DNA from: a virus
Taxonomy: Duplodnaviria; Caudoviricetes
Direction: 5' to 3' (one strand)
IMG/VR virus record: IMGVR_UViG_3300020582_000008
Location: 287-64,286 of that record
DNA length: 64,000 nucleotides
Below the pieces are notes generated by a model, which was not told the DNA's origin, did not search any database, and was given only the letters and a program-made list of their open reading frames with translations. Numbering within the stretch: position 1 is the first letter of the stretch; each line of letters opens with the position of its first letter. This document shows positions 1 to 64,000 of this stretch, one piece after another. The translations under genes were made by a program, and so were the position numbers.

Positions 1-10
1 TGGCCCCGAT

Positions 11-220
11 TTGGCCGTTGGCGACCTTGTGATGCACAAAAACGAGGCATCCGCCGACCGAATCGCGGAAGTGACGGGCTTTGGCCCGGCCCCCGATAAA
101 TGGGTCTGCGTGCGGACTTGGAAGGGCAAATACCGCACCTGGGCGCGGCAAAACCTGATTCGTTTGGACAGTGAATCGGTGACCGAGTCCGGTCTATCCG
201 CTGGGAACAAATCCTCGTGA
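11..220 (+). CDS. hypothetical phage protein (may be 5' incomplete)
   Basis: ORF overlapping the next gene by GTGA at 217-220. Confidence 0.45.
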   Translation: MAVGDLVMHKNEASADRIAEVTGFGPAPDKWVCVRTWKGKYRTWARQNLIRLDSESVTESGLSAGNKSS

Positions 221-462
221 CCCAGCATCTTCAAACCTTCTCGCCTGTCTCCTTGCTGGTCCGTAAGCGCGCCAATGCCTTGCGCAGAGTGGAGACCGTA
301 GAAAAAGCCTTGGAGAGATTGGTGGCAACGAGGGAATATCCGAACGTGTTTCGAAGGCATAAGATGCTGTTACAGTCTGTTGCAAATCTGACGCTGGCGA
401 TTGAGGCGGTTAGGGCGGTGGAAGGCAAGGAAGTGAAGGTGCTGGGTAGACTGGCTACCTAG
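217..462 (+). CDS. hypothetical protein
   Basis: Coupled ORF; its stop TAG (460-462) lies inside 59-bp element copy 1. Confidence 0.55.
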   Translation: MTQHLQTFSPVSLLVRKRANALRRVETVEKALERLVATREYPNVFRRHKMLLQSVANLTLAIEAVRAVEGKEVKVLGRLAT

Positions 463-500
463 TCGCTCGATTGTTCTGTGAGATTCATACGGCCATAGAG
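442..500 (+). repeat. 59-bp element copy 1 (left end of cassette A)
   Basis: ctgggtagactggctacctagtcgctcgattgttctgtgagattcatacggccatagag, followed by ggtcgagaaaa-ATG. Confidence 0.95.
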
Positions 501-511
501 GGTCGAGAAAA

Positions 512-895
512 ATGGGCTGGGCTGTTGGGGAAGGTAAGGACGGCCGCGACATTGGCTATGGAGTGCCGGCGCTGTGCGATCATCCCGATTGCAACGAGCG
601 CATTGATCGCGGCCTGTCGTTTGTCTGCGGAATGATAAACACAGATGGAGAGGATCGCGGTTGCGGGTTGCACTTCTGCGAGAACCATCTTCGCTGTTCC
701 GACCGATTCGGCCAACTGTGCTTTCGATGCTGGCCGCGAAAAAAGACACCCTTTGTTCGGAAACCAGATTTGCCAGAATGGAATATGCACAAACTCACAG
801 ATGAGACATGGCAACAATGGCGGGACGAGCACCCGTTCGGCGTGGCGCGCCTGCAGCAAGACTCTATGGCGGTAAAGCCCGCTCAGAACGGTTGA
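512..895 (+). CDS. Cys/His-rich putative zinc-binding protein (cassette A passenger)
   Basis: CDHPDC, CGLHFC and CFRC motifs; ends SMAVKPAQNG inside copy 2. Confidence 0.75.
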   Translation: MGWAVGEGKDGRDIGYGVPALCDHPDCNERIDRGLSFVCGMINTDGEDRGCGLHFCENHLRCSDRFGQLCFRCWPRKKTPFVRKPDLPEWNMHKLTDETWQQWRDEHPFGVARLQQDSMAVKPAQNG

Positions 896-920
896 GAGAC
901 AAGGTAGCCAAGCTAACCAA
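862..920 (-). repeat. 59-bp element copy 2 (right end of cassette A, inverted)
   Basis: Reverse complement ttggttagcttggctaccttgtctctcaaccgttctgagcgggctttaccgccatagag. Confidence 0.95.
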
Positions 921-935
921 ATCAGAGAGGGCACA

Positions 936-1133
936 ATGAATCAGGAAGAAAGAATCGAGATTGCGGCAGAGGCCATGTGGCGGCATCGCGCATCAAATAC
1001 CAACGAAACTGATTGGGGACGAATGACGTGGGATTCGTTCAACACCATCAAGCCGGATATCGCGGCAATTTATCGGGAGAATGCCATGGTCGCCGTCCGC
1101 GCTCTCGATGAGGCAACGTTGGCGGTCGTGTGA
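936..1133 (+). CDS. hypothetical protein
   Basis: GAGG RBS, ATG, typical small phage ORF. Confidence 0.6.
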   Translation: MNQEERIEIAAEAMWRHRASNTNETDWGRMTWDSFNTIKPDIAAIYRENAMVAVRALDEATLAVV

Positions 1134-1167
1134 ATTTCCGTGCCGTCGCCACAACCCGTGATCAGGA

Positions 1168-1398
1168 ATGAGTCAGCTACCTAACAAAGAGATTCAGCAA
1201 ATAGAAGAGGAACAAATAACCTCGATCGTCACCAAGGCAATACGAGACTTCAATTCACTATCGCCTTATCAAAGGCGACACGCGAGACAGATAACAAGGC
1301 GATGGCTTGTTTGCGGTGGGGCGAATGCGGTAAAACCTGCGGGTGATGAAGAAGGTTTTGAAGCATCATACGATAATCTCGACTTTCAAGGGGGATGA
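1168..1398 (+). CDS. hypothetical protein
   Basis: AGGA just upstream; fills the operon gap. Confidence 0.5.
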   Translation: MSQLPNKEIQQIEEEQITSIVTKAIRDFNSLSPYQRRHARQITRRWLVCGGANAVKPAGDEEGFEASYDNLDFQGG

Positions 1399-1402
1399 AA
1401 AA

Positions 1403-1879
1403 GTGGCGAATTCATTGGCATATCTTGCTACGCCCTATTCGAAATGGAAGCTCGGCCCCGAAGCCGCTTTCATCGAAGCATCCAAACTCGCCGCGCGATT
1501 GCTAGTCTCAGGGGTCAAAGTCTATAGCCCAATCGCCCACACTCATCCGCTCGCATATTACGGGGGTTTGGACCTTCTCGACCTAAGTATTTGGTTGCCA
1601 TTTGACGAAGCCATGATGGAACGCTGCGATGTCTTGATCGTCGCTCACATGGACGGATGGCAGGAAAGCAAAGGCATCGCGCATGAGATTGAATTTTTTA
1701 AACGCGCGGAAAAACCGATCTTCGATCTCGATCCCGAAACTTTGGTGATGACCAAGAGAACCAAATCCGGTCATTTCGACAAGCGAATGCACCTGACACT
1801 TAATGACATGAAAGGATTTTCAGGACCGCCGCGAACTGAAATGCCGCCGTTGGCGATGCCCGATCCGAAGGGTCAATGA
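1403..1879 (+). CDS. DUF1937-like protein (nucleoside 2-deoxyribosyltransferase-like fold)
   Basis: YLATPYS, YSPIAHTHP and GWQESKGIAHEI motifs; GTG start after a GGGGA RBS. Confidence 0.75.
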   Translation: MANSLAYLATPYSKWKLGPEAAFIEASKLAARLLVSGVKVYSPIAHTHPLAYYGGLDLLDLSIWLPFDEAMMERCDVLIVAHMDGWQESKGIAHEIEFFKRAEKPIFDLDPETLVMTKRTKSGHFDKRMHLTLNDMKGFSGPPRTEMPPLAMPDPKGQ

Positions 1880-1880
1880 C

Positions 1881-2192
1881 ATGCCGCGAGAATTCGACAC
1901 CGCCGATATGTTTGCGCCCCGTGAACGCGGACGATTCGGAGAGAATGAGGAACAGCATCGGCCAGGTCGCGGGCCGCGTGTCACTGGCGCCTCGGACTTA
2001 ATCGACCTGACCGTCTATTTGATGATGGACAAGCCCGATAAGAAAGCGATTGCGATTCGCGACCCAGCCAAGGGCGCCACAGCGCCGTGGGTTTGGGTGC
2101 CGCGGTCAATGGTCGAGTACGTCAATGCCGAGCCGGGGCTGATTCTGTTGAAGCTGCCACAATGGCTGGCGAAGGATAAGGGCCTGATATGA
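1881..2192 (+). CDS. hypothetical phage protein
   Basis: WVPRSMVE...LPQWLAKDKGLI motif typical of small alphaproteobacterial phage proteins. Confidence 0.65.
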   Translation: MPREFDTADMFAPRERGRFGENEEQHRPGRGPRVTGASDLIDLTVYLMMDKPDKKAIAIRDPAKGATAPWVWVPRSMVEYVNAEPGLILLKLPQWLAKDKGLI

Positions 2193-2211
2193 CAAAGTTT
2201 AACAAAGGAGA

Positions 2212-2316
2212 ATGGGAATGCGTTTGATAACCGATATTCTCCGGGATATCCGCAAGGGGCGCCCGGTAGAGGAAGCGACAATGGCTCTAGCCGTACATCG
2301 CAGGAAATTCACATGA
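2212..2316 (+). pseudogene. internally deleted remnant of the DUF2303-partner gene
   Basis: Strong AAGGAG RBS; MGMRLITDILRDIRKGRPVEEATMALAVHRRKFT*; ATGA overlap with DUF2303; only 34 aa. Confidence 0.5.
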
Positions 2317-3122
2317 CGACAGAAACCGAAAGCATTGCGGCGCTTGCCCGAAAGACTGCCGCGCCTACGACGATCAAGACTGACGACGGCCGCGAATATT
2401 TGATTTTTGCGGAAGGTTCGACTGTCCGCGAAATCTCCGATGAATATTCGCTGAAAGTCACCACGCCGCGGTACATCAACCAATCTGTTACACTGCAAAC
2501 GCAAGACTCCCTGACCAATTACGTCAAGGCATTCAAGAACGAAAATACGCTGCTGTTCGCCGACATCGGCACTAACTCCATCGTGGGCATCATCGATTAT
2601 CACGCGCCGGCCAAGGCCGATCATGTGGCCCACAAAGCCACCCTCACTCTGCCCTTTTCCGAAGAATGGCGTTTGTGGAGCGAAGTATCCAGCAAACTCA
2701 AACCTCAACTAGAATTTGCCCGGTTTTTGGAAGAGAATGCGGCGGACGTGCGGGCACCATCGGCCGGCGATCTGCTTGATGCCTGCCGCGATCTGCAAGT
2801 CCATCGCAAGGTGAATTTCGTCAAGGCCGTTCGCACTGCAAGCGATAACGAGAATTTCGAGTATACTGAGGAAACAAACGCTACAAACAAAAAGAGCGGT
2901 CTCGAAATTCCTACCAAGTTCGTTCTGGGTCTGCCGGTCTATTTCGGCGAGGAAGATACCGAAGTGTCCGCGTTCCTGCGCTGGCGGCTCGATGATGGTT
3001 CTTTGACGCTCGGCATTCAACTGCATCGGGTTGAACATGTGCGCCAGGCGGTGTTCAAGCAAATCGTTACCGCTGTGGCGGAAGCAACTAGCTGTCCGGT
3101 GGTCTTTGGCAAAGCCGTGTGA
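2313..3122 (+). CDS. DUF2303 (YfdQ) family protein
   Basis: IIDYH, SEEWRLW, QLEFARFLEEN and IPTKFVLGLPVY motifs. Confidence 0.85.
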   Translation: MTTETESIAALARKTAAPTTIKTDDGREYLIFAEGSTVREISDEYSLKVTTPRYINQSVTLQTQDSLTNYVKAFKNENTLLFADIGTNSIVGIIDYHAPAKADHVAHKATLTLPFSEEWRLWSEVSSKLKPQLEFARFLEENAADVRAPSAGDLLDACRDLQVHRKVNFVKAVRTASDNENFEYTEETNATNKKSGLEIPTKFVLGLPVYFGEEDTEVSAFLRWRLDDGSLTLGIQLHRVEHVRQAVFKQIVTAVAEATSCPVVFGKAV

Positions 3123-4456
3123 TGCCGTCAGCTTCAAATACAAAGGGGGGCGGCGGGACTGCCCTCCTAAAATACGATGCCGCGCGGCAAGCCGTGGCAG
3201 AGTGTAAGACGTTCGATGAAGTGCGGGATTGGGAGGATAAGGCTGCGGCCGTGCGGGAATACTCTCGGCGAATCGGCGACCGCACGATGGAACTGGATGC
3301 CATCGAAATCCGGGAGCATGCGCGTCTGCGGCGTGGCGAAATGCTCCTTGAATTGGAGGCTACCGGGCAACTAGGCCCTGGCAAAAAGAAAACGGTCCCC
3401 GGCGAAGGACCAATTGCGGTGACATTGGAATCATTGAAGATTTCTAAAAACGAATCAGCCCACGACCAGAAAATAGCGGAACTTGGACTAGCTAAATTTG
3501 AGGAACGAATCGCCCGTTGCCGAGCCTATGCGGAGGCGCATCCCGAAAAACACGCTTTCGACGTTCTGCGCCCGCCAGATACGCCGATTAACGGCGCCCG
3601 TTCCATTATGGGATCGCGGCAGGAACCCGACGATTCACTTGACTTTTTCCCTACGCCGCCGTGGGCAACGCGGGCCTTGATGGAAGTCGTCTTGGGCGGT
3701 CCGTTTAACTCGATCTGGGAACCAGCCTGCGGCTACGGTCATATGTCGGAAGTGCTGCGGGAATACAGCGACGACGTGTTGGCGACCGATATCTTCGATT
3801 ATGGAGGCTACCCGAAAGCCGTAGCCGACTTCCTGAAATGGGAAGGTCCGGGCGCCGACTGGATTATCACCAATCCGCCGTTCGGCGATGAAACCGAGAA
3901 ATTCACGTTGCGGGCAATAGAGTTAGCGCGAATCGGCGTCGCCATGTTCGTCCGCCTCCAATGGCTCGAATCAGTCGGGCGTTACGAAACGATCTTCAAA
4001 GACCACCCTCCAACCTGCATCGCATTCTTCGCCGAGCGCGTTCCCTTGTGCAAAGGCGAATGGAAGCCCGATGGCACGACGGCTACGGCATATATTTGGC
4101 TGGTCTGGATTAAAGGTCAGGAACCGCGTCCGCCGTTCTGGATACCGCCGGGACAACGCGAGCGATTGACAAAACCCGATGATGCCGAACGATTCACAGT
4201 CCATCCGGTGATTCGGAAAGAGGACTATAAACCGCACGACTCAGGAACGAATCACCAACCGAATGGCACTGACGCTCACCTCGCCGTAGCGGCAGTGTCC
4301 GAACCCGCGTCCGCCCAACCCTCAGCCCCTCAGCCTGTGGTGGACGCGGGTTCACCTTTGTTTCCTGAAATAATCCTTCCGGGGAAAGCTCCGACATGGG
4401 AGCATATCGCGGGCTTTATCGATCAAACAAATCCACATGCGAGAGTGGTATCTTAG
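3119..4456 (+). CDS. amino-DNA methyltransferase (probably N6-adenine) with N-terminal helical domain
   Basis: DFFPTPPW, motif I WEPACGYG, motif IV TNPPF. Confidence 0.85.
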   Translation: MMPSASNTKGGGGTALLKYDAARQAVAECKTFDEVRDWEDKAAAVREYSRRIGDRTMELDAIEIREHARLRRGEMLLELEATGQLGPGKKKTVPGEGPIAVTLESLKISKNESAHDQKIAELGLAKFEERIARCRAYAEAHPEKHAFDVLRPPDTPINGARSIMGSRQEPDDSLDFFPTPPWATRALMEVVLGGPFNSIWEPACGYGHMSEVLREYSDDVLATDIFDYGGYPKAVADFLKWEGPGADWIITNPPFGDETEKFTLRAIELARIGVAMFVRLQWLESVGRYETIFKDHPPTCIAFFAERVPLCKGEWKPDGTTATAYIWLVWIKGQEPRPPFWIPPGQRERLTKPDDAERFTVHPVIRKEDYKPHDSGTNHQPNGTDAHLAVAAVSEPASAQPSAPQPVVDAGSPLFPEIILPGKAPTWEHIAGFIDQTNPHARVVS

Positions 4457-4464
4457 TTGTTTGT

Positions 4465-4523
4465 TTGGTTAGACTGGCTACCTTGGCGTGCGATTGTTCT
4501 GAGAGATTCATACGACCATAGTG
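4465..4523 (+). repeat. 59-bp element copy 3 (left end of cassette B)
   Basis: ttggttagactggctaccttggcgtgcgattgttctgagagattcatacgaccatagtg, followed by ggtggagaaagc-GTG. Confidence 0.95.
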
Positions 4524-4535
4524 GGTGGAGAAAGC

Positions 4536-5618
4536 GTGGCGGCAAATAGCAAGATCGAATGGACTGAGGCGACATGGAATCCGATTGTCGGTTGCTCCAT
4601 AGTCTCGCCCGGCTGCACGAATTGTTACGCTATGAAGATGGCGGCGCGACTTGAGGCGATGTTCGCCGGCACCAGCGGTGCGACGCATTATCGCGGCACC
4701 ACCAAAAAAGTGAACGGCAATGCCGTGTGGACAGGCCAGCTCGCGCTGGCGCCGGAAACCATCCTCACCGAGCCGCTGCGGCGCAAGAAGCCGACGACGT
4801 ATTTCGTCAATTCCATGGGCGATCTGTTTCATGAAGCCGTTGCCAAGGGCGATATCGATCGCGTATTCGCCGTCATGGCGCTGTGCCCGCAGCATACGTT
4901 CCAGGTGCTGACCAAGCGCGCGGCGCGGATGCGGGATTATATGACCAGCGTCACGTTCGGTCGGATCGACGCGGCGTGTCTTTCCCTTAAAACCGATAAA
5001 CCGGCCGTTGCTGCGCATACGCTTTTCAAGAACGTCTGGCTCGGCGTCTCCTGCGAGCGCCAACAGGAAGCCGACGAGCGCATTCCGCTGTTGTTGCAGA
5101 CGCCGGCGGCGATCCGGTTCATTTCGGCAGAGCCTTTGTTGGGACCGATCAACCTCACGCGGATAAACACTCCCGGTAACGGTCTCGGCTGGTTTGACGC
5201 GTTTGCGAGTCCAGATCATTGCCTCGATTGGGTGATCGTTGGTGGCGAATCCGGTCGAAGCGCACGGCCGATGCACCCGCAATGGGCGCGAGATATTTGC
5301 GACCAATGCGAAGCGGCCGGCGTTCCGTTCTTTTTCAAACAATGGGGCGAGTGGGCGCCAGGTCTTTGGTCAGGCGCGGGTGATCCTGCACATTTCAATC
5401 CATTCGATACATCCATCGATATTCCCGATCTCAGTCGTCATGATGCATGGGCAAATCGCGTGCATTGGTTTGATCCCGATAGCGCACCCGATGGCCTCGG
5501 CGCTTTGAAGCTTGGAAAAAAGATTGCCGGGCGGCGGCTTGGGGGTGTTGAGCACAACGGATTTCCACAAGCCTCTATGGCCGTAAAGCCCAAGCAGGAC
5601 AATCGACAGCCAAGGTAG
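4536..5618 (+). CDS. phage Gp37/Gp68 (DUF5131) radical-SAM-like protein (cassette B passenger)
   Basis: SKIEWTEATWNP, GCSIVSPGCTNCYA, FVNSMGDLFH, DWVIVGGESG, PFFFKQWG; ends SMAVKPKQDNRQPR inside copy 4. Confidence 0.92.
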   Translation: MAANSKIEWTEATWNPIVGCSIVSPGCTNCYAMKMAARLEAMFAGTSGATHYRGTTKKVNGNAVWTGQLALAPETILTEPLRRKKPTTYFVNSMGDLFHEAVAKGDIDRVFAVMALCPQHTFQVLTKRAARMRDYMTSVTFGRIDAACLSLKTDKPAVAAHTLFKNVWLGVSCERQQEADERIPLLLQTPAAIRFISAEPLLGPINLTRINTPGNGLGWFDAFASPDHCLDWVIVGGESGRSARPMHPQWARDICDQCEAAGVPFFFKQWGEWAPGLWSGAGDPAHFNPFDTSIDIPDLSRHDAWANRVHWFDPDSAPDGLGALKLGKKIAGRRLGGVEHNGFPQASMAVKPKQDNRQPR

Positions 5619-5631
5619 CCAGTCTAACCAA
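5573..5631 (-). repeat. 59-bp element copy 4 (right end of cassette B, inverted)
   Basis: Reverse complement ttggttagactggctaccttggctgtcgattgtcctgcttgggctttacggccatagag. Confidence 0.95.
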
Positions 5632-5643
5632 AAGGTACTTCAC

Positions 5644-6411
5644 ATGACTCACTACCCGTTATTTGATCCTGACCAACCAATAGACTCATCGTTGGGTTTC
5701 TTTGATCGCAAAGAATGTATTTGGATGAATCTCAAATTTGCAAAAGCCATGCTTGCAGCAAGAGAACGCGGCGAAGAACACTTCACCATCGGCCCGAAGA
5801 TCGACCACACGCCCTTGGTGGGCGCATATTTCGACAGACAACTGCGCCACTCCCCGATGGGTGGGCGTTCAGACCGTACAATTGTTGGCGATGATAAGCC
5901 GTTCGATCCTACCCCATGGCTCGAATTTAAGGATGTAATTTTGTGGGGCAGTAATCACTATGGACGGCGCCTGCCAATAGGTTCGACGCTCGTTTGGCTA
6001 AAGCGGCATATGACCAATTATGGGTATTTCCTGTCAGACGCGGAGATTGCATGGCAACGCGGTGGCGTTGGAGTCTATGTACTTTGCGCTCCCGACAGCG
6101 CGGGGCGGCGGCAAAAGGAATTTACAGGCTCTCCATTCGGCGGTGAGACTGCACACCCATTTCAAAAACCCGTCGCTTTAATGCAATGGTGTGTGGAACG
6201 GATGCCTGCAGCCAAGATTATTGCGGACCCGTTCATGGGATCGGGCACGACCGGAATCGCTGCTTTGAAGCTGGGCCGCAACTTCATTGGCGTCGAAATA
6301 GATGAGGTATATTTTGACATTGCGTGCAGGCGTATCGAGGAAGCCGCGCGACAACCGGACATACTTGTCGAATCGCCCAAGCCCGCAAAGCAGGAAGCAT
6401 TTGAGCTATGA
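5644..6411 (+). CDS. chimeric beta-class DNA methyltransferase lacking catalytic motif IV
   Basis: HPFQKPVALM and DPFMGSGTTG present; no DPPY; unrelated ~73-aa N-terminus. Confidence 0.7.
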   Translation: MTHYPLFDPDQPIDSSLGFFDRKECIWMNLKFAKAMLAARERGEEHFTIGPKIDHTPLVGAYFDRQLRHSPMGGRSDRTIVGDDKPFDPTPWLEFKDVILWGSNHYGRRLPIGSTLVWLKRHMTNYGYFLSDAEIAWQRGGVGVYVLCAPDSAGRRQKEFTGSPFGGETAHPFQKPVALMQWCVERMPAAKIIADPFMGSGTTGIAALKLGRNFIGVEIDEVYFDIACRRIEEAARQPDILVESPKPAKQEAFEL

Positions 6412-7172
6412 GCACCACGCGGCAGCTAGGTTACATCGCTGTATCGCGTAGCATCTTCGACCATCCGCTATTTAAGAATCGTCCCGATTGGCATGTGGCA
6501 TGGGAAAAACTTACGGCGGCCGCCGCCTGGAAGGCGCAAGCCCATGCGGGACGCTGGGGCTCGGCTCATGTCGAGCGCGGGCAACTGGCCAATACGGTGC
6601 GCGGCATTGGGTCGCTGCTGGGCTGGCCATCATCGACCGTTGTTTATTTTTTGCGGCGCCTGTGTGGTGCCAAAATGATTGGCCTACAGGTGATTCGCAC
6701 GAGAATTAATACAAATGACACCATTAAAAACTCTCAGAGGATCACAATCATAACTATTTGCAATTACGACGAAACTCAGATGAGGCCGCGCCTGAAACAC
6801 TCAGGAGTCGCACAAGGAATCGCACAAGGAGTCGCACAAGAAATGCCGAATCTGCCCGGAATTATTGCGGAAGTTGACGCTAACCAGACCAATACACCAA
6901 TATTAAAGAGTAAAGAGGCCACACAAATTCGGCGGGAATATCTGCCGAATCACGGCGCGCGGAGCAAATGCAAAAAATACGTCTGGTGGGAGTACGGATC
7001 GTGGGAATGGACGCAATTCTCTGGGGACTACCGCGAGGTACGGGGCAGTGATATATTCCCTGAGACCCGAAGGATTCGAGACAGCGAAATGACAGGACGC
7101 GGCAATTGGTTTGTTTATCTTGGCGAAGCCGCAAGGCCCAAAAGGGCTGTCCGGCGAAGAAAAACCGCATGA
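6408..7172 (+). CDS. phage replication initiator/organiser
   Basis: GYIAVSRSIFDHPLF, ERGQL and TIITICNYD motifs, followed by in-gene direct repeats. Confidence 0.7.
   Translation: MSTTRQLGYIAVSRSIFDHPLFKNRPDWHVAWEKLTAAAAWKAQAHAGRWGSAHVERGQLANTVRGIGSLLGWPSSTVVYFLRRLCGAKMIGLQVIRTRINTNDTIKNSQRITIITICNYDETQMRPRLKHSGVAQGIAQGVAQEMPNLPGIIAEVDANQTNTPILKSKEATQIRREYLPNHGARSKCKKYVWWEYGSWEWTQFSGDYREVRGSDIFPETRRIRDSEMTGRGNWFVYLGEAARPKRAVRRRKTA
6804..6839 (+). repeat. three tandem 12-bp repeats (putative origin iterons)
   Basis: ggagtcgcacaa ggaatcgcacaa ggagtcgcacaa inside the initiator gene. Confidence 0.7.
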
Positions 7173-7351
7173 AATACGCCTCAGCCCAACCCTACACAGA
7201 AGCGGAACGCGAGCGCGACGATCAAGCGCGTCATCGGCATTTGGAAACTATCCACAACCGCCGCAAAGCCACGCCAAGCGGCCAAAACTACAATGTTCCC
7301 GGCGATAAAGCGTCGAAGGCGAAGGATTTGAGGGTATTGGGGGAGCGGTAG
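7169..7351 (+). CDS. hypothetical basic protein
   Basis: ATGA overlap with the initiator stop codon. Confidence 0.5.
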   Translation: MKYASAQPYTEAERERDDQARHRHLETIHNRRKATPSGQNYNVPGDKASKAKDLRVLGER

Positions 7352-7355
7352 CGGC

Positions 7356-7486
7356 TTGACTCTCGTCGATTGAATCGCAAGGATGGGAGCGCGTTGGCAG
7401 TTCTATTCCCGGACAGCCAAACGTGGTTGTGGTGATAAGCCCCCAGCTTGCAGGACGGTCGTTTGGGAGACTGAGCGACCGTCCTG
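7356..7486 (+). promoter_or_regulatory. putative promoter and structured leader before the packaging operon
   Basis: TTGACT-N17-AAGGAT (7356-7384); 16-bp stem with GAGA tetraloop (7451-7486). Confidence 0.5.
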
Positions 7487-7502
7487 ATTCCCCAAAGGCC
7501 CA

Positions 7503-7907
7503 ATGAGTGCCGACTTAACCAAACGAATCATGGTCCGCGTCACGGACGAGCAACTCGCCTGGATCGGCGAAATGGCGGCCGATGAAGGCATGGATAACGC
7601 GACATTCGTGCGCGTGGTGCTCGATAGATTGAGTAAGGGCAGGGCGCCGTTGATCGGGATGATGCAACAAGCGACTCAAGCACTCAGCCTGCCAGTAGGC
7701 TTTGACCACCGGGCAGGAGCCACAAACTATACCGGAAGCCTGGATGGCGCTGTGCCTCAGACCCACGACATCCTCGCCCAACGCGCCGCCGAGGCCGAAG
7801 CCAACCTGCCGCCGCCCTCAGACCCCGAATCAGACCATCCCGAAGAATCTGCCGCCATCCCCTTGCGCCGTGTAGGCCGAGAACGATATAATCCGGGGCG
7901 ACAATGA
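7503..7907 (+). CDS. ribbon-helix-helix-like DNA-binding protein
   Basis: KRIMVRVTDEQLAWIGEMAADEGMDNATFVRVVL beta-alpha-alpha pattern. Confidence 0.55.
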   Translation: MSADLTKRIMVRVTDEQLAWIGEMAADEGMDNATFVRVVLDRLSKGRAPLIGMMQQATQALSLPVGFDHRAGATNYTGSLDGAVPQTHDILAQRAAEAEANLPPPSDPESDHPEESAAIPLRRVGRERYNPGRQ

Positions 7908-7937
7908 GGCATATCGGACTCGAAACGAATCAGCGTC

Positions 7938-8561
7938 ATGGGTGCACTGCACAATCCAGCGCATGAAATCTTCGCCCGCGAGGTTGTTGAAGCTCTCCTG
8001 AGTTCCGACCCGAATGTGCGCCGTAATGCCCGAAAAGTAGGCTACGAGCGTGCCGGTTATCCCGGCAACAAGCACAATGCACGCCGGCTGGCAAATTCTC
8101 CGGTCGTCAAAAAGCGAATCAAGCATCTGTTCGAGGAAGCAATTGCGTTCCGCGACGTGCGCTTGGCAACGGTCGTCATGCGGATCGATCGCGTCGGCAA
8201 GGCCAATATCCGGGACTTTTACGGCGACGATGGCAAGCTGAAAGATATTTGTGCGCTGCCCCTCGAATTGAGCGAAGCCGTCCGAAGTGTGATTCGCAAT
8301 GCGGAAGGTGAGGTTTTGGCCTACGAATTCTGGGACAAAAACCAGGCCAATTTCACCCTCTTGAAAAACCTTGGCGGATTGCCCGATACTGACCCTGACA
8401 AGCCGCAGCCCGCGGGTAACACGACGTACAACTTCTTCGCAGGTCTCAGTGTCGAAGATCAATGCGCTCTTGCCGATGCTCTCGACGCTCTCTCCGGAGG
8501 GCCGGAAACTATTGAGCACGAGGCTGCGCGAGAACCTAGCGAAGCAGGCGCCGTTCCGTAA
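7938..8561 (+). CDS. terS: terminase small subunit
   Basis: LHNPAHEIFAREV, YERAGY, NARRLANSPVVKKRI; lies directly before TerL. Confidence 0.8.
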   Translation: MGALHNPAHEIFAREVVEALLSSDPNVRRNARKVGYERAGYPGNKHNARRLANSPVVKKRIKHLFEEAIAFRDVRLATVVMRIDRVGKANIRDFYGDDGKLKDICALPLELSEAVRSVIRNAEGEVLAYEFWDKNQANFTLLKNLGGLPDTDPDKPQPAGNTTYNFFAGLSVEDQCALADALDALSGGPETIEHEAAREPSEAGAVP

Positions 8562-9276
8562 GCTGTATTCGCTCTATCCCGATGAAGGAATGTTGCGACG
8601 TGAACTCTATCCTCGGCATATGGCTTTTTTCGCTGCTGGGGGATTTCATGATCCGATTGAAACGTGGTGCCCAGAAGGCTGCGATGGTTCTCCGCATCGT
8701 GAGCGACTGGCACTGTGTGCAAACCGCGTCGGAAAAACCTTGGGCATGGGCGGTTATGAACTCGCGTTGCATTTGACCGGTCGCTATCCGGATTGGTGGC
8801 CAGGTTATCGTTTCGACCGCCCGATTGAAGCGTGGGCCGCCGGCAAGACAAACGAAACGACGCGCGATATTATCCAGCGCGAAACTTTATTTGGCCCGAT
8901 CAAATGGTTCGGGCGCAAGAAAGGTGTTTCAGGCACGGGGCTGATTCCCGCAGAGGATGTTGATCAAGAGACGATCACTTGGAAACGCGGCATCGCCGAC
9001 TTTATCGATACTATCCAAATCAAGTCGCAGTTTGGCGGCTGGTCATCGCTCGGAATCAAATCGTATGAACAGGGCCGCGGGGCGTTTGAAGGGACGGCCA
9101 AGGATTTCATCTGGGACGATGAAGAACCTCCATTGCCGATCTACACCGAACAATCGATCCGATTGATGACCAAAGCCGGCCTGTCGGTTTTGACCTTTAC
9201 CCCTTTGGAAGGCATGTCGGATGTGGTACAAGCGTTCTTGCCTGGCGGGAGATTGCCAGGGGAATCGGAGTTTTAG
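8476..9276 (+). CDS. terL: terminase large subunit, ATPase part (split gene, P22-like)
   Basis: Walker A ANRVGKT, Walker B FIWDDEEPP, motif III LTFTPLEG. Confidence 0.9.
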   Translation: MLSTLSPEGRKLLSTRLRENLAKQAPFRKLYSLYPDEGMLRRELYPRHMAFFAAGGFHDPIETWCPEGCDGSPHRERLALCANRVGKTLGMGGYELALHLTGRYPDWWPGYRFDRPIEAWAAGKTNETTRDIIQRETLFGPIKWFGRKKGVSGTGLIPAEDVDQETITWKRGIADFIDTIQIKSQFGGWSSLGIKSYEQGRGAFEGTAKDFIWDDEEPPLPIYTEQSIRLMTKAGLSVLTFTPLEGMSDVVQAFLPGGRLPGESEF

Positions 9277-9278
9277 AT

Positions 9279-9494
9279 ATGGCTGCGACAGCAAAGCCTA
9301 TTACATTTGAGGAATGGGGACGTAGCCAATTGCAGCCTGCCGCTTTGGCGTGCAGATGTGATGAGCAAGCGGATATTCTCAAGGAATATCTTACTGGCGA
9401 ATTTAAGGATTTTATCGACATCAAGGAGCGCGCTGGGTTGGTCGAGTTACAAGCACGGCTGCGCTTGCGGGCGGTTGAACTGCGTGCAGTATGA
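9279..9494 (+). CDS. hypothetical protein between the two terminase halves
   Basis: GGAG RBS; ATGA overlap with the nuclease half. Confidence 0.6.
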   Translation: MAATAKPITFEEWGRSQLQPAALACRCDEQADILKEYLTGEFKDFIDIKERAGLVELQARLRLRAVELRAV

Positions 9495-10300
9495 CCGACG
9501 CCCCAAGCCTCTCTGCCGGCCCAGCCGAAGAAGTCATAGCGAAGCGATCACGCTTTGTCGTGATGGCCGGCTGGAATGACGTTCCGCATCTTACCCCCGA
9601 AATGATTGCGGAAGAAAAATCCCGCATCCCACCCCACGAATTCGAAGCACGCTCACTCGGCAAACCATCCCTCGGCCAAGGCGCGGTCTACCCTGTTCCT
9701 GAATCCGAAATCCTTTGCGATCCGTTCATCGTCCCCGATTGGATGCCGCAGTGCTATGCGCTCGACGTGGGCTGGAAACGAACCGCCGCGCTGTGGGGAG
9801 CCTGGGACCGCGACAACGACGTGGTGTATCTGTACGGCGAACACTATCGCGGGCAGGCCGAACCTCCAATTCATGCCGCTGCGATCCGCGCTCGGGGCTT
9901 ATGGATTCCCGGAGTCATCGATCCCGCCGCGCAAGGCCGAGGCCAGAAAGACGGTGCACAACTGCTCACCATCTACCAGAATGATCTTGGCCTTAATCTC
10001 ACCCAAGCCGATAATGCGCTCGAAGCTGGGATCGTCGCGGTGTGGCAGAGACTCACAACGGGGCGGCTCAAAGTGTTTCGGACGCTGGTTAATTGGATCA
10101 AGGAATATAGGTTTTATCAGCGCGACGAACACGGGCGAATCAAAGACGGACAAGCCGATCACTTGATGGACGACACGCGCTATCTTATCATGTCCGGGTT
10201 AAGCGTTGCGTGCGTGCGGCCGGCCGATCAGTGGACTACGGGTAAATCACAAGTCGCATGGCAAGCGGAATATGACCCCCTCGCCTACCAAACCCGATGA
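9491..10300 (+). CDS. terL: terminase large subunit, lid + RNase H-like nuclease part
   Basis: WNDVPHL, EARSLGKPSLGQGAVYP, ALDVGW, DHLMDDTRY. Confidence 0.9.
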   Translation: MTDAPSLSAGPAEEVIAKRSRFVVMAGWNDVPHLTPEMIAEEKSRIPPHEFEARSLGKPSLGQGAVYPVPESEILCDPFIVPDWMPQCYALDVGWKRTAALWGAWDRDNDVVYLYGEHYRGQAEPPIHAAAIRARGLWIPGVIDPAAQGRGQKDGAQLLTIYQNDLGLNLTQADNALEAGIVAVWQRLTTGRLKVFRTLVNWIKEYRFYQRDEHGRIKDGQADHLMDDTRYLIMSGLSVACVRPADQWTTGKSQVAWQAEYDPLAYQTR

Positions 10301-10481
10301 AGAACAGGAACGGCGCGAGCGCGTGATTGCGTATATCATGCGGCGCGATCACGTGAGTCGCGAGACAGCAATCGAGGCGTTCAAGCGACTGCGCGGGCAT
10401 GAATTGTGGATGCTCGAACAGGCATTGAAACCGAAACAGCCGATGTTCACGGCTGAGTATGATCCGCTTGGGAGAAATTGA
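10272..10481 (+). CDS. small protein ending in the terminase C-terminal motif AEYDPL
   Basis: ORF fills the TerL-portal gap; shared hexapeptide. Confidence 0.6.
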   Translation: MTPSPTKPDEEQERRERVIAYIMRRDHVSRETAIEAFKRLRGHELWMLEQALKPKQPMFTAEYDPLGRN

Positions 10482-10696
10482 TGGGCTCGCTGCTTTCCCC
10501 TCCACAGATGACTCCACCCCCACCGCCGCCAATCCCGCCTGCGGCTATCCCGCCGACCATGGCCAACCCCGCCGTGCAACAGGCCGGCAAGAATCAGATT
10601 GGTAAGGCCGCGGCACTTGCGGATTCGACGGTCAAGACCAGCGCGGAGGGCGATCTTGTGAAGCCCATGACGACATCCTCGCAATTGCTGGGCTGA
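10481..10696 (+). CDS. small Pro-rich pre-portal protein
   Basis: GGAG RBS; MG...PPPP...LLG pattern typical of the gene before the portal in this phage group. Confidence 0.7.
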   Translation: MGSLLSPPQMTPPPPPPIPPAAIPPTMANPAVQQAGKNQIGKAAALADSTVKTSAEGDLVKPMTTSSQLLG

Positions 10697-10697
10697 C

Positions 10698-12542
10698 ATG
10701 GCCCTGACCGCAGAACGCGCCGAAGTCTATTACGAGAATGCAAGCGCGTCGTTACTTGCTCTCACTCCCGCGATCATCGACGGCAAGACTTGGCAATCGA
10801 ATCAGGATTGGGAGGACTTTCGGAATTATCTGGAACAAGTCCTCTTGGGAATGCGCAATTGGCGCACGCCGTGGTGGATGCATTGGGGCGAGATAGCCGC
10901 TCAGATGCTTCCGCGAAGATATTATTGGGTCATCACTCCCAACAACATGACCCGCGGTCTGCCGATCAATCAGAACGTGGTGGACTCGACAACCACGCAA
11001 GCAATCGGTGTTTGCGCCGCCGGCATGATGGACGGGTTATCTTCTCCTACGAAAATCTGGTTCAAGTTTGAAGCACCCGAAGGCATGGAGTTGGACACGG
11101 CGGGCAAACGCTGGCTTAATGACTTTCAAAAGGACACATACGACGTAATTTCTGGATCGAACTATTATGATCGAAAGCACCAATATTACGAGGATCAGAT
11201 AACATTTGGTACCGCGCCGATGTTGATTTACGAGAACAGAGAGCGGATCATCAATTGCGAAGTGCCGTGCGCGGGGGAGTATTTCGGGGCGTGCGGGTCG
11301 GATAATTCCATCGAGACATTCGACCGCGAATTTGTTCTAACCTGCGGGCAAATCGTGCAGCGGTTCGGACCTAAAGCCGTAGCTGGAACCAACGTCGCGG
11401 AGCTTTGGAATACCAAAGGAGCAAACCTCGAAACCGAATTCATCGTCGCACATTCCATCGAGCCGAACTTTCCGGCGAATCAGTACGGTCAGAAGCCGAG
11501 GCTTGGGGTTGTTCCGGGTGGTTATGCATATCGCGAAACCTACTGGTTGCGCGGTCTCAACACGCCGCAGCCTCTCTCGGTGCGAGGCTATCGCGAAAAG
11601 CCGTTCATGTATGCGCCTTGGACTCAGCGCTCGAACGATGCCTATGGGCGCGGGCTTGGTATGGATGCGCTGCCGGATTGCAGTCAGTTGAATCAGATGA
11701 CGCGGCGAGAAGCCGAGGCCATCGACAAGGGCGTGCGGCCTCCGATGCTTGCCGACGCGACGTTGAAGAACGAGCCGGCTTCGACGCTTCCCGGTAAAGT
11801 CACATACGTTCCGAACCTCGCACAGAACGCCGGCATGAAAGCCGCATACACGGTCGATCCGCGTTTTGTGGAATTCATCGAGCAGAAGATCGTGACGTTG
11901 CAGAAGCGAATCGAGCGATGGTTCGCCAACGATGTGTTCGAAATGATCTCGCAGATGGAGGGAGTTCAACCCCGCAACGAACTGGAATTGCAGGAGCGCC
12001 GCGGTGAGAAACTGTTGCGCCTTGGTCCGGTGATCGAGCGCAATCTTCGCGAGGATGCCGTTGGCTTGAGGCGCATCGTGTCGATCATGAATCGTCGTGG
12101 ATTGATTCCGCCCAAGCCCCAATCGCTCGCGGGCGTGCCGGTCCAACTGAAATTCGTGTCCAAGCTGGCGCTCATTCAACAGGCCGCTAAGACCGCCGGC
12201 ATGGAGCGCACTATCGTCATGGGCGGTCGCATGGAAGCCGTCCGCCCTGGCACGCTCGACGAAATCAACTTCCCGAAATACCTGCGGGATTATGGCGAAG
12301 CGGTCGAGTTTCCTCCCGAGGATTGGAACACCGACGCGGAAAAGAAGGCTTTGCAAACCGCGAGGGCACAGCAGCAACAGCAGGTCGCCCAGATGCACAC
12401 GGCTGAAAAAGTCACGCCGGCTCTTGCATCAGCGGCACAAAACCTGTCACAAACCGATACTGGCGGCGGTATGAATGCGCTGCAAATGCTGTTGGGTGGC
12501 GGCGGTACGGGTGCCCCACCCGCAGTGGAAGGCGGACAATGA
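10698..12542 (+). CDS. portal (head-tail connector) protein, BPP-1/T7-like
   Basis: AAGMMDGLSSPTKIWF, FGTAPM, YGRGLGMDALPD, LGPVIER; 614 aa. Confidence 0.92.
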   Translation: MALTAERAEVYYENASASLLALTPAIIDGKTWQSNQDWEDFRNYLEQVLLGMRNWRTPWWMHWGEIAAQMLPRRYYWVITPNNMTRGLPINQNVVDSTTTQAIGVCAAGMMDGLSSPTKIWFKFEAPEGMELDTAGKRWLNDFQKDTYDVISGSNYYDRKHQYYEDQITFGTAPMLIYENRERIINCEVPCAGEYFGACGSDNSIETFDREFVLTCGQIVQRFGPKAVAGTNVAELWNTKGANLETEFIVAHSIEPNFPANQYGQKPRLGVVPGGYAYRETYWLRGLNTPQPLSVRGYREKPFMYAPWTQRSNDAYGRGLGMDALPDCSQLNQMTRREAEAIDKGVRPPMLADATLKNEPASTLPGKVTYVPNLAQNAGMKAAYTVDPRFVEFIEQKIVTLQKRIERWFANDVFEMISQMEGVQPRNELELQERRGEKLLRLGPVIERNLREDAVGLRRIVSIMNRRGLIPPKPQSLAGVPVQLKFVSKLALIQQAAKTAGMERTIVMGGRMEAVRPGTLDEINFPKYLRDYGEAVEFPPEDWNTDAEKKALQTARAQQQQQVAQMHTAEKVTPALASAAQNLSQTDTGGGMNALQMLLGGGGTGAPPAVEGGQ

Positions 12543-12787
12543 AACAGCAAAATCTCGAAGAGGCTGCGCGGCTTGCTATCTCGATGAAGAAAAGAAATAT
12601 TCTGTTGGAGCAATGCCAAGACACAGGCTCCAATTTGACTATCTCAGGAAGAACCGCCGTCACAATCACCGCGGACGACAAAATGATGCAGCCTCTAAAG
12701 GAACTTTTAGCTCACAGGCTTCGACAGGATATTCAAGAAATCAACGAGAAACTACGCTTACTCGGCGTGACGGAGCAAGCCGCGTGA
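12539..12787 (+). CDS. hypothetical protein
   Basis: ATGA coupling to the portal gene. Confidence 0.6.
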   Translation: MKQQNLEEAARLAISMKKRNILLEQCQDTGSNLTISGRTAVTITADDKMMQPLKELLAHRLRQDIQEINEKLRLLGVTEQAA

Positions 12788-12993
12788 ACACGACAAGTCC
12801 AATCACGGCGCTGTTGCTTGATCGCACGGTTGCGATGCTGATGACCTGTCCGAAAGAGGATAGGCGTCCACACAAGCATTTCGTCGTTATCAGCGGGAAG
12901 ATGATCGGGACCGGCAACCCGAATCTTGAGAAGGTGATGCTCACTCAGGTTGAGTTTTTGGAAATGTTTGGGCCGCAGAGTGCAGTGCAATGA
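12784..12993 (+). CDS. hypothetical protein
   Basis: GTGA and ATGA coupling on both sides. Confidence 0.5.
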   Translation: MNTTSPITALLLDRTVAMLMTCPKEDRRPHKHFVVISGKMIGTGNPNLEKVMLTQVEFLEMFGPQSAVQ

Positions 12994-13232
12994 GCGACGA
13001 TTTGAAGCAACAACCCGCAACGCCGGCAGCCGGCTCTGTCACGTACCTGGGCCGCAGCGAACGCGAGCGCGCGGCAGAAATCCGCGATGGTATCAAACAA
13101 CTCATGTTCGAAGTCGGGCGCTGGATGGATCAAGCGAACGCGCAAGGTATGCGCGTCGAGTTTCAGATGGTTATCGATGGGTTTGGCAAGAACGTCATCG
13201 GCCGATTGGATGTCACGAAGTCGCTTCTATGA
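12990..13232 (+). CDS. hypothetical protein
   Basis: Coupled ORF. Confidence 0.6.
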   Translation: MSDDLKQQPATPAAGSVTYLGRSERERAAEIRDGIKQLMFEVGRWMDQANAQGMRVEFQMVIDGFGKNVIGRLDVTKSLL

Positions 13233-13774
13233 CCGAAGAAGTCAAAACCTACGAACCCGACGATCCGCAGAACCCGAACAATCTGGTTGTTCGTGGGCGC
13301 GACGGCGATCCGGTTCCTCATCCGAATGGCACAGCCATGATCGAGAAGGAATCGTATGAACGCGTAGTGGAAGGCTTGAAGATGGCGAGCGACGCTTGCG
13401 TGCATCTTGCCAAGCGCGAGCCGCTAACCGCCTCCGTGTGGAACGAGATAGCACAGATGCTCGACAAGATACGCCGCGACGCTGTGGCTTTAGGTGGCGT
13501 CGATCTGGTCATGAAGCAACAGGAAACCGAAGCCGTGAGGGGTGAACCTCTGTCCTGGCGCGCGGCGCGGCAAAAGTTTCTCGACGGCATCAAACAAACA
13601 ACCGGCGGAATGCGCCAACTCGCGACGTGCTTTCGCGGCGACTATATGTGGTCGATGATGGCGCAACGGCTTGAGCGGCAGGAAAAGACGTTCCGGGGAT
13701 TGTTGCTCGGGCGCGTGGTGGAAAGTAGGAAGGGGACGCCGCTGATTCTGCCGCCTGGATTTGCGAGGTCGTGA
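13229..13774 (+). CDS. helical protein with an internal two-fold repeat
   Basis: VVEGLKMASDACVHLA / FLDGIKQTTGGMRQLA; ATGA coupling. Confidence 0.65.
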   Translation: MTEEVKTYEPDDPQNPNNLVVRGRDGDPVPHPNGTAMIEKESYERVVEGLKMASDACVHLAKREPLTASVWNEIAQMLDKIRRDAVALGGVDLVMKQQETEAVRGEPLSWRAARQKFLDGIKQTTGGMRQLATCFRGDYMWSMMAQRLERQEKTFRGLLLGRVVESRKGTPLILPPGFARS

Positions 13775-13899
13775 TGCGAATGATCGAAGAGGACGGCAAA
13801 GGACGTTTCTGGATAATCAAAGTAGCCGGCAAGAATTACGTTGCCTGGATAGCGCCGACGCCTCTGTGGTTTTGGATATAAAAACAACAGGAGACTCCT

Positions 13900-14091
13900 A
13901 TGCCTATCGGTCTTTTGTTCTGGATGCTGATGATCCTGTGGCTGATCTTCGGCGGTGTTTGGTGGCGCAACGGCGCCGGCTGGGCATACGGCTGGGGCGG
14001 CAACATGCTGTTGCTGTTCGTGCTCCTGTTCCTGCTCGGCTGGCACGACTTTGGGTTTATCCTGCAAGGTGGAGGCGGTCCCTTTCGATGA
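13900..14091 (+). CDS. small two-TM membrane protein
   Basis: AGGAG RBS; two hydrophobic helices. Confidence 0.75.
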   Translation: MPIGLLFWMLMILWLIFGGVWWRNGAGWAYGWGGNMLLLFVLLFLLGWHDFGFILQGGGGPFR

Positions 14092-14157
14092 GCTGGCAGT
14101 GAGCCGGGTTCCGTCGATTCCGCCCGATCTGAGAGAAACGCCGTCAATCTGCCGGGG

Positions 14158-14586
14158 ATGCTGATGCAGCCGAAGAAAGCCATGACTGATCTGCCGTACG
14201 GGGTGAATATCTCCGCGTTCGTACAGGACGGCAAAAGCCACATCCGCAAGGATGTGGATGACAAATTCCGCAGGATGTTGACCGAGGCCGCGGCGCGGCA
14301 GGCAAATTTCGCCGCTCGGTTCCACATCAGCAATGCGCTGCACAACGGCCCGTCGCGCGGTGGTGCTGCCGAATCGATCAAATTCTTCGGCTCCGAACTC
14401 GACGTAAAACTCCACCTGACCGCAGAAATCGTCGATGCCCTTGAAGTCTCCGCGCCTGGATTCAAAAAGTGGATGGAACTGACGGGTTTTGGCAACGACA
14501 AGACGATGATCCGGGGTTTTGTCGAGTGGGCTGAATTTCGGAACGGGCGCGGGAAGGTTATGACAAACTTAGCGGACATCAACTGA
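14158..14586 (+). CDS. hypothetical protein with a scaffold-like segment
   Basis: FKKWMELTGFGNDKTMIRGF resembles the TG.GN....IR.F segment of podoviral scaffolds. Confidence 0.55.
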   Translation: MLMQPKKAMTDLPYGVNISAFVQDGKSHIRKDVDDKFRRMLTEAAARQANFAARFHISNALHNGPSRGGAAESIKFFGSELDVKLHLTAEIVDALEVSAPGFKKWMELTGFGNDKTMIRGFVEWAEFRNGRGKVMTNLADIN

Positions 14587-14587
14587 C

Positions 14588-14977
14588 GTGGCCGAACGCC
14601 AAGGCATCTACGACTCAACCGACCCTGCCGCCATCGACGCCGCAGCAAGCGCCGCCGCGCGCCGCGACCACGACGACGACGAAACAATCCGGGTATGGAT
14701 GAACCACCCCAAGGGGCGCGATCTTCTGTACCGCCATGTCTACGAAACTTGTCACCTAGGCCGGACCTTTGTTGCGGTCGATGAAAACGGCCATTCCGAC
14801 ACGCACCGGACCTATCTGGACCTCGGCGAAAGAAATATCGGTGCATGGTGGGACGAAAGGCTTCGCAGGCACGCAGAACTCTATATGCTGATGCTCAAGG
14901 AACAGGAAATCGACCGGCAAGCGCGCAACGCGCAGCTTCTAAAGCAGAACGACAAACAAGACAGCGGAAATGGCTGA
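14588..14977 (+). CDS. Bbp19-like head assembly protein
   Basis: WMNHPKGRDLL, GERNIG, ELYMLMLKE; lies between portal and scaffold. Confidence 0.7.
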   Translation: MAERQGIYDSTDPAAIDAAASAAARRDHDDDETIRVWMNHPKGRDLLYRHVYETCHLGRTFVAVDENGHSDTHRTYLDLGERNIGAWWDERLRRHAELYMLMLKEQEIDRQARNAQLLKQNDKQDSGNG

Positions 14978-15890
14978 TAAAGACGCAAAACCCGAGCCTG
15001 TTGCCGCCGTTCCTGCGGAGACGAAAGTTACCGATTCGGTCGCGCTCCCCGCGTCGCCTTTGGCAACTGCCGATTCGGCCAATCACGAAGGCGCAGCACC
15101 CGCTGCGGAAGTCAAACCTGAGACAAAGCCGAACGGCCACGATGTAACTGCCGAAGCGAAGCCGGCCGCTGAGACGAAGCCCGAGACCAAACCAGATTCA
15201 GCGTCGGAGACCAAGCCCGATGCAACAAAGCCCGCCACGGAAAGTGGCGAGACCAAGCCGCCCGCAGAAGTGAAGGCTGAGACCAAGCCCGAAGGTGAGG
15301 TCAAGCCTGAGACGAAGCCGGCGGATACCAAGGAAGCCCCGGAAGCAACGCCGCAGGCCCCTCCTGTTTACGAAGCGTTGAAACTCCCCGACACGGTGAA
15401 GTTGGACAAGGATCGCGTCGCGAAATTCGACGAGATTATCGGCAAAACCGAACTGTCCACCAAAGGCGATCACGCCGCAATGACTGCTATGCGGCAGGAT
15501 TTAGCCAATCTCTATGTCGAGGAAGTCAATCGCATCGGACAACAGGTCGCAAAGCACCAGCATGACGTGTGGAATAGACTTGTCGAGCAGCGGGTCAACG
15601 AACTCAAATCGGACCCACAGCTAGGCGGCAACCGCATCGAAACAACGCTGGGTAACGCTAAGTACGCTCTGGAAACCATGGTGGGATTGTCGAAAGACGA
15701 AGCCACCACTTTGATCGCCGTCATGGACGCAGGTGGGGTTTCTCACCATCGTTTGATGATCAAGGCGCTCAATGGAATCTACGAGCTTTTGCGCGAGCCT
15801 GAACCCGTTCCCGGAACCCTGCCTCTCAACGCAACGACCTCGAAGGAACCCGGCCAGCGTGGCTGGTACGATTCGGTCGCCAAGACGTAG
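14970..15890 (+). CDS. capsid scaffolding protein
   Basis: Low-complexity E-T-K-P repeats, LKSDPQLGG, C-terminal RGWYD; lies before the MCP. Confidence 0.8.
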   Translation: MADKDAKPEPVAAVPAETKVTDSVALPASPLATADSANHEGAAPAAEVKPETKPNGHDVTAEAKPAAETKPETKPDSASETKPDATKPATESGETKPPAEVKAETKPEGEVKPETKPADTKEAPEATPQAPPVYEALKLPDTVKLDKDRVAKFDEIIGKTELSTKGDHAAMTAMRQDLANLYVEEVNRIGQQVAKHQHDVWNRLVEQRVNELKSDPQLGGNRIETTLGNAKYALETMVGLSKDEATTLIAVMDAGGVSHHRLMIKALNGIYELLREPEPVPGTLPLNATTSKEPGQRGWYDSVAKT

Positions 15891-15920
15891 AGAAGGCCAA
15901 GTTTGAAAGGCTTCTAGCCC

Positions 15921-16955
15921 ATGGCTTCCTTGACCCTGGCCGATGTCGGCCGTCGCATGGACCCTGGCGGCAAAATCGCCGACATGGCCGAACTGATGTC
16001 TCAATGCAACGAGATCGACGAGGATGCCCCGCTCGTAAAAGGCAATCTCACAACCGGCCACGTTGCCACGCTCCGAACCGCTCTGCCGAAGGGCACTCTT
16101 CGACGCTTCAATCAAGGCGTCGGCTACACCAAATCCTCGGCTGCGCAGATCACGTTCGGCATGGCGATGCTGGACGCCTATTCGCAGATCGACAAAAGAC
16201 TCGCCGATCTTGGTGGAAACACCAACGCCAACCGCGAGAAAGAGGACGTGGCCCACATGGAGGGCATGTCCCAGCAGTGGACTGGCTTCCTCGTTTATGG
16301 AAATGCTTGGACCACTCCCGAACAGTTCTCCGGTTTTTCAACCTACTTCTCCGCAATCGCCAATACACCGAACGGCGTCAATGTGTTCGACGCTGGGGGA
16401 ACTGGTTCCTCAAATACCTCGATCTGGCTCATCGGCTGGGGCGACCAGACGGTTTACGAGATTTACCCGGATGGTACGAAAGCCGGGCTGATCTTCGAGA
16501 ACAAAGGTGATGTTGTCCCGGCGTTCACATCGAACGGCACGGCCCGGTACGAAGCCTATACGTCCTACTTCTCGCGTAACGGCGGTCTCGCTATCGAGGA
16601 CTGGCGCTATGTGATTCGCATGGCGAACTTCGATACCACGACCGCAGGGCTTGCTGGTCCTACTCCCCCGGACATCTTTGCGATCATGTCGAAGTCGGTT
16701 GTTCGTCTGCCGACGGCAGGGCGGATGGTTTCCGGCATCGTCAAGACCGACGCACCGGATCGCGTCGCTCCTTCGATCCGCCTGAAATTCTACTGCGACC
16801 GTACCGCGCGGGAGTACATGGACATCCAGGCGATCCGGGATAAGAACGTGCTGCTTCGGCCCGAGGATTACGCCGGCCGTCCGATTGTGAATTTCCGCAA
16901 TATCGCAATCGGTGTGGTCGATCAGATTCTCGATACCGAAAGCCGCGTGGTCTAA
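15921..16955 (+). CDS. major capsid protein (BPP-1 Bbp17 / epsilon15 gp7-like, HK97 fold)
   Basis: TLAD, RTALP...RRFNQG, EDWRYVIRMAN, FRNIAI...DQILDTESRVV. Confidence 0.92.
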   Translation: MASLTLADVGRRMDPGGKIADMAELMSQCNEIDEDAPLVKGNLTTGHVATLRTALPKGTLRRFNQGVGYTKSSAAQITFGMAMLDAYSQIDKRLADLGGNTNANREKEDVAHMEGMSQQWTGFLVYGNAWTTPEQFSGFSTYFSAIANTPNGVNVFDAGGTGSSNTSIWLIGWGDQTVYEIYPDGTKAGLIFENKGDVVPAFTSNGTARYEAYTSYFSRNGGLAIEDWRYVIRMANFDTTTAGLAGPTPPDIFAIMSKSVVRLPTAGRMVSGIVKTDAPDRVAPSIRLKFYCDRTAREYMDIQAIRDKNVLLRPEDYAGRPIVNFRNIAIGVVDQILDTESRVV

Positions 16956-16986
16956 GCGCAACCTCAATAGGAAAGGAGAGCACCCG

Positions 16987-17547
16987 ATGGGTATGCTCGA
17001 TCTGGCACTACAGTTCTCCAATGCGCAGGCCATCACGGCTACCGCACAATCGACCAACTTCTACGACCAGTTGACCGGGCAAAGCCTGACGACGACTTAT
17101 ACGCCGTCGCCTTCGGCTATCTTCTCGGTCAACGAAACCTACTTCGGCGAGGACTTGGGCATCGGCAAGGGCGAAGGCACGCCGCGTGTCGTGGTCAATG
17201 TCGGGACTGTTTTCGCAACTCTCACGTCGTTGCAGATTCAGTTCCAAGGCGCCCCGGAAAACGCGACCTCGCACGCCTCGGGTAATCGGTCGGATTTGAC
17301 GTTCGTCACCTATATCCAAACCGACACCATCGCCGCGGCTCTGCTCACGGCAAATACCCGAATCGCCGCTTTCGATTGGCCGATGCGCAAGACCGGCCAG
17401 GCGCTGCCGCGTTTCGTGCAGTTGAACTATGTGGTCGCCGGATCGAACGCAACGACTGGCACGATTACGTCGGATGTGACGCTGGGCGACGACGACGCAC
17501 AAACGACGCTCGCGTTCTACGGCAGTAATTATAAGGTTGCGTCCTAA
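16987..17547 (+). CDS. Bbp16-like capsid cement protein
   Basis: LDLALQFSNAQAITATAQST, PRFVQLNYVV; AGGAG RBS; follows the MCP. Confidence 0.8.
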   Translation: MGMLDLALQFSNAQAITATAQSTNFYDQLTGQSLTTTYTPSPSAIFSVNETYFGEDLGIGKGEGTPRVVVNVGTVFATLTSLQIQFQGAPENATSHASGNRSDLTFVTYIQTDTIAAALLTANTRIAAFDWPMRKTGQALPRFVQLNYVVAGSNATTGTITSDVTLGDDDAQTTLAFYGSNYKVAS

Positions 17548-17651
17548 CGGCACCATCCTCCCGTGTGCCGTAACGCGCCGTGCCCACAAAGCTGCAGAGG
17601 CCAAAGGGCACGGCGCAACCAAGTTTCGATTTTTCAAGATTGGAGTTAGCG

Positions 17652-18257
17652 ATGACCGAACAACTTCCCGAAGCCTTTGTGTCCGATGACGGGCGTAGAG
17701 TGACCGCGCCGACTTACGAGGCACTGGTGCAGGTTCAATTGATTCTCGCTTCCGCTGAGACAGGGCAAGCCGGACCTACATTACTCGAAGTCGGTGAAAT
17801 CTTCACCAGCGAAGCAATCCCCTCTCATGCGTGGCTTCCACTGAATCGCGCAGCCGGTGAGCGTTTCGAGAACTGGGTGAATTCGCTTCCGTTGGACGGC
17901 AAGAATATCCCGCAGGAGCTTATCACCGAGGCCGCGTTCCAGTTGCGCCCGCGCGAGGGCGACCCTGAATTCCCGATGGATCAATGGTGGCCGCATGTGC
18001 TTCGATTGGCCGCGAAGATGGCCGATGAAAAGCGCGGTAAGGTCGCCAAGGTACAACCCGGTTTTCGGCCGATGGCTCCCAACACCCCGCCGATGCCGTT
18101 TGCTTCGACCGGACCTATCGCGCCCGATCCGGGCCGGGCTCCTGCGATGCACCAGCCGCAGGCGCAATCGACTATGGACGCTCGCGCGCAACGCCAGAAT
18201 CGCCGACCACCGATGCCAAATACTGCCCCGGCGGCGCCGGCACAGACCACCACGTAA
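17652..18257 (+). CDS. hypothetical head-associated protein
   Basis: GGAG RBS; Pro-rich tail. Confidence 0.65.
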   Translation: MTEQLPEAFVSDDGRRVTAPTYEALVQVQLILASAETGQAGPTLLEVGEIFTSEAIPSHAWLPLNRAAGERFENWVNSLPLDGKNIPQELITEAAFQLRPREGDPEFPMDQWWPHVLRLAAKMADEKRGKVAKVQPGFRPMAPNTPPMPFASTGPIAPDPGRAPAMHQPQAQSTMDARAQRQNRRPPMPNTAPAAPAQTTT

Positions 18258-18299
18258 TCGCATTCAGACAGGAGCGCCGCAGCAAACGGCGATAGCACG

Positions 18300-19613
18300 A
18301 TGAAATTCCTTTCTCGCTTCCGTGTTGCGGCGCTCTGCGCTTTGGGTTGTGTGTTCCTGGCGATGGTTGGGACTATCGGGCCGGTACAGCGCGCCGTCAG
18401 TCAAGGGATGGCGCAGATCATAAATCTCGCGGGCACTGAGCAAATATCGCTCGGTTATCCTTGCACGGTCTCGTGTTTTGTCACCAGCGCAACACTGGCA
18501 AATTACTCACAGGCGACGCCCGGTGGTAATGCCGAGAATGCTTTGGTCGGTGGGGACGCCACCACAAATTTGTTCCAACGCGGTTCGTCCGTTGTGCTCG
18601 CGACCCCCGCGGCTGTTGCTTACACGGCGGATCGCTGGGTGGCATGGGGTGGCACGAATACGCCAGTGACGGTGGCGAGCGCGACCGATGCGCCCCAGAA
18701 TTACGGCAAGAGTTTCAAGGTCACGAAAGCATCCGGTGCGGGCGTTGTCCAAGTCTGTGTTGGACAGGAGATTACGACCCAGAATAGCTATCGCTTTCAA
18801 GGATTGGCGACTGAATTTGACTTTCACGCGAAAGCGCTTGCGGGGTTTTCGGCGGCTTCCAAGAATCTTGCGGTTTATGTAATCACGGGAACGGGAACCG
18901 ATGAAGGAACTGCCAACGGCGCATTCAGCATCAACGCGGGCGGCGGTTCTTCGACTCCGTGGACAGGTCCGGTCGTGGCCGGGGGCACCACGGGCTATCT
19001 GATTCCGATCACTACGACGTGGGCCAGATATGGCGTCGTCGTGCCGATTCCGGCGACCTCAACCGAAATCATGGTGGCGATCTGCTATACGCCGGTAGGA
19101 ACCGGAGGTTCTACGGACGGCTTTGAATTTACCGGAGCGCAAGTTGTTCCGAATGCGAGCCTTACGTCGGTTGCCGGGACTGCCGGCGCGATCTTGGGAG
19201 TCAACGATACGCGCGCCAAGGCTTTCTTACGCCGGGCAGCGAGCGAAGAGAGGCTGTTGCAGTTAACGTACTATTATCAGTTGAACGATCCGGCGGCGAC
19301 GGCTTCGGTCGGGACGTGCCAGGTTATTACGGCGAATTCCGCTGCCGTGTGCCTCGTGCCGTTGCCGGTTACGATGCGCGCCGCGCCGACGATCACTGCT
19401 CCCGGCTCGAATACGGCCTTTGCGATCACGGCGGCGAACGGTGCTGCGAACGTCTGTACGGCGCTTGCAGTGACAACGAGTTCGACCGTTCCACAGCCGG
19501 GCGGGATGATTTCGGTGACATGCACGCCGACATCGAACATTGCGATTACCGTTCCATCGCAATTGATCGGCGATGCGCAGGCGTTCAATATCAATGCGTC
19601 GGCGGAATTGTGA
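18300..19613 (+). CDS. beta-rich decoration/fibre-like protein with N-terminal signal peptide
   Basis: QRG...YTADRW and YYQL...PVTMRAAPTI motifs seen in phage fibres; hydrophobic leader. Confidence 0.65.
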   Translation: MKFLSRFRVAALCALGCVFLAMVGTIGPVQRAVSQGMAQIINLAGTEQISLGYPCTVSCFVTSATLANYSQATPGGNAENALVGGDATTNLFQRGSSVVLATPAAVAYTADRWVAWGGTNTPVTVASATDAPQNYGKSFKVTKASGAGVVQVCVGQEITTQNSYRFQGLATEFDFHAKALAGFSAASKNLAVYVITGTGTDEGTANGAFSINAGGGSSTPWTGPVVAGGTTGYLIPITTTWARYGVVVPIPATSTEIMVAICYTPVGTGGSTDGFEFTGAQVVPNASLTSVAGTAGAILGVNDTRAKAFLRRAASEERLLQLTYYYQLNDPAATASVGTCQVITANSAAVCLVPLPVTMRAAPTITAPGSNTAFAITAANGAANVCTALAVTTSSTVPQPGGMISVTCTPTSNIAITVPSQLIGDAQAFNINASAEL

Positions 19614-19645
19614 GCGTTAAGCGAAAGCATTGGAGCGATAGCGCC

Positions 19646-20536
19646 ATGCGCAGGATTTTGTTTGCTGGGCTCGGGCTCTTGCTTAGCGTTTTGCCTGTTG
19701 TTGCGCAAAACACTACGGGGCTTGTCGTAACGACCTGCGGCACTGTCCCCACGGCATTTAAAGCCACAAATCCAGGGCCATTCACCGTTGATGTAAATGG
19801 TAACCTGTGTACGGGCGCAACGTTCACACCAAGCGGCACGCAGAACGTCAATCTCACACAAATTCTTGGCGCCGCACCGAGCCTGACAAATCCCCTATGG
19901 GTCTTTCCCGCGACCGGTGCGACGTTTCCGGTAAGCGGGACATTTTGGCCTTACACGCTGGGCCAGCAACTTGCGGCTGCTTCTGTGCCTGTGGTGCTGA
20001 CCGCGGCGCAGCTTTCCACCTTGACACCGCCGCCTGCGATCACCGGCTTTGCACTTGATACCTCAGTCGCCACGACCAACACTGATCTGGGACCTCCCGG
20101 CGCGACGGCGTGCGCGACCGATACCGGATCGTGCTCGCTCAACGCGCTGCTGCAACGCATTGCGCAGCGGATTTCCACCGCGCTCGGTGGCACTACCGTC
20201 AGCGGGACCGTGACCGCCAACGGTGCGGCGAATGTTACCGCGACGGATTGCTCCGGTACAATTACGTCGGGCGGTGGCGCTCAAAATGCCTTCACGGCGC
20301 AGACGACGTTGCATGGCTTTACCATCGCCAACATCGATACGACTGAGCCGCTGTGGATTTCATTCACGACAACGGCTGCGGCGTCCGGCGCGGGCAGCTA
20401 TCCGCTGCCCGCCGCGACCGCGACGACCTTTGCCGGATTTGGCTCGTTCACGGCGCCACCGGGCTTCGGCCTCAATCACGCGCTGTCAGTGATCGCGGCG
20501 ACGACCAGCCATAAGTTTACGTGCACGTGGTGGTAG
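19646..20536 (+). CDS. Ala/Thr/Gly-rich fibre-like protein with signal peptide
   Basis: MRRILFAGLGLLLSVLPVVA-Q leader; VDVNGNL motif. Confidence 0.65.
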   Translation: MRRILFAGLGLLLSVLPVVAQNTTGLVVTTCGTVPTAFKATNPGPFTVDVNGNLCTGATFTPSGTQNVNLTQILGAAPSLTNPLWVFPATGATFPVSGTFWPYTLGQQLAAASVPVVLTAAQLSTLTPPPAITGFALDTSVATTNTDLGPPGATACATDTGSCSLNALLQRIAQRISTALGGTTVSGTVTANGAANVTATDCSGTITSGGGAQNAFTAQTTLHGFTIANIDTTEPLWISFTTTAAASGAGSYPLPAATATTFAGFGSFTAPPGFGLNHALSVIAATTSHKFTCTWW

Positions 20537-20538
20537 CC

Positions 20539-21054
20539 ATGGGCCGCTTCAAAAGAACGCTCGCCGCACTTCTGCTGTCATCGTCGCTTGTTTCGCCGAG
20601 TCAAGCGCAGTTCGGCAGCGGTGGTACGATCTCGCCATGCAACGGCGATCTCAATACGTCGTGTCAGGTCACGAATCTTCATACCGGCGTCAATCGAATT
20701 CTCTGCTCGATCCGCGCCGCGAATTTCAACATCACGACAGATCAATCATGTGCGATCCCGGCCTCAGTTACGGCCTGGGTGCCGACCTCGATCATTGTGA
20801 CGAATTGTTCCGGCACGTTCACTCTAGCGGCTGGCGGCGTCTATCCCGCGACGAGCAAAGCCGGAACGGCGCTGGTCGCTGCGGCGCAGGCTTATACGGC
20901 GCTAACCGGCGCGACTGTCGTTTTAGGACTGACGCTCGCGGCCAACATCGCGACGACGCGACAAACCGTTAACTCGGTTTACCTCTCGCTTACGACCGGA
21001 ACGGGCAGTGCGGCGACGTGCGATTTCTATGTCGTCGGGAACGATCTCACATGA
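20539..21054 (+). CDS. beta-rich structural protein with signal peptide
   Basis: MGRFKRTLAALLLSSSLVSPSQA-Q leader. Confidence 0.65.
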   Translation: MGRFKRTLAALLLSSSLVSPSQAQFGSGGTISPCNGDLNTSCQVTNLHTGVNRILCSIRAANFNITTDQSCAIPASVTAWVPTSIIVTNCSGTFTLAAGGVYPATSKAGTALVAAAQAYTALTGATVVLGLTLAANIATTRQTVNSVYLSLTTGTGSAATCDFYVVGNDLT

Positions 21055-21983
21055 TGTGGCGTGTCGCTCTTGCGGTTTGGCTGACGGCGGCACTCTCGCT
21101 GTTCGCGTTCAACGCGCCGCGGGCGCAGTTCAACGGCTGTCAGGCTGGATTTTGTAGTCCGCCATCCTCTGCGGCAGCCGCATATGTTGGCCCCGGCGAC
21201 ATCACGTCAGGCGCCATCGCATTCTATTCCTGTAGTCGAGCTTACAACGCAGCCTATGCAAGCGGCCTTAATGCCGCTTGCGACGTAGTCGATACCGCTA
21301 CAGGTCTTGTCACGGGAACGATGCACTTTCTCTCTACCGGCTTTGTAAACGTCAACGAACTGACCGGCGTTGGGCAAGCCTGCCACGCCGCGTGCAGCGT
21401 CACGAAGATGTACGACCAGACCGGCACCGGCAATCATGTGGTACAGGCGACGCTCGCCAATATGCCGGCGCTGACGTTCAATGCACAGAATGGATTGCCG
21501 TGCGCGGCGGGTGGAGCGAATAGTCCGCGCTTAGTCACAGCCGGAAATATAACGCAAGCCGCACCATTTACGATGACAGCAGTAACCGAGCGCGGTAGCG
21601 GATTTACGACTCTTCAAAATATACAAAACAATGGAAATCTTAACATCCTTCGGTTTCCGGCGGTGGCAAATCAGGTAAGCGCTGTGTCTGGGACAGCCAG
21701 TACATTAACTGCAACTGATAGTGCTTTTCATGCGTTGCTGGCGGTGGTTAGCGCGACAGCCCCTTTATTTGCTGCCGATAGCAGCGCAAACACAAGCACA
21801 GCAACGTTTGGAACCTCTGCAATGGCCTCTACCGAAGCTATTGTCGGAAGGTCTGGCGGTCAGGGGCCAATACTTGCTGGTGGTTTCGTCTGCGAAGCCG
21901 GTATCTGGCCCGCCGATCTCAACTCATCCTATCAAGCCATGCTCGCCAATATGCGCAGCGCGACCAATGGGTGGAATTTCTAG
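21051..21983 (+). CDS. LamG/arabinofuranosidase-B-like head-fibre or receptor-binding protein with signal peptide
   Basis: AIAFYS..RAY and VTKMYDQTGTGNH motifs; hydrophobic leader ending PRA-Q. Confidence 0.6.
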   Translation: MMWRVALAVWLTAALSLFAFNAPRAQFNGCQAGFCSPPSSAAAAYVGPGDITSGAIAFYSCSRAYNAAYASGLNAACDVVDTATGLVTGTMHFLSTGFVNVNELTGVGQACHAACSVTKMYDQTGTGNHVVQATLANMPALTFNAQNGLPCAAGGANSPRLVTAGNITQAAPFTMTAVTERGSGFTTLQNIQNNGNLNILRFPAVANQVSAVSGTASTLTATDSAFHALLAVVSATAPLFAADSSANTSTATFGTSAMASTEAIVGRSGGQGPILAGGFVCEAGIWPADLNSSYQAMLANMRSATNGWNF

Positions 21984-21985
21984 CA

Positions 21986-22174
21986 ATGCCATGGAAATCC
22001 GGCAAAGCCTTCGCCTCGAAGCACAACAAGAAACTGAAAGGTGAAGCCGCAACCACGGCGAAGAATCAAGCCGAGGCGATGATTAAAAAAGGGATTCCCG
22101 AGGGAGAAGCCATCGCGACAGCGAATAAAACGGGGAATCGAATTGAAGCCCGACAAAAACGCTGGTATGGATAA
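21986..22174 (+). CDS. small basic protein (MPW... family) ending RWYG
   Basis: MPW start, GIPEGEAIATA; TAATG coupling. Confidence 0.65.
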   Translation: MPWKSGKAFASKHNKKLKGEAATTAKNQAEAMIKKGIPEGEAIATANKTGNRIEARQKRWYG

Positions 22175-22440
22175 TGGCCTCGTTAACGCTCGCCGACATG
22201 GCAAGACGGATGGTGCCGGGAGCTAAGGCCGTGGCGAAGAAACACTGGATCAAGGGCGCGATCAAACATCCCGGCAGAGAGACGCGCCGCGCCAAGGAAC
22301 ATGGCGTCTCTACCCACGAGCAGATGGAAAGCGACAGCCACAGCAAGAACAAGTCGCTCGCCGCCGCCGGCCGCCTCGGGCTGGCGTTATCGGCGAAAAG
22401 CAAGAAACCCCGCGGCGAACGCTGGTATGGAAAGGACTGA
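22174..22440 (+). CDS. small basic protein with a capsid-like N-terminus and RWYG tail
   Basis: 14 of the first 18 residues match the MCP; WIKGAIKHPG motif. Confidence 0.7.
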   Translation: MASLTLADMARRMVPGAKAVAKKHWIKGAIKHPGRETRRAKEHGVSTHEQMESDSHSKNKSLAAAGRLGLALSAKSKKPRGERWYGKD

Positions 22441-22442
22441 AA

Positions 22443-22730
22443 ATGGCCGAACGCAAATGGTACGGCAAAGAGGGCGGCGGCGGGGAAGGGACTCACGAAC
22501 GCCATTCCCGCGAGCGCAAGGAAATGCACACGCGGCATTCCAAGATGCGCGATGCGCTCCACAAGCAGCACGAGGACGAGATTGGCCAGATGGCCGAACG
22601 GCAGTCTCAGGAGGCGGCGACCGAGAATCAAGGAGCGCAGGCGCCGGCTGCCGCAGCGGCTCCCGCAGCAGCGGCGCCAGCGGGTCAGGGAGCCGCTGCG
22701 GCAGCAACCGGCGCAGGGGCGCCAGCATGA
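22443..22730 (+). CDS. small His/Ala-rich protein with N-terminal KWYG
   Basis: AAGGA RBS. Confidence 0.65.
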   Translation: MAERKWYGKEGGGGEGTHERHSRERKEMHTRHSKMRDALHKQHEDEIGQMAERQSQEAATENQGAQAPAAAAAPAAAAPAGQGAAAAATGAGAPA

Positions 22731-22737
22731 AATCCAG

Positions 22738-22862
22738 CCTGATTTCAGTTCCTCCCTGTTCGGCCGGCGGCCCGCAGGATACACACGCGCCCGATGCCGG
22801 CGCTGAAATCAGGTGAGGGGCAACCCTCGGTCATGACGAACGCTTAATCGGGCGAAGCCGCC
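22738..22862 (+). ncRNA. candidate structured cis RNA upstream of the staple gene
   Basis: 11-bp perfect stem 22738-48/22803-13, GCAA-loop hairpin, two crossing helices. Confidence 0.5.
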
Positions 22863-22886
22863 ACTTATTCGGAAAGGAAGATCGCG

Positions 22887-23282
22887 ATGGCAAGGTTTTC
22901 GGCGATGATCGACATGGCGAAGGACATCAGCGAAGTCAAAAAGGAAACGGCGCAGATGACCGCGCCGATGCCTGCGGATGCCAAGCCATCGGTCCCGGTC
23001 TATCCCTATGGCCTCTGTATCAGCCTCGAAGATGAGCAGCTTGAAAAGCTCGGCCTCGACGGCGAACTTCCTTCGGTCGGCGACATGCTCCACATCGCGG
23101 GCATGGCCAAGGTCACATCGGCTTCCGAGAACGAGCGCGAAATGAGCGACGGCAGCAAACAGAAATGCCGCCGGATCGAATTGCAATTCACACATCTGGC
23201 AACCGAAAATGAGGACGAAGAAGGCGAACAGGAAGCGCGCCGCTCCCGCTTCTATGGATCGACCGACACCAAGGCCGCGTGA
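22887..23282 (+). CDS. capsid staple protein (epsilon15 gp10-like)
   Basis: YPYGLCISL..EQLEKLGL...LPSVGD...ELQFT motif. Confidence 0.8.
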   Translation: MARFSAMIDMAKDISEVKKETAQMTAPMPADAKPSVPVYPYGLCISLEDEQLEKLGLDGELPSVGDMLHIAGMAKVTSASENEREMSDGSKQKCRRIELQFTHLATENEDEEGEQEARRSRFYGSTDTKAA

Positions 23283-23339
23283 ACCAAAGGTACGACCGCG
23301 CGTTAACCTAAATCCCAATCCGATTCCAGGAGGAATCAA

Positions 23340-23969
23340 ATGCCGCAGAGAATCCGCCTACTCACTTCCGCACAGATCAACGGGCACGTTTACGGTCCCG
23401 GCGAAGTCGTCACGCTGCCCGACGGCGTTCGTGGTCCTCATCGTTCCGTGTCCGTTGCGGGTGTACTCCAAGACGAACCGATGTTCGTTCCGGTCGATGA
23501 AGGATTGGAGAAAGAGCGCGAGGACATGCGCTTGCGGCATCTGGCCGAAGTGGAAGCCCTCGATCATACCGCCGAGCGTCGCGAACTGGCGATCAAACAC
23601 GCCAAGGAATCATCCGATCTTCGTCGCAAGCAATTGGCGAGTGAGACCGAGGCGCGGCACAAGGTCGAAGCTGAGACGTTGCAGCGCCGGCAGGAGGCCG
23701 AAGTCGTCGCCTTCGACAAACGCGCCGAAGTTCTGGCGACCGTCAATCCGCCGTCCGAGACCAACAAGGACGATCTTGCGGCGCGGCACAAGGCGGAAGC
23801 CGAGGCACTGAAAGTCAAGCAGGAGAGTGAGCAGAAGGCGATTGAAGCCGCAAACGCGGAGCCTGTCGAGGATGAGCCGGTAGAGGCGCAGCCGGAAGAT
23901 GATGCCGCGCCTCTGATGCCGCCGCCGGATTATCCGCCGCCGCCAAGTCAACCGAGCAATCCGGCGTAA
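23340..23969 (+). CDS. coiled-coil protein with RH..E repeats
   Basis: AGGAGG RBS; repeated ARHKxEAE. Confidence 0.7.
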   Translation: MPQRIRLLTSAQINGHVYGPGEVVTLPDGVRGPHRSVSVAGVLQDEPMFVPVDEGLEKEREDMRLRHLAEVEALDHTAERRELAIKHAKESSDLRRKQLASETEARHKVEAETLQRRQEAEVVAFDKRAEVLATVNPPSETNKDDLAARHKAEAEALKVKQESEQKAIEAANAEPVEDEPVEAQPEDDAAPLMPPPDYPPPPSQPSNPA

Positions 23970-24005
23970 TGCTCTTGGCGATGACGATGCGGCGGGAGGC
24001 GGCGG

Positions 24006-24797
24006 ATGGACGACGTAACGATTGCGAATATCGCCTTGGACAACATAGGCGCTCGCATGTCCATTACGTCGTTGCAGCCACCACTTCCGCCGCCGAACGC
24101 AATAGTTGTTGCGCGCCAATATCAGATTCGGATTGACGCGCTTCATCGTAGCGCGCATTGGAATTTTGCCCGTTTCCAAAAAAAAGGAATTATCCTAAAA
24201 GCTGCGCAAGGCACACCTGAAAATCCCAACGGCACAACGCTGCCGATTCCTCCGTATCCCTGGCAGTATGCCTACGCTTACCCCCCAGATTGTTTGCTTG
24301 CGCGTTATCTTCTCTGCAATCAACCCCTGACCGGAAGCGGCAACCCTTTTCCTGCGGGAGTCCAAACAACGCCGCTGTGGCCGTTCGGAAATCCCGGTTA
24401 TAAGTTTGTGGTAGCAAACGACACGGATGCGGCCGGCAACCAAATAAAAGTCATCCTGACCGATTTGGAATTTGCGGATATTGTTTATACCGGCCGCGTG
24501 ACAAATCCTGATCTTTGGGATGCTCATTTTCAGAATGGCGCTATTGCAACTCTTGGCGCATGGCTGGTCAATCCGCTCGCTCGCAATGCGATAGTCCTCA
24601 AAGAGCAAATCGAGATTGCAACGTCGGTCGTGCAGTCAGCGCGAATCTCGGATGGCAACGAGGGAATTACTTCCATTGATCACACGCCAGATTGGATGGC
24701 GGTCAGAGGAATAACCGGCTACGGTCTTGCTTGGGATTCGGCGATGACTTACTATGGCTGGTCGAGTTTGGGATTTCCTGGCGGCGGGTTTGTTTGA
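24006..24797 (+). CDS. tail tubular protein A / head-tail adaptor
   Basis: IANIALDNIG, HWNFA, WQYAYAYPPDCL. Confidence 0.85.
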   Translation: MDDVTIANIALDNIGARMSITSLQPPLPPPNAIVVARQYQIRIDALHRSAHWNFARFQKKGIILKAAQGTPENPNGTTLPIPPYPWQYAYAYPPDCLLARYLLCNQPLTGSGNPFPAGVQTTPLWPFGNPGYKFVVANDTDAAGNQIKVILTDLEFADIVYTGRVTNPDLWDAHFQNGAIATLGAWLVNPLARNAIVLKEQIEIATSVVQSARISDGNEGITSIDHTPDWMAVRGITGYGLAWDSAMTYYGWSSLGFPGGGFV

Positions 24798-27700
24798 ATG
24801 ACAACGCCGATCATGCATTCGTCGTTTTCAAGCGGCGAAGTGTCGCCGTCATTATATGGTCGTGTAGATTTAGCCGGGTGGCACAAAGCCTGTTCGGTCG
24901 CGCGGAATTTCTTTGTTTCTTATAAAGGTGGATTGCTGAGCCGCGGTGGTCTCGCCTACGTCGGCATCTGTAAACAATCTGCATCCGCCAATTCCGTTCC
25001 GCCGCGAAATATCCCGTTCACATTCAATATTTTTCAATCGTACATTCTGGAATTTGGCGAACAATATATGCGCGTGGTCGCCAATGGCGGCTATGTCACG
25101 GAGACGGCTTTTGCGGTCACAGGAGCGACCCAGGCCAATCCTTGTATGCTGAATATTCCCGGCAATAATTATGTCGTTGGCGACTGGATTTTTCTTATCA
25201 ATCTCGGCGGCATGATTCAGTTGGATGCGCGCACAGTGATCGTGCGGAATGTCGCAGGTAGCGCCGTCACGATCCAAGACGTGTTCGGCGTGCCAATCAA
25301 TTCTCTGGCCTATGGGGCTTACACGACCGGCGGAACGGCAGCGCGAATCTATACGCTAACAACGCCGTATCACGCTGTCGATTTATCTTATCTGAAATTC
25401 ATTCAAAGCGCCGATACGATGTCGCTGACTTGCGTCAACCAGGCGACGCAAGCCGAATATCCGCCCCAGGAATTGAGCCGTTTAGCAGCTAATAATTGGA
25501 CGATTGGACCGCCGTCCTTTGCTGCTTCGATTGCTGCGCCGGGCAGTTGCGCAGTCGCTGGAACGACCTATGCGACCGGGCCGGGGCCGGCAGCTTACGG
25601 TTATGTGGTTACCTCAATCGACAGCCAGACAGGCGATGAAAGTCAACCGTCCCCTGTCGGCGTGACGACCGGCGTTGTCGATATAGCGGGGCAGTTCGGG
25701 ACTAATACGGTGACTTGGGCGGCGGTGCCAGGCGCTTCAAGTTACAATGTCTATAGGGCCGCTCCGGATTATACGAATGTCGGTAATTTCTCGGGACAGT
25801 TGTTTGGTTATGTCGGGTCGTCGCGGTCAAATTCGTGGCAGGATACCAATGTCATCGCGGACTTTGCGACCACGCCTCCGCTACACACGAATCCGTTTGC
25901 CGCCGGACAGATTCTCGATATTCCGATGACGAACATCGGCGCAAATTATACCGCGGCGACCGCGAGTCTCACGATCAATAGTGCCACGGGTTCGGGATTT
26001 GTGGGTACTCCCATCATCGGTGGGGCTATCACTGGCCAGAGGATTACATTTGCGGCTAATCCGTTTCTGAATGGTGCGAGAGTCAGTCAGCAAGTCGGTG
26101 CTGCTACTGCCCAAGGTCTTGTTGTGGCCGTGAGTGCTACGACAATTGACGTACAATTGCTTGGCAGTCAGCAATTCCAGGGCGGGGGTGGGGGATTTGG
26201 TTCTTCTCCCGTGGTGGATACTTCGGCGAACAGTGCGGTCCCAACCAACACGCAACTGATAACGCTCACGGGAAGCGGCGGTTGGATCGGGACCTTCATC
26301 GAGAATCCAGGCAAGGGTTATTTGCCGACAGATACTCCAATCTTTGCCGATAGTGGAAGCGGAGCGGGTGCGACAGGACAGTTAACAGTCGGGCCGGAAT
26401 CGGGCACATTCCCCGGTGTTGCAGCATATTTCCAACAGCGCCGCGTCTATGCGGATTCGATTGTTGCTCCCGATACCTACGAAATGTCCCAGCCCGGTTC
26501 GTATCTCAATTTCGATTCGGCCGATCCTCCAATCGATTCGGATTCGATCACGGGGACACCTTGGGGAGAACAGATCGACGGCATTCAGTGGATGCGGCCG
26601 ATGCCGGGAGGTCTCGTTACTTTTACGGGCGGAACGACGTGGCAGGTGTCTGGAACGGCCGGTGCGGGGTCTCCGATCACTCCATCACAACAGAATGCGC
26701 AAGCGCAGGAAGGTATCGGGTCCTCTCCCACAATTGCTCCGATCCGAATCCGAAATAATTTGCTCTACGTCGATTCTCTGAATGGTTTTGTGAACGAGAT
26801 AAATTACAATTTTTATTTCAACATCTACACGGGGCAGGATATTACGCTGCTGTCGAGTCAACTTTTTCAGAACAATAATCTTGTGCAATGGGCGCTGTCT
26901 TTCAGTCCATATCGTTTGATCTGGGCCGTTCGTAACGATGGCAAGATGCTCTCTCTAACCTACATCGCCGAACAGGAAATGCGCGGCTGGGCGCGGCACG
27001 ATACGTTGGGTTTGTTTGCTTCCGTCGCGGTTGCTTCCGAACCTCCGGTCAATGCGGCTTATTTTATCGTCAAGCGATATGTGACGGGAAAAGGCCAGTG
27101 GGTTTACATGCAGGAGCGTATGGACAATCGGCTGTGGCAGAATGTCGAGCAGTCGTATTGTCTTGATAGTGCGCTGTCTCTTGCGCAGCCCGCGCCGAAC
27201 GCAAACCTTGTGGCCTCTGCGGCGCGGGGCACAGGTGGTGTGAAGCTTGGGGCGGTCATTCTTGGGGGTAGTGGATATTCAGCGGGGCCTGCCGGACAGA
27301 TTGTAGATGATGCCGGGACCGGAACGGGTGCGGTCGTTACCGGTTTTACTGTTGTCGCGGGCGCGATCACGAATCTAGCGATCACCCCCGGCGTTAATTA
27401 TCAGTTGCCGCGAATCATCATCACGGACGCCACGGGCGCTGGAGCGGATATTTCTTTGGTGGTCGATAATACTGTCACCTTCACGGCGGATGGTGCCGTA
27501 TTCTCGTCGGCCAATAACGGCTCCGTGCTGCGCGTGGGCGGGGGCATCGGAACGAACGTCGCTTATCAGTCTCCGACCCAAATAACCGCACAGGTGGCGC
27601 CGCAGGCGGCGATTGCGGCCACGCTGGCAAACGATCCGCTCAATATGCCGGTTCCGGCTGCGGCAGGGACTTGGACTCTGACGGCTCCAGTGACGGCCAT

Positions 27701-28244
27701 CCTTGGTCTTGAACATTTGGAAGGGATGACGGTCAATGCGCTGTGTGACGGGACGCCGGTCGTGGGGCTTGTGGTGGTGAATGGCTCTGTGATGCTGCCG
27801 AATCCTGCAAGCCAAGTGCTCATCGGCCTGCTTTTCATTGCGCAGGCGCAGTCGATGCACGCCGACATGCCGGGCGAGTTGATCCAAGGCAAACGCAAGA
27901 GGATTCAGGGCGTGACGGTCAGACTGGCAAATACCCGTGGCATCAAGCTCGGGCAGGATCAGCCGATTGCAGCCCAACAGCCGAATCAGATCGAGATTCC
28001 GTGGGATCAAGCGCCGAATCTTATGACGGCACTTACGGAGCCGAATGCTCTGGCGGGCGCAGGAAACGCCGTGCCGTTGTTCTCAGGCGATAAATACGTG
28101 GTGATCGCAGGCGATTACTCGACAACCAATGGTCAAGCCTCTCCGGGCATGGTAGCGGTGGAGCAAGATTTGCCTCTGCCGGCTGAAATCCTTGCCTTCA
28201 TCCCCGAATTGGAAGTCGGCGACACAGGCGACCAACATGCTTAG
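24798..28244 (+). CDS. tail tubular protein B / nozzle with inserted domains
   Basis: SFSSGEVSPSLYGRVDL, FQQRRV, WARHDT, GLEHLEG, QDLPLP. Confidence 0.9.
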   Translation: MTTPIMHSSFSSGEVSPSLYGRVDLAGWHKACSVARNFFVSYKGGLLSRGGLAYVGICKQSASANSVPPRNIPFTFNIFQSYILEFGEQYMRVVANGGYVTETAFAVTGATQANPCMLNIPGNNYVVGDWIFLINLGGMIQLDARTVIVRNVAGSAVTIQDVFGVPINSLAYGAYTTGGTAARIYTLTTPYHAVDLSYLKFIQSADTMSLTCVNQATQAEYPPQELSRLAANNWTIGPPSFAASIAAPGSCAVAGTTYATGPGPAAYGYVVTSIDSQTGDESQPSPVGVTTGVVDIAGQFGTNTVTWAAVPGASSYNVYRAAPDYTNVGNFSGQLFGYVGSSRSNSWQDTNVIADFATTPPLHTNPFAAGQILDIPMTNIGANYTAATASLTINSATGSGFVGTPIIGGAITGQRITFAANPFLNGARVSQQVGAATAQGLVVAVSATTIDVQLLGSQQFQGGGGGFGSSPVVDTSANSAVPTNTQLITLTGSGGWIGTFIENPGKGYLPTDTPIFADSGSGAGATGQLTVGPESGTFPGVAAYFQQRRVYADSIVAPDTYEMSQPGSYLNFDSADPPIDSDSITGTPWGEQIDGIQWMRPMPGGLVTFTGGTTWQVSGTAGAGSPITPSQQNAQAQEGIGSSPTIAPIRIRNNLLYVDSLNGFVNEINYNFYFNIYTGQDITLLSSQLFQNNNLVQWALSFSPYRLIWAVRNDGKMLSLTYIAEQEMRGWARHDTLGLFASVAVASEPPVNAAYFIVKRYVTGKGQWVYMQERMDNRLWQNVEQSYCLDSALSLAQPAPNANLVASAARGTGGVKLGAVILGGSGYSAGPAGQIVDDAGTGTGAVVTGFTVVAGAITNLAITPGVNYQLPRIIITDATGAGADISLVVDNTVTFTADGAVFSSANNGSVLRVGGGIGTNVAYQSPTQITAQVAPQAAIAATLANDPLNMPVPAAAGTWTLTAPVTAILGLEHLEGMTVNALCDGTPVVGLVVVNGSVMLPNPASQVLIGLLFIAQAQSMHADMPGELIQGKRKRIQGVTVRLANTRGIKLGQDQPIAAQQPNQIEIPWDQAPNLMTALTEPNALAGAGNAVPLFSGDKYVVIAGDYSTTNGQASPGMVAVEQDLPLPAEILAFIPELEVGDTGDQHA

Positions 28245-28773
28245 CATGAACGGCCACGGTCTCGCGAAAGTACCGCTCGACTTAGAGCCTATGCTGCGTG
28301 GCTACTCTATCGAGCCAACCGAAGTCGGCCACATCTACAAACTGGCCGATTCTCTCCGCGACCAAGATCGAACGGAGATTCTAAATCTCGGATTTGGCGT
28401 CAAGAAAGCCCTGTGGAGAGCCTATCGTAACTCGATCATGTGCAAGACGGCGTTGGTGGCTGACAAGGTTGCGGCGATTTGGGGGTTGGGAATAGGTTTG
28501 CGTGCGGGTGTGAGTCCTTTGTCCGATCTTGGTGTGCCGTGGTTGCATACGTCGGCTGCTATTGAATCTGTTCCTTTCTCATTTGTGCGAGTAGCGAAAG
28601 CAGAGTTGGCAGCTATGTTGAAGTTAAGGCCACGACTTGAATCGTTTGTGGCTGCTGACTATGCGCAGGCGATCAAGTTTCTTCGGATTTTGGGCTTTGC
28701 TGTGGAAAAACCGGAAGCGGTTGGGTTGAATGGTGCGCTGTATTGTAGGTTTCATATGGGCTTTGACGCTTAA
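28237..28773 (+). CDS. GNAT-like internal virion/tail assembly protein (T7 gp13-like)
   Basis: LRDQDRTEI, GVPWL, AIKFLRILGF; follows the nozzle. Confidence 0.75.
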   Translation: MLSMNGHGLAKVPLDLEPMLRGYSIEPTEVGHIYKLADSLRDQDRTEILNLGFGVKKALWRAYRNSIMCKTALVADKVAAIWGLGIGLRAGVSPLSDLGVPWLHTSAAIESVPFSFVRVAKAELAAMLKLRPRLESFVAADYAQAIKFLRILGFAVEKPEAVGLNGALYCRFHMGFDA

Positions 28774-28777
28774 GCAA

Positions 28778-28836
28778 TTGGTTAGACTGGCTACCTTGGC
28801 GTGCGATTATTCTGTGAGAGTCTTACGGCCATAGAG
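28778..28836 (+). repeat. 59-bp element copy 5 (solo, left-type)
   Basis: ttggttagactggctaccttggcgtgcgattattctgtgagagtcttacggccatagag, followed by gattgagaaaaaagatc-ATG. Confidence 0.95.
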
Positions 28837-28853
28837 GATTGAGAAAAAAGATC

Positions 28854-29378
28854 ATGGGTGCGGCACTTCTTCCGGTTATGTTGGTCGCGGGCGTCGCGGG
28901 CGCCGGATTGTCTGCGGCCGGCACTTACGGATCGATGGAGGCGGCTTCCAAGAATGCGGCCTACCAAGCGCAAGTCGCGGCCAATAATGCAACCATCGCT
29001 ATGAAAAACGCTGCGATGGACACGCAGTCGGGGGAGATCGCGGCGTCGAATCAGGGACTCAAGACACGCGCGGCGGTCGGCAAGACCTTGGCGCAGCAAG
29101 GGGCGTCCGGGGTTGACGTGAATACCGGCTCCGCTCCCAAAGTACGCGCGGCAGAAAGCGAACTCGGCGCGCTTGACGCGATGACGATTCGCTCCAACGC
29201 GGCCAAGAAGGCATATTCCGACACGGTTGCGGCGACGAGCGACACGGCGGAATCCCAATTGCTCACGTCGGAGTCGGATCAGGCCGCGACTGCGGCGCCA
29301 ATCTCCGCACTCGGAAATTTCCTGGGCTCGGCATCGAGCGTTGGCGGCAACTTCGGTAAAGCAATGGCGACGGGTTGA
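28854..29378 (+). CDS. small ejection (internal virion) protein
   Basis: Ala-rich; GASGVDVNTGS and DAMTIRSN motifs. Confidence 0.8.
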   Translation: MGAALLPVMLVAGVAGAGLSAAGTYGSMEAASKNAAYQAQVAANNATIAMKNAAMDTQSGEIAASNQGLKTRAAVGKTLAQQGASGVDVNTGSAPKVRAAESELGALDAMTIRSNAAKKAYSDTVAATSDTAESQLLTSESDQAATAAPISALGNFLGSASSVGGNFGKAMATG

Positions 29379-29380
29379 CC

Positions 29381-29824
29381 ATGAACCTAAATAGGCGCAG
29401 TTTTTTCATCGGCGCGGCGGCAGGTTTGCTTGCTTCATCTGTCGTGTCAGCATCAAGCCTAATGTCGCTACGCCCCGGCTTTTCCGGACATTGGTTGCGA
29501 CAACAAATCTTTTTGAAAGAGAAAGATGGGGATGTATGGCGCACCATAGACCGGATTGATTGTTCTGGTCTTGAAGGCGCTGAGCCGCCAGATGTTTTTG
29601 CGATGATGGCGAGAAGCGTTATTAAATTGCCGCCGCAAAAATTGAGAATTGCCCCGGAACGCTGGGGGCTTGATGTTGTGAAAATGATTAAATTTGAAAC
29701 CACGCTAGAGGTTAGACAACATATGGAAATGCAGGCAATTCGCAGCCGAAATGTTCTAGTGAGAACTATTGGGGATAATACACCTGTCCCTTGTGCGTTC
29801 CGCGGTATAGCAATCGAATCGTGA
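29381..29824 (+). CDS. twin-arginine-signal protein carrying a diverged copy of the MCP C-terminal region
   Basis: NRRSFF + hydrophobic leader; three colinear blocks match the MCP. Confidence 0.75.
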   Translation: MNLNRRSFFIGAAAGLLASSVVSASSLMSLRPGFSGHWLRQQIFLKEKDGDVWRTIDRIDCSGLEGAEPPDVFAMMARSVIKLPPQKLRIAPERWGLDVVKMIKFETTLEVRQHMEMQAIRSRNVLVRTIGDNTPVPCAFRGIAIES

Positions 29825-29827
29825 GTC

Positions 29828-32044
29828 ATGGCCGGTCAAATTCTCAATGTAGACTTTCCTGAAATAAATCCCTCGGGCGCTCCGTCCGACGATTATGAGC
29901 GCATTCCGTCATCGCCCAATATGTTCGGCGCGTATGGCGCGGAAGCCCTGAAACAGACCGGCGAAGGATTGGTCAAGGCGGCGGACACTGGTCTAGCCTA
30001 TGTCACTCAGCAGAACGAATACAACAACCAGATTCACGCCAGCGAATTGCATTCGTGGTTTTCCGATCAAGCTGGCGATCTTGTATCGAAGCATTCCGAG
30101 TTGCAGGGGCGGGCGGCACTCGATGCTCTCCCGGACCTGAAAAAGAAGATAGGCGATCTACAAACGCAAGCTGAATCGCAGGCCGGAAATCTCCCTACAA
30201 AGGCTCTCGTCGCCGGTAACACGCGGCGCACGATGGATTGGCTGGTCGGGGCGGCTACACATCACGCCGATGCGCAGCATACCGCGTGGGCAACAAAGAC
30301 GGCGGCGGATAACGTTACTGCGGCTTCGAACATTGGCGGTCTCGCGATCCAAACGGGTGATTTCAATAAACTCGATGAGCAGATGGATACCATCGGGAAG
30401 GAAGCCCACAATTATTTCGATCCAATGGGCTACGATCCGCAGACATTGGATGTGGAAGTCTCGAAGTATCGCGGAAGTGCGGTTAAGAATTGGGTCGAAA
30501 CCGCAGCAACAAATCAGAACGATCCGGACGCACTCACTCACGCGGTCGCTATTTATCATCGCTATAGCGATGAGATTGATCCTGCCAGTCGTCTGATAAT
30601 TTCCAAAGAATTGAATACGAAAGTTTTCAATCGCACAGTCGATAGACTCTCGAATTATTATATCAGCGGTTCGGTCGCGGGCCTCAATCCAAGTTTTGTT
30701 GCCGGGCTAAAACAATCCGAGGGTTACAAAGACAAGCCGTATTGGGATGTGAATCATTGGAGTGTGGGATATGGCACGCCAGCATCGGGGCCGGATGAAA
30801 AAGCCGACAGGTTCACTCTCGAAGGACGATTTGAAGATAAGGTGACGGAAGCTGCTGCTACAGTGGATTCGGTAAATCCTCACCTTGATCCTGGCACACG
30901 CGCCGCGCTTACGTCACTGACTTTCAATACAGGAACGAAATGGACAACGTCCGGTCTAGGCGATGCGATCCGCGGCGGCGATTTGATGAAGGCGCAGGAG
31001 CTATTCAAGCAATATAATCAGGTCAATGGAAAATTCGATCAGTCGATTGCAGATAGGCGCAATCGCGAAGCCGAGTGGTTTGGCCGGCAGGATGCGCAGG
31101 GTGTTCCAAAACCCGATGTGGCGTCGTTGATTCAGCGCGTGCGAACCGATCCATCTTTTGAGAATCGCCCTGAGCTACAAAAGGCCGTCGAACAAAATAT
31201 CCTCTCAAAGACCGCCATGCAGGAGCGCGCCGACGCTCTACAGGCCAAGCAACAAAAAGAAACATCCGATGCAACCGAATGGGAAGTGTTCAAGAATATC
31301 CACTCCGACAAACCATCGGTGACGATGGATATGATCGATAAGTTGCCGCTCACGGTCGAAGCCAAGAAGAGGATGACGGATCAATTGGAGAAGGCGACGG
31401 GGACGGAGAAGACTGAGCGCACCTATGGCGCTGGTTTCTACGATATGTACCGCCGCATTCATCTGCCCGAAGGCGATCCTAATCGCGTGACGGATGGTTC
31501 GCAGCTTTACGGCCATGTTGGGCCGCAAGGCGATTTGACCGTTGCCGGCGTCGATAAATTGAATACGGAAATCCAGGCGCGCAAATCCCCGGAAGGCGTC
31601 GCCGAATCAGAAATGAAAGCGCAGTTTTTGAAGAATGCGCGAGCGCAGATCACGGGGACTGACGAAGGGCTCCACATCAAAGACCCAAAGGGCGACGAAA
31701 TTTATTTGAAGTTTCTGGCGCAAGTGCTGCCGCAGTATGACGCACAGCGCAAGGCTGGCAAGACGGCGCCGGAACTATTCAATCCTACAAGCAAGGACTA
31801 TCTCGGTAATGCAATCGCGGGTTTTAGGCGACCGCCGGACCAATGGTATGCCGACATCATTACCGATCAAGCATCGCCCGAGACTTTCGACGTGAGCAAA
31901 GTCAAATCGCTTGAGGATTTGGTTGCTGCTTATCGTGCCGGAAATGTCGATAAGGCGACCGCCGATGCGACCGCTATTGCGAAGGGCTGGGCGACACGCA
32001 AGCCGCCCGCGCCTGCGATGCCAACCGTGCCGATGAGCCAGTGA
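29828..32044 (+). CDS. ejection protein with a GH24 lysozyme-like domain
   Basis: SEGY...YWD...SVGYGT, ALTSLTFNTG, RRNREAEWF. Confidence 0.8.
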   Translation: MAGQILNVDFPEINPSGAPSDDYERIPSSPNMFGAYGAEALKQTGEGLVKAADTGLAYVTQQNEYNNQIHASELHSWFSDQAGDLVSKHSELQGRAALDALPDLKKKIGDLQTQAESQAGNLPTKALVAGNTRRTMDWLVGAATHHADAQHTAWATKTAADNVTAASNIGGLAIQTGDFNKLDEQMDTIGKEAHNYFDPMGYDPQTLDVEVSKYRGSAVKNWVETAATNQNDPDALTHAVAIYHRYSDEIDPASRLIISKELNTKVFNRTVDRLSNYYISGSVAGLNPSFVAGLKQSEGYKDKPYWDVNHWSVGYGTPASGPDEKADRFTLEGRFEDKVTEAAATVDSVNPHLDPGTRAALTSLTFNTGTKWTTSGLGDAIRGGDLMKAQELFKQYNQVNGKFDQSIADRRNREAEWFGRQDAQGVPKPDVASLIQRVRTDPSFENRPELQKAVEQNILSKTAMQERADALQAKQQKETSDATEWEVFKNIHSDKPSVTMDMIDKLPLTVEAKKRMTDQLEKATGTEKTERTYGAGFYDMYRRIHLPEGDPNRVTDGSQLYGHVGPQGDLTVAGVDKLNTEIQARKSPEGVAESEMKAQFLKNARAQITGTDEGLHIKDPKGDEIYLKFLAQVLPQYDAQRKAGKTAPELFNPTSKDYLGNAIAGFRRPPDQWYADIITDQASPETFDVSKVKSLEDLVAAYRAGNVDKATADATAIAKGWATRKPPAPAMPTVPMSQ

Positions 32045-35000
32045 TGCAGGATGTTCAACCACAACAGCCTGCCGCCGCGCCTGCCCCGCAGGACGTGGAC
32101 GCGCTGTTCCCGGAGAAGGGTGGGGCGCAGGATGTTGATTCGCTGTTCCCGGCTTCGGTCGAGGCGGACAGGAAGGCAAAGAATTATGGGGTTTCTCACT
32201 CGCCCGTGCAGGATTTAATCTTCGGCGACAAGACGGTAAATCCGGTTGCGCGGATATTGGATTCGTTCGGGCAGGGATTCGAGCAAGGGTGGGGCACTGA
32301 TCGGTTGGGATTGTCCGATGAAAGTACCGATTATCTGAAAAAGATTGGCATCTTCAACGATTATCAAAAGGGCCAATCGAGCCTCGTTAAGACCGCGAAC
32401 GAAGTCCTGTTGCGGCCGGCGGCGGTCGCGCTCGATGCTGTAATCAGGCGCGGCCTGCCAGGAATGTTTCGCGGCGGTCAGGCCGTTGTCCAACAATTAG
32501 GTGAGGAAGTTGGGGCACCAAATATTGCCCGCGAAATTGCCGCTTTGCCGGAAGCCTTCCCTACCGGGTTGCATGGGCCGGTCAGTGGAGTGCCGATACC
32601 TGGCCTTGGTCTTAGCGAAGCCTATCGTAATTCGCCGGGATTGATTGAGACGGCGCGGCAGATGCGCGTGATAGGTGCCGGCGAGCGCGGTTGGGCCGGT
32701 ACGGCGCCAGTCGAAGCGCCAAAGGGCGAACCGGTCAAGATTGAGACCGCGCCGCAGCCGGTAGCGGGAAAATCGGAACAACCGTCACCAATGACGCCGC
32801 CGCCTGCCGCAGTCACGCCGAGTCCTGAGGATATTGCGCCCGACATCCACACGGCAGCGCGCCAAGCCGCGCCCGATGTCTTTGCGCGCTACGACACGTT
32901 GAAGCAGCAACAGGACGGTTTGCAAAAATGGCTTACCGAACGCGAGGCGCAAGGGCAGCCCGAACCTGGTGTGAAGGCTTATCTCGACGGCGTGAACAAG
33001 GAACTCGACGAACTCTCGCCACAGGTCAAGGCGGCGTATCAGCAAGCGGCGGAAACTACGAACGCCGCAACAGTGCCGCCGCCTGTGTCGCAATCGTGGG
33101 GGATGTTTCCGCCGCCGGAAGTGACCGGAGCGCCAGCGAAGATCGACGCAACGCATACCGTTCTCTCGGGCGCAAATTCGACCGCAGACGGAACGGTTGT
33201 CGTCGATCATAACATTCCAGAATTCTCGCCGACACTCAAAGATAAAGACGGCAATCCGGCGAATCTGCACAAGTATCTCGTCGTGCATGAGACCGCGGAA
33301 TCTGAGGCGATGGCGAAGTGGAAAGCGGAGTTTATCGCAAGGGAAGGCCGAGTACCGACGCAGGAGGAAACGACCAAATACTACAACGACGTGGCTCATC
33401 CGAAGATTGCGACGCCAGCGGAACGCGCCGCGGTCGAAGCCGATGGCGTGTCATGGCCGGGCTATACACATGAAATGGACGGATACCTTGATCGGATCGA
33501 GCATGAGCCGAATACGAATCCGCCGCCCGGACAGATGCACATCGACCCGGAGGCTGCGATTGGGCATCACAAATCGGAGAACAAGCCGACCGTTGCACCC
33601 GAACAGGTCATCAAGCCAATCGAGGCGCAGCGCGATTTCATCGTCAACGATGTCAAGCACCAGTTGATCGCGGCGGGGCGGTCAGAGGCAGAAGCGCAGG
33701 CGGCGGGGCAGCTTGTCGCCGCGCGGTACGAGGCAAGAGCCGTAAGGCTTGGTGGGGCGCGCGGCAGCGCGGAGGAACTTTACAAGGCCGAGGGTGCCCA
33801 GATTCGCGGGCCGGGTGGACCGGCAGAGCCGCCGACCGTAGCACCTGCTCCGACCGCCGCGCCGGTTCCGTTGGCGGAACGTGCCCCCGCTGAGCAATGG
33901 AACGCCTTTGTCGCCGCGCGGGCCGAACGAACATCGCGGGCTGTCATAGAGACCGGCTATAACGCACTAACAACCAAACTCGGTGCACCGATCCATTTGC
34001 GACGCTCACAGGAATGGACACCCGGCAATGTCGTGGATGTGGGATTTGTCAAAGACCTGCTCATCACGTCGAAAAACTCCGATGGCACATTCACGCTGAT
34101 TGCCAAGCCGGACGCCAACGGAATCAGCAAGAGTTATAATGCCGAGGCTCACAAGGGGCTGGTCGGCGACAAGCCGGTGAGTTTCAAAGAGGCCACGGCG
34201 CCTCTACTTGAAGCAACAAAACCGGCAGAGGAAATCCCCGAGTCCGAAATTACCACAATCCACGTCGCTCCTAAAGCCGCACGCGGCCCGCGCGCTGTGC
34301 CGCAAGAACACTGGTCGCTCCTGCAATTCATCGCCGACCGCGGCGGAATAAAAGCCGACGACAAAAACATCGGCGACGTGCGAACGATCTTCGGCAAAGA
34401 TCAGAAGTGGATTCCCGGATTTGGCCCACTGATTCGCAAAGACGGCATGGAGTTAGACCGCGCCCGCGAGGCGGCGGTTGAAGCGGGGTATATCCAGGAT
34501 CACGGACAAAGCGGCGTGAGTACAGGCGAGGCCACGTCCAACATCGACACGCTGTTGCAGGCGATGGACCGCGAGGAACGTGGCACCAAAGTTTACCGCC
34601 AAGGTGTTGAGCCACAGGAAGCCCGCGAGCGCGTGCCCGATGCCGCCGAACTGGAACAACACAGAGCGGAACAAGCGGAACTCGATTCCCGCATAGCCGA
34701 TTATCTGCAAGAAGTCGGTATCAAGCGGAACGAAATAGAACCATCCATCGCCGCCAGAATGCGCGAACTGATGGACAGACAAAGACTGGAACCCGACATC
34801 GCCCACGAACGGGCCGTGATGGAGGCAGACGATCATGCCGTCGAAACCGAAAATGCTCCCGAACGCGCCGAGTATATCCCCGGATGGGATGTACCTGATG
34901 ACACCAGAACAGCACAGGGCGCGGGCGAAGCAACTCCTAAAGGCGAAGAAGCCGCACCTGGCGCTGGCCCACGAACAGATCGCGACGGCGATAGAGAAGC

Positions 35001-38000
35001 GTATGCGGATAAAACAAACGTAACTAAAGCCGCTCTCGAAATTGCCGAACCACCCACTCAATCAAAACCGTTTGTATTCGATAATCCAGAACTTGAGGCT
35101 CGGTATCATGCCTGGAAGGCCGCGAGAGAGACTGAGAAAGATGAGGCTTGGAAGGAATTCTACCAGCGGAAAAATCTCATAGAAGAACGCGAGGCCGAAG
35201 GACAGCAGCAGGTTCCCGGTGCCGAGAGAATCGGCGATGCCGAACGAGTGCAGCGCGCGGCTGACCAGCCGTTGAAGCCCAAAGCCGAACAGAAGCCTAT
35301 GGATGAAGGGTTGTTTGGTGACGAAAAAGACCAGCAAGAACTATTCCAACAAGCGCGCGGCGGCATCGTCCTAAACCCCAACGCTGTCCCCGGCCACGAC
35401 TACATCGGCATGGAGAACGTCAGACCTCTAATGAGATTGACCGCAGAGGCCAACGCCTCGACATTCTTTCACGAATCCGGCCACCAATATCTAGCGGAAC
35501 TCGTCCGGGATGCTGCCCACGAAGCCGCACCCGCAGACCTCAAGGCGGACGCGCAGACCGTCATGGATTGGCTCGGACTGAAAGGGCCACAGGACTTAGC
35601 CCTAGGCTCCGATGCCTCACGAGCGGCCAAAATCAAGGCAACCAAGGCCCATGAGAAATTCGCCAGGGGATTCGAGCAATATCTGAGGGAAGGCATCGCC
35701 CCCTCTCAACAGCTTGCCGGGGTGTTTGCCAAGTTCAAGCAGTGGATGCTCAATATCTACCAGACGATCAAAGGCTTAGGCGCCCCGATCAGTGACAATA
35801 TTCGGGGCGTTTTCGACCGGATGTTGGCCGAACAGCCTCAAAGGACGGTGATTGCACCTGAGATTGCCAAAAGGCCGGATTTGCAGGATATTCATGAGTC
35901 GGACGCTGTTCTGACCGAGCCGCATGAAGCGGAGCGGGCGGGAGACCGCGTTCAAGCCGAAGATGCTAGAGCCAGAGCAGAACTGCCCAAGGACATAGCG
36001 GATGAGCATCGAGGAAGTGCAGAGAAAATTGGAACTAGCCCAAGCGAACCAATCCCATTGGGAGAAAATCGCGGCGGACCCGACACTATCGGTCCAGGCG
36101 GCGCTGGCAGCGCGGAACTCGGCACGGAGCCACAAGGCGGCAGTCACATTGTACCGCAAGGCGCTGGGCTACGAACACGAGAAGGCGGCGCCGGCACAAT
36201 AGAGCCGCTTCCTATCGGCCCTCATGTTCCGCTGGATGCTTTGCCAGCAGAGAAGATGGATAAGGTCGGAAATATCCGGCTGGAAAATCTCAATACGCCG
36301 GCCGATGTCAATAATGCCATCCGAGATTTGTATAACTCCAATCGCGAGCAATTAGACACAGCCACTCGCGGCGTTGTCTCAGATCAAACAGTCATGGACT
36401 TGGCCGATGCTATGGGCGCCGATCCGCGCGTCGTTGCCAATAACATGGAGCGCCTTCGCCAAATGTCGGTAGAGGACGGCGTTCCTCTCGCCGCGCGCAT
36501 TTGGTTGATGCGCGATATGTTTACAAAGCTCAGTGCCGAAGTTGCAAACTTGGCGCAGGGCGACGACGTAGCCGCCTTTGCGTCGGCTCGGCAAAGATTT
36601 TTGATGGCCTTCGAAACGTTGTCCGGTGTCACGGCGGAAATGGGCCGCGGAATGCGTGCGTTCCGCAACATGAAAACCCAGATGGCGAGTGCCATCGAAA
36701 TGGCCAACATCTTAAGAGACGATCCAAAAACTCTGTTTCAGCTTAAGCAGCAAATGGCGTTGGCGCGGGCTGCTGAGACGCCTGCGCAAAGCGCGGCTGA
36801 GATACAGCGATCAAATAGAACGCCGTGGCAGAGGATTCGGGCTGGGGTGATTTCCTACGTCATCAATAATCTGATTTCTGGTCCGATCACGCACGTCATG
36901 TACTCGGTCGGCAACGATGTTCTGCAACTCTTTAAGGCGTTGCCGGAAACCGCCGCCGCGAGCTTGGCTGGCCGCGTGTTGGTTGCGACAGGAAAGATCA
37001 GTGAAGAAGATCGTATCCGCATGGGAGAGGCTGGGCCGCGGCTTTACGGCATGGTCTACGGCGCTCGGGATGGTTTGTCGGCGTCCTATAGCGCGCTCAA
37101 AACAGGCGTGTCGGTGATGAAGGGCGATCCTTCCGGTATTGATCTATTCTCGAATGAGATTGCCTATCGGCCGCAGGAAATTCCCGGCACGGTTGGGTAT
37201 GTCCTGGAAACGCCGTCGCGGTCGGTTGCGGCGATTCATACGATGCATTACGGCATGAACTACGAATCTGAGATTGCGGCGCTGGGATACCGCGATGCGA
37301 TAAAACAAGGATTCGATCTCGGAACCGACGAATTCAACAGCCACGTCGCCGACTTTCGTATGAATCCGCCGCGCGACGCGATGGACATTGCCCATCAAAA
37401 TGCCTTGGAAATGGTGCTCATGCGCAGACCTCCTTACGGTGGTCTGCAAAACTGGATTCAGAATCTAACAAACAAGTATGTGCTTGCTAAACTGGTTGCG
37501 CCGTTTGTCCAGATAGGAGGCAACATTCTTCGCGGCGGCTTCATCGAGCGCACGCCGCTTGGCCTCATGGATCAGACGGTAAGGGATAATCTGCTCGGCC
37601 GAAACGGAGCATTCAAACAGCAAGAGCAATATGGACGGATGATGGTCGGAAGCACTCTGGCCGTCTCAACCATCGGACTCGCGGCGCAAGGCATCCTCAC
37701 GGGCGGCGGTCCTTCCGATCCCAAACAGCGCGAAGTCATGGAAATGACGGGTTGGAAGCCCTACAGCATCAAAGTTGAAGGCGAATATATCCCATACCGC
37801 AAATATCTTTCGGTCTATGGGCCGTTAGTTGCCGGCGCGGCGGATATGTACGAAGTCGGGCACGCCATGAGTGAGAAAGGATTGGCGCAAGGCGCCGCTG
37901 CTCTCTCGTTCGGATTTGCGGAAGTGGTTGCCGATGAAACATGGATGCGCGGGATTACATCGTTGATCGATGCCGCGCGGCATTGGGACCGCGACGGCGC

Positions 38001-38544
38001 CAAGTACATTCGCAATCTGTCAACCGAATTTATCCCGTTCTCAATCGGAATGCGCCAGATCGCTTCGTTGGCCGATCCAACGTGGCGCAGCGTACGCTCG
38101 GAAATGGATGCGTTGCGCGCTCACATCCCCGGCCTAAGTCAAAGTCTCTTTCCTGTCCGCGACCTGTGGGGCCAGCCGATGCGCGGCGGCTCCATGATGT
38201 CATGGTCCCCCGCCGTAAACGATCCAGCAACAATCGCGCTACAAAAAGCCGAATACTACCCGGCGCGACCGGAGCGAAAGATTCGCGGCGTCGAATTGAC
38301 CGATCAACAATACGACGATTTCACGCGAATCGCCGGACGCGACGCCAAGATGCGAATTAATGCGATGATCTCAAATCCGGGCTTCGATCTTATCCCCAAG
38401 CAAATCCGCCAGGAACAGTTGAAAAACGCTATGGAGGGTGGGCGAGATATGGCGCGAACGGTGATCTTGATGCAGTATCCCGAAATTATGAAACAGGCGC
38501 TCGCCACCAAGCAACTGCCCTTCCAAAGCACGGTTGCCCACTGA
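32044..38544 (+). CDS. large ejection / polyvalent internal virion protein
   Basis: About 2166 aa; STFFHESGH...HEKFARGFEQYLREG zincin-like module; C-terminal LTGGGPSDP...GWKPYSIK. Confidence 0.85.
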   Translation: MQDVQPQQPAAAPAPQDVDALFPEKGGAQDVDSLFPASVEADRKAKNYGVSHSPVQDLIFGDKTVNPVARILDSFGQGFEQGWGTDRLGLSDESTDYLKKIGIFNDYQKGQSSLVKTANEVLLRPAAVALDAVIRRGLPGMFRGGQAVVQQLGEEVGAPNIAREIAALPEAFPTGLHGPVSGVPIPGLGLSEAYRNSPGLIETARQMRVIGAGERGWAGTAPVEAPKGEPVKIETAPQPVAGKSEQPSPMTPPPAAVTPSPEDIAPDIHTAARQAAPDVFARYDTLKQQQDGLQKWLTEREAQGQPEPGVKAYLDGVNKELDELSPQVKAAYQQAAETTNAATVPPPVSQSWGMFPPPEVTGAPAKIDATHTVLSGANSTADGTVVVDHNIPEFSPTLKDKDGNPANLHKYLVVHETAESEAMAKWKAEFIAREGRVPTQEETTKYYNDVAHPKIATPAERAAVEADGVSWPGYTHEMDGYLDRIEHEPNTNPPPGQMHIDPEAAIGHHKSENKPTVAPEQVIKPIEAQRDFIVNDVKHQLIAAGRSEAEAQAAGQLVAARYEARAVRLGGARGSAEELYKAEGAQIRGPGGPAEPPTVAPAPTAAPVPLAERAPAEQWNAFVAARAERTSRAVIETGYNALTTKLGAPIHLRRSQEWTPGNVVDVGFVKDLLITSKNSDGTFTLIAKPDANGISKSYNAEAHKGLVGDKPVSFKEATAPLLEATKPAEEIPESEITTIHVAPKAARGPRAVPQEHWSLLQFIADRGGIKADDKNIGDVRTIFGKDQKWIPGFGPLIRKDGMELDRAREAAVEAGYIQDHGQSGVSTGEATSNIDTLLQAMDREERGTKVYRQGVEPQEARERVPDAAELEQHRAEQAELDSRIADYLQEVGIKRNEIEPSIAARMRELMDRQRLEPDIAHERAVMEADDHAVETENAPERAEYIPGWDVPDDTRTAQGAGEATPKGEEAAPGAGPRTDRDGDREAYADKTNVTKAALEIAEPPTQSKPFVFDNPELEARYHAWKAARETEKDEAWKEFYQRKNLIEEREAEGQQQVPGAERIGDAERVQRAADQPLKPKAEQKPMDEGLFGDEKDQQELFQQARGGIVLNPNAVPGHDYIGMENVRPLMRLTAEANASTFFHESGHQYLAELVRDAAHEAAPADLKADAQTVMDWLGLKGPQDLALGSDASRAAKIKATKAHEKFARGFEQYLREGIAPSQQLAGVFAKFKQWMLNIYQTIKGLGAPISDNIRGVFDRMLAEQPQRTVIAPEIAKRPDLQDIHESDAVLTEPHEAERAGDRVQAEDARARAELPKDIADEHRGSAEKIGTSPSEPIPLGENRGGPDTIGPGGAGSAELGTEPQGGSHIVPQGAGLRTREGGAGTIEPLPIGPHVPLDALPAEKMDKVGNIRLENLNTPADVNNAIRDLYNSNREQLDTATRGVVSDQTVMDLADAMGADPRVVANNMERLRQMSVEDGVPLAARIWLMRDMFTKLSAEVANLAQGDDVAAFASARQRFLMAFETLSGVTAEMGRGMRAFRNMKTQMASAIEMANILRDDPKTLFQLKQQMALARAAETPAQSAAEIQRSNRTPWQRIRAGVISYVINNLISGPITHVMYSVGNDVLQLFKALPETAAASLAGRVLVATGKISEEDRIRMGEAGPRLYGMVYGARDGLSASYSALKTGVSVMKGDPSGIDLFSNEIAYRPQEIPGTVGYVLETPSRSVAAIHTMHYGMNYESEIAALGYRDAIKQGFDLGTDEFNSHVADFRMNPPRDAMDIAHQNALEMVLMRRPPYGGLQNWIQNLTNKYVLAKLVAPFVQIGGNILRGGFIERTPLGLMDQTVRDNLLGRNGAFKQQEQYGRMMVGSTLAVSTIGLAAQGILTGGGPSDPKQREVMEMTGWKPYSIKVEGEYIPYRKYLSVYGPLVAGAADMYEVGHAMSEKGLAQGAAALSFGFAEVVADETWMRGITSLIDAARHWDRDGAKYIRNLSTEFIPFSIGMRQIASLADPTWRSVRSEMDALRAHIPGLSQSLFPVRDLWGQPMRGGSMMSWSPAVNDPATIALQKAEYYPARPERKIRGVELTDQQYDDFTRIAGRDAKMRINAMISNPGFDLIPKQIRQEQLKNAMEGGRDMARTVILMQYPEIMKQALATKQLPFQSTVAH
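34889..35023 (+). CDS. candidate overprinted small ORF
   Basis: Amphipathic basic peptide in an alternative frame where the host frame is low-complexity. Confidence 0.4.
   Translation: MYLMTPEQHRARAKQLLKAKKPHLALAHEQIATAIEKRMRIKQT
36002..36202 (+). CDS. candidate overprinted small ORF
   Basis: AAGGA RBS; helical 66-aa peptide in an alternative frame. Confidence 0.5.
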   Translation: MSIEEVQRKLELAQANQSHWEKIAADPTLSVQAALAARNSARSHKAAVTLYRKALGYEHEKAAPAQ

Positions 38545-38701
38545 TGGCTGAAATCCGCCCGCCAATCACGCCGAGGAATGCACCAGCGAAGGCGCGGCCG
38601 AGAGTGCGCCCGCTGCGGAAGGTGAAGGCGCCGTTTCTGCCGACTGAGAAACATCCGCATGGTTGGCTTGCTCATCATCGGATGAAGGCTGAGACCACCA
38701 A

Positions 38702-40693
38702 ATGAAAAAAGCCGCACGCCTCCTACTCGCATTCCTCGGCCTTCTCATTTTAGGTGAGGTCGTCGATCTGGCCTGGCTCGGCTACGTGCGTGCAACGGTC
38801 ACGAGCGCGCAATCGTCCGTGGTCATCGGCGGCAACGGCTCGATCACGAATTTCACGTTCCCGTTTATAGGCGTCGCCTCCAACGATATTACGGTGATCT
38901 ATACCGATGCGTCGGGCAATCAAACGACGCTCACGCCGAACACGCAGTACACGCTTACGCTTATTGCTCCGCTCCCAGGAGCAATCTGGGGTCTCGGCGG
39001 CTCGGTCACGTACCCTCTCATTGGTTCTCCCATTGCCTCGGGGACGACGATCACCATCGCGCGGACGCTGCCCTATCTGCAAACCATAAGCTCGAATCAG
39101 GGGCAGGCGTTCCCGACTGCGGTTGAGGCGGCGCTTGATCTTCTGGCGATGCAGATTCAACAGGTAGATGCACTGTTTGGGCGCGGCATTGTGATTCCCG
39201 TGGTCGATAGTTGCGGGACTCTTGCGCCGCTTCCGGCCGCAGCGCAGCGCGCGAACCAAGCATTGGGCTTCGATGCCACCGGCTGCATTCCGGTGGCGAT
39301 TTCGACGCTGCCGGCCGGTACGGTGTCGTCTGCAATGCAGCCGGTGGTCAATGCACCGACGCTTGCGGCAGCGCGAACAGACTTGGGACTCGGCAGCGCG
39401 GCGACCGAAAATATTGGCTCCTATGGTCTAGCCGACGACGGCGGCGGAAATCTGAGACAAACTTTTACAACCGTTTCAGATTCGGGCTCACAAAGCGTCA
39501 CGTCGGCATTCCAACTCAACCAAAGAATCTGCGCGGGGCCGATCACCTATACGCTACCACGAGCAAATACGCTGTGGAACGGTTTCGGATTTTGGATTTA
39601 TGCGGTCTCCGGTATCTGCACGATCACGCCGAATGCAAGCGATAACTTTCCAGGTGTTGCTTCCGGGACATCGATTACGATTGCCGCAGGCTCGTGGATT
39701 TGGATAACCACCAACGCAGCCTCGACCGGAACGTGGTGGTTGGATGCTCATGGGTCGTCGAACGGAACGTTGGCTGCGACTGCGAGCGGTAATGCACTGA
39801 CGATCACCTATTCGGGCGGCCCGGTGCGCTTCCGCGATAACACGTTGGCCAACGGTGATTCGCTGTGGGCTGTTCCGCAAGGTGCCTTGGGCATCACCAT
39901 TCCGCAGGGCGCGACCCTCGGCACGTCAAGCAGCAACGTGCCATTTCGTATCTGGATTTTTGCAGCCTACAATGGTGGAACGCCGATCTTGGGAGTTGCT
40001 ACCTGTTCGTCCTCAACCCAACTTTATCCGTGCAAGGCTTGGACGACGCAGCGCAAGACCGGAGTTGGAATTACGGCTGGGTCAACCGCTCTTGGCACTC
40101 TCTACACATCGGCTGCGGATTCAAACGACAGTATCATCATCTTGGGTTACGCCGACTATGCGTCAGGGCTTGGGACGGCAGGCACTTACGCTTCCGCGCC
40201 CACGACATTGCAGCCGTTCATAGCCGGCGTTCCAGGGCCGGGTGAAATCGTGCAACGTATTGAGCCGGCGCCGATCACTACGACGACATCCTGTCAAACG
40301 ACAAATACACAAAGTACCATCACGGCCGCGATCACGCCAACAAGTTCGCCGAATCTCGTCCGCGCTACTGCAAACATCGCGGGTACGTCGGGCGCAGCAC
40401 AAACAGGTAATGCGAGATTTTCGCGCGGCACCGTTCCTACGTTGATCGGAATGACCGGCGTTACGGGAGGCGGCGGCATTGCTTCGGGTGGTCTCAATAG
40501 CACTGTCCCGGTCAGAGTCTTGGACGCTCCCGGAACAGCGTCGAGTATAAGTTATTACATCTACTGCACAAGCAACGTGAACGGTGGCTATGTGGCCGGC
40601 ACATCGCTGGGCAGTGATATAGTGCTTGAGGAAATCATGGGGTGGCTTGAACCCGCGAACGACAACACCATTCCTCTAACGAAAGTTGGGTGA
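38702..40693 (+). CDS. tail fibre with T7-like attachment domain, preceded by a signal-like leader
   Basis: TVTS...GNGS...FTFPF, VEAALDLLAMQIQQ, AARTDLGLG. Confidence 0.8.
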   Translation: MKKAARLLLAFLGLLILGEVVDLAWLGYVRATVTSAQSSVVIGGNGSITNFTFPFIGVASNDITVIYTDASGNQTTLTPNTQYTLTLIAPLPGAIWGLGGSVTYPLIGSPIASGTTITIARTLPYLQTISSNQGQAFPTAVEAALDLLAMQIQQVDALFGRGIVIPVVDSCGTLAPLPAAAQRANQALGFDATGCIPVAISTLPAGTVSSAMQPVVNAPTLAAARTDLGLGSAATENIGSYGLADDGGGNLRQTFTTVSDSGSQSVTSAFQLNQRICAGPITYTLPRANTLWNGFGFWIYAVSGICTITPNASDNFPGVASGTSITIAAGSWIWITTNAASTGTWWLDAHGSSNGTLAATASGNALTITYSGGPVRFRDNTLANGDSLWAVPQGALGITIPQGATLGTSSSNVPFRIWIFAAYNGGTPILGVATCSSSTQLYPCKAWTTQRKTGVGITAGSTALGTLYTSAADSNDSIIILGYADYASGLGTAGTYASAPTTLQPFIAGVPGPGEIVQRIEPAPITTTTSCQTTNTQSTITAAITPTSSPNLVRATANIAGTSGAAQTGNARFSRGTVPTLIGMTGVTGGGGIASGGLNSTVPVRVLDAPGTASSISYYIYCTSNVNGGYVAGTSLGSDIVLEEIMGWLEPANDNTIPLTKVG

Positions 40694-41016
40694 CGATGCC
40701 CGAACCGCAGATTCAACAAAATCAGATCATCCCGATTCCAAGTCCAGTCTTTACGTCGGTTGCTCTGACGACGGCAAATAATCCGAATGTCATCGGAACA
40801 AACGCAAACCGCCGCGGCATTACGTTTGGAAACCCATCGGCAACGCAGACGATCTATCTGGCACCAGCCGGAAGTGCGATTACCACCAATCAAGGTCTCC
40901 CGCTGTTTCCCGGCGCCACGCTGCCGATCATGGCACAAGGAAATTTTCAGATCAATTGTGGTTGGCAGGCGATCGCTAGCGGCAACTGCAATCTCACTAT
41001 TCTGGAATTCGTGTGA
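40690..41016 (+). CDS. small beta-rich tail-associated protein
   Basis: NANRRGITFGN motif; coupled to both neighbours. Confidence 0.65.
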   Translation: MTMPEPQIQQNQIIPIPSPVFTSVALTTANNPNVIGTNANRRGITFGNPSATQTIYLAPAGSAITTNQGLPLFPGATLPIMAQGNFQINCGWQAIASGNCNLTILEFV

Positions 41017-43256
41017 TGAAGAAGATTTTGCTGGCACTGGCGTTTTTGTTTGCTGCGGCAGTTCCTGCGGCGGCGCAAGGGTGCGGACCACAGAATCCGA
41101 ATTGCATTGTGCCGACTGCTCCCGCTGGTACAAACAATAATCAAGCCGCGTCCACACAATTCGTGCAGCAAGCTATTGGCGGCCCCGGCGCCAATCCTGT
41201 CAGCGGCCCGGCAACATCGACCCTTGGCGATGTACCGGCGTATGGCAATGCCACGGGGTCACAAATCACGGACCCTGCCACAATTTCAAGCAATCAAAAT
41301 TTCTACTTTGGTTCTGGTCGCCCTTGGGTCGATGTGCGCGCATGTGGTGCGGTCGGCGACAATAGCACCGACGACACCGCTGCAATCAATACATGCTACA
41401 ATAAGTTGGTCGCCTTCGGGGGCGGTGACCTGTTTTTTCCTCCGACATCGAACGGCGTCTATTGCACTTTCACCGGCCTGAATTTTATTTCCGGCAATAT
41501 CAGACTGCGCGCGGCTGGTGGTGGCTCGTCGATTGCCGATGCCGGGGTCAGTACATGCGGTCACGATGTTACGGCATTGAAGATAAGTGGCAGCTACACC
41601 GTCATCGAAAATCTCACCATTGTTGGCGGTGGCTATGGTACCACGCATCCGGCGCTTGATTTTGCTCCTGGCTGCAATCAGTGCAAGATAACCGGCGGCT
41701 CCGTTGCCGGCGGGACCAATCCAATTTTGCAGGAAGCTGCCGATGTCGTTATCACGAACGTCAGCGTAAGCCCTGGCTATGGTTCCGCGTCAGTCAAAGT
41801 TGTTAGTGGTGCCACCTATCTGATTAGAGACAGCATCGATCTATCTGCGCCAGTCTATACGCTGACCAATGCGAATTTCAGTGGCGGTGCCGCTGGCTGG
41901 GCATCGACCCATGCCTATTCCGGTTCGGTAACTGTCTCTACGCAGGGTTTCTACATTCAGCTTGTGACGGCTAGCTGTACCAGCGGCGGCAGCGCACCGA
42001 CTCTTAAATCATACGGCGTTGCAATAACGGATGGCACTTGCACTTGGCAGTTGATGTCTCCGGGAACCTATTACGCAGTACAGGCAGATACCGGAGCAAG
42101 CGCGCTCTATATGCTGGACGGCGATAGCAGCGGGCCGATGGTTGCTGGATTGGCCATAACAAATACGGGCGCCGGCACCGCGCCTGGCGGTATTGTCGTT
42201 GAAGGTTGGGACTTCGGCGCAAATCTCCAAGCTGGAATTTACGCCCATGACGGCAACACGCTCAGCGTTTCAAAATCGACGATCAATGGCTGCGTATTCG
42301 GCGGTTGCCCAGGTATTTATACGCTGGGGTCTTGGACTGGCGTAGTCAATGCCAATAATAATCTGCTGGCCGGCAATCAAACCGGCGTCAGTCTGAATGT
42401 TGGTGGCGGCGACAGCATCGTCGGAAACACGATTGTCTCAAACGTCACGGGGGTTTTGGTTGCGAACAACTACGCCAATTTCAACATCAACAGCAATAAC
42501 TTTTACAACGCGGCTTATGGTTCCAATTCGGGGAACGATGTTACTATCGGAACCGGAGCAACGCATTGCAACGTCGTCGGCAATAGCAGCAACGGCGGTA
42601 CTTTCAGTACCGGAGCATGCGTTGCCTCTCTCAACGATGGCGCTGGCATTTCTGTAGCCGGTGGCGGAACTGGCCGGGCTACTCTGACTGTTCACAGTTT
42701 TGTCATTGGCGAAGGAACGAGTCCGGTAAATGCAGTGGGGCCGTGCAATTCAAATGTGCCAATCACTGGCGTAAGTTCTAGCGCCGATCCGCAATGTGGC
42801 GGCACTATTGGCTATGCCAACGGCGGCACCAACGCTACGTCACTCGCGGGTGCGCAGGCAAATTTGTTGATTGGGACATTAATGAGCGTCCCGGTTACTG
42901 TGAATTTTGCGGTGGCTGGCGATTATGCGATTGCAGTTCCACTTCCTACTGGATTTACACAATTAAGAGCTGACAATATTGTAATATCGCAGTGTAATGT
43001 ATCGCTTTCTGGCGCCACATTCGGTCTATTCACGGCAATTGGAGGCGGCGGCGCGGCGATCATCACGGCAGGCGCTACTTCGAATGTAACAAACAATACC
43101 GCTAACACAAATAATAATATGCAATTCGGCGCCGGCTCTATCAACAACATCGGTAGCGAGGCATACACGCCGATTGGCGGAAATATCCAATTTCGTGTTG
43201 GTTCAACGGCTGCAGGAACGTGTTCTGTGGCATTTCAATACAAACCTGTGCCATAA
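41016..43256 (+). CDS. tailspike with pectate-lyase-like beta-helix and signal peptide
   Basis: VDVRACGAVGDNSTDDTAAIN...GGDLFFPP; Asn-rich helix repeats; VAGGGTG fibre repeats. Confidence 0.85.
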   Translation: MKKILLALAFLFAAAVPAAAQGCGPQNPNCIVPTAPAGTNNNQAASTQFVQQAIGGPGANPVSGPATSTLGDVPAYGNATGSQITDPATISSNQNFYFGSGRPWVDVRACGAVGDNSTDDTAAINTCYNKLVAFGGGDLFFPPTSNGVYCTFTGLNFISGNIRLRAAGGGSSIADAGVSTCGHDVTALKISGSYTVIENLTIVGGGYGTTHPALDFAPGCNQCKITGGSVAGGTNPILQEAADVVITNVSVSPGYGSASVKVVSGATYLIRDSIDLSAPVYTLTNANFSGGAAGWASTHAYSGSVTVSTQGFYIQLVTASCTSGGSAPTLKSYGVAITDGTCTWQLMSPGTYYAVQADTGASALYMLDGDSSGPMVAGLAITNTGAGTAPGGIVVEGWDFGANLQAGIYAHDGNTLSVSKSTINGCVFGGCPGIYTLGSWTGVVNANNNLLAGNQTGVSLNVGGGDSIVGNTIVSNVTGVLVANNYANFNINSNNFYNAAYGSNSGNDVTIGTGATHCNVVGNSSNGGTFSTGACVASLNDGAGISVAGGGTGRATLTVHSFVIGEGTSPVNAVGPCNSNVPITGVSSSADPQCGGTIGYANGGTNATSLAGAQANLLIGTLMSVPVTVNFAVAGDYAIAVPLPTGFTQLRADNIVISQCNVSLSGATFGLFTAIGGGGAAIITAGATSNVTNNTANTNNNMQFGAGSINNIGSEAYTPIGGNIQFRVGSTAAGTCSVAFQYKPVP

Positions 43257-43366
43257 GGTTTTATATAACCAAATTTCACAGGCATCAGAATAAATTAACG
43301 AAATACGGTTGACGCAACCTTACATCGGAGTCAGGGTTGCTCACGTCAAAGAATCAGGACCGCGCC

Positions 43367-43594
43367 ATGATCCTCTCCGTCGAAGAAATCTGGATGGGCT
43401 TCATGGAAGGCGTCGAAGGCGTTTGCGTGGTGGTGAACAAGGGGACGGCGACCGAAACCATCATGTCGATTCGGATGTGGACGGCGTTCAACGCTGGGTT
43501 GGAATTGTCGCGGAGAGGGGCTATTCTGATTTCCGATAGTTGTTCGACGGTGCCGAAGGCGACGGCTGAGGAAATTCGGAGAATGGATTCGTGA
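43367..43594 (+). CDS. hypothetical protein
   Basis: AGGA RBS; TTGACG-N17-CAGGGT promoter candidate at 43309. Confidence 0.5.
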   Translation: MILSVEEIWMGFMEGVEGVCVVVNKGTATETIMSIRMWTAFNAGLELSRRGAILISDSCSTVPKATAEEIRRMDS

Positions 43595-43773
43595 GTAGGA
43601 ATTTTGGTCACGCGAGTGCTGCGCGAACTGAAAGACCGGAATCGGTCATCGATTCGACTGAGGAAAAGTTGACGCCGTTTCAGCGGTTTATTCTTGCGGT
43701 TGGGATTGCTGCGGGATTGTTTCTCGGTCTGACGACTGCGCACGGCTATTACATTTGGTTTTTGAAGCCATGA
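43591..43773 (+). CDS. small single-TM protein
   Basis: Hydrophobic C-terminal half; coupled to the lysin gene. Confidence 0.5.
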   Translation: MSRNFGHASAARTERPESVIDSTEEKLTPFQRFILAVGIAAGLFLGLTTAHGYYIWFLKP

Positions 43774-44360
43774 CCAATATCCCCGCGCTCAAAGCCTCCA
43801 ATGCCGCGCGATGGAAGGCGATGCACACGATTGCATCGCTTGGTCCGACGCTTGACGCCGTGGCTCATCGGCTCATTGCTCCAACCGCCAAGGCTCAGTA
43901 TCAAGCTGTGAGCACGGCAACGAAAGTGCCGTGGTTTGTTATTGCTGTTATCCATGAGCGCGAAGCGTCGCAGAGTTGGCTTGCCGGCCTAGCGCAGGGC
44001 GATCCTTGGAACAAAGTTTCCATTCACGTGCCGCGCGGCATCGGGCCGTTTCCGAGTTGGGAAGCTGCGGCCGAATATGCGCTGGAAAAATCCCCGCCGT
44101 TCGCCGCGCGCTGGACGGATTGGACCATCGGGGGCCTGCTCACGCTCTTGGAGGAATACAATGGGCTGGGCTATGCGGCACATGGCGTGCCGTCGCCTTA
44201 TGTGTGGGCGAGTACAGATCAGTATCGTTCCGGCAAGTACATCGCCGATGGTCACTACGATCCGAACGCTATCGATCATCAACTTGGGTGTGCAGCGCTG
44301 CTAAGCCGCATGGCGATGGAGGATACTTCGATCACTTTCGATACGGGGACAGCAGCATGA
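43770..44360 (+). CDS. endolysin (lysozyme-family, COG5526-like)
   Basis: VPWFVIAVIHEREAS, GPFPSWE, LEEYNGLGY, PSPYVW, GKYIADG, QLGCA. Confidence 0.85.
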   Translation: MTNIPALKASNAARWKAMHTIASLGPTLDAVAHRLIAPTAKAQYQAVSTATKVPWFVIAVIHEREASQSWLAGLAQGDPWNKVSIHVPRGIGPFPSWEAAAEYALEKSPPFAARWTDWTIGGLLTLLEEYNGLGYAAHGVPSPYVWASTDQYRSGKYIADGHYDPNAIDHQLGCAALLSRMAMEDTSITFDTGTAA

Positions 44361-44623
44361 CACAATATCCTTACGCAGGCGGAAGCTGGAAGTTCACCGG
44401 CCCGAGCTACAAGGCGATGGCGATCCTCGGTGTGGTGGCGGCCTTACTCATCGGCATTGTGATCGGGCTGTGCGAATACGCGAGCACGTCGGCTCACGCG
44501 CAATGGCCGTTCCGCCGGCAGTCGGCTTGGCAGGTGTGGTCACAGCAATGCGCGCTGCGCACTTGGGGTGGCCGATTGCCGGATTACTGCATCAACGCAT
44601 ATCGGGCGGTTACCGGGCAGTAA
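44357..44623 (+). CDS. small membrane-anchored protein
   Basis: One TM segment; ATGA coupling. Confidence 0.5.
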   Translation: MTQYPYAGGSWKFTGPSYKAMAILGVVAALLIGIVIGLCEYASTSAHAQWPFRRQSAWQVWSQQCALRTWGGRLPDYCINAYRAVTGQ

Positions 44624-44633
44624 GGAGAGAGCG

Positions 44634-44831
44634 ATGGCAACTGCACAAGATTATCAGATCGGACAAACCGCGCTGAAAGTTGTGGTGTCCGCGGCAATTT
44701 CTGCAAACGTTCCGCAGTGGGAGCAATCTGCGATTCCGCAGGCGCTTTTGTTGCAAATCGAAGCGCAGGGTGCGAAGGCGGTTATTGATGCCGTTGATGC
44801 CGAGCGCGCAAAAGTTTCTCAGGACAAATAG
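44634..44831 (+). CDS. hypothetical protein
   Basis: TAAGGAG RBS. Confidence 0.6.
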   Translation: MATAQDYQIGQTALKVVVSAAISANVPQWEQSAIPQALLLQIEAQGAKAVIDAVDAERAKVSQDK

Positions 44832-44839
44832 GGGATCAA

Positions 44840-45145
44840 ATGAGCGTCCGCGCTGTTATCAGCTTAATGCTTACAGCCGCATTTGTTGGTCTGATTTTCT
44901 TTCTCGGATGGCAAGGCAAGACCGAAACGCAGACGTTCAATCTTCTGGTCGGCGCACTGACCGGAGCGGCGCTCGGGCATGTGCTCGGCTACTATTTCAA
45001 CACCACCGAAAGCAGCGGCAAGAAGGACGACACAATCCTGTTGCAAAACAAAATAGCGGCTGGCGAGACACCGCCGCCCGGAAGCGACGCGCCCGCAGCG
45101 TCGGTCCTTGTGCAGGCGCCTGCGGCGACGGCGCAGGGGCCGTAA
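44840..45145 (+). CDS. putative holin
   Basis: Two TM helices, then VLGYYF...SSGKKDDTI. Confidence 0.65.
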   Translation: MSVRAVISLMLTAAFVGLIFFLGWQGKTETQTFNLLVGALTGAALGHVLGYYFNTTESSGKKDDTILLQNKIAAGETPPPGSDAPAASVLVQAPAATAQGP

Positions 45146-45293
45146 TGCGCGCGTGTGAATTTCCGTGCTGCCCTGAGCAACCCGTGATCTGGAATGACAC
45201 AATCCAGACTCAATCTAAAACTGTGATGTGCTAATTTTGTCACGGCCTTATCTGCTAAGCGTATGGCGTAACTTCATCAAAGTGGAGACGATC

Positions 45294-46112
45294 ATGCGCA
45301 AAGTATTTGGAATCCTCGGGGCGCTTGCGCTTCTGAGTTCGACGGCGGCGATGGCGGCGGATCAAAATCCGCCTCTCAAGGCGCCACCCTCCAATGAGTT
45401 CACAAGCTGGAACAATTCAGGATGGTGGTACGGCGTCGGCAGCTACGCTGGCGTTCAACAGGCAAGCGTGAACGGCAATAGCCTGCTTATCCCGTCGCTT
45501 GTCAGCTCCAATATCGACGCTTCGGGCGGCGGCATCGAAGTTCTTTTCGGCCATATCAGTGGCAACACAAATGTGCTCGGCTTCGGCAACTGGACCCTGT
45601 GGGAGTTGAAGGCCGCGTACCAGAATATCCAAGGCGCCAATCAGGTTGCCGGCGGGAGTTCTGGCTTCACTAGCCGATGGTCTTCAACGCAGGACGTTTG
45701 CGTGGGCGCCGATGTTTTCGCGGCGATCACTTCGGTGGTCGGCAACCTCGGCATCGGTACTTGGCCCACGTGGGCGCCGTCGCTTCCGTCAACGGTGCAG
45801 GTGGGTATCCCGAAACAGTGCTTGGGTGTCGCGGTTCGCGAGTTTGGTCTTGGCGGCGAGTTCGGCGGTGCCAACGGCACGTCGTTCGGTATTGCGCCGG
45901 GGCCGATCACGCAGTGGATTTATCCGACGCTCGGCACCAACGGCAAGCCGAACGGCGGTGCCATTAAGGCGTGGGCGTCCCTCGATTGGAACGTGAAGGG
46001 TTTTACGTTCGATAACCTGTTCGGGAAAACAGGTTCGGTGGGCATCACTCCCGGAGTGAGCAAAGGCACCGGCTATTTCGGGGGCATCGATATTCTGTTT
46101 GCTGTCAAGTAA
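45294..46112 (+). CDS. Rhizobiales-type outer-membrane beta-barrel-like protein
   Basis: Signal peptide AMA-AD..P.KAP, WSGWY-like start, alternating C-terminal strand ending LFAVK. Confidence 0.65.
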   Translation: MRKVFGILGALALLSSTAAMAADQNPPLKAPPSNEFTSWNNSGWWYGVGSYAGVQQASVNGNSLLIPSLVSSNIDASGGGIEVLFGHISGNTNVLGFGNWTLWELKAAYQNIQGANQVAGGSSGFTSRWSSTQDVCVGADVFAAITSVVGNLGIGTWPTWAPSLPSTVQVGIPKQCLGVAVREFGLGGEFGGANGTSFGIAPGPITQWIYPTLGTNGKPNGGAIKAWASLDWNVKGFTFDNLFGKTGSVGITPGVSKGTGYFGGIDILFAVK

Positions 46113-46125
46113 CCGTGCGTTTGAA

Positions 46126-46168
46126 CTTCCTCCCAGACTTATGGGGCGAGCGCCAATGCTCCCCCATA
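46126..46168 (+). terminator. CCTCCC element plus hairpin after the outer-membrane protein gene
   Basis: cttcctcccagact, then tatgggg-c-gagc...gctc-cccccata stem. Confidence 0.5.
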
Positions 46169-46274
46169 CCTTTGTACTGTGTAAGACCTTCACGCCGGTA
46201 CTTCTGGATAAGCGGAGCAATCCTTTAGTCATGGTACTTTCACCTGTGCTATAATCGAAAGTCGGGGGAATCCC

Positions 46275-46517
46275 GTGGTGGAAGATGACCAGGACCATGT
46301 ATTCTCCGACGCTTTCGAAACCGGGGACATGGCAAGGCTTCATAAACTTTGGTGGGAGCGCGGTCAGCGTATAGAAGCAGCCAATAAGCGGGAGAAGAAA
46401 CGACAGGGCCGATGGGTGATCTATGCCGCTTACGGAAGTGTACTGACGGCGGCAATCACGGTGATAACATGGTTGTCGAAATGGCTCACGTCACCTTTCC
46501 CGAAGGGGCCGCAATGA
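46275..46517 (+). CDS. small single-TM protein
   Basis: GGGGGA RBS; TGCTATAAT extended -10 at ~46247. Confidence 0.55.
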   Translation: MVEDDQDHVFSDAFETGDMARLHKLWWERGQRIEAANKREKKRQGRWVIYAAYGSVLTAAITVITWLSKWLTSPFPKGPQ

Positions 46518-47031
46518 ATGTTTGGGCTGAGGTTAAATCCCGACGATGGCTTCACGTCTGCCTCGCAATTGCCGTTGTGGCTGGCGTCTTTTTTTATTTT
46601 CTGATTTGGGACCGCAATCCGCCGTTCAAATATCTTGGCGGTAACATCGTCCCGGAAGTCGCCAAGGAAGGCTCAATCGTCACCCGCTACCGCCTGACGA
46701 TATGGTATCGCTCCGTTGCGATGTCGAGATCACCGGCCACGTTATCGATGTTGCCAACAATCGACTGGACACCGACAATTTCATGGTGCCGACAAGCCCG
46801 ATGCCGGATTGGGTTGTCGAGACGAAAGCCGGACACCCGCACCAATTTCACAAGGACATGCTGGTGCAACTGCCTATCGACAAAGCCGGCAACAAGCATT
46901 ACGGCCAAGTCGGATATTTCAGTCTTGATCACGCTTGGTGCAATCTATTCCAGCGCATGTGGCCATTCAACAAATGGCCGATTCAGATTGATGGGCCGAT
47001 GATGTATTTCAAGGTCGAGCCAGGGCAGTGA
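46514..47031 (+). pseudogene. membrane-anchored protein with a 1-nt frameshift near 46712
   Basis: N-half MNVW...WYRS and C-half RCDVEITG...PGQ lie in adjacent frames. Confidence 0.55.
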
Positions 47032-47032
47032 C

Positions 47033-47500
47033 GTGCCTGACACGAACGGAAAAGACTGGCTCAGAACCGGACTAGGATCGATTTCATCCATAGCCGTCAT
47101 ATCGGCGTTCGGCTATTCGCTGGCCATCGCGCCCATGCAGGTGCAGATTGCCAAGCTTCAAGATTTCCGGGAGACGGACAGAACAAAAATCTCCGATGCC
47201 TACACGCTCATCAACACCAATGATCAGTATAAGTTGTTGGTCAAAGAATGGGCCGACGCCCTGCGACGCGACCTTGCTCGCGTTGAGGCCGACCTGAAAG
47301 ACGTGTCGGCCGAGCAAAGAAGGCGCACTAGCGGCGTAGCTTCAATTTCATCGATTGAAAAAGAAGTAGACAATCTTCGCCATCGCGTTGACGATCTACA
47401 GCACGGCTCATCGCCAACCCTTGTTGATGAAATTAAAACCCTCCGTACAGAATTGGAAAGCCTGCGGCAGCGCATCATGGTTCCGATCACGAGCAAGTAG
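47033..47500 (+). CDS. N-terminal TM + coiled-coil protein (lysis region)
   Basis: Hydrophobic helix followed by heptad repeats. Confidence 0.6.
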   Translation: MPDTNGKDWLRTGLGSISSIAVISAFGYSLAIAPMQVQIAKLQDFRETDRTKISDAYTLINTNDQYKLLVKEWADALRRDLARVEADLKDVSAEQRRRTSGVASISSIEKEVDNLRHRVDDLQHGSSPTLVDEIKTLRTELESLRQRIMVPITSK

Positions 47501-47506
47501 ATTCCT

Positions 47507-47650
47507 AAAGTAAGAGCGCCGTTCCTTCCTAGAAACGACGCCCCTTCGTATCGAAACAGTCTTCTCACAAGTTCGGGATTGCTATGGAGTGATCCTCTAC
47601 ATGCAGAGTCTCCGCGTGGGTTGTGTGATAGCTGCTTGACTTCACCCGCC
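47507..47650 (-). ncRNA. candidate small RNA with its own promoter and terminator
   Basis: TTGACA at 47680-47675, rod-like fold, 15-bp GU-rich terminal stem. Confidence 0.5.
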
Positions 47651-47749
47651 AACTCTGAATCTATATGCACAGCTTGTCAACAGGTTGTTTCACGATAGGT
47701 CCTTCGGGCTGAGGGACCGGATTCGGTCAACTTTCCATGGGAGGATTAC

Positions 47750-47908
47750 ATGGAGAAAATCGTTACCGAAAACGTCTACCCGCCAATCCCGATACGGCAG
47801 TTCGATTGGGCCGCGCACTACGATGACCCAGAGGGTCCTGTGGGCTGGGGTGCCACAAGAGAGGCGGCAATTGCTGACTTGATCAACAATTACCCGAGGG
47901 AATCATGA
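47750..47908 (+). CDS. small PPIP..FDW family protein, copy 1
   Basis: GGAGG RBS; MEKIVTENVYPPIPIRQFDWAAHYDD...; ATGA coupling; below the ORF-track cutoff. Confidence 0.75.
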   Translation: MEKIVTENVYPPIPIRQFDWAAHYDDPEGPVGWGATREAAIADLINNYPRES

Positions 47909-48768
47909 AACCGCTTTGCATTTATCATGGTGCATGTGACGACGGATTCGCAGCGGCTTGGTGTGTCCGCAAACGCTTTCGTGATGAGGTCGAATTCTAT
48001 CCCGGCGTTTATCAGAAAGAGCCGCCGCCGCATGAGGGACGCGACGTTGTGTTTGTCGATTTCAGCTATAAGCGGCCGGTCCTTGACGCGATGGCGAAGA
48101 TTGCAAATTCAGTTTTGATCCTCGATCATCACAAGACGGCGGCCGAAGATTTGGCGGATATTGCGCCAGCGCCGGATTTCATCGACTGGCGTGGCGCGGC
48201 GGCAATTGACGGCTCTGGCAACAATATGTTCGCGCTGTTCGATATGAATCGAAGCGGCGCAGCAATGGCTTGGGATTATTTTATCGGCGGTCCGCGCCCC
48301 GACTTTATTGAGTATGTGCAAGACCGCGATCTCTGGCGCAAGGCGCTCCCATGCGGCGACGAATTCACGATTGCGCTGCGCTCCTATCCGCAAGATTTTT
48401 TGATTTGGGATAAGTTCGTTGACGCTGGCGCTCAGTCTTTGATCGCCGAAGGCGGTGCAATACAGCGCTACTATCGTTTACGCGTTGAGGAACTGAAAAA
48501 GAGTGCATACGCTGCAACGCTCGACGGACAAAATATCTGGATCGCGAACGCTCCGTATTTCGCCGCGAGCGAAGTTGCCGGCGAACTAACAGAACGCGAT
48601 GGTGCCTATGGCGCGTGCTACTTCGAGGCCGAAGGCGGCCGATACCAATATTCGCTACGCTCGCGCGGCGACTTCGATGTAAGCGCCGTGGCGCGGAAAT
48701 TTGGTGGCGGCGGCCACAAGGCCGCTGCCGGCTTTTCTGTCGATCAGCCCGCGCATACGAAACGGTGA
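47905..48768 (+). CDS. DHH/DHHA1 phosphoesterase (NrnB-like)
   Basis: YHGACDDG, VDFS, LDHHKT, SLRS, GGGGHKAAAGF. Confidence 0.9.
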   Translation: MKPLCIYHGACDDGFAAAWCVRKRFRDEVEFYPGVYQKEPPPHEGRDVVFVDFSYKRPVLDAMAKIANSVLILDHHKTAAEDLADIAPAPDFIDWRGAAAIDGSGNNMFALFDMNRSGAAMAWDYFIGGPRPDFIEYVQDRDLWRKALPCGDEFTIALRSYPQDFLIWDKFVDAGAQSLIAEGGAIQRYYRLRVEELKKSAYAATLDGQNIWIANAPYFAASEVAGELTERDGAYGACYFEAEGGRYQYSLRSRGDFDVSAVARKFGGGGHKAAAGFSVDQPAHTKR

Positions 48769-48872
48769 CCGATATCCGGTCCCTCAACCGGCACCTAGGA
48801 ACCGTGACCCAGAATACCTTGTTTGTTTTCTTTCCTTCACCTACAATTCCAACTCAACAGGAGGGTAACATA

Positions 48873-49274
48873 ATGTCCGAACAAGTCATGTCCGAAGAGG
48901 AACAACAGGCTTTCATCACCCAGGGCGGCGAGTTCGGCAAGCTTGTGGCAAAACTTACGACAAGGGCAATCGATGCGGAAACGCTATCCGAATCCCTCCA
49001 AACAACTGTCCATCTGCAAGAGGCGCAAATCCTATCTCTCCAGCGCCGACTGACCAACGCCGAAACCCAGCGCGACGACGCCTTGCGCGATGTGGGTTCG
49101 ATGAATGACGCGATGACCAAGATGGGGGCGATCCTTCGCGAGTCGCGCGCACAGCGCGTTGCAACGCCTCCGCAGCGGCAGGATTTGAGCGGGGCGCCGC
49201 AGATGCCAGCGCGCGATCTACGGGTGGTCCGGGAAACCGCGATTGCGAATGCTCAGCGCGAAGTGGCCGGCTAA
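48873..49274 (+). CDS. coiled-coil protein
   Basis: AGGAGG RBS; heptad pattern. Confidence 0.65.
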   Translation: MSEQVMSEEEQQAFITQGGEFGKLVAKLTTRAIDAETLSESLQTTVHLQEAQILSLQRRLTNAETQRDDALRDVGSMNDAMTKMGAILRESRAQRVATPPQRQDLSGAPQMPARDLRVVRETAIANAQREVAG

Positions 49275-49290
49275 CTTGTCTACTGTCGGC

Positions 49291-49488
49291 TCATTTAGGC
49301 GCGTGCGAAAAATCAATTTCCACGCCGGATGCTCCGCGCGGATTTATCTCTTTGATCTTCACAGGGCCGTCTTGTCGGTAAACCATGGCGTAGTGCATAG
49401 CCTCCGCGTAGGCCGCATTGCGCTTTGTGCTGATCGCCTTCGCAACCATCATGCCGCCCTGATAGACTTCGAAAACATGATCTCGCAT
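49291..49488 (-). CDS. small hypothetical protein
   Basis: EAMHYAMVYRQDGPVKI motif; AGGGA RBS; divergent from 49617. Confidence 0.6.
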   Translation of the reverse strand: MRDHVFEVYQGGMMVAKAISTKRNAAYAEAMHYAMVYRQDGPVKIKEINPRGASGVEIDFSHAPK

Positions 49489-49514
49489 GACTTCCCTGCT
49501 AGCTCTTGTTATGT

Positions 49515-49595
49515 CGGATTAGCGTATCCGCAAACCATTGAAATTGCTTGTCTTAAAATGTGATTAGACTTATTCGCTGATAAGCGTATTCTATA
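49515..49595. promoter_or_regulatory. divergent promoter/operator region
   Basis: Repeated GATTAGCGTATCC / GATAAGCGTATTC and an imperfect CTTAT..ATAAG inverted repeat. Confidence 0.4.
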
Positions 49596-49616
49596 GCTGC
49601 GATTTTGGAGGGAGCC

Positions 49617-50135
49617 ATGCAGTTTATCTACGATGACGGCGGCCGGTCAGCCGCAGGTTTCAAAGGCAATGCCGGCGATTGCGTATGCCGCGCCATCGCG
49701 ATTGCAACTCAGCAGCCATACCGTAAGGTGTTTGATGATCTGTCTGGCTTTGGGTGGTTTCCAGGCAATCGGATGAAGCGCGACCCCGATGGACTTTTTC
49801 GTTCGCGTCCCGACAACGAAAAGGCGCTCACCCGTGAATATCTCGCCACGCTCGGTTGGAAATGGACACCAACCACGCATATCGGTTCCGGCTGTAAAGT
49901 GCATCTTGCCGATGGCGAGCTACCGATGGGGCGATTGATCGTCAGAGTTAGCAAGCATCTTACCACCGTTATCGATGGTGTGATCCGCGACACCTTCAAC
50001 CCGGAGCGCGAGAAGTCCTATATATTTGAGCCGGACCACGGCCAAGAACTAAAGCCAAATCAGGGCCGCAATCAAAACGGCGTATGGACAGAGATCGGCG
50101 GGCGTTGTGTGTACGGCTATTGGAGCGTCGCATGA
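49617..50135 (+). CDS. conserved phage protein (DCVCRAIAIA family)
   Basis: YDDGGR..AG.KG..GDCVCRAIAIA, HLTTVIDG, RCVYGYW. Confidence 0.75.
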   Translation: MQFIYDDGGRSAAGFKGNAGDCVCRAIAIATQQPYRKVFDDLSGFGWFPGNRMKRDPDGLFRSRPDNEKALTREYLATLGWKWTPTTHIGSGCKVHLADGELPMGRLIVRVSKHLTTVIDGVIRDTFNPEREKSYIFEPDHGQELKPNQGRNQNGVWTEIGGRCVYGYWSVA

Positions 50136-50329
50136 CCGCCGACGACGTGCGCGCCATGCTACGCCGCGCCTGCAAGGATGCAGGAAGTCAATCGGCTTGG
50201 GCTGACCTGCACAATCTGTCGGCCGCTTACGTGAGCGACGTAATCAATGGTCGGCGTGATCCTGGCGATGCCATTTGCTCGGCGCTCGAAATCAAAGCCG
50301 AATTGAGTTTCCGTAAGGTGAAGCCATGA
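50132..50329 (+). CDS. XRE/Cro-like helix-turn-helix protein
   Basis: SQSAWA...LSAAYVSDVINGRRDP. Confidence 0.75.
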   Translation: MTADDVRAMLRRACKDAGSQSAWADLHNLSAAYVSDVINGRRDPGDAICSALEIKAELSFRKVKP

Positions 50330-50532
50330 AACGCGAACGCCGTACCTGGACGATGCCCGATTGGATGGAGCGTTTCCGTACCAAGATCATCAACACAGGC
50401 GGCAATGCCGTGGAAGAAATGATGGTCGATGACTCCGATCCGCAAATTAACTTGCCCCGCGCCGTTCTTGCGGCTTGCGTTAAATCGCAAGTTGGTTTGC
50501 TGGAAATTCTTCATAAGGATGGTGTGCTGTGA
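50326..50532 (+). CDS. hypothetical protein
   Basis: Coupled ORF. Confidence 0.6.
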   Translation: MKRERRTWTMPDWMERFRTKIINTGGNAVEEMMVDDSDPQINLPRAVLAACVKSQVGLLEILHKDGVL

Positions 50533-51530
50533 ATTTATCCGCTCTCATGTCCGCTTACCGCACCGACCCGGTGTCGAACTTCGCCAAGCTCGAATACTGC
50601 ACGCGGCGGTACTACGTCCGGCTCATGACACAGATCGAGCGCGACCACGGCGACGTGGACGTGGCGACCATCAAAGGCCGCACGATCTACGAATGGCACC
50701 AAGCCTGGACAGACGGCGGCCGGAAGGTCTCTATGGGCCACGCGCTTGTCGGGATGCTGCGCACGCTCGCCAACTTCGGTTTCTTCGCGCTCGATGACGA
50801 AGCCTGCCAGCGGCTTGGGCTGCTGTTGAGCAAAGGCCGCTTCGCCAATGGCAAGCCGCGGACGGTCCATATCACGCGCGAGCAAGCGACCGCGATTTGC
50901 AACGCCGCGCGCCCGCGCCTTCCGATGGTCGGGCTCGCTCAAGCCCTGCAATTTGAATGCACTTGGCGGCAGAAGGATGTGCTTGGCGAATGGCTGCCGA
51001 TTGGCGAGCCGGGTCTGTCGGACGTTTGCTCAATGCACCCGAGAAAAGGCCCGATGAAGTGGCTCAAGGGTTTGCGCTGGGAAGAAATCGACGCAAGCTT
51101 TGTCGTCCATCACGTCACCAGCAAGCGCAAGAAGCTATCCGAGCCGGACTTGACGCTGGCACCGCTGGTCATGGCCGAGCTTGAGCATATGTGGCCCGGT
51201 TGCTCTGCCGATCGATCATTGCTGCCGGCGAGCGGTCCGGTCATCATCGATGAATATACCGGCTTCCCCTACAAGGCCGATGACTTCCGCGAGGAATGGC
51301 GAATCATCGCGACCGAGTGCGGCGTGCCGTTGAACGTGCAGAACCGCGACGCGCGGGCCGGCGCTATCAGCGAAGCCATCGCCATGGGCGCACAAGCGGC
51401 GCACGTTCGCGATGCCGCGACGCATTCCGATGTTTCACAGACGATGGACTACAGCCGCGCCAGCCGGGAGAACACCCATACCGTGCAGCGGATGCGGATG
51501 GAGCAATCAGCAAAAGACAGAGTGGCCTAA
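50529..51530 (+). CDS. tyrosine recombinase/integrase without an obvious arm-binding domain
   Basis: WRQKDV (Arg), TSK (Lys), RDARAGAISEA, ATHS...TMDY (Tyr). Confidence 0.85.
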   Translation: MNLSALMSAYRTDPVSNFAKLEYCTRRYYVRLMTQIERDHGDVDVATIKGRTIYEWHQAWTDGGRKVSMGHALVGMLRTLANFGFFALDDEACQRLGLLLSKGRFANGKPRTVHITREQATAICNAARPRLPMVGLAQALQFECTWRQKDVLGEWLPIGEPGLSDVCSMHPRKGPMKWLKGLRWEEIDASFVVHHVTSKRKKLSEPDLTLAPLVMAELEHMWPGCSADRSLLPASGPVIIDEYTGFPYKADDFREEWRIIATECGVPLNVQNRDARAGAISEAIAMGAQAAHVRDAATHSDVSQTMDYSRASRENTHTVQRMRMEQSAKDRVA

Positions 51531-51531
51531 C

Positions 51532-51750
51532 ATGGCACGAAAAGAAGAAATTCCAATCATCCACCCGCGCAAGGTTCGGATGGCGTTGGAGGGCTTCAAT
51601 AACGATGTGATGTATTTGCTCACCATCGCGCGAAGCGCCCATAGCTTTATGACGGATGAAACGCTGGATGCTGAGAAAGTACGGCACGCGATCACCCCTC
51701 AAATGAAAGAGGGGATTGACCGAGTGGCCAAGTGGTACAATGCCGAGTGA
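51532..51750 (+). CDS. hypothetical protein
   Basis: Operon-filling ORF. Confidence 0.55.
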   Translation: MARKEEIPIIHPRKVRMALEGFNNDVMYLLTIARSAHSFMTDETLDAEKVRHAITPQMKEGIDRVAKWYNAE

Positions 51751-51784
51751 TGCGGATGGAAAAGAGCAGCGAGAAGGTGGCGTG

Positions 51785-51994
51785 ATGGACCTGACTAGAC
51801 ACGAAAAAGACCAGCTATGGCAAATCGGCAACGGAGTCTATGGTAACGGACGAAATCCATATTGGTGGGGCGAAAAGACGATGCCCAAACTTGCAGCCAA
51901 AGGACTCGTCGAGCCGCATCCAGGTGATCCAAGAGGATGGCGCATCACGGATGCCGGACGGCAAGAACGCGAACGCCAATTTCCAGGACGCTGA
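51785..51994 (+). CDS. small winged-helix-like protein
   Basis: LAAKGLVE...WRITDAGR. Confidence 0.55.
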   Translation: MDLTRHEKDQLWQIGNGVYGNGRNPYWWGEKTMPKLAAKGLVEPHPGDPRGWRITDAGRQERERQFPGR

Positions 51995-52019
51995 TGCGTC
52001 GGATGTCGGGAGAAACCTA

Positions 52020-52250
52020 ATGACGGTCCCATACCTTTCGATCAACGAGCGCCGAACAGTCTGCCTCGATCACGGCCGAAGCGTGAGGACCGTGGCTGTG
52101 AATTGCATGAATTGCGGTCTTTTCGTCCGCAAGCCCTACAAGCACGAAGCATCAGACGTTGAGATTGCCAATCGTTGCTTTCCTGGCTGGCAGGTCAAAA
52201 ATGTCCGCGGCGCAAAACGGACGCTGTGTCCAAAATGCAAAGCCGAATAA
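52020..52250 (+). CDS. zinc-ribbon-like protein
   Basis: CMNCG...CPKC; GGAG RBS. Confidence 0.55.
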   Translation: MTVPYLSINERRTVCLDHGRSVRTVAVNCMNCGLFVRKPYKHEASDVEIANRCFPGWQVKNVRGAKRTLCPKCKAE

Positions 52251-52266
52251 CACGGGGTTAACTGCC

Positions 52267-52926
52267 ATGAGCATAGACCGCACTATTGTAGCGGAGTTTC
52301 AAAAGGAAGCGTCGGGGCGCCTGGTCCTGTTTGCGCTCACGGTTTTTGAGAAGGACGAGACCCATTTTTCGCGCACGCTTTACGACGTCGATTGGTCTAA
52401 AAGATACGGCTACCTGTTCGATCAGTCCGGCTTCGGTGGCGGCTCCGAAGTGGAGGTCGCGGGCGTTTACTTTTTGGCCGGGCCAATCGACGTGAAAATA
52501 ACGGAGAAGCCGACGGCGTTGGTTAGCAGCGTTGATCAGCCGCCTTGGCGATCTCCCGCGACGAAGAAAATCCGCGAGCGCAACCGAACGCGCCGCCTGA
52601 AGAAGCTACCCAAAGAATTTCAGCTTGAGGACGGCGCAGACTTGCTGGATTGGCTCAGGTGCAATGGGATAGAGCAGGATGGCGTCTGGTGTTCGGCATG
52701 TCGAGATTGGGTGCCGGGCGAGGAGCTTTGCCGTCATACGTGGTGGTGCGACGACAGCTATTGGTACTCAACGCCAGATGATCGTCCGTGTGCGCATTGC
52801 ATCAATGGCCGCTGTCGAAACTTTTTCGAGATAACCCCCTGCGTTAATTCTTTCGACAATGGGTCTCTCTGGTTTTGGGCGGGACAGCCTGAACTTACAT
52901 GGCACGCTCGCCTCAACAGTAGATGA
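52267..52926 (+). CDS. Cys-rich hypothetical protein
   Basis: CSAC, CRH..WCD and CAHC motifs. Confidence 0.6.
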   Translation: MSIDRTIVAEFQKEASGRLVLFALTVFEKDETHFSRTLYDVDWSKRYGYLFDQSGFGGGSEVEVAGVYFLAGPIDVKITEKPTALVSSVDQPPWRSPATKKIRERNRTRRLKKLPKEFQLEDGADLLDWLRCNGIEQDGVWCSACRDWVPGEELCRHTWWCDDSYWYSTPDDRPCAHCINGRCRNFFEITPCVNSFDNGSLWFWAGQPELTWHARLNSR

Positions 52927-52948
52927 GTAACAGGACGGCTGTCGCCAG

Positions 52949-53185
52949 ATGTCCGAACCGAAATACATGCTTGTGGTTGATGCGACGGCAGGACAGGTCG
53001 AAAGAGCGATCGGCGTTCGAGCCATCGACACACCGTTCGGTGCGCTTGCGCCGCAGCCCCGTCCTTTCAATACGCAACGGGAGCTGGTTGAGATCGAGCG
53101 CGCCCTAAATCCAAGCCGCTGCACTTGCGGAAAGTGGTCGGTCATCCATTCGCCGAACTGCCCAATGGCGCTCGTGACAACTTAG
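52949..53185 (+). CDS. hypothetical protein
   Basis: CTCG...HSPNCP motif. Confidence 0.5.
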   Translation: MSEPKYMLVVDATAGQVERAIGVRAIDTPFGALAPQPRPFNTQRELVEIERALNPSRCTCGKWSVIHSPNCPMALVTT

Positions 53186-53216
53186 GCACACACATCACAG
53201 ATGTCGGGAGAATGAA

Positions 53217-53420
53217 ATGACGCGATGGCTTTTGCTTTATTGGATTGTCACCGGAAGCAGCGGCAGCTTTGGTGGTCTGCACAATTCAACCGCTGTGGCC
53301 GAGTTCGACAGTGAAGCCGCCTGCAAGGCGGCCTATGCGGCGATGCGAGCCGTCACCAAAGACCGGGACCAAATGGGCGTCTTTGGTGTCTGTGTATCCC
53401 AAGCGGCAGATGCCCGCTAA
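53217..53420 (+). CDS. small possibly exported protein
   Basis: EFDSEAACKAA...CV pattern; GGAG RBS. Confidence 0.6.
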   Translation: MTRWLLLYWIVTGSSGSFGGLHNSTAVAEFDSEAACKAAYAAMRAVTKDRDQMGVFGVCVSQAADAR

Positions 53421-53596
53421 ACCCCCATGAGCAGCCAGATGGACAAGCCATACAAAACCTTCAAATTCGAGATGGGCGGCATGTATATGTTCTATCGCGG
53501 TCGCAATCTCGGTGAAGCTCTGCAACAGTTCATCAAAGATCGACCGAACTACATCGACATGCTTGAGAGCATCACTGAACAAAATGGCGGTTGTCG

Positions 53597-53806
53597 ATGA
53601 CAATGTCGGCGAGGGATTGGTTGCCAATTGAGACTGCACCCGATGAGCAAGATATTCTCATTTGGGATGGCCGCCCTCTCGTGGCAATGAAGCTGGCCGG
53701 GATGTGGCATGTTGCGCGATCTGGTTTCGCGAAAAACCCTACACTTTGGCAACCGATTGAGCCGCCAACTAGCGCCGAGATAGTTGGGAACGACAAATGC
53801 CGCTGA
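53597..53806 (+). CDS. DUF551-like protein
   Basis: WLPIETAP...PTLWQPIEPP. Confidence 0.65.
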   Translation: MTMSARDWLPIETAPDEQDILIWDGRPLVAMKLAGMWHVARSGFAKNPTLWQPIEPPTSAEIVGNDKCR

Positions 53807-53918
53807 GAGATTGGCTTTGGGTTGCAGGGTATCTGACGCTCATTTGCGGGAGCATCACGCTCGGCTATTGGCTCGCGCTGCATATCCACACATTTGCCTG
53901 ACAAGCAGGAAGAATGAC

Positions 53919-54314
53919 ATGGTTCAAATAAACGGCGATGCCCTTAATATTTTGAATGCTAAGATTGCAGCCGCAGTTGCAATCCAGCGCGAATCCGACG
54001 CAAAGGTGATCGCGGAGAAGGATGCCCAGATCGTTGAGCTAGAAGCCGGCTACGAAATCCAAATGCGCAATCTCGACGCCGCTGAGAAGGTGATCGCAGA
54101 CCTCCGAACGCGGCTTGAGGATACCGGCTATCCGCTGGGCGAGATTGAGGGGCTGATGAAGGTGATCGCGGCGTTGAGGGAGGTGCTTCAAATGGGTGTG
54201 CAGCTTTGTGAAAGCGGCGGCCACGGTAGGGGCGACAAGTGCCCGACTTGCCACTTCATGCGCGAGGCACAAAAGGCATTGGGCACATCTGAGCAGACAG
54301 CGGGAGACAAATAA
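53919..54314 (+). CDS. coiled-coil protein with a C-terminal CxxC
   Basis: AGGAAG RBS; heptads; CPTC. Confidence 0.6.
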   Translation: MVQINGDALNILNAKIAAAVAIQRESDAKVIAEKDAQIVELEAGYEIQMRNLDAAEKVIADLRTRLEDTGYPLGEIEGLMKVIAALREVLQMGVQLCESGGHGRGDKCPTCHFMREAQKALGTSEQTAGDK

Positions 54315-54484
54315 TGTGGACATGGCTGGCTGAATCGGTCTGCTCGCCATATGATGTGGCGCGCGGCACCTTTTACTTTGCGATGATGGTCACGCTCATT
54401 ACCGGCATTTGGTTTGGGTGGCTTATAACCTACAGCTATTTCAAGCCGTATCTAAAGCCGCACAGTTAAGCGATTAGCCGCCAG

Positions 54485-54790
54485 ATGAACAAATGGCTCA
54501 AAGGAAATGGCTACTGGTGCCCGACCTGCCAAGGATCAGGGCGCGGGGAGCCGCGCGATTGGATAGAGTACGAGAGAGGCGGCTACTGCCAGTTCTACGA
54601 ACTCTGCGCCACCTGTAAGGGCGAGAAGAGGCTTCCAGCAACGGTCGATCAAATCGTGAGCAAAGCTGTACCGGCTACGTCATCGCCGGCAGATCAATCC
54701 TGCTTCCTGTCCATCATCAAATACGGTCGGCTTACACCGACTAGAAAACTTGGTACTGGCCCCTTTAGCCCCAAAAGGGACCAGCCCTGA
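54485..54790 (+). CDS. zinc-finger protein whose 3' end runs into the IS end
   Basis: CPTCQGSG...CATCKG; last codons come from the IS terminal repeat. Confidence 0.5.
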   Translation: MNKWLKGNGYWCPTCQGSGRGEPRDWIEYERGGYCQFYELCATCKGEKRLPATVDQIVSKAVPATSSPADQSCFLSIIKYGRLTPTRKLGTGPFSPKRDQP

Positions 54791-54818
54791 TTTGAAAAGG
54801 GGCCACGCGCGTCCGGTG

Positions 54819-55160
54819 CTATTTGAAGAGGGCAGGGATCGATGCCCTAGTAGCCCAAACGTACATTCCAAATCCGATTATTAGGACAGCGATCACCAGC
54901 CATTCGATCCAAGGGGTTCGGCCCGGTGCCTTTTTACGCGCCTTCGTGATCCCCGCTATGGCTGCGCCGCTGCCAGCAAAACTAATGAGCCCAACGGTGT
55001 ATTCATTGATGGGGATCGAGCTGTTGACCATTGCTATTGTGAGGATGATCGCAACAATTCCTGACGCGACCGCAATGGCGTCCTCGGGATCAATTTGGAT
55101 GCTCGTCCGTCGTCCCTCGGGTTTCACGTCGGAGATAATTTTGAAATGAAGGTTGCGCAT
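54819..55160 (-). CDS. three-TM membrane protein (IS passenger)
   Basis: GAGG RBS; hydrophobic helices. Confidence 0.6.
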   Translation of the reverse strand: MRNLHFKIISDVKPEGRRTSIQIDPEDAIAVASGIVAIILTIAMVNSSIPINEYTVGLISFAGSGAAIAGITKARKKAPGRTPWIEWLVIAVLIIGFGMYVWATRASIPALFK

Positions 55161-55212
55161 GGCCTCTCTCCTAAACGCAGAGTAGAGACCCATCAAGCTG
55201 CCCGCAAGAGGA

Positions 55213-56124
55213 TCAATCAAACAGGTCCCCTTGGATTACCCGGAACTGACGACGGCGTTGCGTGGGGGTAGGCATCGGCTTTGTCGGGACCGCCTTAAGC
55301 GCCGCGTCGATTAACTCGCCAATCGACCACACATGATCGGTGATGCCGAGCGCCATTGCTGGCGTCATCCGCAACGCTTCATGCGTCCGGCACAGATTGT
55401 AGAACGCGACGTAGAGGCCAACGGCCGCAAGGTGGCAATCGATCTTTTTAGAAAACCCGTTGCTCAATCGGGCAAACCGTTTTGAGCCCATGCGCAATGT
55501 CAGATTTTGCCGCTCCACATAGCTTGTCGAAATCTGTTCGGGTTCGCCTGCTTGTGCGATCCGCTCTACGGCTACTACTTGGGCCGGGGAATAGCGTCGC
55601 GAGGCTTCGGTTACGTTCAGGTGCGTTACGCTGTAGGTCTTTTGAATGACGCCATGCGTGGCCCGCTTGCCGAAAGCATCGCGGATCGAGCTTTTGTAGT
55701 AGTGCAGCCCATCGGTCGAAATCTCAGGCGACCCGATCACGCGACCGCGCAAGTCCTGAATAAAATCATCCGTGGTCGCGCCGTCGCGCTTGCCAGTGCG
55801 ATAGCCGATGATGGCACGGGTGGATGAGGCCAGCGCAACGTAAGTGTACTGGTCGCCAAATACGGGCGATTTGCGCGGCTTGCTTTTCTGAGGATTCCGC
55901 TTGTGGCCGACGTAGGCCCATAATTCGTCGCACTCGATCCGGTGGACGTGAAGGCCAACCATCAAGCGGTCGTGCATTTCTGCGCAACCACGGCCGATGG
56001 CGAGTGCCAGCCGGGCGACTGTCTTGCGGTCGGTGTCGGTCAGGCGACTGACGGCGCGCTGGCCGACTCCCTCGCAAAGGGCGGCGATAATTTCAATTTG
56101 CTTGTCGTGAGGAAGGTTGTTCAT
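55213..56124 (-). CDS. IS1-family DDE transposase, single ORF
   Basis: N-terminal HTH, ECDELWAYVG, STDG, TSYVERQNLTLR..KRFARLSNGFSKK. Confidence 0.92.
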   Translation of the reverse strand: MNNLPHDKQIEIIAALCEGVGQRAVSRLTDTDRKTVARLALAIGRGCAEMHDRLMVGLHVHRIECDELWAYVGHKRNPQKSKPRKSPVFGDQYTYVALASSTRAIIGYRTGKRDGATTDDFIQDLRGRVIGSPEISTDGLHYYKSSIRDAFGKRATHGVIQKTYSVTHLNVTEASRRYSPAQVVAVERIAQAGEPEQISTSYVERQNLTLRMGSKRFARLSNGFSKKIDCHLAAVGLYVAFYNLCRTHEALRMTPAMALGITDHVWSIGELIDAALKAVPTKPMPTPTQRRRQFRVIQGDLFD

Positions 56125-56286
56125 GGCGGGCCAAATCCGACATTTGGGGATAGTGGGCCGCCGTGTGGAAAATCGACCTGTTTTGCGCTATACTGCGCGA
56201 AGCGGTCATTTTCTTCGGGGCCAAATCCCGGGGTTGATGATCCGGGGCCGTCGCTGCTTCAACAGTGACGGTCCCACTTACTACGA

Positions 56287-56361
56287 TGGTGCGGAGAGCC
56301 AGGTTCGAACTGACGTTTCGGTGATGTAACCACCGCGTCCTTACCGCTAGACGATCCCCGC
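56287..56361 (-). tRNA. tRNA-Val(TAC)-like gene with encoded CCA
   Basis: Acceptor GCGGGGA/TCTCCGC+ACCA, D arm GTCTAGCGGTAAGGAC, anticodon stem CGGTG/CACCG with loop GTTACAT, T arm GTCAG-TTCGAAC-CTGGC. Confidence 0.8.
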
Positions 56362-56450
56362 GCACAGCGAAAAGCGCCCCATCCGCCGGAAAGCGGGTGG
56401 GGCGTTCGGTTTTGGTCAGTTCGTTGTGCATGGGGATAATAATACGGATT

Positions 56451-56515
56451 TTCTTGTCAACGTCAATACGTATGACAAGAAAAAGTTTGACACATAACAG
56501 GGGCCGTGCCATATA
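56451..56515. promoter_or_regulatory. divergent promoters with an inverted-repeat operator
   Basis: TTCTTGTCA..TGACAAGAA inverted repeat; TTGACA-N17-CATATA on the + strand. Confidence 0.5.
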
Positions 56516-56551
56516 TAACGCCTGCCGACTTGTAACGGACAGGAGATACCA

Positions 56552-57346
56552 ATGGCGGACAACGACAATACCGGCTCTGCGACGGGGCAGGCCGCCGATG
56601 AAAAGAAGCGATTTCGGTCAGAAATCGAGTTTCCTTATGCCGATCTGCAAAGCGCCGTGGAACTCGCCCAAACCATTCATTCCAAAGCCGGATCGTCCTG
56701 CTCTGTGGACGAATTGGCGGTTTGGATGGGCCAAACCGCCAGCGGCGGTACATTCCGAACGCGTTTAGGGGCAGCCCGCCTATTCGGCTTGATCGATACC
56801 GGCCAGGGGCGAGCAACCCTGACTCAGGCGGGTCGCGATGCGCTTGACAGTTCCGGGAAGGAAGGGGCCGCGCGCGTGGCGGCCTTCCTCAACGTCGAAC
56901 TGTTCCGCGTCCTATATGATCAGTTCAAAGGCAATCTGTTGCCACCGTCGCCCGCGATTGAACGCCAAATTGAGCAACTGGGTGTCTCGCCAAAGCAGAA
57001 AGAGCGGGCGCGGCAAACCTTCATGAAATCGGCGACCTATGCGGGCTTTATCGACCAAGCCACCGGCCGGTTTGTGAAGCCCGGAATCCCTCAACGGGAA
57101 GAAAGTACGACACATCACGAAAGGACCGAAAAGGGTAACGGCGGGGGCGGTGACGGCACTGGCGAGCTAGAGCTAGACCCGTTGCTCATCGCGCTTCTGA
57201 AAAAAATTCCTAGCACGGATAAAGGTTGGCCCGCCGCGCAACGTGTTCGCTGGTTCCGTACTTTCGCGATGAACGTGTCGCAAATCTATGACGGCGATGG
57301 CGAGCCGGTTGAATTGGACATCGAGCTAGAGAGTACACCCAAGTAA
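56552..57346 (+). CDS. winged-helix-like protein (IS passenger)
   Basis: AGGAG RBS; SVDELAVWMG...FGLID...LTQAGR. Confidence 0.7.
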   Translation: MADNDNTGSATGQAADEKKRFRSEIEFPYADLQSAVELAQTIHSKAGSSCSVDELAVWMGQTASGGTFRTRLGAARLFGLIDTGQGRATLTQAGRDALDSSGKEGAARVAAFLNVELFRVLYDQFKGNLLPPSPAIERQIEQLGVSPKQKERARQTFMKSATYAGFIDQATGRFVKPGIPQREESTTHHERTEKGNGGGGDGTGELELDPLLIALLKKIPSTDKGWPAAQRVRWFRTFAMNVSQIYDGDGEPVELDIELESTPK

Positions 57347-57370
57347 AAGCGGCTGTTAGTTGGTAGAGCC

Positions 57371-58225
57371 ATGAACCGGATAGATGTACTCAGGGCATTG
57401 CACGTTCCAAATTCCTTTATCGGAGATGATCGTACATCTCGCGATAAAGGGCGCCACGGTGCCATTTACTACCCCCGAAGACTGAGTAGCCAAATTCTCA
57501 TTGCTGTTGGTCTGTTGCTTGGAGGGTTCAACGGAGCCGTTGTCGCTCAAAGCGATCCGTTCATTGAAACTATCGACCAAGCGAAAAAGGCCGTCGGCCC
57601 CATTGTTTGTTTGAAAGAAAATCCCCCTGGCACTATCAATATCACGTTGATTGACGGAACTGCCTTCTTTATCGACGAGCGCGGCGTATTTCTCACCGCC
57701 TCTCATGTAGTTAAAGATTTTCTCCCAGGAGGAAATGTCGCTAGCTGCGACGCGGCCGCCATCTACGTCCCCATGGATAAATGGGGAACCAACAACGTCA
57801 GATGGTTCAAATTCATTCCCGGAAAATGCATTCTGGGCGGCGATGTTGATATTGCCAAATGCAAGACCGTTGATGACATCACGGCTGCGGTCGATATTGT
57901 CGCTAAACCCAAGCACTTTGTCCTGGACGACGAAACTAAACCCGACGGAACCGCTGTTGCCTTCACCGGCTTTCCGTTGAACGCGATTGTCCCATACACG
58001 TCCCGGGCAAATATTCTCGCCTACCCGCCGAATAAGCCCGGGAATGACACCGTCCTGCTCGATAAAACCGCGTGGCCCGGCGCAAGCGGGAGTCCGCTCT
58101 ATGACGTTAATCGCGAAATTGTGGGATTGATAATTCAGCGAGGCGATGGCGTCGCCGCCGGTCTGGCTGTAGCCGTCAATGCGCGCGCTATAAGCAGGTT
58201 TCTCAGCGAGTATCCCGAAAAATAG
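57371..58225 (+). CDS. trypsin-like (S1) serine protease, possibly exported (IS passenger)
   Basis: LTASHV, VDIA, GASGSPL catalytic motifs; hydrophobic leader; true start may be downstream. Confidence 0.85.
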   Translation: MNRIDVLRALHVPNSFIGDDRTSRDKGRHGAIYYPRRLSSQILIAVGLLLGGFNGAVVAQSDPFIETIDQAKKAVGPIVCLKENPPGTINITLIDGTAFFIDERGVFLTASHVVKDFLPGGNVASCDAAAIYVPMDKWGTNNVRWFKFIPGKCILGGDVDIAKCKTVDDITAAVDIVAKPKHFVLDDETKPDGTAVAFTGFPLNAIVPYTSRANILAYPPNKPGNDTVLLDKTAWPGASGSPLYDVNREIVGLIIQRGDGVAAGLAVAVNARAISRFLSEYPEK

Positions 58226-58387
58226 CAGCGTTGCGATTGTCAGGGCGCAAGATCGATACATAGCGGTCCTCCAATCTGGTTATACGGTATCACGGTTTTG
58301 GGGTGGGTTAACGGGGGGTAGGGCGCCCCAAAAGGGGCCACCCGCAATTTCAAAAGGGACCAGTCGGGATGGAAAGGGGCCAGTACC

Positions 58388-58501
58388 CGTTGCCGGCAGA
58401 TCGGTGCGATGGATAAAAACGTCGCCGGTCCCATCGTCGCGGGTGATGAAGCCGTAGCCTTTCGTGTCGTTGAAAAACTTGACCTTGCCTGTGATTGCCA
58501 T
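58388..58501 (-). pseudogene. csp: cold-shock protein truncated by the IS
   Basis: [19 protein letters not shown]...DVFIH (RNP1/RNP2), cut after codon 38 at the IS end. Confidence 0.9.
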
Positions 58502-58530
58502 GATTGGCTCCTGTTTAAGCTACGAAAGTT

Positions 58531-58740
58531 TTAGTCTATTGCAACCGCGCGGTCGTAGTTGTCATCGGTGAGTTTCTTTACCACGAATGCGCCTTTGCCG
58601 CCGCATATATCGCACCGAGCCGGCGCACAACAAAAGTCTGGATCATCATCACAGCCACATGCGCACGAATCTTCGAAACACCCGGCGATGGTTCCGTAGC
58701 CATCGCATTTCCAGCATTCAACCGACCATTTTGTCGTCAT
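58531..58740 (-). CDS. Cys-rich zinc-finger protein
   Basis: CWKCDGYG...CDICGGKG. Confidence 0.65.
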   Translation of the reverse strand: MTTKWSVECWKCDGYGTIAGCFEDSCACGCDDDPDFCCAPARCDICGGKGAFVVKKLTDDNYDRAVAID

Positions 58741-59171
58741 GACAACATCCCCGCCCGCGCCACAAACACGATGCTTCTCATCTTAACCAAATCCCCGCGC
58801 GCTGCATAGAGTCTTGTGCATACGTGCGGTGCGGAAATTCCGATGTCGTAGTAGAATTGCAACTCTCCGATTTTGTGTTGCTCGTTATGGTGTTCGAAAC
58901 ATCCGGGGAGAGTCCATCGATCGGCAGGTTTCTTTTGCATCCCGCCGCGCTTGCCGTGGGCTGCGCTCTGTTGCCGAACGTGCATGGCGAATCCGCAGGG
59001 CTCCATCGTGCACTTGATGCAGGGGAGTTGTCTTATCATGCCCAGATAAACCGGGTCGCGTTCTCCTACCTCTTTCAGTTTTATTTTCTTTGTCGTGTCG
59101 AAGGCGCGTTTGAGTAATTCGCCGGGGTGCGAGTCTTTGGGAGGGATACGTTGGGCTCGGTGGAGTGTCAT
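58737..59171 (-). CDS. DUF968/Ref-like HNH-type nuclease
   Basis: YLGMIRQLPCIKC, KPADRWTLPGCFEHHNEQH. Confidence 0.75.
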   Translation of the reverse strand: MTLHRAQRIPPKDSHPGELLKRAFDTTKKIKLKEVGERDPVYLGMIRQLPCIKCTMEPCGFAMHVRQQSAAHGKRGGMQKKPADRWTLPGCFEHHNEQHKIGELQFYYDIGISAPHVCTRLYAARGDLVKMRSIVFVARAGMLS

Positions 59172-59180
59172 GATGTTTGT

Positions 59181-59238
59181 TTGGTTAGACTGGCTACCTT
59201 GGCTGTCGCACTACTGAGAGGGTTTTACGGCCATAGAG
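59181..59238 (+). repeat. 59-bp element copy 6 (right end of cassette C; 58 bp)
   Basis: ttggttagactggctaccttggctgtcgcactactgagagggttttacggccatagag. Confidence 0.95.
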
Positions 59239-59501
59239 GTTTGTTCTGGGGCCACCTTCGCAATCGCCGCCTCTAACCGATTGTGGGAGTCCAAATACCG
59301 AGCATACGAAACGGTCCCGGCGCTTGCGATCATGAACTGCGCAGCCGCAAGCATTTCGGTAAGGTCGCGGGTATTGCGCAGCCCGATTGAAAGGATAGAC
59401 CGCGCCGCCGCTTCGCCAAGCGGTCCTTCGTCAGCGTGAGCATCGGCCTGTTCCAGATAATTCAGGTCCGCCTCTAGTCTCGTGATAAGCTCCGCGCTCA
59501 T
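59211..59501 (-). CDS. hypothetical helical protein (cassette C passenger)
   Basis: Starts 10 nt after copy 7; ends SMAVKPSQ inside copy 6. Confidence 0.7.
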   Translation of the reverse strand: MSAELITRLEADLNYLEQADAHADEGPLGEAAARSILSIGLRNTRDLTEMLAAAQFMIASAGTVSYARYLDSHNRLEAAIAKVAPEQTSMAVKPSQ

Positions 59502-59511
59502 TTTCTCTATC

Positions 59512-59570
59512 CTCTATGGCCGTAAAATCTAGGCAGAATTATCGAGGGCCAAAGTAGCCAAGCTAAGCAA
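59512..59570 (-). repeat. 59-bp element copy 7 (left end of cassette C)
   Basis: Reverse complement ttgcttagcttggctactttggccctcgataattctgcctagattttacggccatagag, followed by gatagagaaa-ATG. Confidence 0.95.
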
Positions 59571-60168
59571 CACGTTCCTTCGCGAAGTTCACAGCCGGCT
59601 CCGGGCAACGCCCGAGTTCTTTCAGCTTGCGGAAAAGTTCAAGTGCGGAGCGTGCGTCGCCACCGGCAGAGTGGGCGCCGTGTTGCTCGATCTTGAAATG
59701 CGCCATGGCCTCAGAGAGTTTCGGAAACTTAAAGCCTTTGCCATTGGCTTTTGGAATCTGGCAGATGTCCGTAAGCGCTCGCATGACACAGATATTCGGC
59801 GTCCGCTCGAAACGATCATCCATGCCAGCGCGGCGCAGTTCTCCGCGCATGATTTTTGTGTCGTACTGACTGTTATGGCAGACGATGATCCGGCCGCGAT
59901 CAACGGCGTCGGTATAGGCTTGTAAGACGTGTGCGACCGGCAATCCTTTCTCCAACAAAAGCTCGTTCGGAAGGTGATTGATCGCGGCGACCTCGGGCGG
60001 CATCGTCCAGCCTTCGGGTTTGACCAACAAATCGACCACGCTTTCCTCTTCCAGATTTTCATCCACAAAGATCATCGCCAAGTGTGCGAGACGCGGTTGG
60101 CCTTCGGCGTCGGCGGGTTTTGAGAAATCGAACAACCCCGATGTTTCTGTGTCCAGGCAAACGTACAT
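59563..60168 (-). CDS. DEDDh 3'-5' exonuclease (DnaQ-like)
   Basis: LDTETSG, HNSQYD, HSAGGDA; stop codon inside copy 7. Confidence 0.9.
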   Translation of the reverse strand: MYVCLDTETSGLFDFSKPADAEGQPRLAHLAMIFVDENLEEESVVDLLVKPEGWTMPPEVAAINHLPNELLLEKGLPVAHVLQAYTDAVDRGRIIVCHNSQYDTKIMRGELRRAGMDDRFERTPNICVMRALTDICQIPKANGKGFKFPKLSEAMAHFKIEQHGAHSAGGDARSALELFRKLKELGRCPEPAVNFAKERVA

Positions 60169-60182
60169 GACCGTTGCTCCCG

Positions 60183-60353
60183 TTAAACCATTCCCTGTGT
60201 CGCCAGATATTCTCCCAACGCGCGTCGTGCTGCGCCGAGATACGTGGCTTGTTCGTCGGCGCCGAGCGCATTCCAGTCTTGTCCGGCTTTCCGCGCCAGT
60301 TCGATGGCGTCTTCAAGTACGGCTTCCTGAAAAATGGACTGAGCCAAGTTCAT
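60183..60353 (-). CDS. small hypothetical protein
   Basis: MNLAQSIFQEAVLEDAIELARKAG..., 56 aa, fills the operon gap. Confidence 0.55.
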   Translation of the reverse strand: MNLAQSIFQEAVLEDAIELARKAGQDWNALGADEQATYLGAARRALGEYLATQGMV

Positions 60354-60355
60354 TG

Positions 60356-60520
60356 TCACACCTTCTCAGGTATCGGATGATTGAGTACAAGATCGTCAAT
60401 CGCCGCTTGCTCAGTGGGGCCGTAGCCGGCGGCATCTTCGATGCCGTCGTAATAAGCGCACCAATCAAACGCCCGTGACGGGATAGGCGGGAAGATATTT
60501 TCCGTCATGATCTTACGCAT
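60356..60520 (-). CDS. small PPIP..FDW family protein, copy 2
   Basis: MRKIMTENIFPPIPSRAFDWCAYYDG...; paralog of 47750-47908. Confidence 0.75.
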   Translation of the reverse strand: MRKIMTENIFPPIPSRAFDWCAYYDGIEDAAGYGPTEQAAIDDLVLNHPIPEKV

Positions 60521-61031
60521 CGTCCTGTCCGAAGGTGGCCGCGTAAACGTTGCGGAGAGATTTTATCAGCGCCGTCATGCCTTCCTCAGTCATTTCGACG
60601 CGGCCGGTATCGATCCAGTGCCCGGCAATTGCGCAGCAAAACATGCGTTCGCTATCGCGCGGCGCCGTGGGGCGATAGTAGCCGTTCTGCGGAACTTGTG
60701 GCGTCGTTTGCATGGGTGCCGCCGTCGTCAATGTAGCGCCGTTGCGCTGCGGCTCGCGGAATTCGGCGCCGTTGCGCATGGTGTCTGGCCGCTGGGTATA
60801 ATTCACCTGCTCGGTTTGCGGCACGATACGCTTGACGCCGATGATATTCTTGAAGCCGTTCGGCGCCTCGGTGTACGCGACCTCATAGGTATTGTCCGCC
60901 TGGAATTCCTTGATCCGATCCGCCTTGACCGGAAAGGTGGAATTGTCGGCGCCCTTGATGAAGCCGTATTGCTTGCCCTCTTTCGGCGGTCCAACGTAGG
61001 TGACTTCGATGGTTGCGGTTTGTGCGCTCAT
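60513..61031 (-). CDS. putative ssDNA-binding / recombination protein
   Basis: OB-like beta-rich N-terminus, low-complexity linker; AGGAG RBS. Confidence 0.5.
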   Translation of the reverse strand: MSAQTATIEVTYVGPPKEGKQYGFIKGADNSTFPVKADRIKEFQADNTYEVAYTEAPNGFKNIIGVKRIVPQTEQVNYTQRPDTMRNGAEFREPQRNGATLTTAAPMQTTPQVPQNGYYRPTAPRDSERMFCCAIAGHWIDTGRVEMTEEGMTALIKSLRNVYAATFGQDDA

Positions 61032-61035
61032 GGTC

Positions 61036-61842
61036 TCACAGGCTCCTTTGATATTCTGATTTGACACCATCTGGCAGTTCGCCAGTAGCTTCGCGGAATC
61101 GCTTTGCATCCTTAATAATCTGTTTCTTGAGATCATCCGAGCATCCCATGATGGTGATGGCTGCACAGGCGTCCTCCACGGTAAAGACCTCGGTGGTCCT
61201 CATGCTCAGGGCTTTGTTGCCCATAACCGAAGCGATGCGAACCGGGACGTTGCGCTCTGCGGTAGCTGCGGCGCGGTCGGTTTTCTGGAAGGCTTTGAAC
61301 GCTTGGTCCGCATTAACAATGGCACCGCCCACGTCAGTCAGTTCGCCTTGCTCGGCGTTGTGGATGGCCTCTTGCTCGCGCGCCTCCGCTTCGCGGGCCT
61401 CGCGCTCAGTACGTTCGGCTTCCTCGCGCAACCGCTGCGCTTCCTTAAGCCGCGCGGCTTCGACGGCGTTGTTGTAGGCACTGAGCCGCGCCTTCACGGT
61501 CTCGTAAAGTCTGGTAAGAGCCCCGCCCGGATTTTTGTCGGTTTTCTCGCGGACAATTTCGTACTCGGCACGAATGGTTTTTAATTGTTCGTTGAGCGGC
61601 GCGGTTTTCGTGTCGCGTTCATCGCGGGCGGAAACTAGAGAGATTCTGGTGCGTTCCACCCACGCGGCTGCTACCTTGGCATCGTCAAAGCTCTCAACAA
61701 CTGGATTATCCTGCACATAGTCTGAAAGTTCGGCGATGGCTTCCTTGGCCAAGTCAAGCGGCCCAGGCGGATTGTTACCGCCCATTGCGAGGCGCGCGTT
61801 GGTTTGCTCGGCAAGGCGTTGGTGGTCGGTTCGGTCAAGCAT
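61036..61842 (-). CDS. long coiled-coil early protein (GGNNPP family)
   Basis: MGGNNPP motif, coiled coil, C-terminal LPDGV. Confidence 0.65.
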   Translation of the reverse strand: MLDRTDHQRLAEQTNARLAMGGNNPPGPLDLAKEAIAELSDYVQDNPVVESFDDAKVAAAWVERTRISLVSARDERDTKTAPLNEQLKTIRAEYEIVREKTDKNPGGALTRLYETVKARLSAYNNAVEAARLKEAQRLREEAERTEREAREAEAREQEAIHNAEQGELTDVGGAIVNADQAFKAFQKTDRAAATAERNVPVRIASVMGNKALSMRTTEVFTVEDACAAITIMGCSDDLKKQIIKDAKRFREATGELPDGVKSEYQRSL

Positions 61843-62284
61843 GGTGTTCCTCGTACTCGTCATCTGCAGCATAGGCTTCGTACTCTTGCTCGGCTTCAAC
61901 CGCCGCCGCGCAACGCTCAAGCTCGAACGTGGCATCTCCCTCGATACCGCCGAAGAACCGACCCTCAAACACGCTGCGGTCGATAGTCTCCGACGTATTC
62001 GAAGCCGCTTCCTCCCCGACGATCTTCAAAACCCGATCCGCAATCCGCGCCCAATGGGTGAGAAAGTCCGCCAGGTCGCGGAATTGATCCGGCGCTGGTG
62101 AAACATCAAGCCTCGGCACGTACAGCCTCGCCAAAGCCTGCACGGCCTCCCGATGCACCGTGGCAATCGCGTTGTGTCTGGCGCCCGATGCCCTACGTAG
62201 CGTGGCGATAAGCTGTTGCGTGGCGTCGGTACGCTGCGGCTCGGTGAAAACCTCGAACTCGCCTCGGATGATATCGTCGCTCAT
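61835..62284 (-). CDS. hypothetical acidic protein
   Basis: AGGGG RBS; operon context. Confidence 0.6.
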   Translation of the reverse strand: MSDDIIRGEFEVFTEPQRTDATQQLIATLRRASGARHNAIATVHREAVQALARLYVPRLDVSPAPDQFRDLADFLTHWARIADRVLKIVGEEAASNTSETIDRSVFEGRFFGGIEGDATFELERCAAAVEAEQEYEAYAADDEYEEHHA

Positions 62285-62340
62285 GGTCAGCCCCTATAGG
62301 TTGGTTGGAAAGGTCGATTTGGGTCACGGGTACGCTGTGG

Positions 62341-62721
62341 TTACGGTGCGGTCACCTTTTCATTTTCGGCTGCGGCCCGCGCTTTGATGGCTGCGATGCA
62401 CAGTGCAATGGCGGCTGGTTTTTGTCGTCCGTCGAAGCCCGGCAGATTGGATTTTGGCGCGACCTCGGCGTACCAGCCGTCGCTAAAGCGTTCGACGCTT
62501 ACGTAATAGCCTTCCGGGACTAACCTCATCGCTGCATCGATAGAACCTGTGTAAAGCGGCGGGGTCCAATGAAACGCTCCCTCGGGGTCTTTGAGGCCAG
62601 CGCGATATATATTCTCCGGCATTTTCGTCCAGCCAATCGACAACGCAATATCAAGATCAATCTGTCTGTCCCATTCAGTCGCTCGGCACAGAGCAACTAG
62701 GACTGAATTGTTCTTTTCCAT
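62341..62721 (-). CDS. conserved phage protein (YTGSIDAA family)
   Basis: DRQIDLDIA, YTGSIDAAMRLVPEG, PAAIALCIAAIKAR. Confidence 0.7.
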   Translation of the reverse strand: MEKNNSVLVALCRATEWDRQIDLDIALSIGWTKMPENIYRAGLKDPEGAFHWTPPLYTGSIDAAMRLVPEGYYVSVERFSDGWYAEVAPKSNLPGFDGRQKPAAIALCIAAIKARAAAENEKVTAP

Positions 62722-62758
62722 TTCACTCTCCCAAACCCCGTGTGACTTTCCGTGTCGT

Positions 62759-63013
62759 CTAGGCCAGTCCGTGATCAAGAATGAGGCACACGCCTTCCTG
62801 ACTGAGCAAATACCAAACTAAAACCCCGACATTGATCGCCAACAGAACGGCTAGCGCCAATGCTGTGTGTTCGTATTTCCTCTCCAACTCTTCCCGCTTA
62901 AGCTCCGCTCCCAACAGCCGGGCATGGTTTTGCATCGGGTCGGAGTGCTGCGCTATGGCGAGTGCGTTGATTGCGGGGCGGTTGTCGCGTGGTCGAAGAG
63001 AAGAAAGGAACAT
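62759..63013 (-). CDS. small membrane-anchored protein
   Basis: C-terminal TM helix. Confidence 0.5.
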   Translation of the reverse strand: MFLSSLRPRDNRPAINALAIAQHSDPMQNHARLLGAELKREELERKYEHTALALAVLLAINVGVLVWYLLSQEGVCLILDHGLA

Positions 63014-63062
63014 GGCTGTCTCACGGAACTTTGTTAGTTTGCGATACCGGACTCGGTCAACG

Positions 63063-63293
63063 TTACTCCAACGATTGTTCGATGTTGGAAACGGCCTCGT
63101 CCAGACTATCGACGGCGCTTTGCAGCGCGTCGGCGGCAGCCTCGGCACGCTGGCCTTTGTCGCCGCTTTGCATATTCTCGGGCATGTTGTCGAAATACTC
63201 TTGCTCTTCGGACTGAGCTTGTTCCAGGATGCCCTTGGCTTCCTCGATCAAAGCCGTGGCCTTTTCGATGTCCTTGCGCCTCGCGTCGTTCAT
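63063..63293 (-). CDS. conserved small acidic phage protein
   Basis: MNDARRK...EEQEYFDNMPENMQ..DKG; AAGGGGA RBS. Confidence 0.75.
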   Translation of the reverse strand: MNDARRKDIEKATALIEEAKGILEQAQSEEQEYFDNMPENMQSGDKGQRAEAAADALQSAVDSLDEAVSNIEQSLE

Positions 63294-63319
63294 GGCTCAG
63301 TCCCCTTGTTCGATAATTG

Positions 63320-63348
63320 AACCTAGCAAGGGCAATCTACCCCGTCAA
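63320..63348 (-). promoter_or_regulatory. leftward early promoter
   Basis: TTGACG-N17-TAGGTT. Confidence 0.7.
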
Positions 63349-63396
63349 GGCGAGTAAGCCTCGTTATGTGTGGCAGAGTGTCGCACCTAATCGGAA

Positions 63397-63425
63397 TTGA
63401 CCGCAAGGTAAAAGCCCCTCATACT
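63397..63425 (+). promoter_or_regulatory. rightward promoter (probably leaderless cro mRNA)
   Basis: TTGACC-N17-CATACT with ATG 6 nt downstream. Confidence 0.7.
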
Positions 63426-63431
63426 CCGACC

Positions 63432-63677
63432 ATGGGAACAATCGCCCAACTCCTTGAATTGGCGCGGCTTTACGGCGCCGCAAAGGGCATAAGCCATTGG
63501 CGCGTAAGCCTTTTCGTCTTTAATGACGGGAAAAAGCTCGCCGCGCTCGAAAGGGGCAAGCGAATCACAACGGAACGGCTCGACGTGGCAATGCAGTGGT
63601 TTTCCGACAATTGGCCCGCTGGCGTGCCTTGGCCGGAAGGAATAGGGCGCCCCGCCGCACAAGAGGCCGCGGAATGA
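63432..63677 (+). CDS. Cro-like regulator of alphaproteobacterial phages
   Basis: VSLFVFNDGKKL...WFSDNWPAGVPWPEGIGRP. Confidence 0.75.
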   Translation: MGTIAQLLELARLYGAAKGISHWRVSLFVFNDGKKLAALERGKRITTERLDVAMQWFSDNWPAGVPWPEGIGRPAAQEAAE

Positions 63678-64000
63678 AAGTCCGCAACGTCGCCACCCCC
63701 GAAGGCCGCGAACTTGGCGCCCACTTGGCGCGCTTCTGCGACGATGCCGAGCCGAAAGCCCGGCTCCGGTTCCCGGAACTGCCACCACGCTGCAATTCCT
63801 GCGCTTTTCGCGCTGGCCCCCACGTCGCCAACGGATCGCCTGAAACCCAGATGGACGCCCTGAAATGCCTCATGGAGGGCGTCGAATTTCACTGCCATCA
63901 ACCCGACCGCGCCGGGCATCTGTGCAGCGGTTGGGCTATGATGATGCTGGCAAAGGATAATCCCGACTTTCGGAAGGTCGATTGGCCGTTTTCCGATGAG
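63674..64000 (+). CDS. Cys-rich protein, 3' incomplete
   Basis: CNSCAFR...FHCH...CSGW; runs off the window. Confidence 0.6.
   Translation, partial: MKVRNVATPEGRELGAHLARFCDDAEPKARLRFPELPPRCNSCAFRAGPHVANGSPETQMDALKCLMEGVEFHCHQPDRAGHLCSGWAMMMLAKDNPDFRKVDWPFSDE

Follow-up and report, generated by a model that had tools for sequence, protein, structure and literature searches.

[quoted passage not shown] The other end of SP resembles the C-terminal tail of the cement (decoration) protein, and we tentatively propose, at a probability of roughly 45%, that SP is a putative two-ended docking protein at the interface between MCP and cement protein. The window, i.e., the whole 64,000-base stretch of DNA that we analysed, comes from a virus record of 64,286 bases that is rated complete by CheckV. 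It is an epsilon15/BPP-1-like podophage, 64 kb in length and complete.

Table 1. Positions in the window of SP, its parts and the structural and neighbouring genes discussed in the text.
Feature	Positions	Strand	Basis or remark
T7-type portal	10698-12542		PF12236
306-aa protein directly upstream of MCP	14970..15890	+	phrog_458, E 1.1e-17; PHROG label 'protease'
Major capsid protein (MCP)	15921..16955	+	PF20911 'GP7'; arm copied by SP at 15921-15974
Gene A, 62-aa basic protein (pI 10.3), ends ..ARQKRWYG	21986..22174	+	stop overlaps SP start
Small basic protein SP, 88 aa plus stop, pI 10.7	22174..22440	+	ORF, translation
SP N-module, residues 1-18, copy of the MCP N-terminal arm	22174..22227	+	conserved core L4-M13
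Shine-Dalgarno-like GGGAG..AAGG, then in-frame GTG (codon 20)	22218..22233	+	
SP helical body domain, residues 21-75, exchangeable between phages	22234..22398	+	
SP C-terminal tail RGERWYGKD	22411..22437	+	motif also in gene A and cement tail
Gene C, 95 aa, N-terminus MAERKWYGKE	22443..22730	+	
Cement (decoration) protein, epsilon15 gp10 homolog	22887..23282	+	C-terminal tail RRSRFYGSTDTKAA at 23238-23279

Both structural partners belong to known families. In a profile search, MCP matches PF20911 (GP7) with an E value of 1.9e-91 over residues 14 to 344, and among solved structures it matches those of BPP-1 (3J4U, E 2.2e-59) and epsilon15 gp7 (3J40, E 9e-54). The cement protein is a member of PF21628 (Gp10-like; E 4.6e-11, 43.3 bits against a cutoff of 27) and matches epsilon15 gp10 (3J40) with E values of 1.7e-8 as a single sequence and 5.6e-20 as a profile; it has no match by sequence to the BPP-1 cement protein. 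Three small genes, A, SP and C, lie in this order just 5' of the cement gene, with SP in the middle. The 306-aa protein encoded directly upstream of MCP is a candidate scaffold; Pfam and NCBIfam searches with it gave no match, and no protease family was confirmed. The gap between MCP and cement genes is 5.9 kb in the window versus 1.7 to 3 kb in many relatives. Between MCP and the small genes, positions 18300-21983 hold 4 consecutive ORFs, starting at approximately 18300, approximately 19700 (inside the ORF 19316-20536), 20521 and 21018. By eye, each has a hydrophobic, signal-peptide-like N-terminus ending in AQ or similar, and none has a match in Pfam or NCBIfam. A 437-aa ORF of this group is also present on L095, the contig of locus L005.

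SP begins with MASLTLADMARRMVPGAK and MCP with MASLTLADVGRRMDPGGK (translated from 22174-22440 and 15921-16955, respectively), and 14 of these 18 residues are identical, counted from residue 1 in both proteins. In a comparison of the MCP 16-mer S3-K18 with all six frames of the window (BLOSUM62), SP scores 58 and the next best place 29, with a self score of 82. The codons differ at 10 of the 12 identical residues within S3-K18 and nucleotide identity is 29/48, so the likeness appears to be kept at the protein level. This codon comparison excludes a recent duplication or gene conversion as the origin of the tag. The MCP DNA string that the original prediction had quoted occurs once in the window, at 15921. 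Translation of both genes confirms the N-terminal identity that had been reported there, and the claim of heavy recoding at the DNA level proved correct as well. The view that the likeness is old and selected rather than the product of a recent duplication gains support from the recoding, from purifying selection in the SP frame and from the presence of the tag in diverged phages. Mimicry of the MCP arm, the original reading, is likewise supported by the comparisons below, in which the arm is conserved throughout the family and the tag is portable across protein bodies and tracks the cognate arm.

The start codon of SP overlaps the stop codon of gene A (TAATG), and stop/start overlaps (TGATG, ATGA or TAATG) were also read from the upstream sequences of L001, L002, L005, L036 and L131. 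Comparison of the window with L005, whose MCP is 86% identical, gives 6 identical, 10 synonymous and 3 non-synonymous codons among the first 19, and the other two frames of the same stretch keep 7/18 and 6/18 residues. Judged by these substitutions, the tag is under purifying selection in its own frame, and translation of SP from residue 1 (22174) is supported.

Homologs of SP are more widespread than the tag. Of 47 homologs found in metagenomes at E ≤ 0.01, 15 have the tag and 32 lack it, and among 17 IMG/VR loci found via the SP body the tag is present in 1 and absent in 16. For 45 distinct phages the interval from MCP to cement gene is covered; here the tag pattern matched in 8, with genuine tags in 7 (the window, L001/L060, L002/L064, L005, L028, L036 and L131). 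The match in L110 is a 13-residue non-gene and was rejected as a tag. A search with the L131 MCP brought up the L161 clade, in which the tag is present at 14 of 69 loci, and our own count for clade loci with at least 7 kb of downstream sequence is 10/29. Pattern scans returned 17 stretches from metagenomes (8 tagged small genes and 9 unrelated chance matches) and 18 from IMG/VR DNA, the latter including 3 tagged genes, none of them on new contigs. A tblastn search of 50,697 cultured phage records gave no SP homolog. On these counts, the tag is optional and not a trait of the whole family. The original prediction had named a downstream translation start and homologs without the segment as findings that would speak against it: the first is at odds with the supported start at residue 1, while the second is what was found, most homologs lacking the tag. 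Docking into the capsid lattice or titration of an MCP-binding factor, the functions suggested there, may follow from such mimicry. An internal ATG or GTG start, the tail that SP has in common with the cement protein and the cement protein as known partner of the arm in this capsid type had not been part of that prediction.

Where present, the tag always begins at, or no more than 5 residues from, Met1 and thus occupies the extreme N-terminus (residues 1 to 14 or 18). It is portable: by eye, it heads about six types of SP body, and the bodies of L081/L221 and L198 differ strongly in sequence. Three types are characterised by KHPGRE..EHGVSTHEQ (the window), ..GLHRALGVPEG.. and ..AKAKAAG.ST.., a fourth by ..SDFALPGKG..PIPDE.HA.., and a fifth begins with PDDKEIKLTG. 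The sixth comprises proteins of 53 to 55 aa, among them P0050 and P0051, that consist only of the tag, a K/P-rich linker and the C-terminal tail. The clearest case of exchange is L001 (6778-7047), in which MCP is 100% identical to that of the window and SP has the same tag and the same tail but not the same body between them, suggesting recombination inside the small gene at the module borders. The same tag arrangement occurs in phages whose MCPs are 55% to 86% identical to that of the window. The gene neighbourhood recurs too. Homologs of gene A are found in L028, L030, L016/17, L029, L083 and L089, in the last two upstream of a tagged gene, and homologs of gene C lie between SP and cement genes in many loci. 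On the short metagenome contigs L081, L084 and L086, gene C and the cement gene follow downstream. In the L161 clade, the cement gene lies 0.5 to 1.3 kb downstream in 12 of the 14 tagged loci, and the other two loci end too early.

The tag also co-varies with the arm of the cognate MCP. For 15 phages with both a tagged protein and an MCP start, 10-residue cores were aligned on the invariant Asp, and cognate pairs of SP and MCP gave a summed score of 432 that was reached by none of 200,000 permutations. For the 11 phages of the L161 clade taken by themselves, 51 of 200,000 permutations reached the observed sum; a previous test of smaller size, with 54 distinct MCP arms for comparison, had 9 of 100,000 random draws reach its own observed sum. 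The phages are related, so these permutation counts overstate independence and are not true probabilities; the test within the clade controls for relatedness only in part. Mean core identity is 6.33/10 for cognate and 5.17/10 for non-cognate pairs. The cognate MCP ranked first for 5 of the 15 phages (L036, L161, L213, L223, with 9/10 identical residues, and L224); counting against co-variation, it ranked 12th of 15 for L162, 14th for L207 and 5th for L028.

What the tag copies is a well-conserved part of the capsid protein. The motif L-T-L-A-D-x-[G/A]-R-R-x-D-P-x-G is found in the MCPs of all relatives fetched, and the MCP N-termini of BPP-1 and epsilon15 align with it. In BPP-1, according to the available part of the structural paper (PMC3863775), the MCP N-terminal peptide is radial, exposed to the outside and hydrogen-bonded to strand C of the cement protein. 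The C-terminal loop of the cement protein contacts MCP strands and both terminal loops of MCP, and its N-terminal loop touches the MCP N-terminal loop. For PhiXacm4-11, the accessible portion of a preprint (10.64898/2026.02.16.706137) describes an N-arm contacting the base of the cement jelly roll and an 18-residue C-terminal extension on the cement protein; at the portal vertex, five cement pairs, which would clash with the portal-adaptor, are absent. As far as these partial sources go, the MCP model starts at residue 5 in BPP-1 and at residue 2 in PhiXacm4-11. The arm, uncleaved and external in these capsids, is therefore not a cleaved propeptide, and the idea of a propeptide or cleavage signal was dropped; in this capsid type its known partner is the cement protein. 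These structural facts come from BPP-1 and PhiXacm4-11, and the window MCP is at most approximately 40% identical to the nearest MCPs of cultured phages. The N-terminus of the window cement protein (22887-22925, ..AMIDMAK..; family consensus M-V-D-M-A-x-T-P) is itself loosely like the arm of MCP and SP (..LADMAR..).

At its other end, SP carries a motif that is shared with its neighbours. SP and gene A end with, and gene C begins with, an RWYG- or KWYG-type motif (Table 1), and the cement protein ends with ..EARRSRFYGSTDTKAA. A motif scan of the window found no further real ORF with an RWYG-type motif, a fourth match (20619) being in a seemingly non-coding frame. In many relatives, too, an acidic linker of the cement protein leads into a tail of this kind, which is optional. 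The motif of the small-protein C-termini is also found on cement tails and the two vary together, as in the window (RFYG and RWYG) and in L198 (..RVLYDK and ..KRVLHDNP). By eye, the small proteins and the cement tail of one phage tend to have the same residue in front of Tyr, namely W or F in the window clade, L in the group of L033, L110 and L125, and R in L030; the tail pair of L198 reads ..KRVLHD.. and ..MRVLYD... Exceptions to this agreement are L028, L037 and L100. From these alignments, the RWYG tail of SP resembles the cement protein's own C-terminal tail. A link of the tag to tail-less cement proteins, seen by eye, is confounded by relatedness and was dropped. In gene C, the motif is N-terminal and not C-terminal; a run of Gly, a stretch rich in His and Arg and a tail rich in Ala and Pro come after it. 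Gene A (22158-22171) and SP (22407-22420) have at their ends an identical string of 14 bases coding for ..RWYG.., for which chance use of the same codons, a small tract of gene conversion or an element for coupling could account.

The body of SP gives few clues to function. Searches of Pfam, NCBIfam and PHROGs with SP, gene A and gene C gave nothing above threshold, and sequence searches of the PDB with all three gave no match; SP has a weak match to phrog_20603 (unknown function; E 4.4e-4, residues 24 to 50 only). An AF2 model of SP is helical with a mean pLDDT of 66, the body helices having values of 67 to 87 and the tag being a short helix of low confidence. Foldseek gave no match in the PDB at E ≤ 0.001, and among viral models the SP body matched uncharacterised small proteins only, including a 65-aa protein of an uncultured phage (E 7.4e-4, 44% identity) and a 59-aa protein of the Thermus phage P74-26 (E 0.12, 38% identity). 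The Fusellovirus VP2 family also shows some likeness, weak and below threshold (Pfam E 0.0067 for the homolog P0009; atlas feature score 0.81). Complex prediction for the cement protein and SP residues 1 to 40, run without controls, gave ipSAE values of 0.00 and 0.01, which speak neither for binding nor against it.

The border between tag and body holds a second potential start. All 14 tag-bearing loci with DNA have a start codon at this junction (ATG in 11, GTG in 3), usually preceded by a GGAG-like motif, and a further 11 tagged proteins from the L161-clade comparison all have M there. Untagged homologs start exactly at the junction position, and the only tagged proteins without an internal start are P0050 and P0051. 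Junction starts together with untagged homologs that begin there make it likely that tagged and untagged isoforms exist. In the window, the GTG at 22231 (codon 20) is probably a second start that would give an untagged isoform of 69 aa, its use being inferred from these comparisons. The retained internal start might also simply mark the site of body exchange, and residues P15 and G16 of the match may be conserved partly for encoding the internal ribosome-binding site.

How might the tag, the tail and the two starts fit together? SP carries copies of both peptides that meet at the MCP-cement interface, so docking there is the simplest reading. We propose that the tag lets SP engage the site used by the MCP arm, its most likely partner being the gp10-like cement protein, whose gene is the second one downstream. 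The tail, [R/K]-x-[W/F/L/R]-Y-[G/D], would copy the cement C-terminal extension, which grips MCP subunits in BPP-1. The tagged form would start at 22174 by re-initiation at the gene A stop and the untagged form at the internal GTG. The sequences show the copy itself, its selection, portability and co-variation with MCP and the overlap of stop and start; the binding partner, the location in the capsid and the use of both starts are what we infer in this scheme. Docked in this way, SP might be a minor accessory protein, a staple or, transiently, a decoy. Homologs of both partners seen in the capsids of BPP-1, PhiXacm4-11 and epsilon15 are encoded in the window; in those capsids, the counterpart of the tag is the MCP N-arm that contacts the cement jelly roll. 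As far as the available parts of those reports go, the arm sits on MCP itself, and they describe no separate small protein with a copy of it. We found no paper on such a protein in a literature search that had most subscription journals outside its reach. Some points count against docking: in the icosahedral lattice every cement subunit already has its MCP arm, so that it is hard to see where the tag would find a vacant site; a pI of 10.7 would also suit a DNA-binding internal protein; and the tag is optional, being present in 7/45 phages and 14/69 loci of the L161 clade.

The basic character of SP brings up a different role, in which the tag is a signal for incorporation into the procapsid: a contact between arm and scaffold would bring small basic proteins into the head interior, there to bind DNA or to be ejected. 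We consider this less likely than docking, but the high pI of SP makes it a serious rival. SP and gene A are both strongly basic (Table 1), the likeness to the VP2 family, weak and below threshold as it is, points the same way, and a candidate scaffold gene lies just 5' of MCP. The coat protein N-arm of P22 contacts the scaffold. A further parallel is provided by phage T4, whose internal proteins (IPII and IPIII) have a capsid-targeting sequence (CTS) that, according to the available part of PMC9958956, is like the SP tag a short (approximately 10 aa) N-terminal peptide that is portable between cargos and head-directing. However, the CTS acts via the scaffolding core, followed by protease processing, and is not reported as a copy of an MCP terminus, whereas the SP tag is a copy of the MCP arm and the two vary together, and the known partner of that arm is the external cement protein. 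In the two solved relatives, as far as their sources are available, the arm of the mature head is external and cement-bound, and the SP tail resembles an external cement tail. In addition, this family is without a known procapsid structure or scaffold contact, and no protease family was confirmed for the window in Pfam or NCBIfam.

Less probable still is that SP regulates assembly without being part of the virion. As such a decoy, its tag would cap the arm-binding edge of the cement protein and its tail would fill the cement-tail pocket on free MCP, blocking premature MCP-cement complexes until the expanded shell displaces SP. The resemblance of SP to both peptides that meet at the interface fits this well, as do the optional distribution of the tag, the small size of SP and the position of its gene among the head genes, just before the cement gene. 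Co-variation, however, is equally expected for a stable docking protein, and sequence alone cannot separate the two.

A special location for a docked SP is the portal vertex, where SP, with its likenesses of the two peptides (MCP arm and cement tail) by which MCP and cement protein are normally joined, would stand in for missing contacts and fill vacant pockets around the portal. The idea derives from the cement pairs and penton MCPs being absent there, as the available part of the PhiXacm4-11 preprint has it for the cement pairs. Few copies would be needed, in keeping with a tagged isoform made by re-initiation only and probably at a low level. In the Thermus phage P74-26, the portal vertex protein gp34 is a small extra capsid protein whose N-arm joins the MCP sheet and which stabilises the vertex without a penton (PMC12407722, available in part); this is an analogy for a possible SP site only. 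Unlike SP, gp34 comes from an unrelated phage type and has a T7 gp2-like, strand-containing fold, and the available part of that paper does not present it as copying an MCP arm. We regard the portal vertex as an improbable site.

More doubtful again is that only the short form of SP matters, translation starting effectively from the internal GTG or ATG and the upstream stretch being tolerated read-in. The junction of tagged loci does have ATG or GTG with a Shine-Dalgarno-like motif where untagged homologs start, most homologs have no tag, and the upstream sequence of the long-form ATG in the window shows no clear ribosome-binding site of its own. Nevertheless, purifying selection upstream of the junction is frame-specific, the tag co-varies with the MCP arm, the overlap with the gene A stop is conserved, and P0050 and P0051 have no internal start. 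Finally, the match is short at 18 residues, but that it is due to chance or is a relic at the DNA level (a recent partial duplication, gene conversion or a shared RNA element) is scarcely credible given its score of 58 versus 29 for the next best place in 64 kb, the recoding of 10 of 12 identical residues and the same arrangement in phages with MCPs only 55% to 86% identical to that of the window, and it is contradicted by selection and co-variation.

Docking of SP via a copied capsid peptide would have a counterpart in encapsulins, in which short, terminal cargo-loading peptides dock varied cargos onto an HK97-fold shell. Those peptides mostly sit at the C-terminus and attach to the inside of the shell, and they are not known to copy a terminus of the shell protein itself. 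If the docking reading is true, this capsid family would have a natural, portable address label derived from the capsid protein's own arm, one whose evolution keeps pace with that of the capsid and which a range of small proteins can carry. Minor capsid-associated proteins of uncultured phages could then be found by a simple rule based on sequence, and there would be a ready-made peptide for attaching cargo to capsids of the BPP-1/epsilon15 type, for which phage display is an interest in the available part of PMC3863775. The finding makes testable how the small, unannotated basic proteins of head gene clusters reach the particle.

Follow-up and report, generated by a model that had tools for sequence, protein, structure and literature searches.

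A Tat-type leader joined to a capsid A-domain-like module in an accessory gene of an uncultivated phage

We identified a small gene of 147 codons in a 64,286-bp IMG/VR virus record that is rated complete by CheckV. The window, i.e. the 64,000-nucleotide stretch of DNA that was analysed, covers nearly all of this record (Table 1). The gene encodes a hydrophobic leader, as quoted in the initial annotation and confirmed in the ORF translation, followed by a cargo that resembles part of the major capsid protein of the same phage. An in-frame TTG at 29375 is an alternative start that would add two residues, and an ORF on the opposite strand (29263-29829) is unsupported, as homologs exist for the plus frame instead. 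The placement of the gene between two ejection genes, proposed initially, is reasonable as far as annotation goes: the upstream neighbour resembles internal virion proteins, and the downstream neighbour with its lysozyme domain comes before an ORF of 2167 aa, which presumably encodes a giant internal or ejection protein. The N-terminus of the upstream neighbour is also hydrophobic and Gly/Ala-rich. The arrangement is not that of a moron with its own flanking promoter and terminator, as the gene abuts both neighbours. A crude consensus scan found no promoter-like sites in 28000-30500, and terminator-like sites were no more frequent than in shuffled sequences, none of them flanking the gene.

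Table 1. Position of the leader-cargo gene, its surroundings and related leader genes. Locations refer to the window unless another locus is named.
Feature	Location	Strand	Remarks
Accessory gene, 147 aa, Tat-type leader and capsid A-domain-like cargo	29381..29824	+	ATG 29381, stop 29822-29824
Leader, residues 1-24	29381..29452	+	n-region RR (codons 29393-29398), hydrophobic h-region, V-S-A, then conserved SSLM
Cargo, residues 41-147	29501..29821	+	homologous to C-terminal third of capsid protein
Major capsid protein, GP7 / epsilon15 / BPP-1 type	15921..16955	+	PF20911, E 1.9e-91
Capsid residues 219-334, segment homologous to cargo	16575..16922	+	BLASTP and hhalign
Upstream neighbour, internal virion protein-like (phrog_418)	28839..29378	+	stop 2 nt before ATG at 29381
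Downstream neighbour, 738 aa, lysozyme domain	29828..32044	+	start 3 nt after stop of 147-aa gene
2167-aa ORF	32041-38544		next after lysozyme-domain gene
Second GC-poor stretch (0.47-0.48)	30450-30900		within 738-aa gene
Split terminase region	8371-9276, 9280-9495, 9491-10300		G007 counterpart: L161 304-2828
DNA methyltransferase-like gene (phrog_799)	3119-4456
DHH phosphoesterase-like gene (phrog_4771)	47905-48768
tRNA-Val (TAC)	56287-56361	-
L020, tandem leader genes	L020 5701-6290		one cargo = residues ~285-332 of GP7-type capsids in other loci; other = residues 51-97 of own capsid
L052, tandem leader genes	L052 7924-8687		P22_CoatProtein-type residues 20-80 and 370-411
L062, L066, L082 leader genes			residues ~12-82 of own P22-type capsid; 51-64% identity, E 1e-15 to 1e-20
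L075 leader gene			residues 10-51 of own Phage_capsid_3 protein
L081, L083 leader genes			start of own 451-aa protein (weak Phage_capsid_4 hit only)
L085 leader gene			tail Collar domain
L084 leader gene			first rungs of pectate-lyase-like tailspike helix (Pfam)

The capsid protein of this phage shows sequence matches to PDB entries 3j4u, 3j40 and 8cjz. Three colinear matches between the 147-aa protein and the capsid protein had been noticed from the sequence alone. These are real (a recount again gave 13/22 and 12/26) and all lie within one BLASTP alignment of residues 53-145 with capsid residues 228-330 (nt 16602-16910; 36% over 106 columns). The E-value was 2e-14 in the single comparison with the resident capsid protein and 2.8e-12 when all 6138 ORFs of the loci collected were searched. 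Comparison of the family profile with a 16-sequence capsid profile using hhalign aligned fragment residues 41-147 with capsid residues 219-334 (probability 99.5%, E 5.7e-23). Homology to the GP7 capsid family (PF20911) is therefore confined to the C-terminal third, and with only capsid residues 219-334 represented and no Pfam hit, the protein is a derivative of this family and not a member. No family in Pfam or PHROGs was assigned to the ORF, a word-indexed protein search with the 147-aa protein returned only the protein itself, and a tblastn search of 50,697 GenBank phage records gave no match with the low-complexity filter on, which possibly masked the leader. The gene is more AT-rich than its neighbours, as noticed before, with a GC content of 0.47-0.48 compared to 0.59-0.63 just upstream and 0.52-0.56 just downstream.

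The capsid protein of BPP-1 consists of an N-element (residues 1-168), a beta-element (169-241) and an alpha-element (242-331), and the latter two supply both helices of the A-domain sheet and all but one of its five strands; their consecutive order at the C-terminus is described as the 'BPP topology' (PMC3863775). The alignments place the cargo over the last part of the beta-element and all of the alpha-element. An AlphaFold2 model based on a nine-sequence alignment had a mean pLDDT of 71.8, with values of 81-93 over residues 41-90 and 86-87 over residues 101-120 and low values over the leader and two loops. The elements are predicted in the order hairpin, helix, strand, helix and two strands. 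A Foldseek search of the model against the PDB gave nothing significant (best 8cjz, E 0.45). The structural superposition that had been suggested, on the HK97-fold A-domain, was best on 3j4u (VIA-align Z 7.0, rmsd 3.1, 86 residues aligned), 8cjz (Z 5.6) and 3j40 (Z 5.0), followed by a fourth entry with Z 4.0; these top Z values are middling, but the top three entries are the expected GP7-type homologs. The hhalign and VIA-align results support the original description of a module like the capsid axial (A) domain behind an export-type leader, and 'A-domain-like module' is a fair name for the cargo. As the A domain is contiguous and C-terminal in the BPP topology, a plain 5' truncation could yield such a compact domain. 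A complex prediction for the capsid protein and the mature fragment scored 0.00 in two runs, which included no controls and carry no weight for or against binding. Compared to the GP7 capsids (BPP-1 Bbp17, 3J4U; epsilon15 gp7, 3J40; Carin1, 8CJZ), the cargo is homologous to the C-terminal third and keeps the conserved motifs, whereas the 147-aa protein lacks the N-element (N-arm, E-loop, spine helix and P domain) and therefore cannot build a shell, carries the export-type leader and evolves several-fold faster.

A HMMER scan of 1.84 billion representative proteins identified eight other proteins at E-values up to 0.001. These homologs are 113-153 aa long, are all metagenomic singletons and are 35-42% identical over the matched stretches; a first scan of genome contigs with a capsid-motif pattern had found no relative. 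They keep the SLM motif just after the leader as well as the capsid-conserved motifs PPD.F..M, QA.R..NV and FRG, and RR is conserved in all eight family members whose N-terminus is present (the called start of P0006 lies further downstream). The ORF is thus not a neutrally decaying frame lacking homologs, nor is its RR motif a variable one, the two outcomes that would have spoken against the initial annotation. In a tree of eight fragments and 22 capsid C-termini, seven of the eight fragments grouped apart from all capsids, the resident one included, and a grouping of all eight is also compatible with the data (AU p 0.257). The end branches of the fragments measured 0.6-2.5 compared to a capsid median of 0.14, and the tree is limited by long-branch effects. 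A recent local duplication of the resident capsid gene is ruled out by this clustering, which indicates that the gene arrived ready-made, as leader plus fragment, from a fast-evolving family. The dN/dS ratio, suggested as a check, was 0.10-0.34 in three informative close pairs of other leader genes (at most 15 substitutions each) and 0.76 in a fourth pair, from seven substitutions, and a fifth pair was identical; the values are below 1, with tiny counts. As eight short homologs retain both the leader and the capsid motifs, the 147-aa gene is not decaying.

A scan of IMG/VR with the family patterns returned full-length capsid genes and, in addition, leader-only matches at 55-72% identity, which start small ORFs with unrelated C-termini. 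With a leader pattern, 100 stretches were found in IMG/VR (2.9 million contigs), 65 of which were confirmed as loci, and 27 stretches in 185,579 species genomes, with 22 confirmed; 17 of these 22 are titled Alphaproteobacteria or members of this class (Roseiarcus, Rhodospirillales). A collection of 5.8 billion proteins contributed 138 leader proteins among 140 candidates at E-values up to 10, and the best 120 of the 138 are 68-205 aa long, with 'hypothetical protein' as the source name where there is one. Among proteins of 217-2000 aa in the same collection, none of 56 candidates scored, which is weak evidence that the leader is absent from larger proteins. A tblastn search of the GenBank phages with two other leader proteins gave no match with the low-complexity filter on. 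In the collections searched, all leaders are on small ORFs that belong to uncultivated phages or MAGs, and no cultured phage carrying it was found in the collection searched; this origin may explain why the family has escaped notice.

The collected loci contain 49 leader ORFs, the one in the window included, with the consensus RRxFLTGLxxLxAAPAIVRASSLMPVK, in which conservation of V-R/K-A-S-S-L-M-P is partly by construction as this stretch belonged to the scan pattern and the remainder did not. RR is present in 43 of 43 distinct leaders, 16-17 residues upstream of the c-region motif, and was not part of the search motif; there is hardly any variation in the Gly, the Leu and the A-A-P-A block. 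Over the 14 conserved codons of 41 distinct leader DNAs, the entropy at codon positions 1, 2 and 3 was 0.53, 0.22 and 1.60 bits, and serines switch between codon families. This variation indicates selection on the peptide and rules out a conserved DNA element in its place. A profile built from 31 leaders, with the window left out, matched the N-terminus of the 147-aa ORF over profile positions 2-27 (E 1.1e-5) as the sole match in the 64-kb genome. The window leader is the most diverged seen, with V-S-A-S-S-L-M-S and neither Pro at -6 nor a basic c-region residue. In a departure from the initial annotation, the leader is a shared, highly conserved module that other phages join to other virion-protein pieces, and the search it suggested for Tat-leader genes with capsid fragments in other phages was successful (e.g., L020, L052, L062 and G007). 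Tandem leader genes occur in L020, L052, L058 and L070. On 13 MAG contigs (L098-L106, L108, L109, L111 and L112; Alphaproteobacteria or Roseiarcus) the leader precedes a conserved open frame of 130-230 aa, whose shared cargo has the motifs LALLQHEMERRF and TALWELRT.FGPRG.

At the n/h boundary the leaders have a Tat-type motif resembling S/T-R-R-x-F-L-K, which reads N-R-R-S-F-F in the window. The family anatomy is RR-x-F/L, an h-region of about 15 Gly, Ala and Leu residues, and a V-R/K-A site with a basic residue at position -2 and Pro at position -6. A basic c-region residue of this kind, for 'Sec-avoidance', is often present in Tat signals. The h-region is moderately hydrophobic (mean KD 2.15 in the family and 1.82 in the window). 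Cut-offs of the Tat HMMs, which are short models for which near-misses are common, were narrowly missed by the best relatives (TIGR01409, 16.4 versus 16.7 bits; PF10518, 14.6-15.7 versus 22.7) and clearly missed by the window protein, which matched only TIGR02811 (E 0.1). Apart from such weak Tat-signal hits, Pfam and PHROGs contain no model for the leader. Tat-signal proteins are its nearest neighbours in a language-model search, but as every score is under 0.9, the level from which the tool is trusted, they serve as a lead only. V-S-A and V-R-A fit the -3/-1 rule for signal peptidase I, and cleavage would be expected after V-S-A. According to a recent review, Sec export can be driven by most Tat signals as well, and charges in the c-region are a feature of some Tat substrates only; the phage passages of the same Tat review name no phage-encoded Tat substrate (PMC13673990). 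We infer from the sequence features that the leader exports the protein, with Tat the more likely route than Sec. Similar to bacterial Tat signals, the leader has RR followed by F/L, a moderate h-region, a basic c-region in most members, an A-x-A-like site and a small protein behind it; unlike them, it was found only on phage and MAG ORFs (68-205 aa among those listed) and stays below the curated HMM cut-offs. It also differs from ordinary signal peptides in being far more conserved across unrelated cargos and in a conserved block that continues past the putative cleavage site.

To identify the sources of the cargos, all 49 were compared by BLASTP with all ORFs of the loci. For twelve cargos (10 distinct) there was a match to a protein of 200 aa or more; according to Pfam, 11 of these targets are capsid proteins and one is a tail-collar protein, and seven of the capsid matches are within the same locus (Table 1). 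The leader genes of L062, L066 and L082 lie directly upstream of their own capsid gene, while many fragment genes lie kilobases away from it; in most other phages leader genes are found among small non-structural ORFs or beside terminase, portal and capsid genes. In L020 and in L052, the two tandem cargos come from one capsid family, one from its N-terminal and the other from its C-terminal part, and the order differs between the two phages. In an independent sample of 120 leader proteins, five had any Pfam hit (E up to 0.01), all to virion families: Gp23 (twice), SU10_MCP, Pel9A-like beta-helix and Head-tail_con, the last being the one portal-type cargo among the identifiable ones. As 36 of the 49 and 115 of the 120 cargos have no recognisable source, their description as virion-protein pieces is established for a minority only. 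The Gp23-type cargo of P0066 aligns to residues 95-117 of T4 gp23 (E 2e-7), the most widely conserved gp23 stretch, with matches in 787 phage records. Many cargos in other phages are pieces of 40-60 residues that are unable to fold alone.

A recurrent cargo motif, LRPGL.K.F...Y......W..(V/I)F, was noticed in L059, L063, L068, L069, L071, L073, L074, L051, L057, L061 and L094. It resembles an N-terminal helix as in some family of capsid proteins. Pfam and PHROGs gave no hit for the four of these cargos that were scanned (L068, L071, L051 and L061), and the L068-type cargo matched only itself in five contigs that are 13-46% complete. No match was found between the L065 cargo and its own tail protein or between the L034 cargo and the window tail protein, and the match of the L064 cargo to a 1299-aa neighbour (E 0.005, 23% over 56 residues) is too weak to count.

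The 147-aa gene is an acquired and dispensable accessory gene, as follows from the empty junction in related loci, the lack of a leader gene in the nearest complete genome and the low GC content. In L004 and L005, whose neighbouring gene is 90% and 60% identical to that of the window, the phrog_418 gene and the lysozyme-domain gene are nearly adjacent, only 53 and 6 nt apart. A leader profile search found no leader gene in all of G006, the nearest complete genome. In G008, classed as a provirus in IMG/VR and syntenic with the window (tail protein 43-48% identical), it found one leader gene, with an unrelated cargo, one junction upstream of the position in the window. No integrase was detected among ten window ORFs scanned, although G008 is classed as a provirus. 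In G007 the leader profile identified one leader gene, at a different place from the window; two leader-type ORFs lie there between the halves of a split terminase gene. The cargo of one of these consists of the last ~50 capsid residues, 59% identical to the capsid protein of G007 itself (E 1.3e-17) and 61% identical to that of the window, and the same ORF is 59% identical to the short fragment of L020 over 63 residues, leader included. The resemblance of its tail to the capsid of its own lineage, together with the homology to L020, may point to an exchange between this ORF and the resident capsid gene. Between the first leader ORF of G007 and the tail protein, only a 15-residue motif is shared (E 4e-4).

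The large terminase is encoded by two ORFs with the same split point in the window and G007 (87% and 94% identity), the C-terminal half containing a Terminase_6C nuclease domain. The gap is filled by a 71-aa ORF in the window and by the two leader-type ORFs in G007, and because of these different contents the junction looks like an insertion hot spot. The second GC-poor stretch in the window coincides with the region in which the L005 homolog of the lysozyme-domain gene (893 aa) differs in length and content, which suggests domain-level mosaicism.

Several known systems share features with the leader family. The T4 internal proteins combine a short conserved N-terminal capsid-targeting sequence with hypervariable bodies and variable loci; their address, a short hydrophilic sequence, sends the protein to the inside of the capsid, and the prohead protease removes it. 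The leader genes likewise have a conserved N-terminal address on small, fast-changing cargos at variable loci, but here the address is a hydrophobic RR leader. The Gol segment of gp23, whose limits we take to be residues 93-122, is a short capsid segment active by itself, and the P0066 cargo likewise falls within the first quarter of gp23. Gol, described as the most conserved part of the protein and placed in this first quarter, is sensed together with EF-Tu by Lit (PMC3014915), and capsid proteins act as the trigger of several defence systems (PMC10286901). Any link between the leader family and a defence system is speculation, as are the membrane tethering and the removal of a capsid-sensing defence protein through Tat that were proposed initially. 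Superinfection-exclusion proteins are small exported phage accessory proteins, and we know of no small exported phage protein that is built from a capsid piece or shares one leader across many cargos. Like superinfection-exclusion proteins and T4 antiholin RI, a periplasmic protein with a cleavable signal peptide (PMC8385771), the products of the leader genes are small, phage-encoded, signal-bearing and dispensable. The literature passages found contain no description of a Tat-type leader joined to capsid fragments; the parts are familiar, and the combination and its recurrence across capsid families were not found described there.

The reading we prefer, with a probability of roughly one half, is that a horizontally acquired accessory gene uses its Tat-type leader to deliver a capsid A-domain mimic that acts in phage-host or phage-phage conflict. 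The gene lies in the tail/ejection-protein operon of an uncultivated epsilon15/BPP-1-like phage. Because of this position and since no promoter-like site of its own was seen, the protein is probably made late, together with the virion proteins. The leader would take the small folded cargo to the Tat translocon, and a cargo that does not fold first may go to Sec instead. After cleavage the A-domain mimic, beginning with SSLM, would be freed to the periplasm or kept at the inner membrane. As related cargos, where identifiable, are virion-protein pieces and often come from the phage's own capsid, the cargo is read as a mimic or decoy. In what is the weakest step, a partner that recognises a virion-protein surface, speculatively a host sensor or a component of a rival phage, could be held by the cargo or exported from the cytoplasm with it. 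Against this reading stand the diverged state of the window leader, the many cargos with no recognisable source and the absence of the leader from proteins of 217-2000 aa, which, although weak evidence, is odd for a general-purpose export signal. Cargos of 40-60 residues that cannot fold alone fit poorly with the preference of Tat for folded cargo, the long fragment branches could reflect relaxed constraint, and the proposal offers no explanation for what a capsid surface meets in the periplasm.

The alternative that survives best, a possible one that we nevertheless regard as doubtful, is that the function resides in the leader, with the cargo as a passenger. A mobile cassette passing from phage to phage would capture, where recombination joins DNA, parts of the most conserved genes (capsid, portal, tail), with homology-facilitated illegitimate recombination as one conceivable route. 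The cargo would merely be tolerated and exportable, while the leader itself or its membrane segment acts, for instance on the timing of lysis, in the exclusion of superinfecting phages or by keeping Tat or signal peptidase occupied. This would fit a leader that is far better conserved than any cargo and the long cargo branches, the turnover of the gene at varied junctions (in the window, between the terminase halves in G007, after the tail gene in G008 and none in G006) and the tandem copies in four loci. The genes directly upstream of the capsid gene whose N-terminus they copy (L062, L066 and L082) and the capture of the most widely conserved gp23 stretch, a bias to conserved genes, point the same way. 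Left unexplained, however, is that the cargos keep the motifs of real capsid proteins at 35-42% identity; dN/dS on the cargo is below 1 in the close pairs (again with tiny counts), many fragment genes are kilobases from the capsid gene, and 36-64% amino acid identity is too low for present-day homology arms.

A more specific version of the conflict reading, in line with the initial proposal, seems unlikely to us. Rodrigue et al. are said to have described in 1999 a 'hitchhiker' Tat export, in which a small signal-bearing subunit carries a signal-less partner out. By analogy, phages of several lineages would share an export tag on short copies of those parts of their own virion proteins that host sensors or rival phages recognise (capsid A domain, capsid N- and C-terminal segments, the Gol-like gp23 stretch and tail-fibre or tailspike starts). 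The tagged copy would bind a recogniser in the cytoplasm and export it via Tat or pin it to the membrane, and so disarm capsid-sensing immunity during the build-up of the real virion proteins. Also rather improbable is an uncleaved, signal-anchored inner-membrane protein that holds the A-domain copy at the periplasmic face or frees it upon depolarisation. It would account for an h-region that is Gly/Ala/Ser-rich and only moderately hydrophobic, and for the SSLMPV block past the putative cleavage site, which is as conserved as the leader and in this respect unusual for a cleaved signal, but the site fits the signal peptidase I rule and the protein has no second membrane segment.

There is little to recommend a virion internal (ejection) protein that is delivered to the next host and whose hydrophobic N-terminus is a membrane-insertion or packaging segment. 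The position between annotated internal virion protein genes, the similar hydrophobic opening of the upstream neighbour and the leader gene of G008 in the same module would agree with it, but in most other phages leader genes lie outside such a module, the closest relative does without the gene, and an invariant RR at fixed spacing is a hallmark of Tat and is not known to serve packaging. A partly duplicated capsid gene, left as a neutral remnant with a hydrophobic start by chance, as the lack of Pfam, PHROGs and word-indexed hits might suggest, can practically be dismissed, as the gene is closer to other fragments than to the resident capsid (with seven of eight fragments apart from the 22 capsids), has eight intact homologs with the same leader, and is matched by a leader profile from unrelated phages.

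If delivery of a capsid A-domain mimic by a Tat-type leader holds, the family represents an undescribed class of phage accessory genes in which one conserved export-type leader is reused on virion-protein pieces from at least five capsid families, and it would offer a way to look for the capsid, tail and portal surfaces with a part in the conflict between phage and host. Should the cargo be a mere passenger, the family would still be an example of how small phage genes originate when fragments of structural genes are captured, with a leader peptide that is under unusual constraint.
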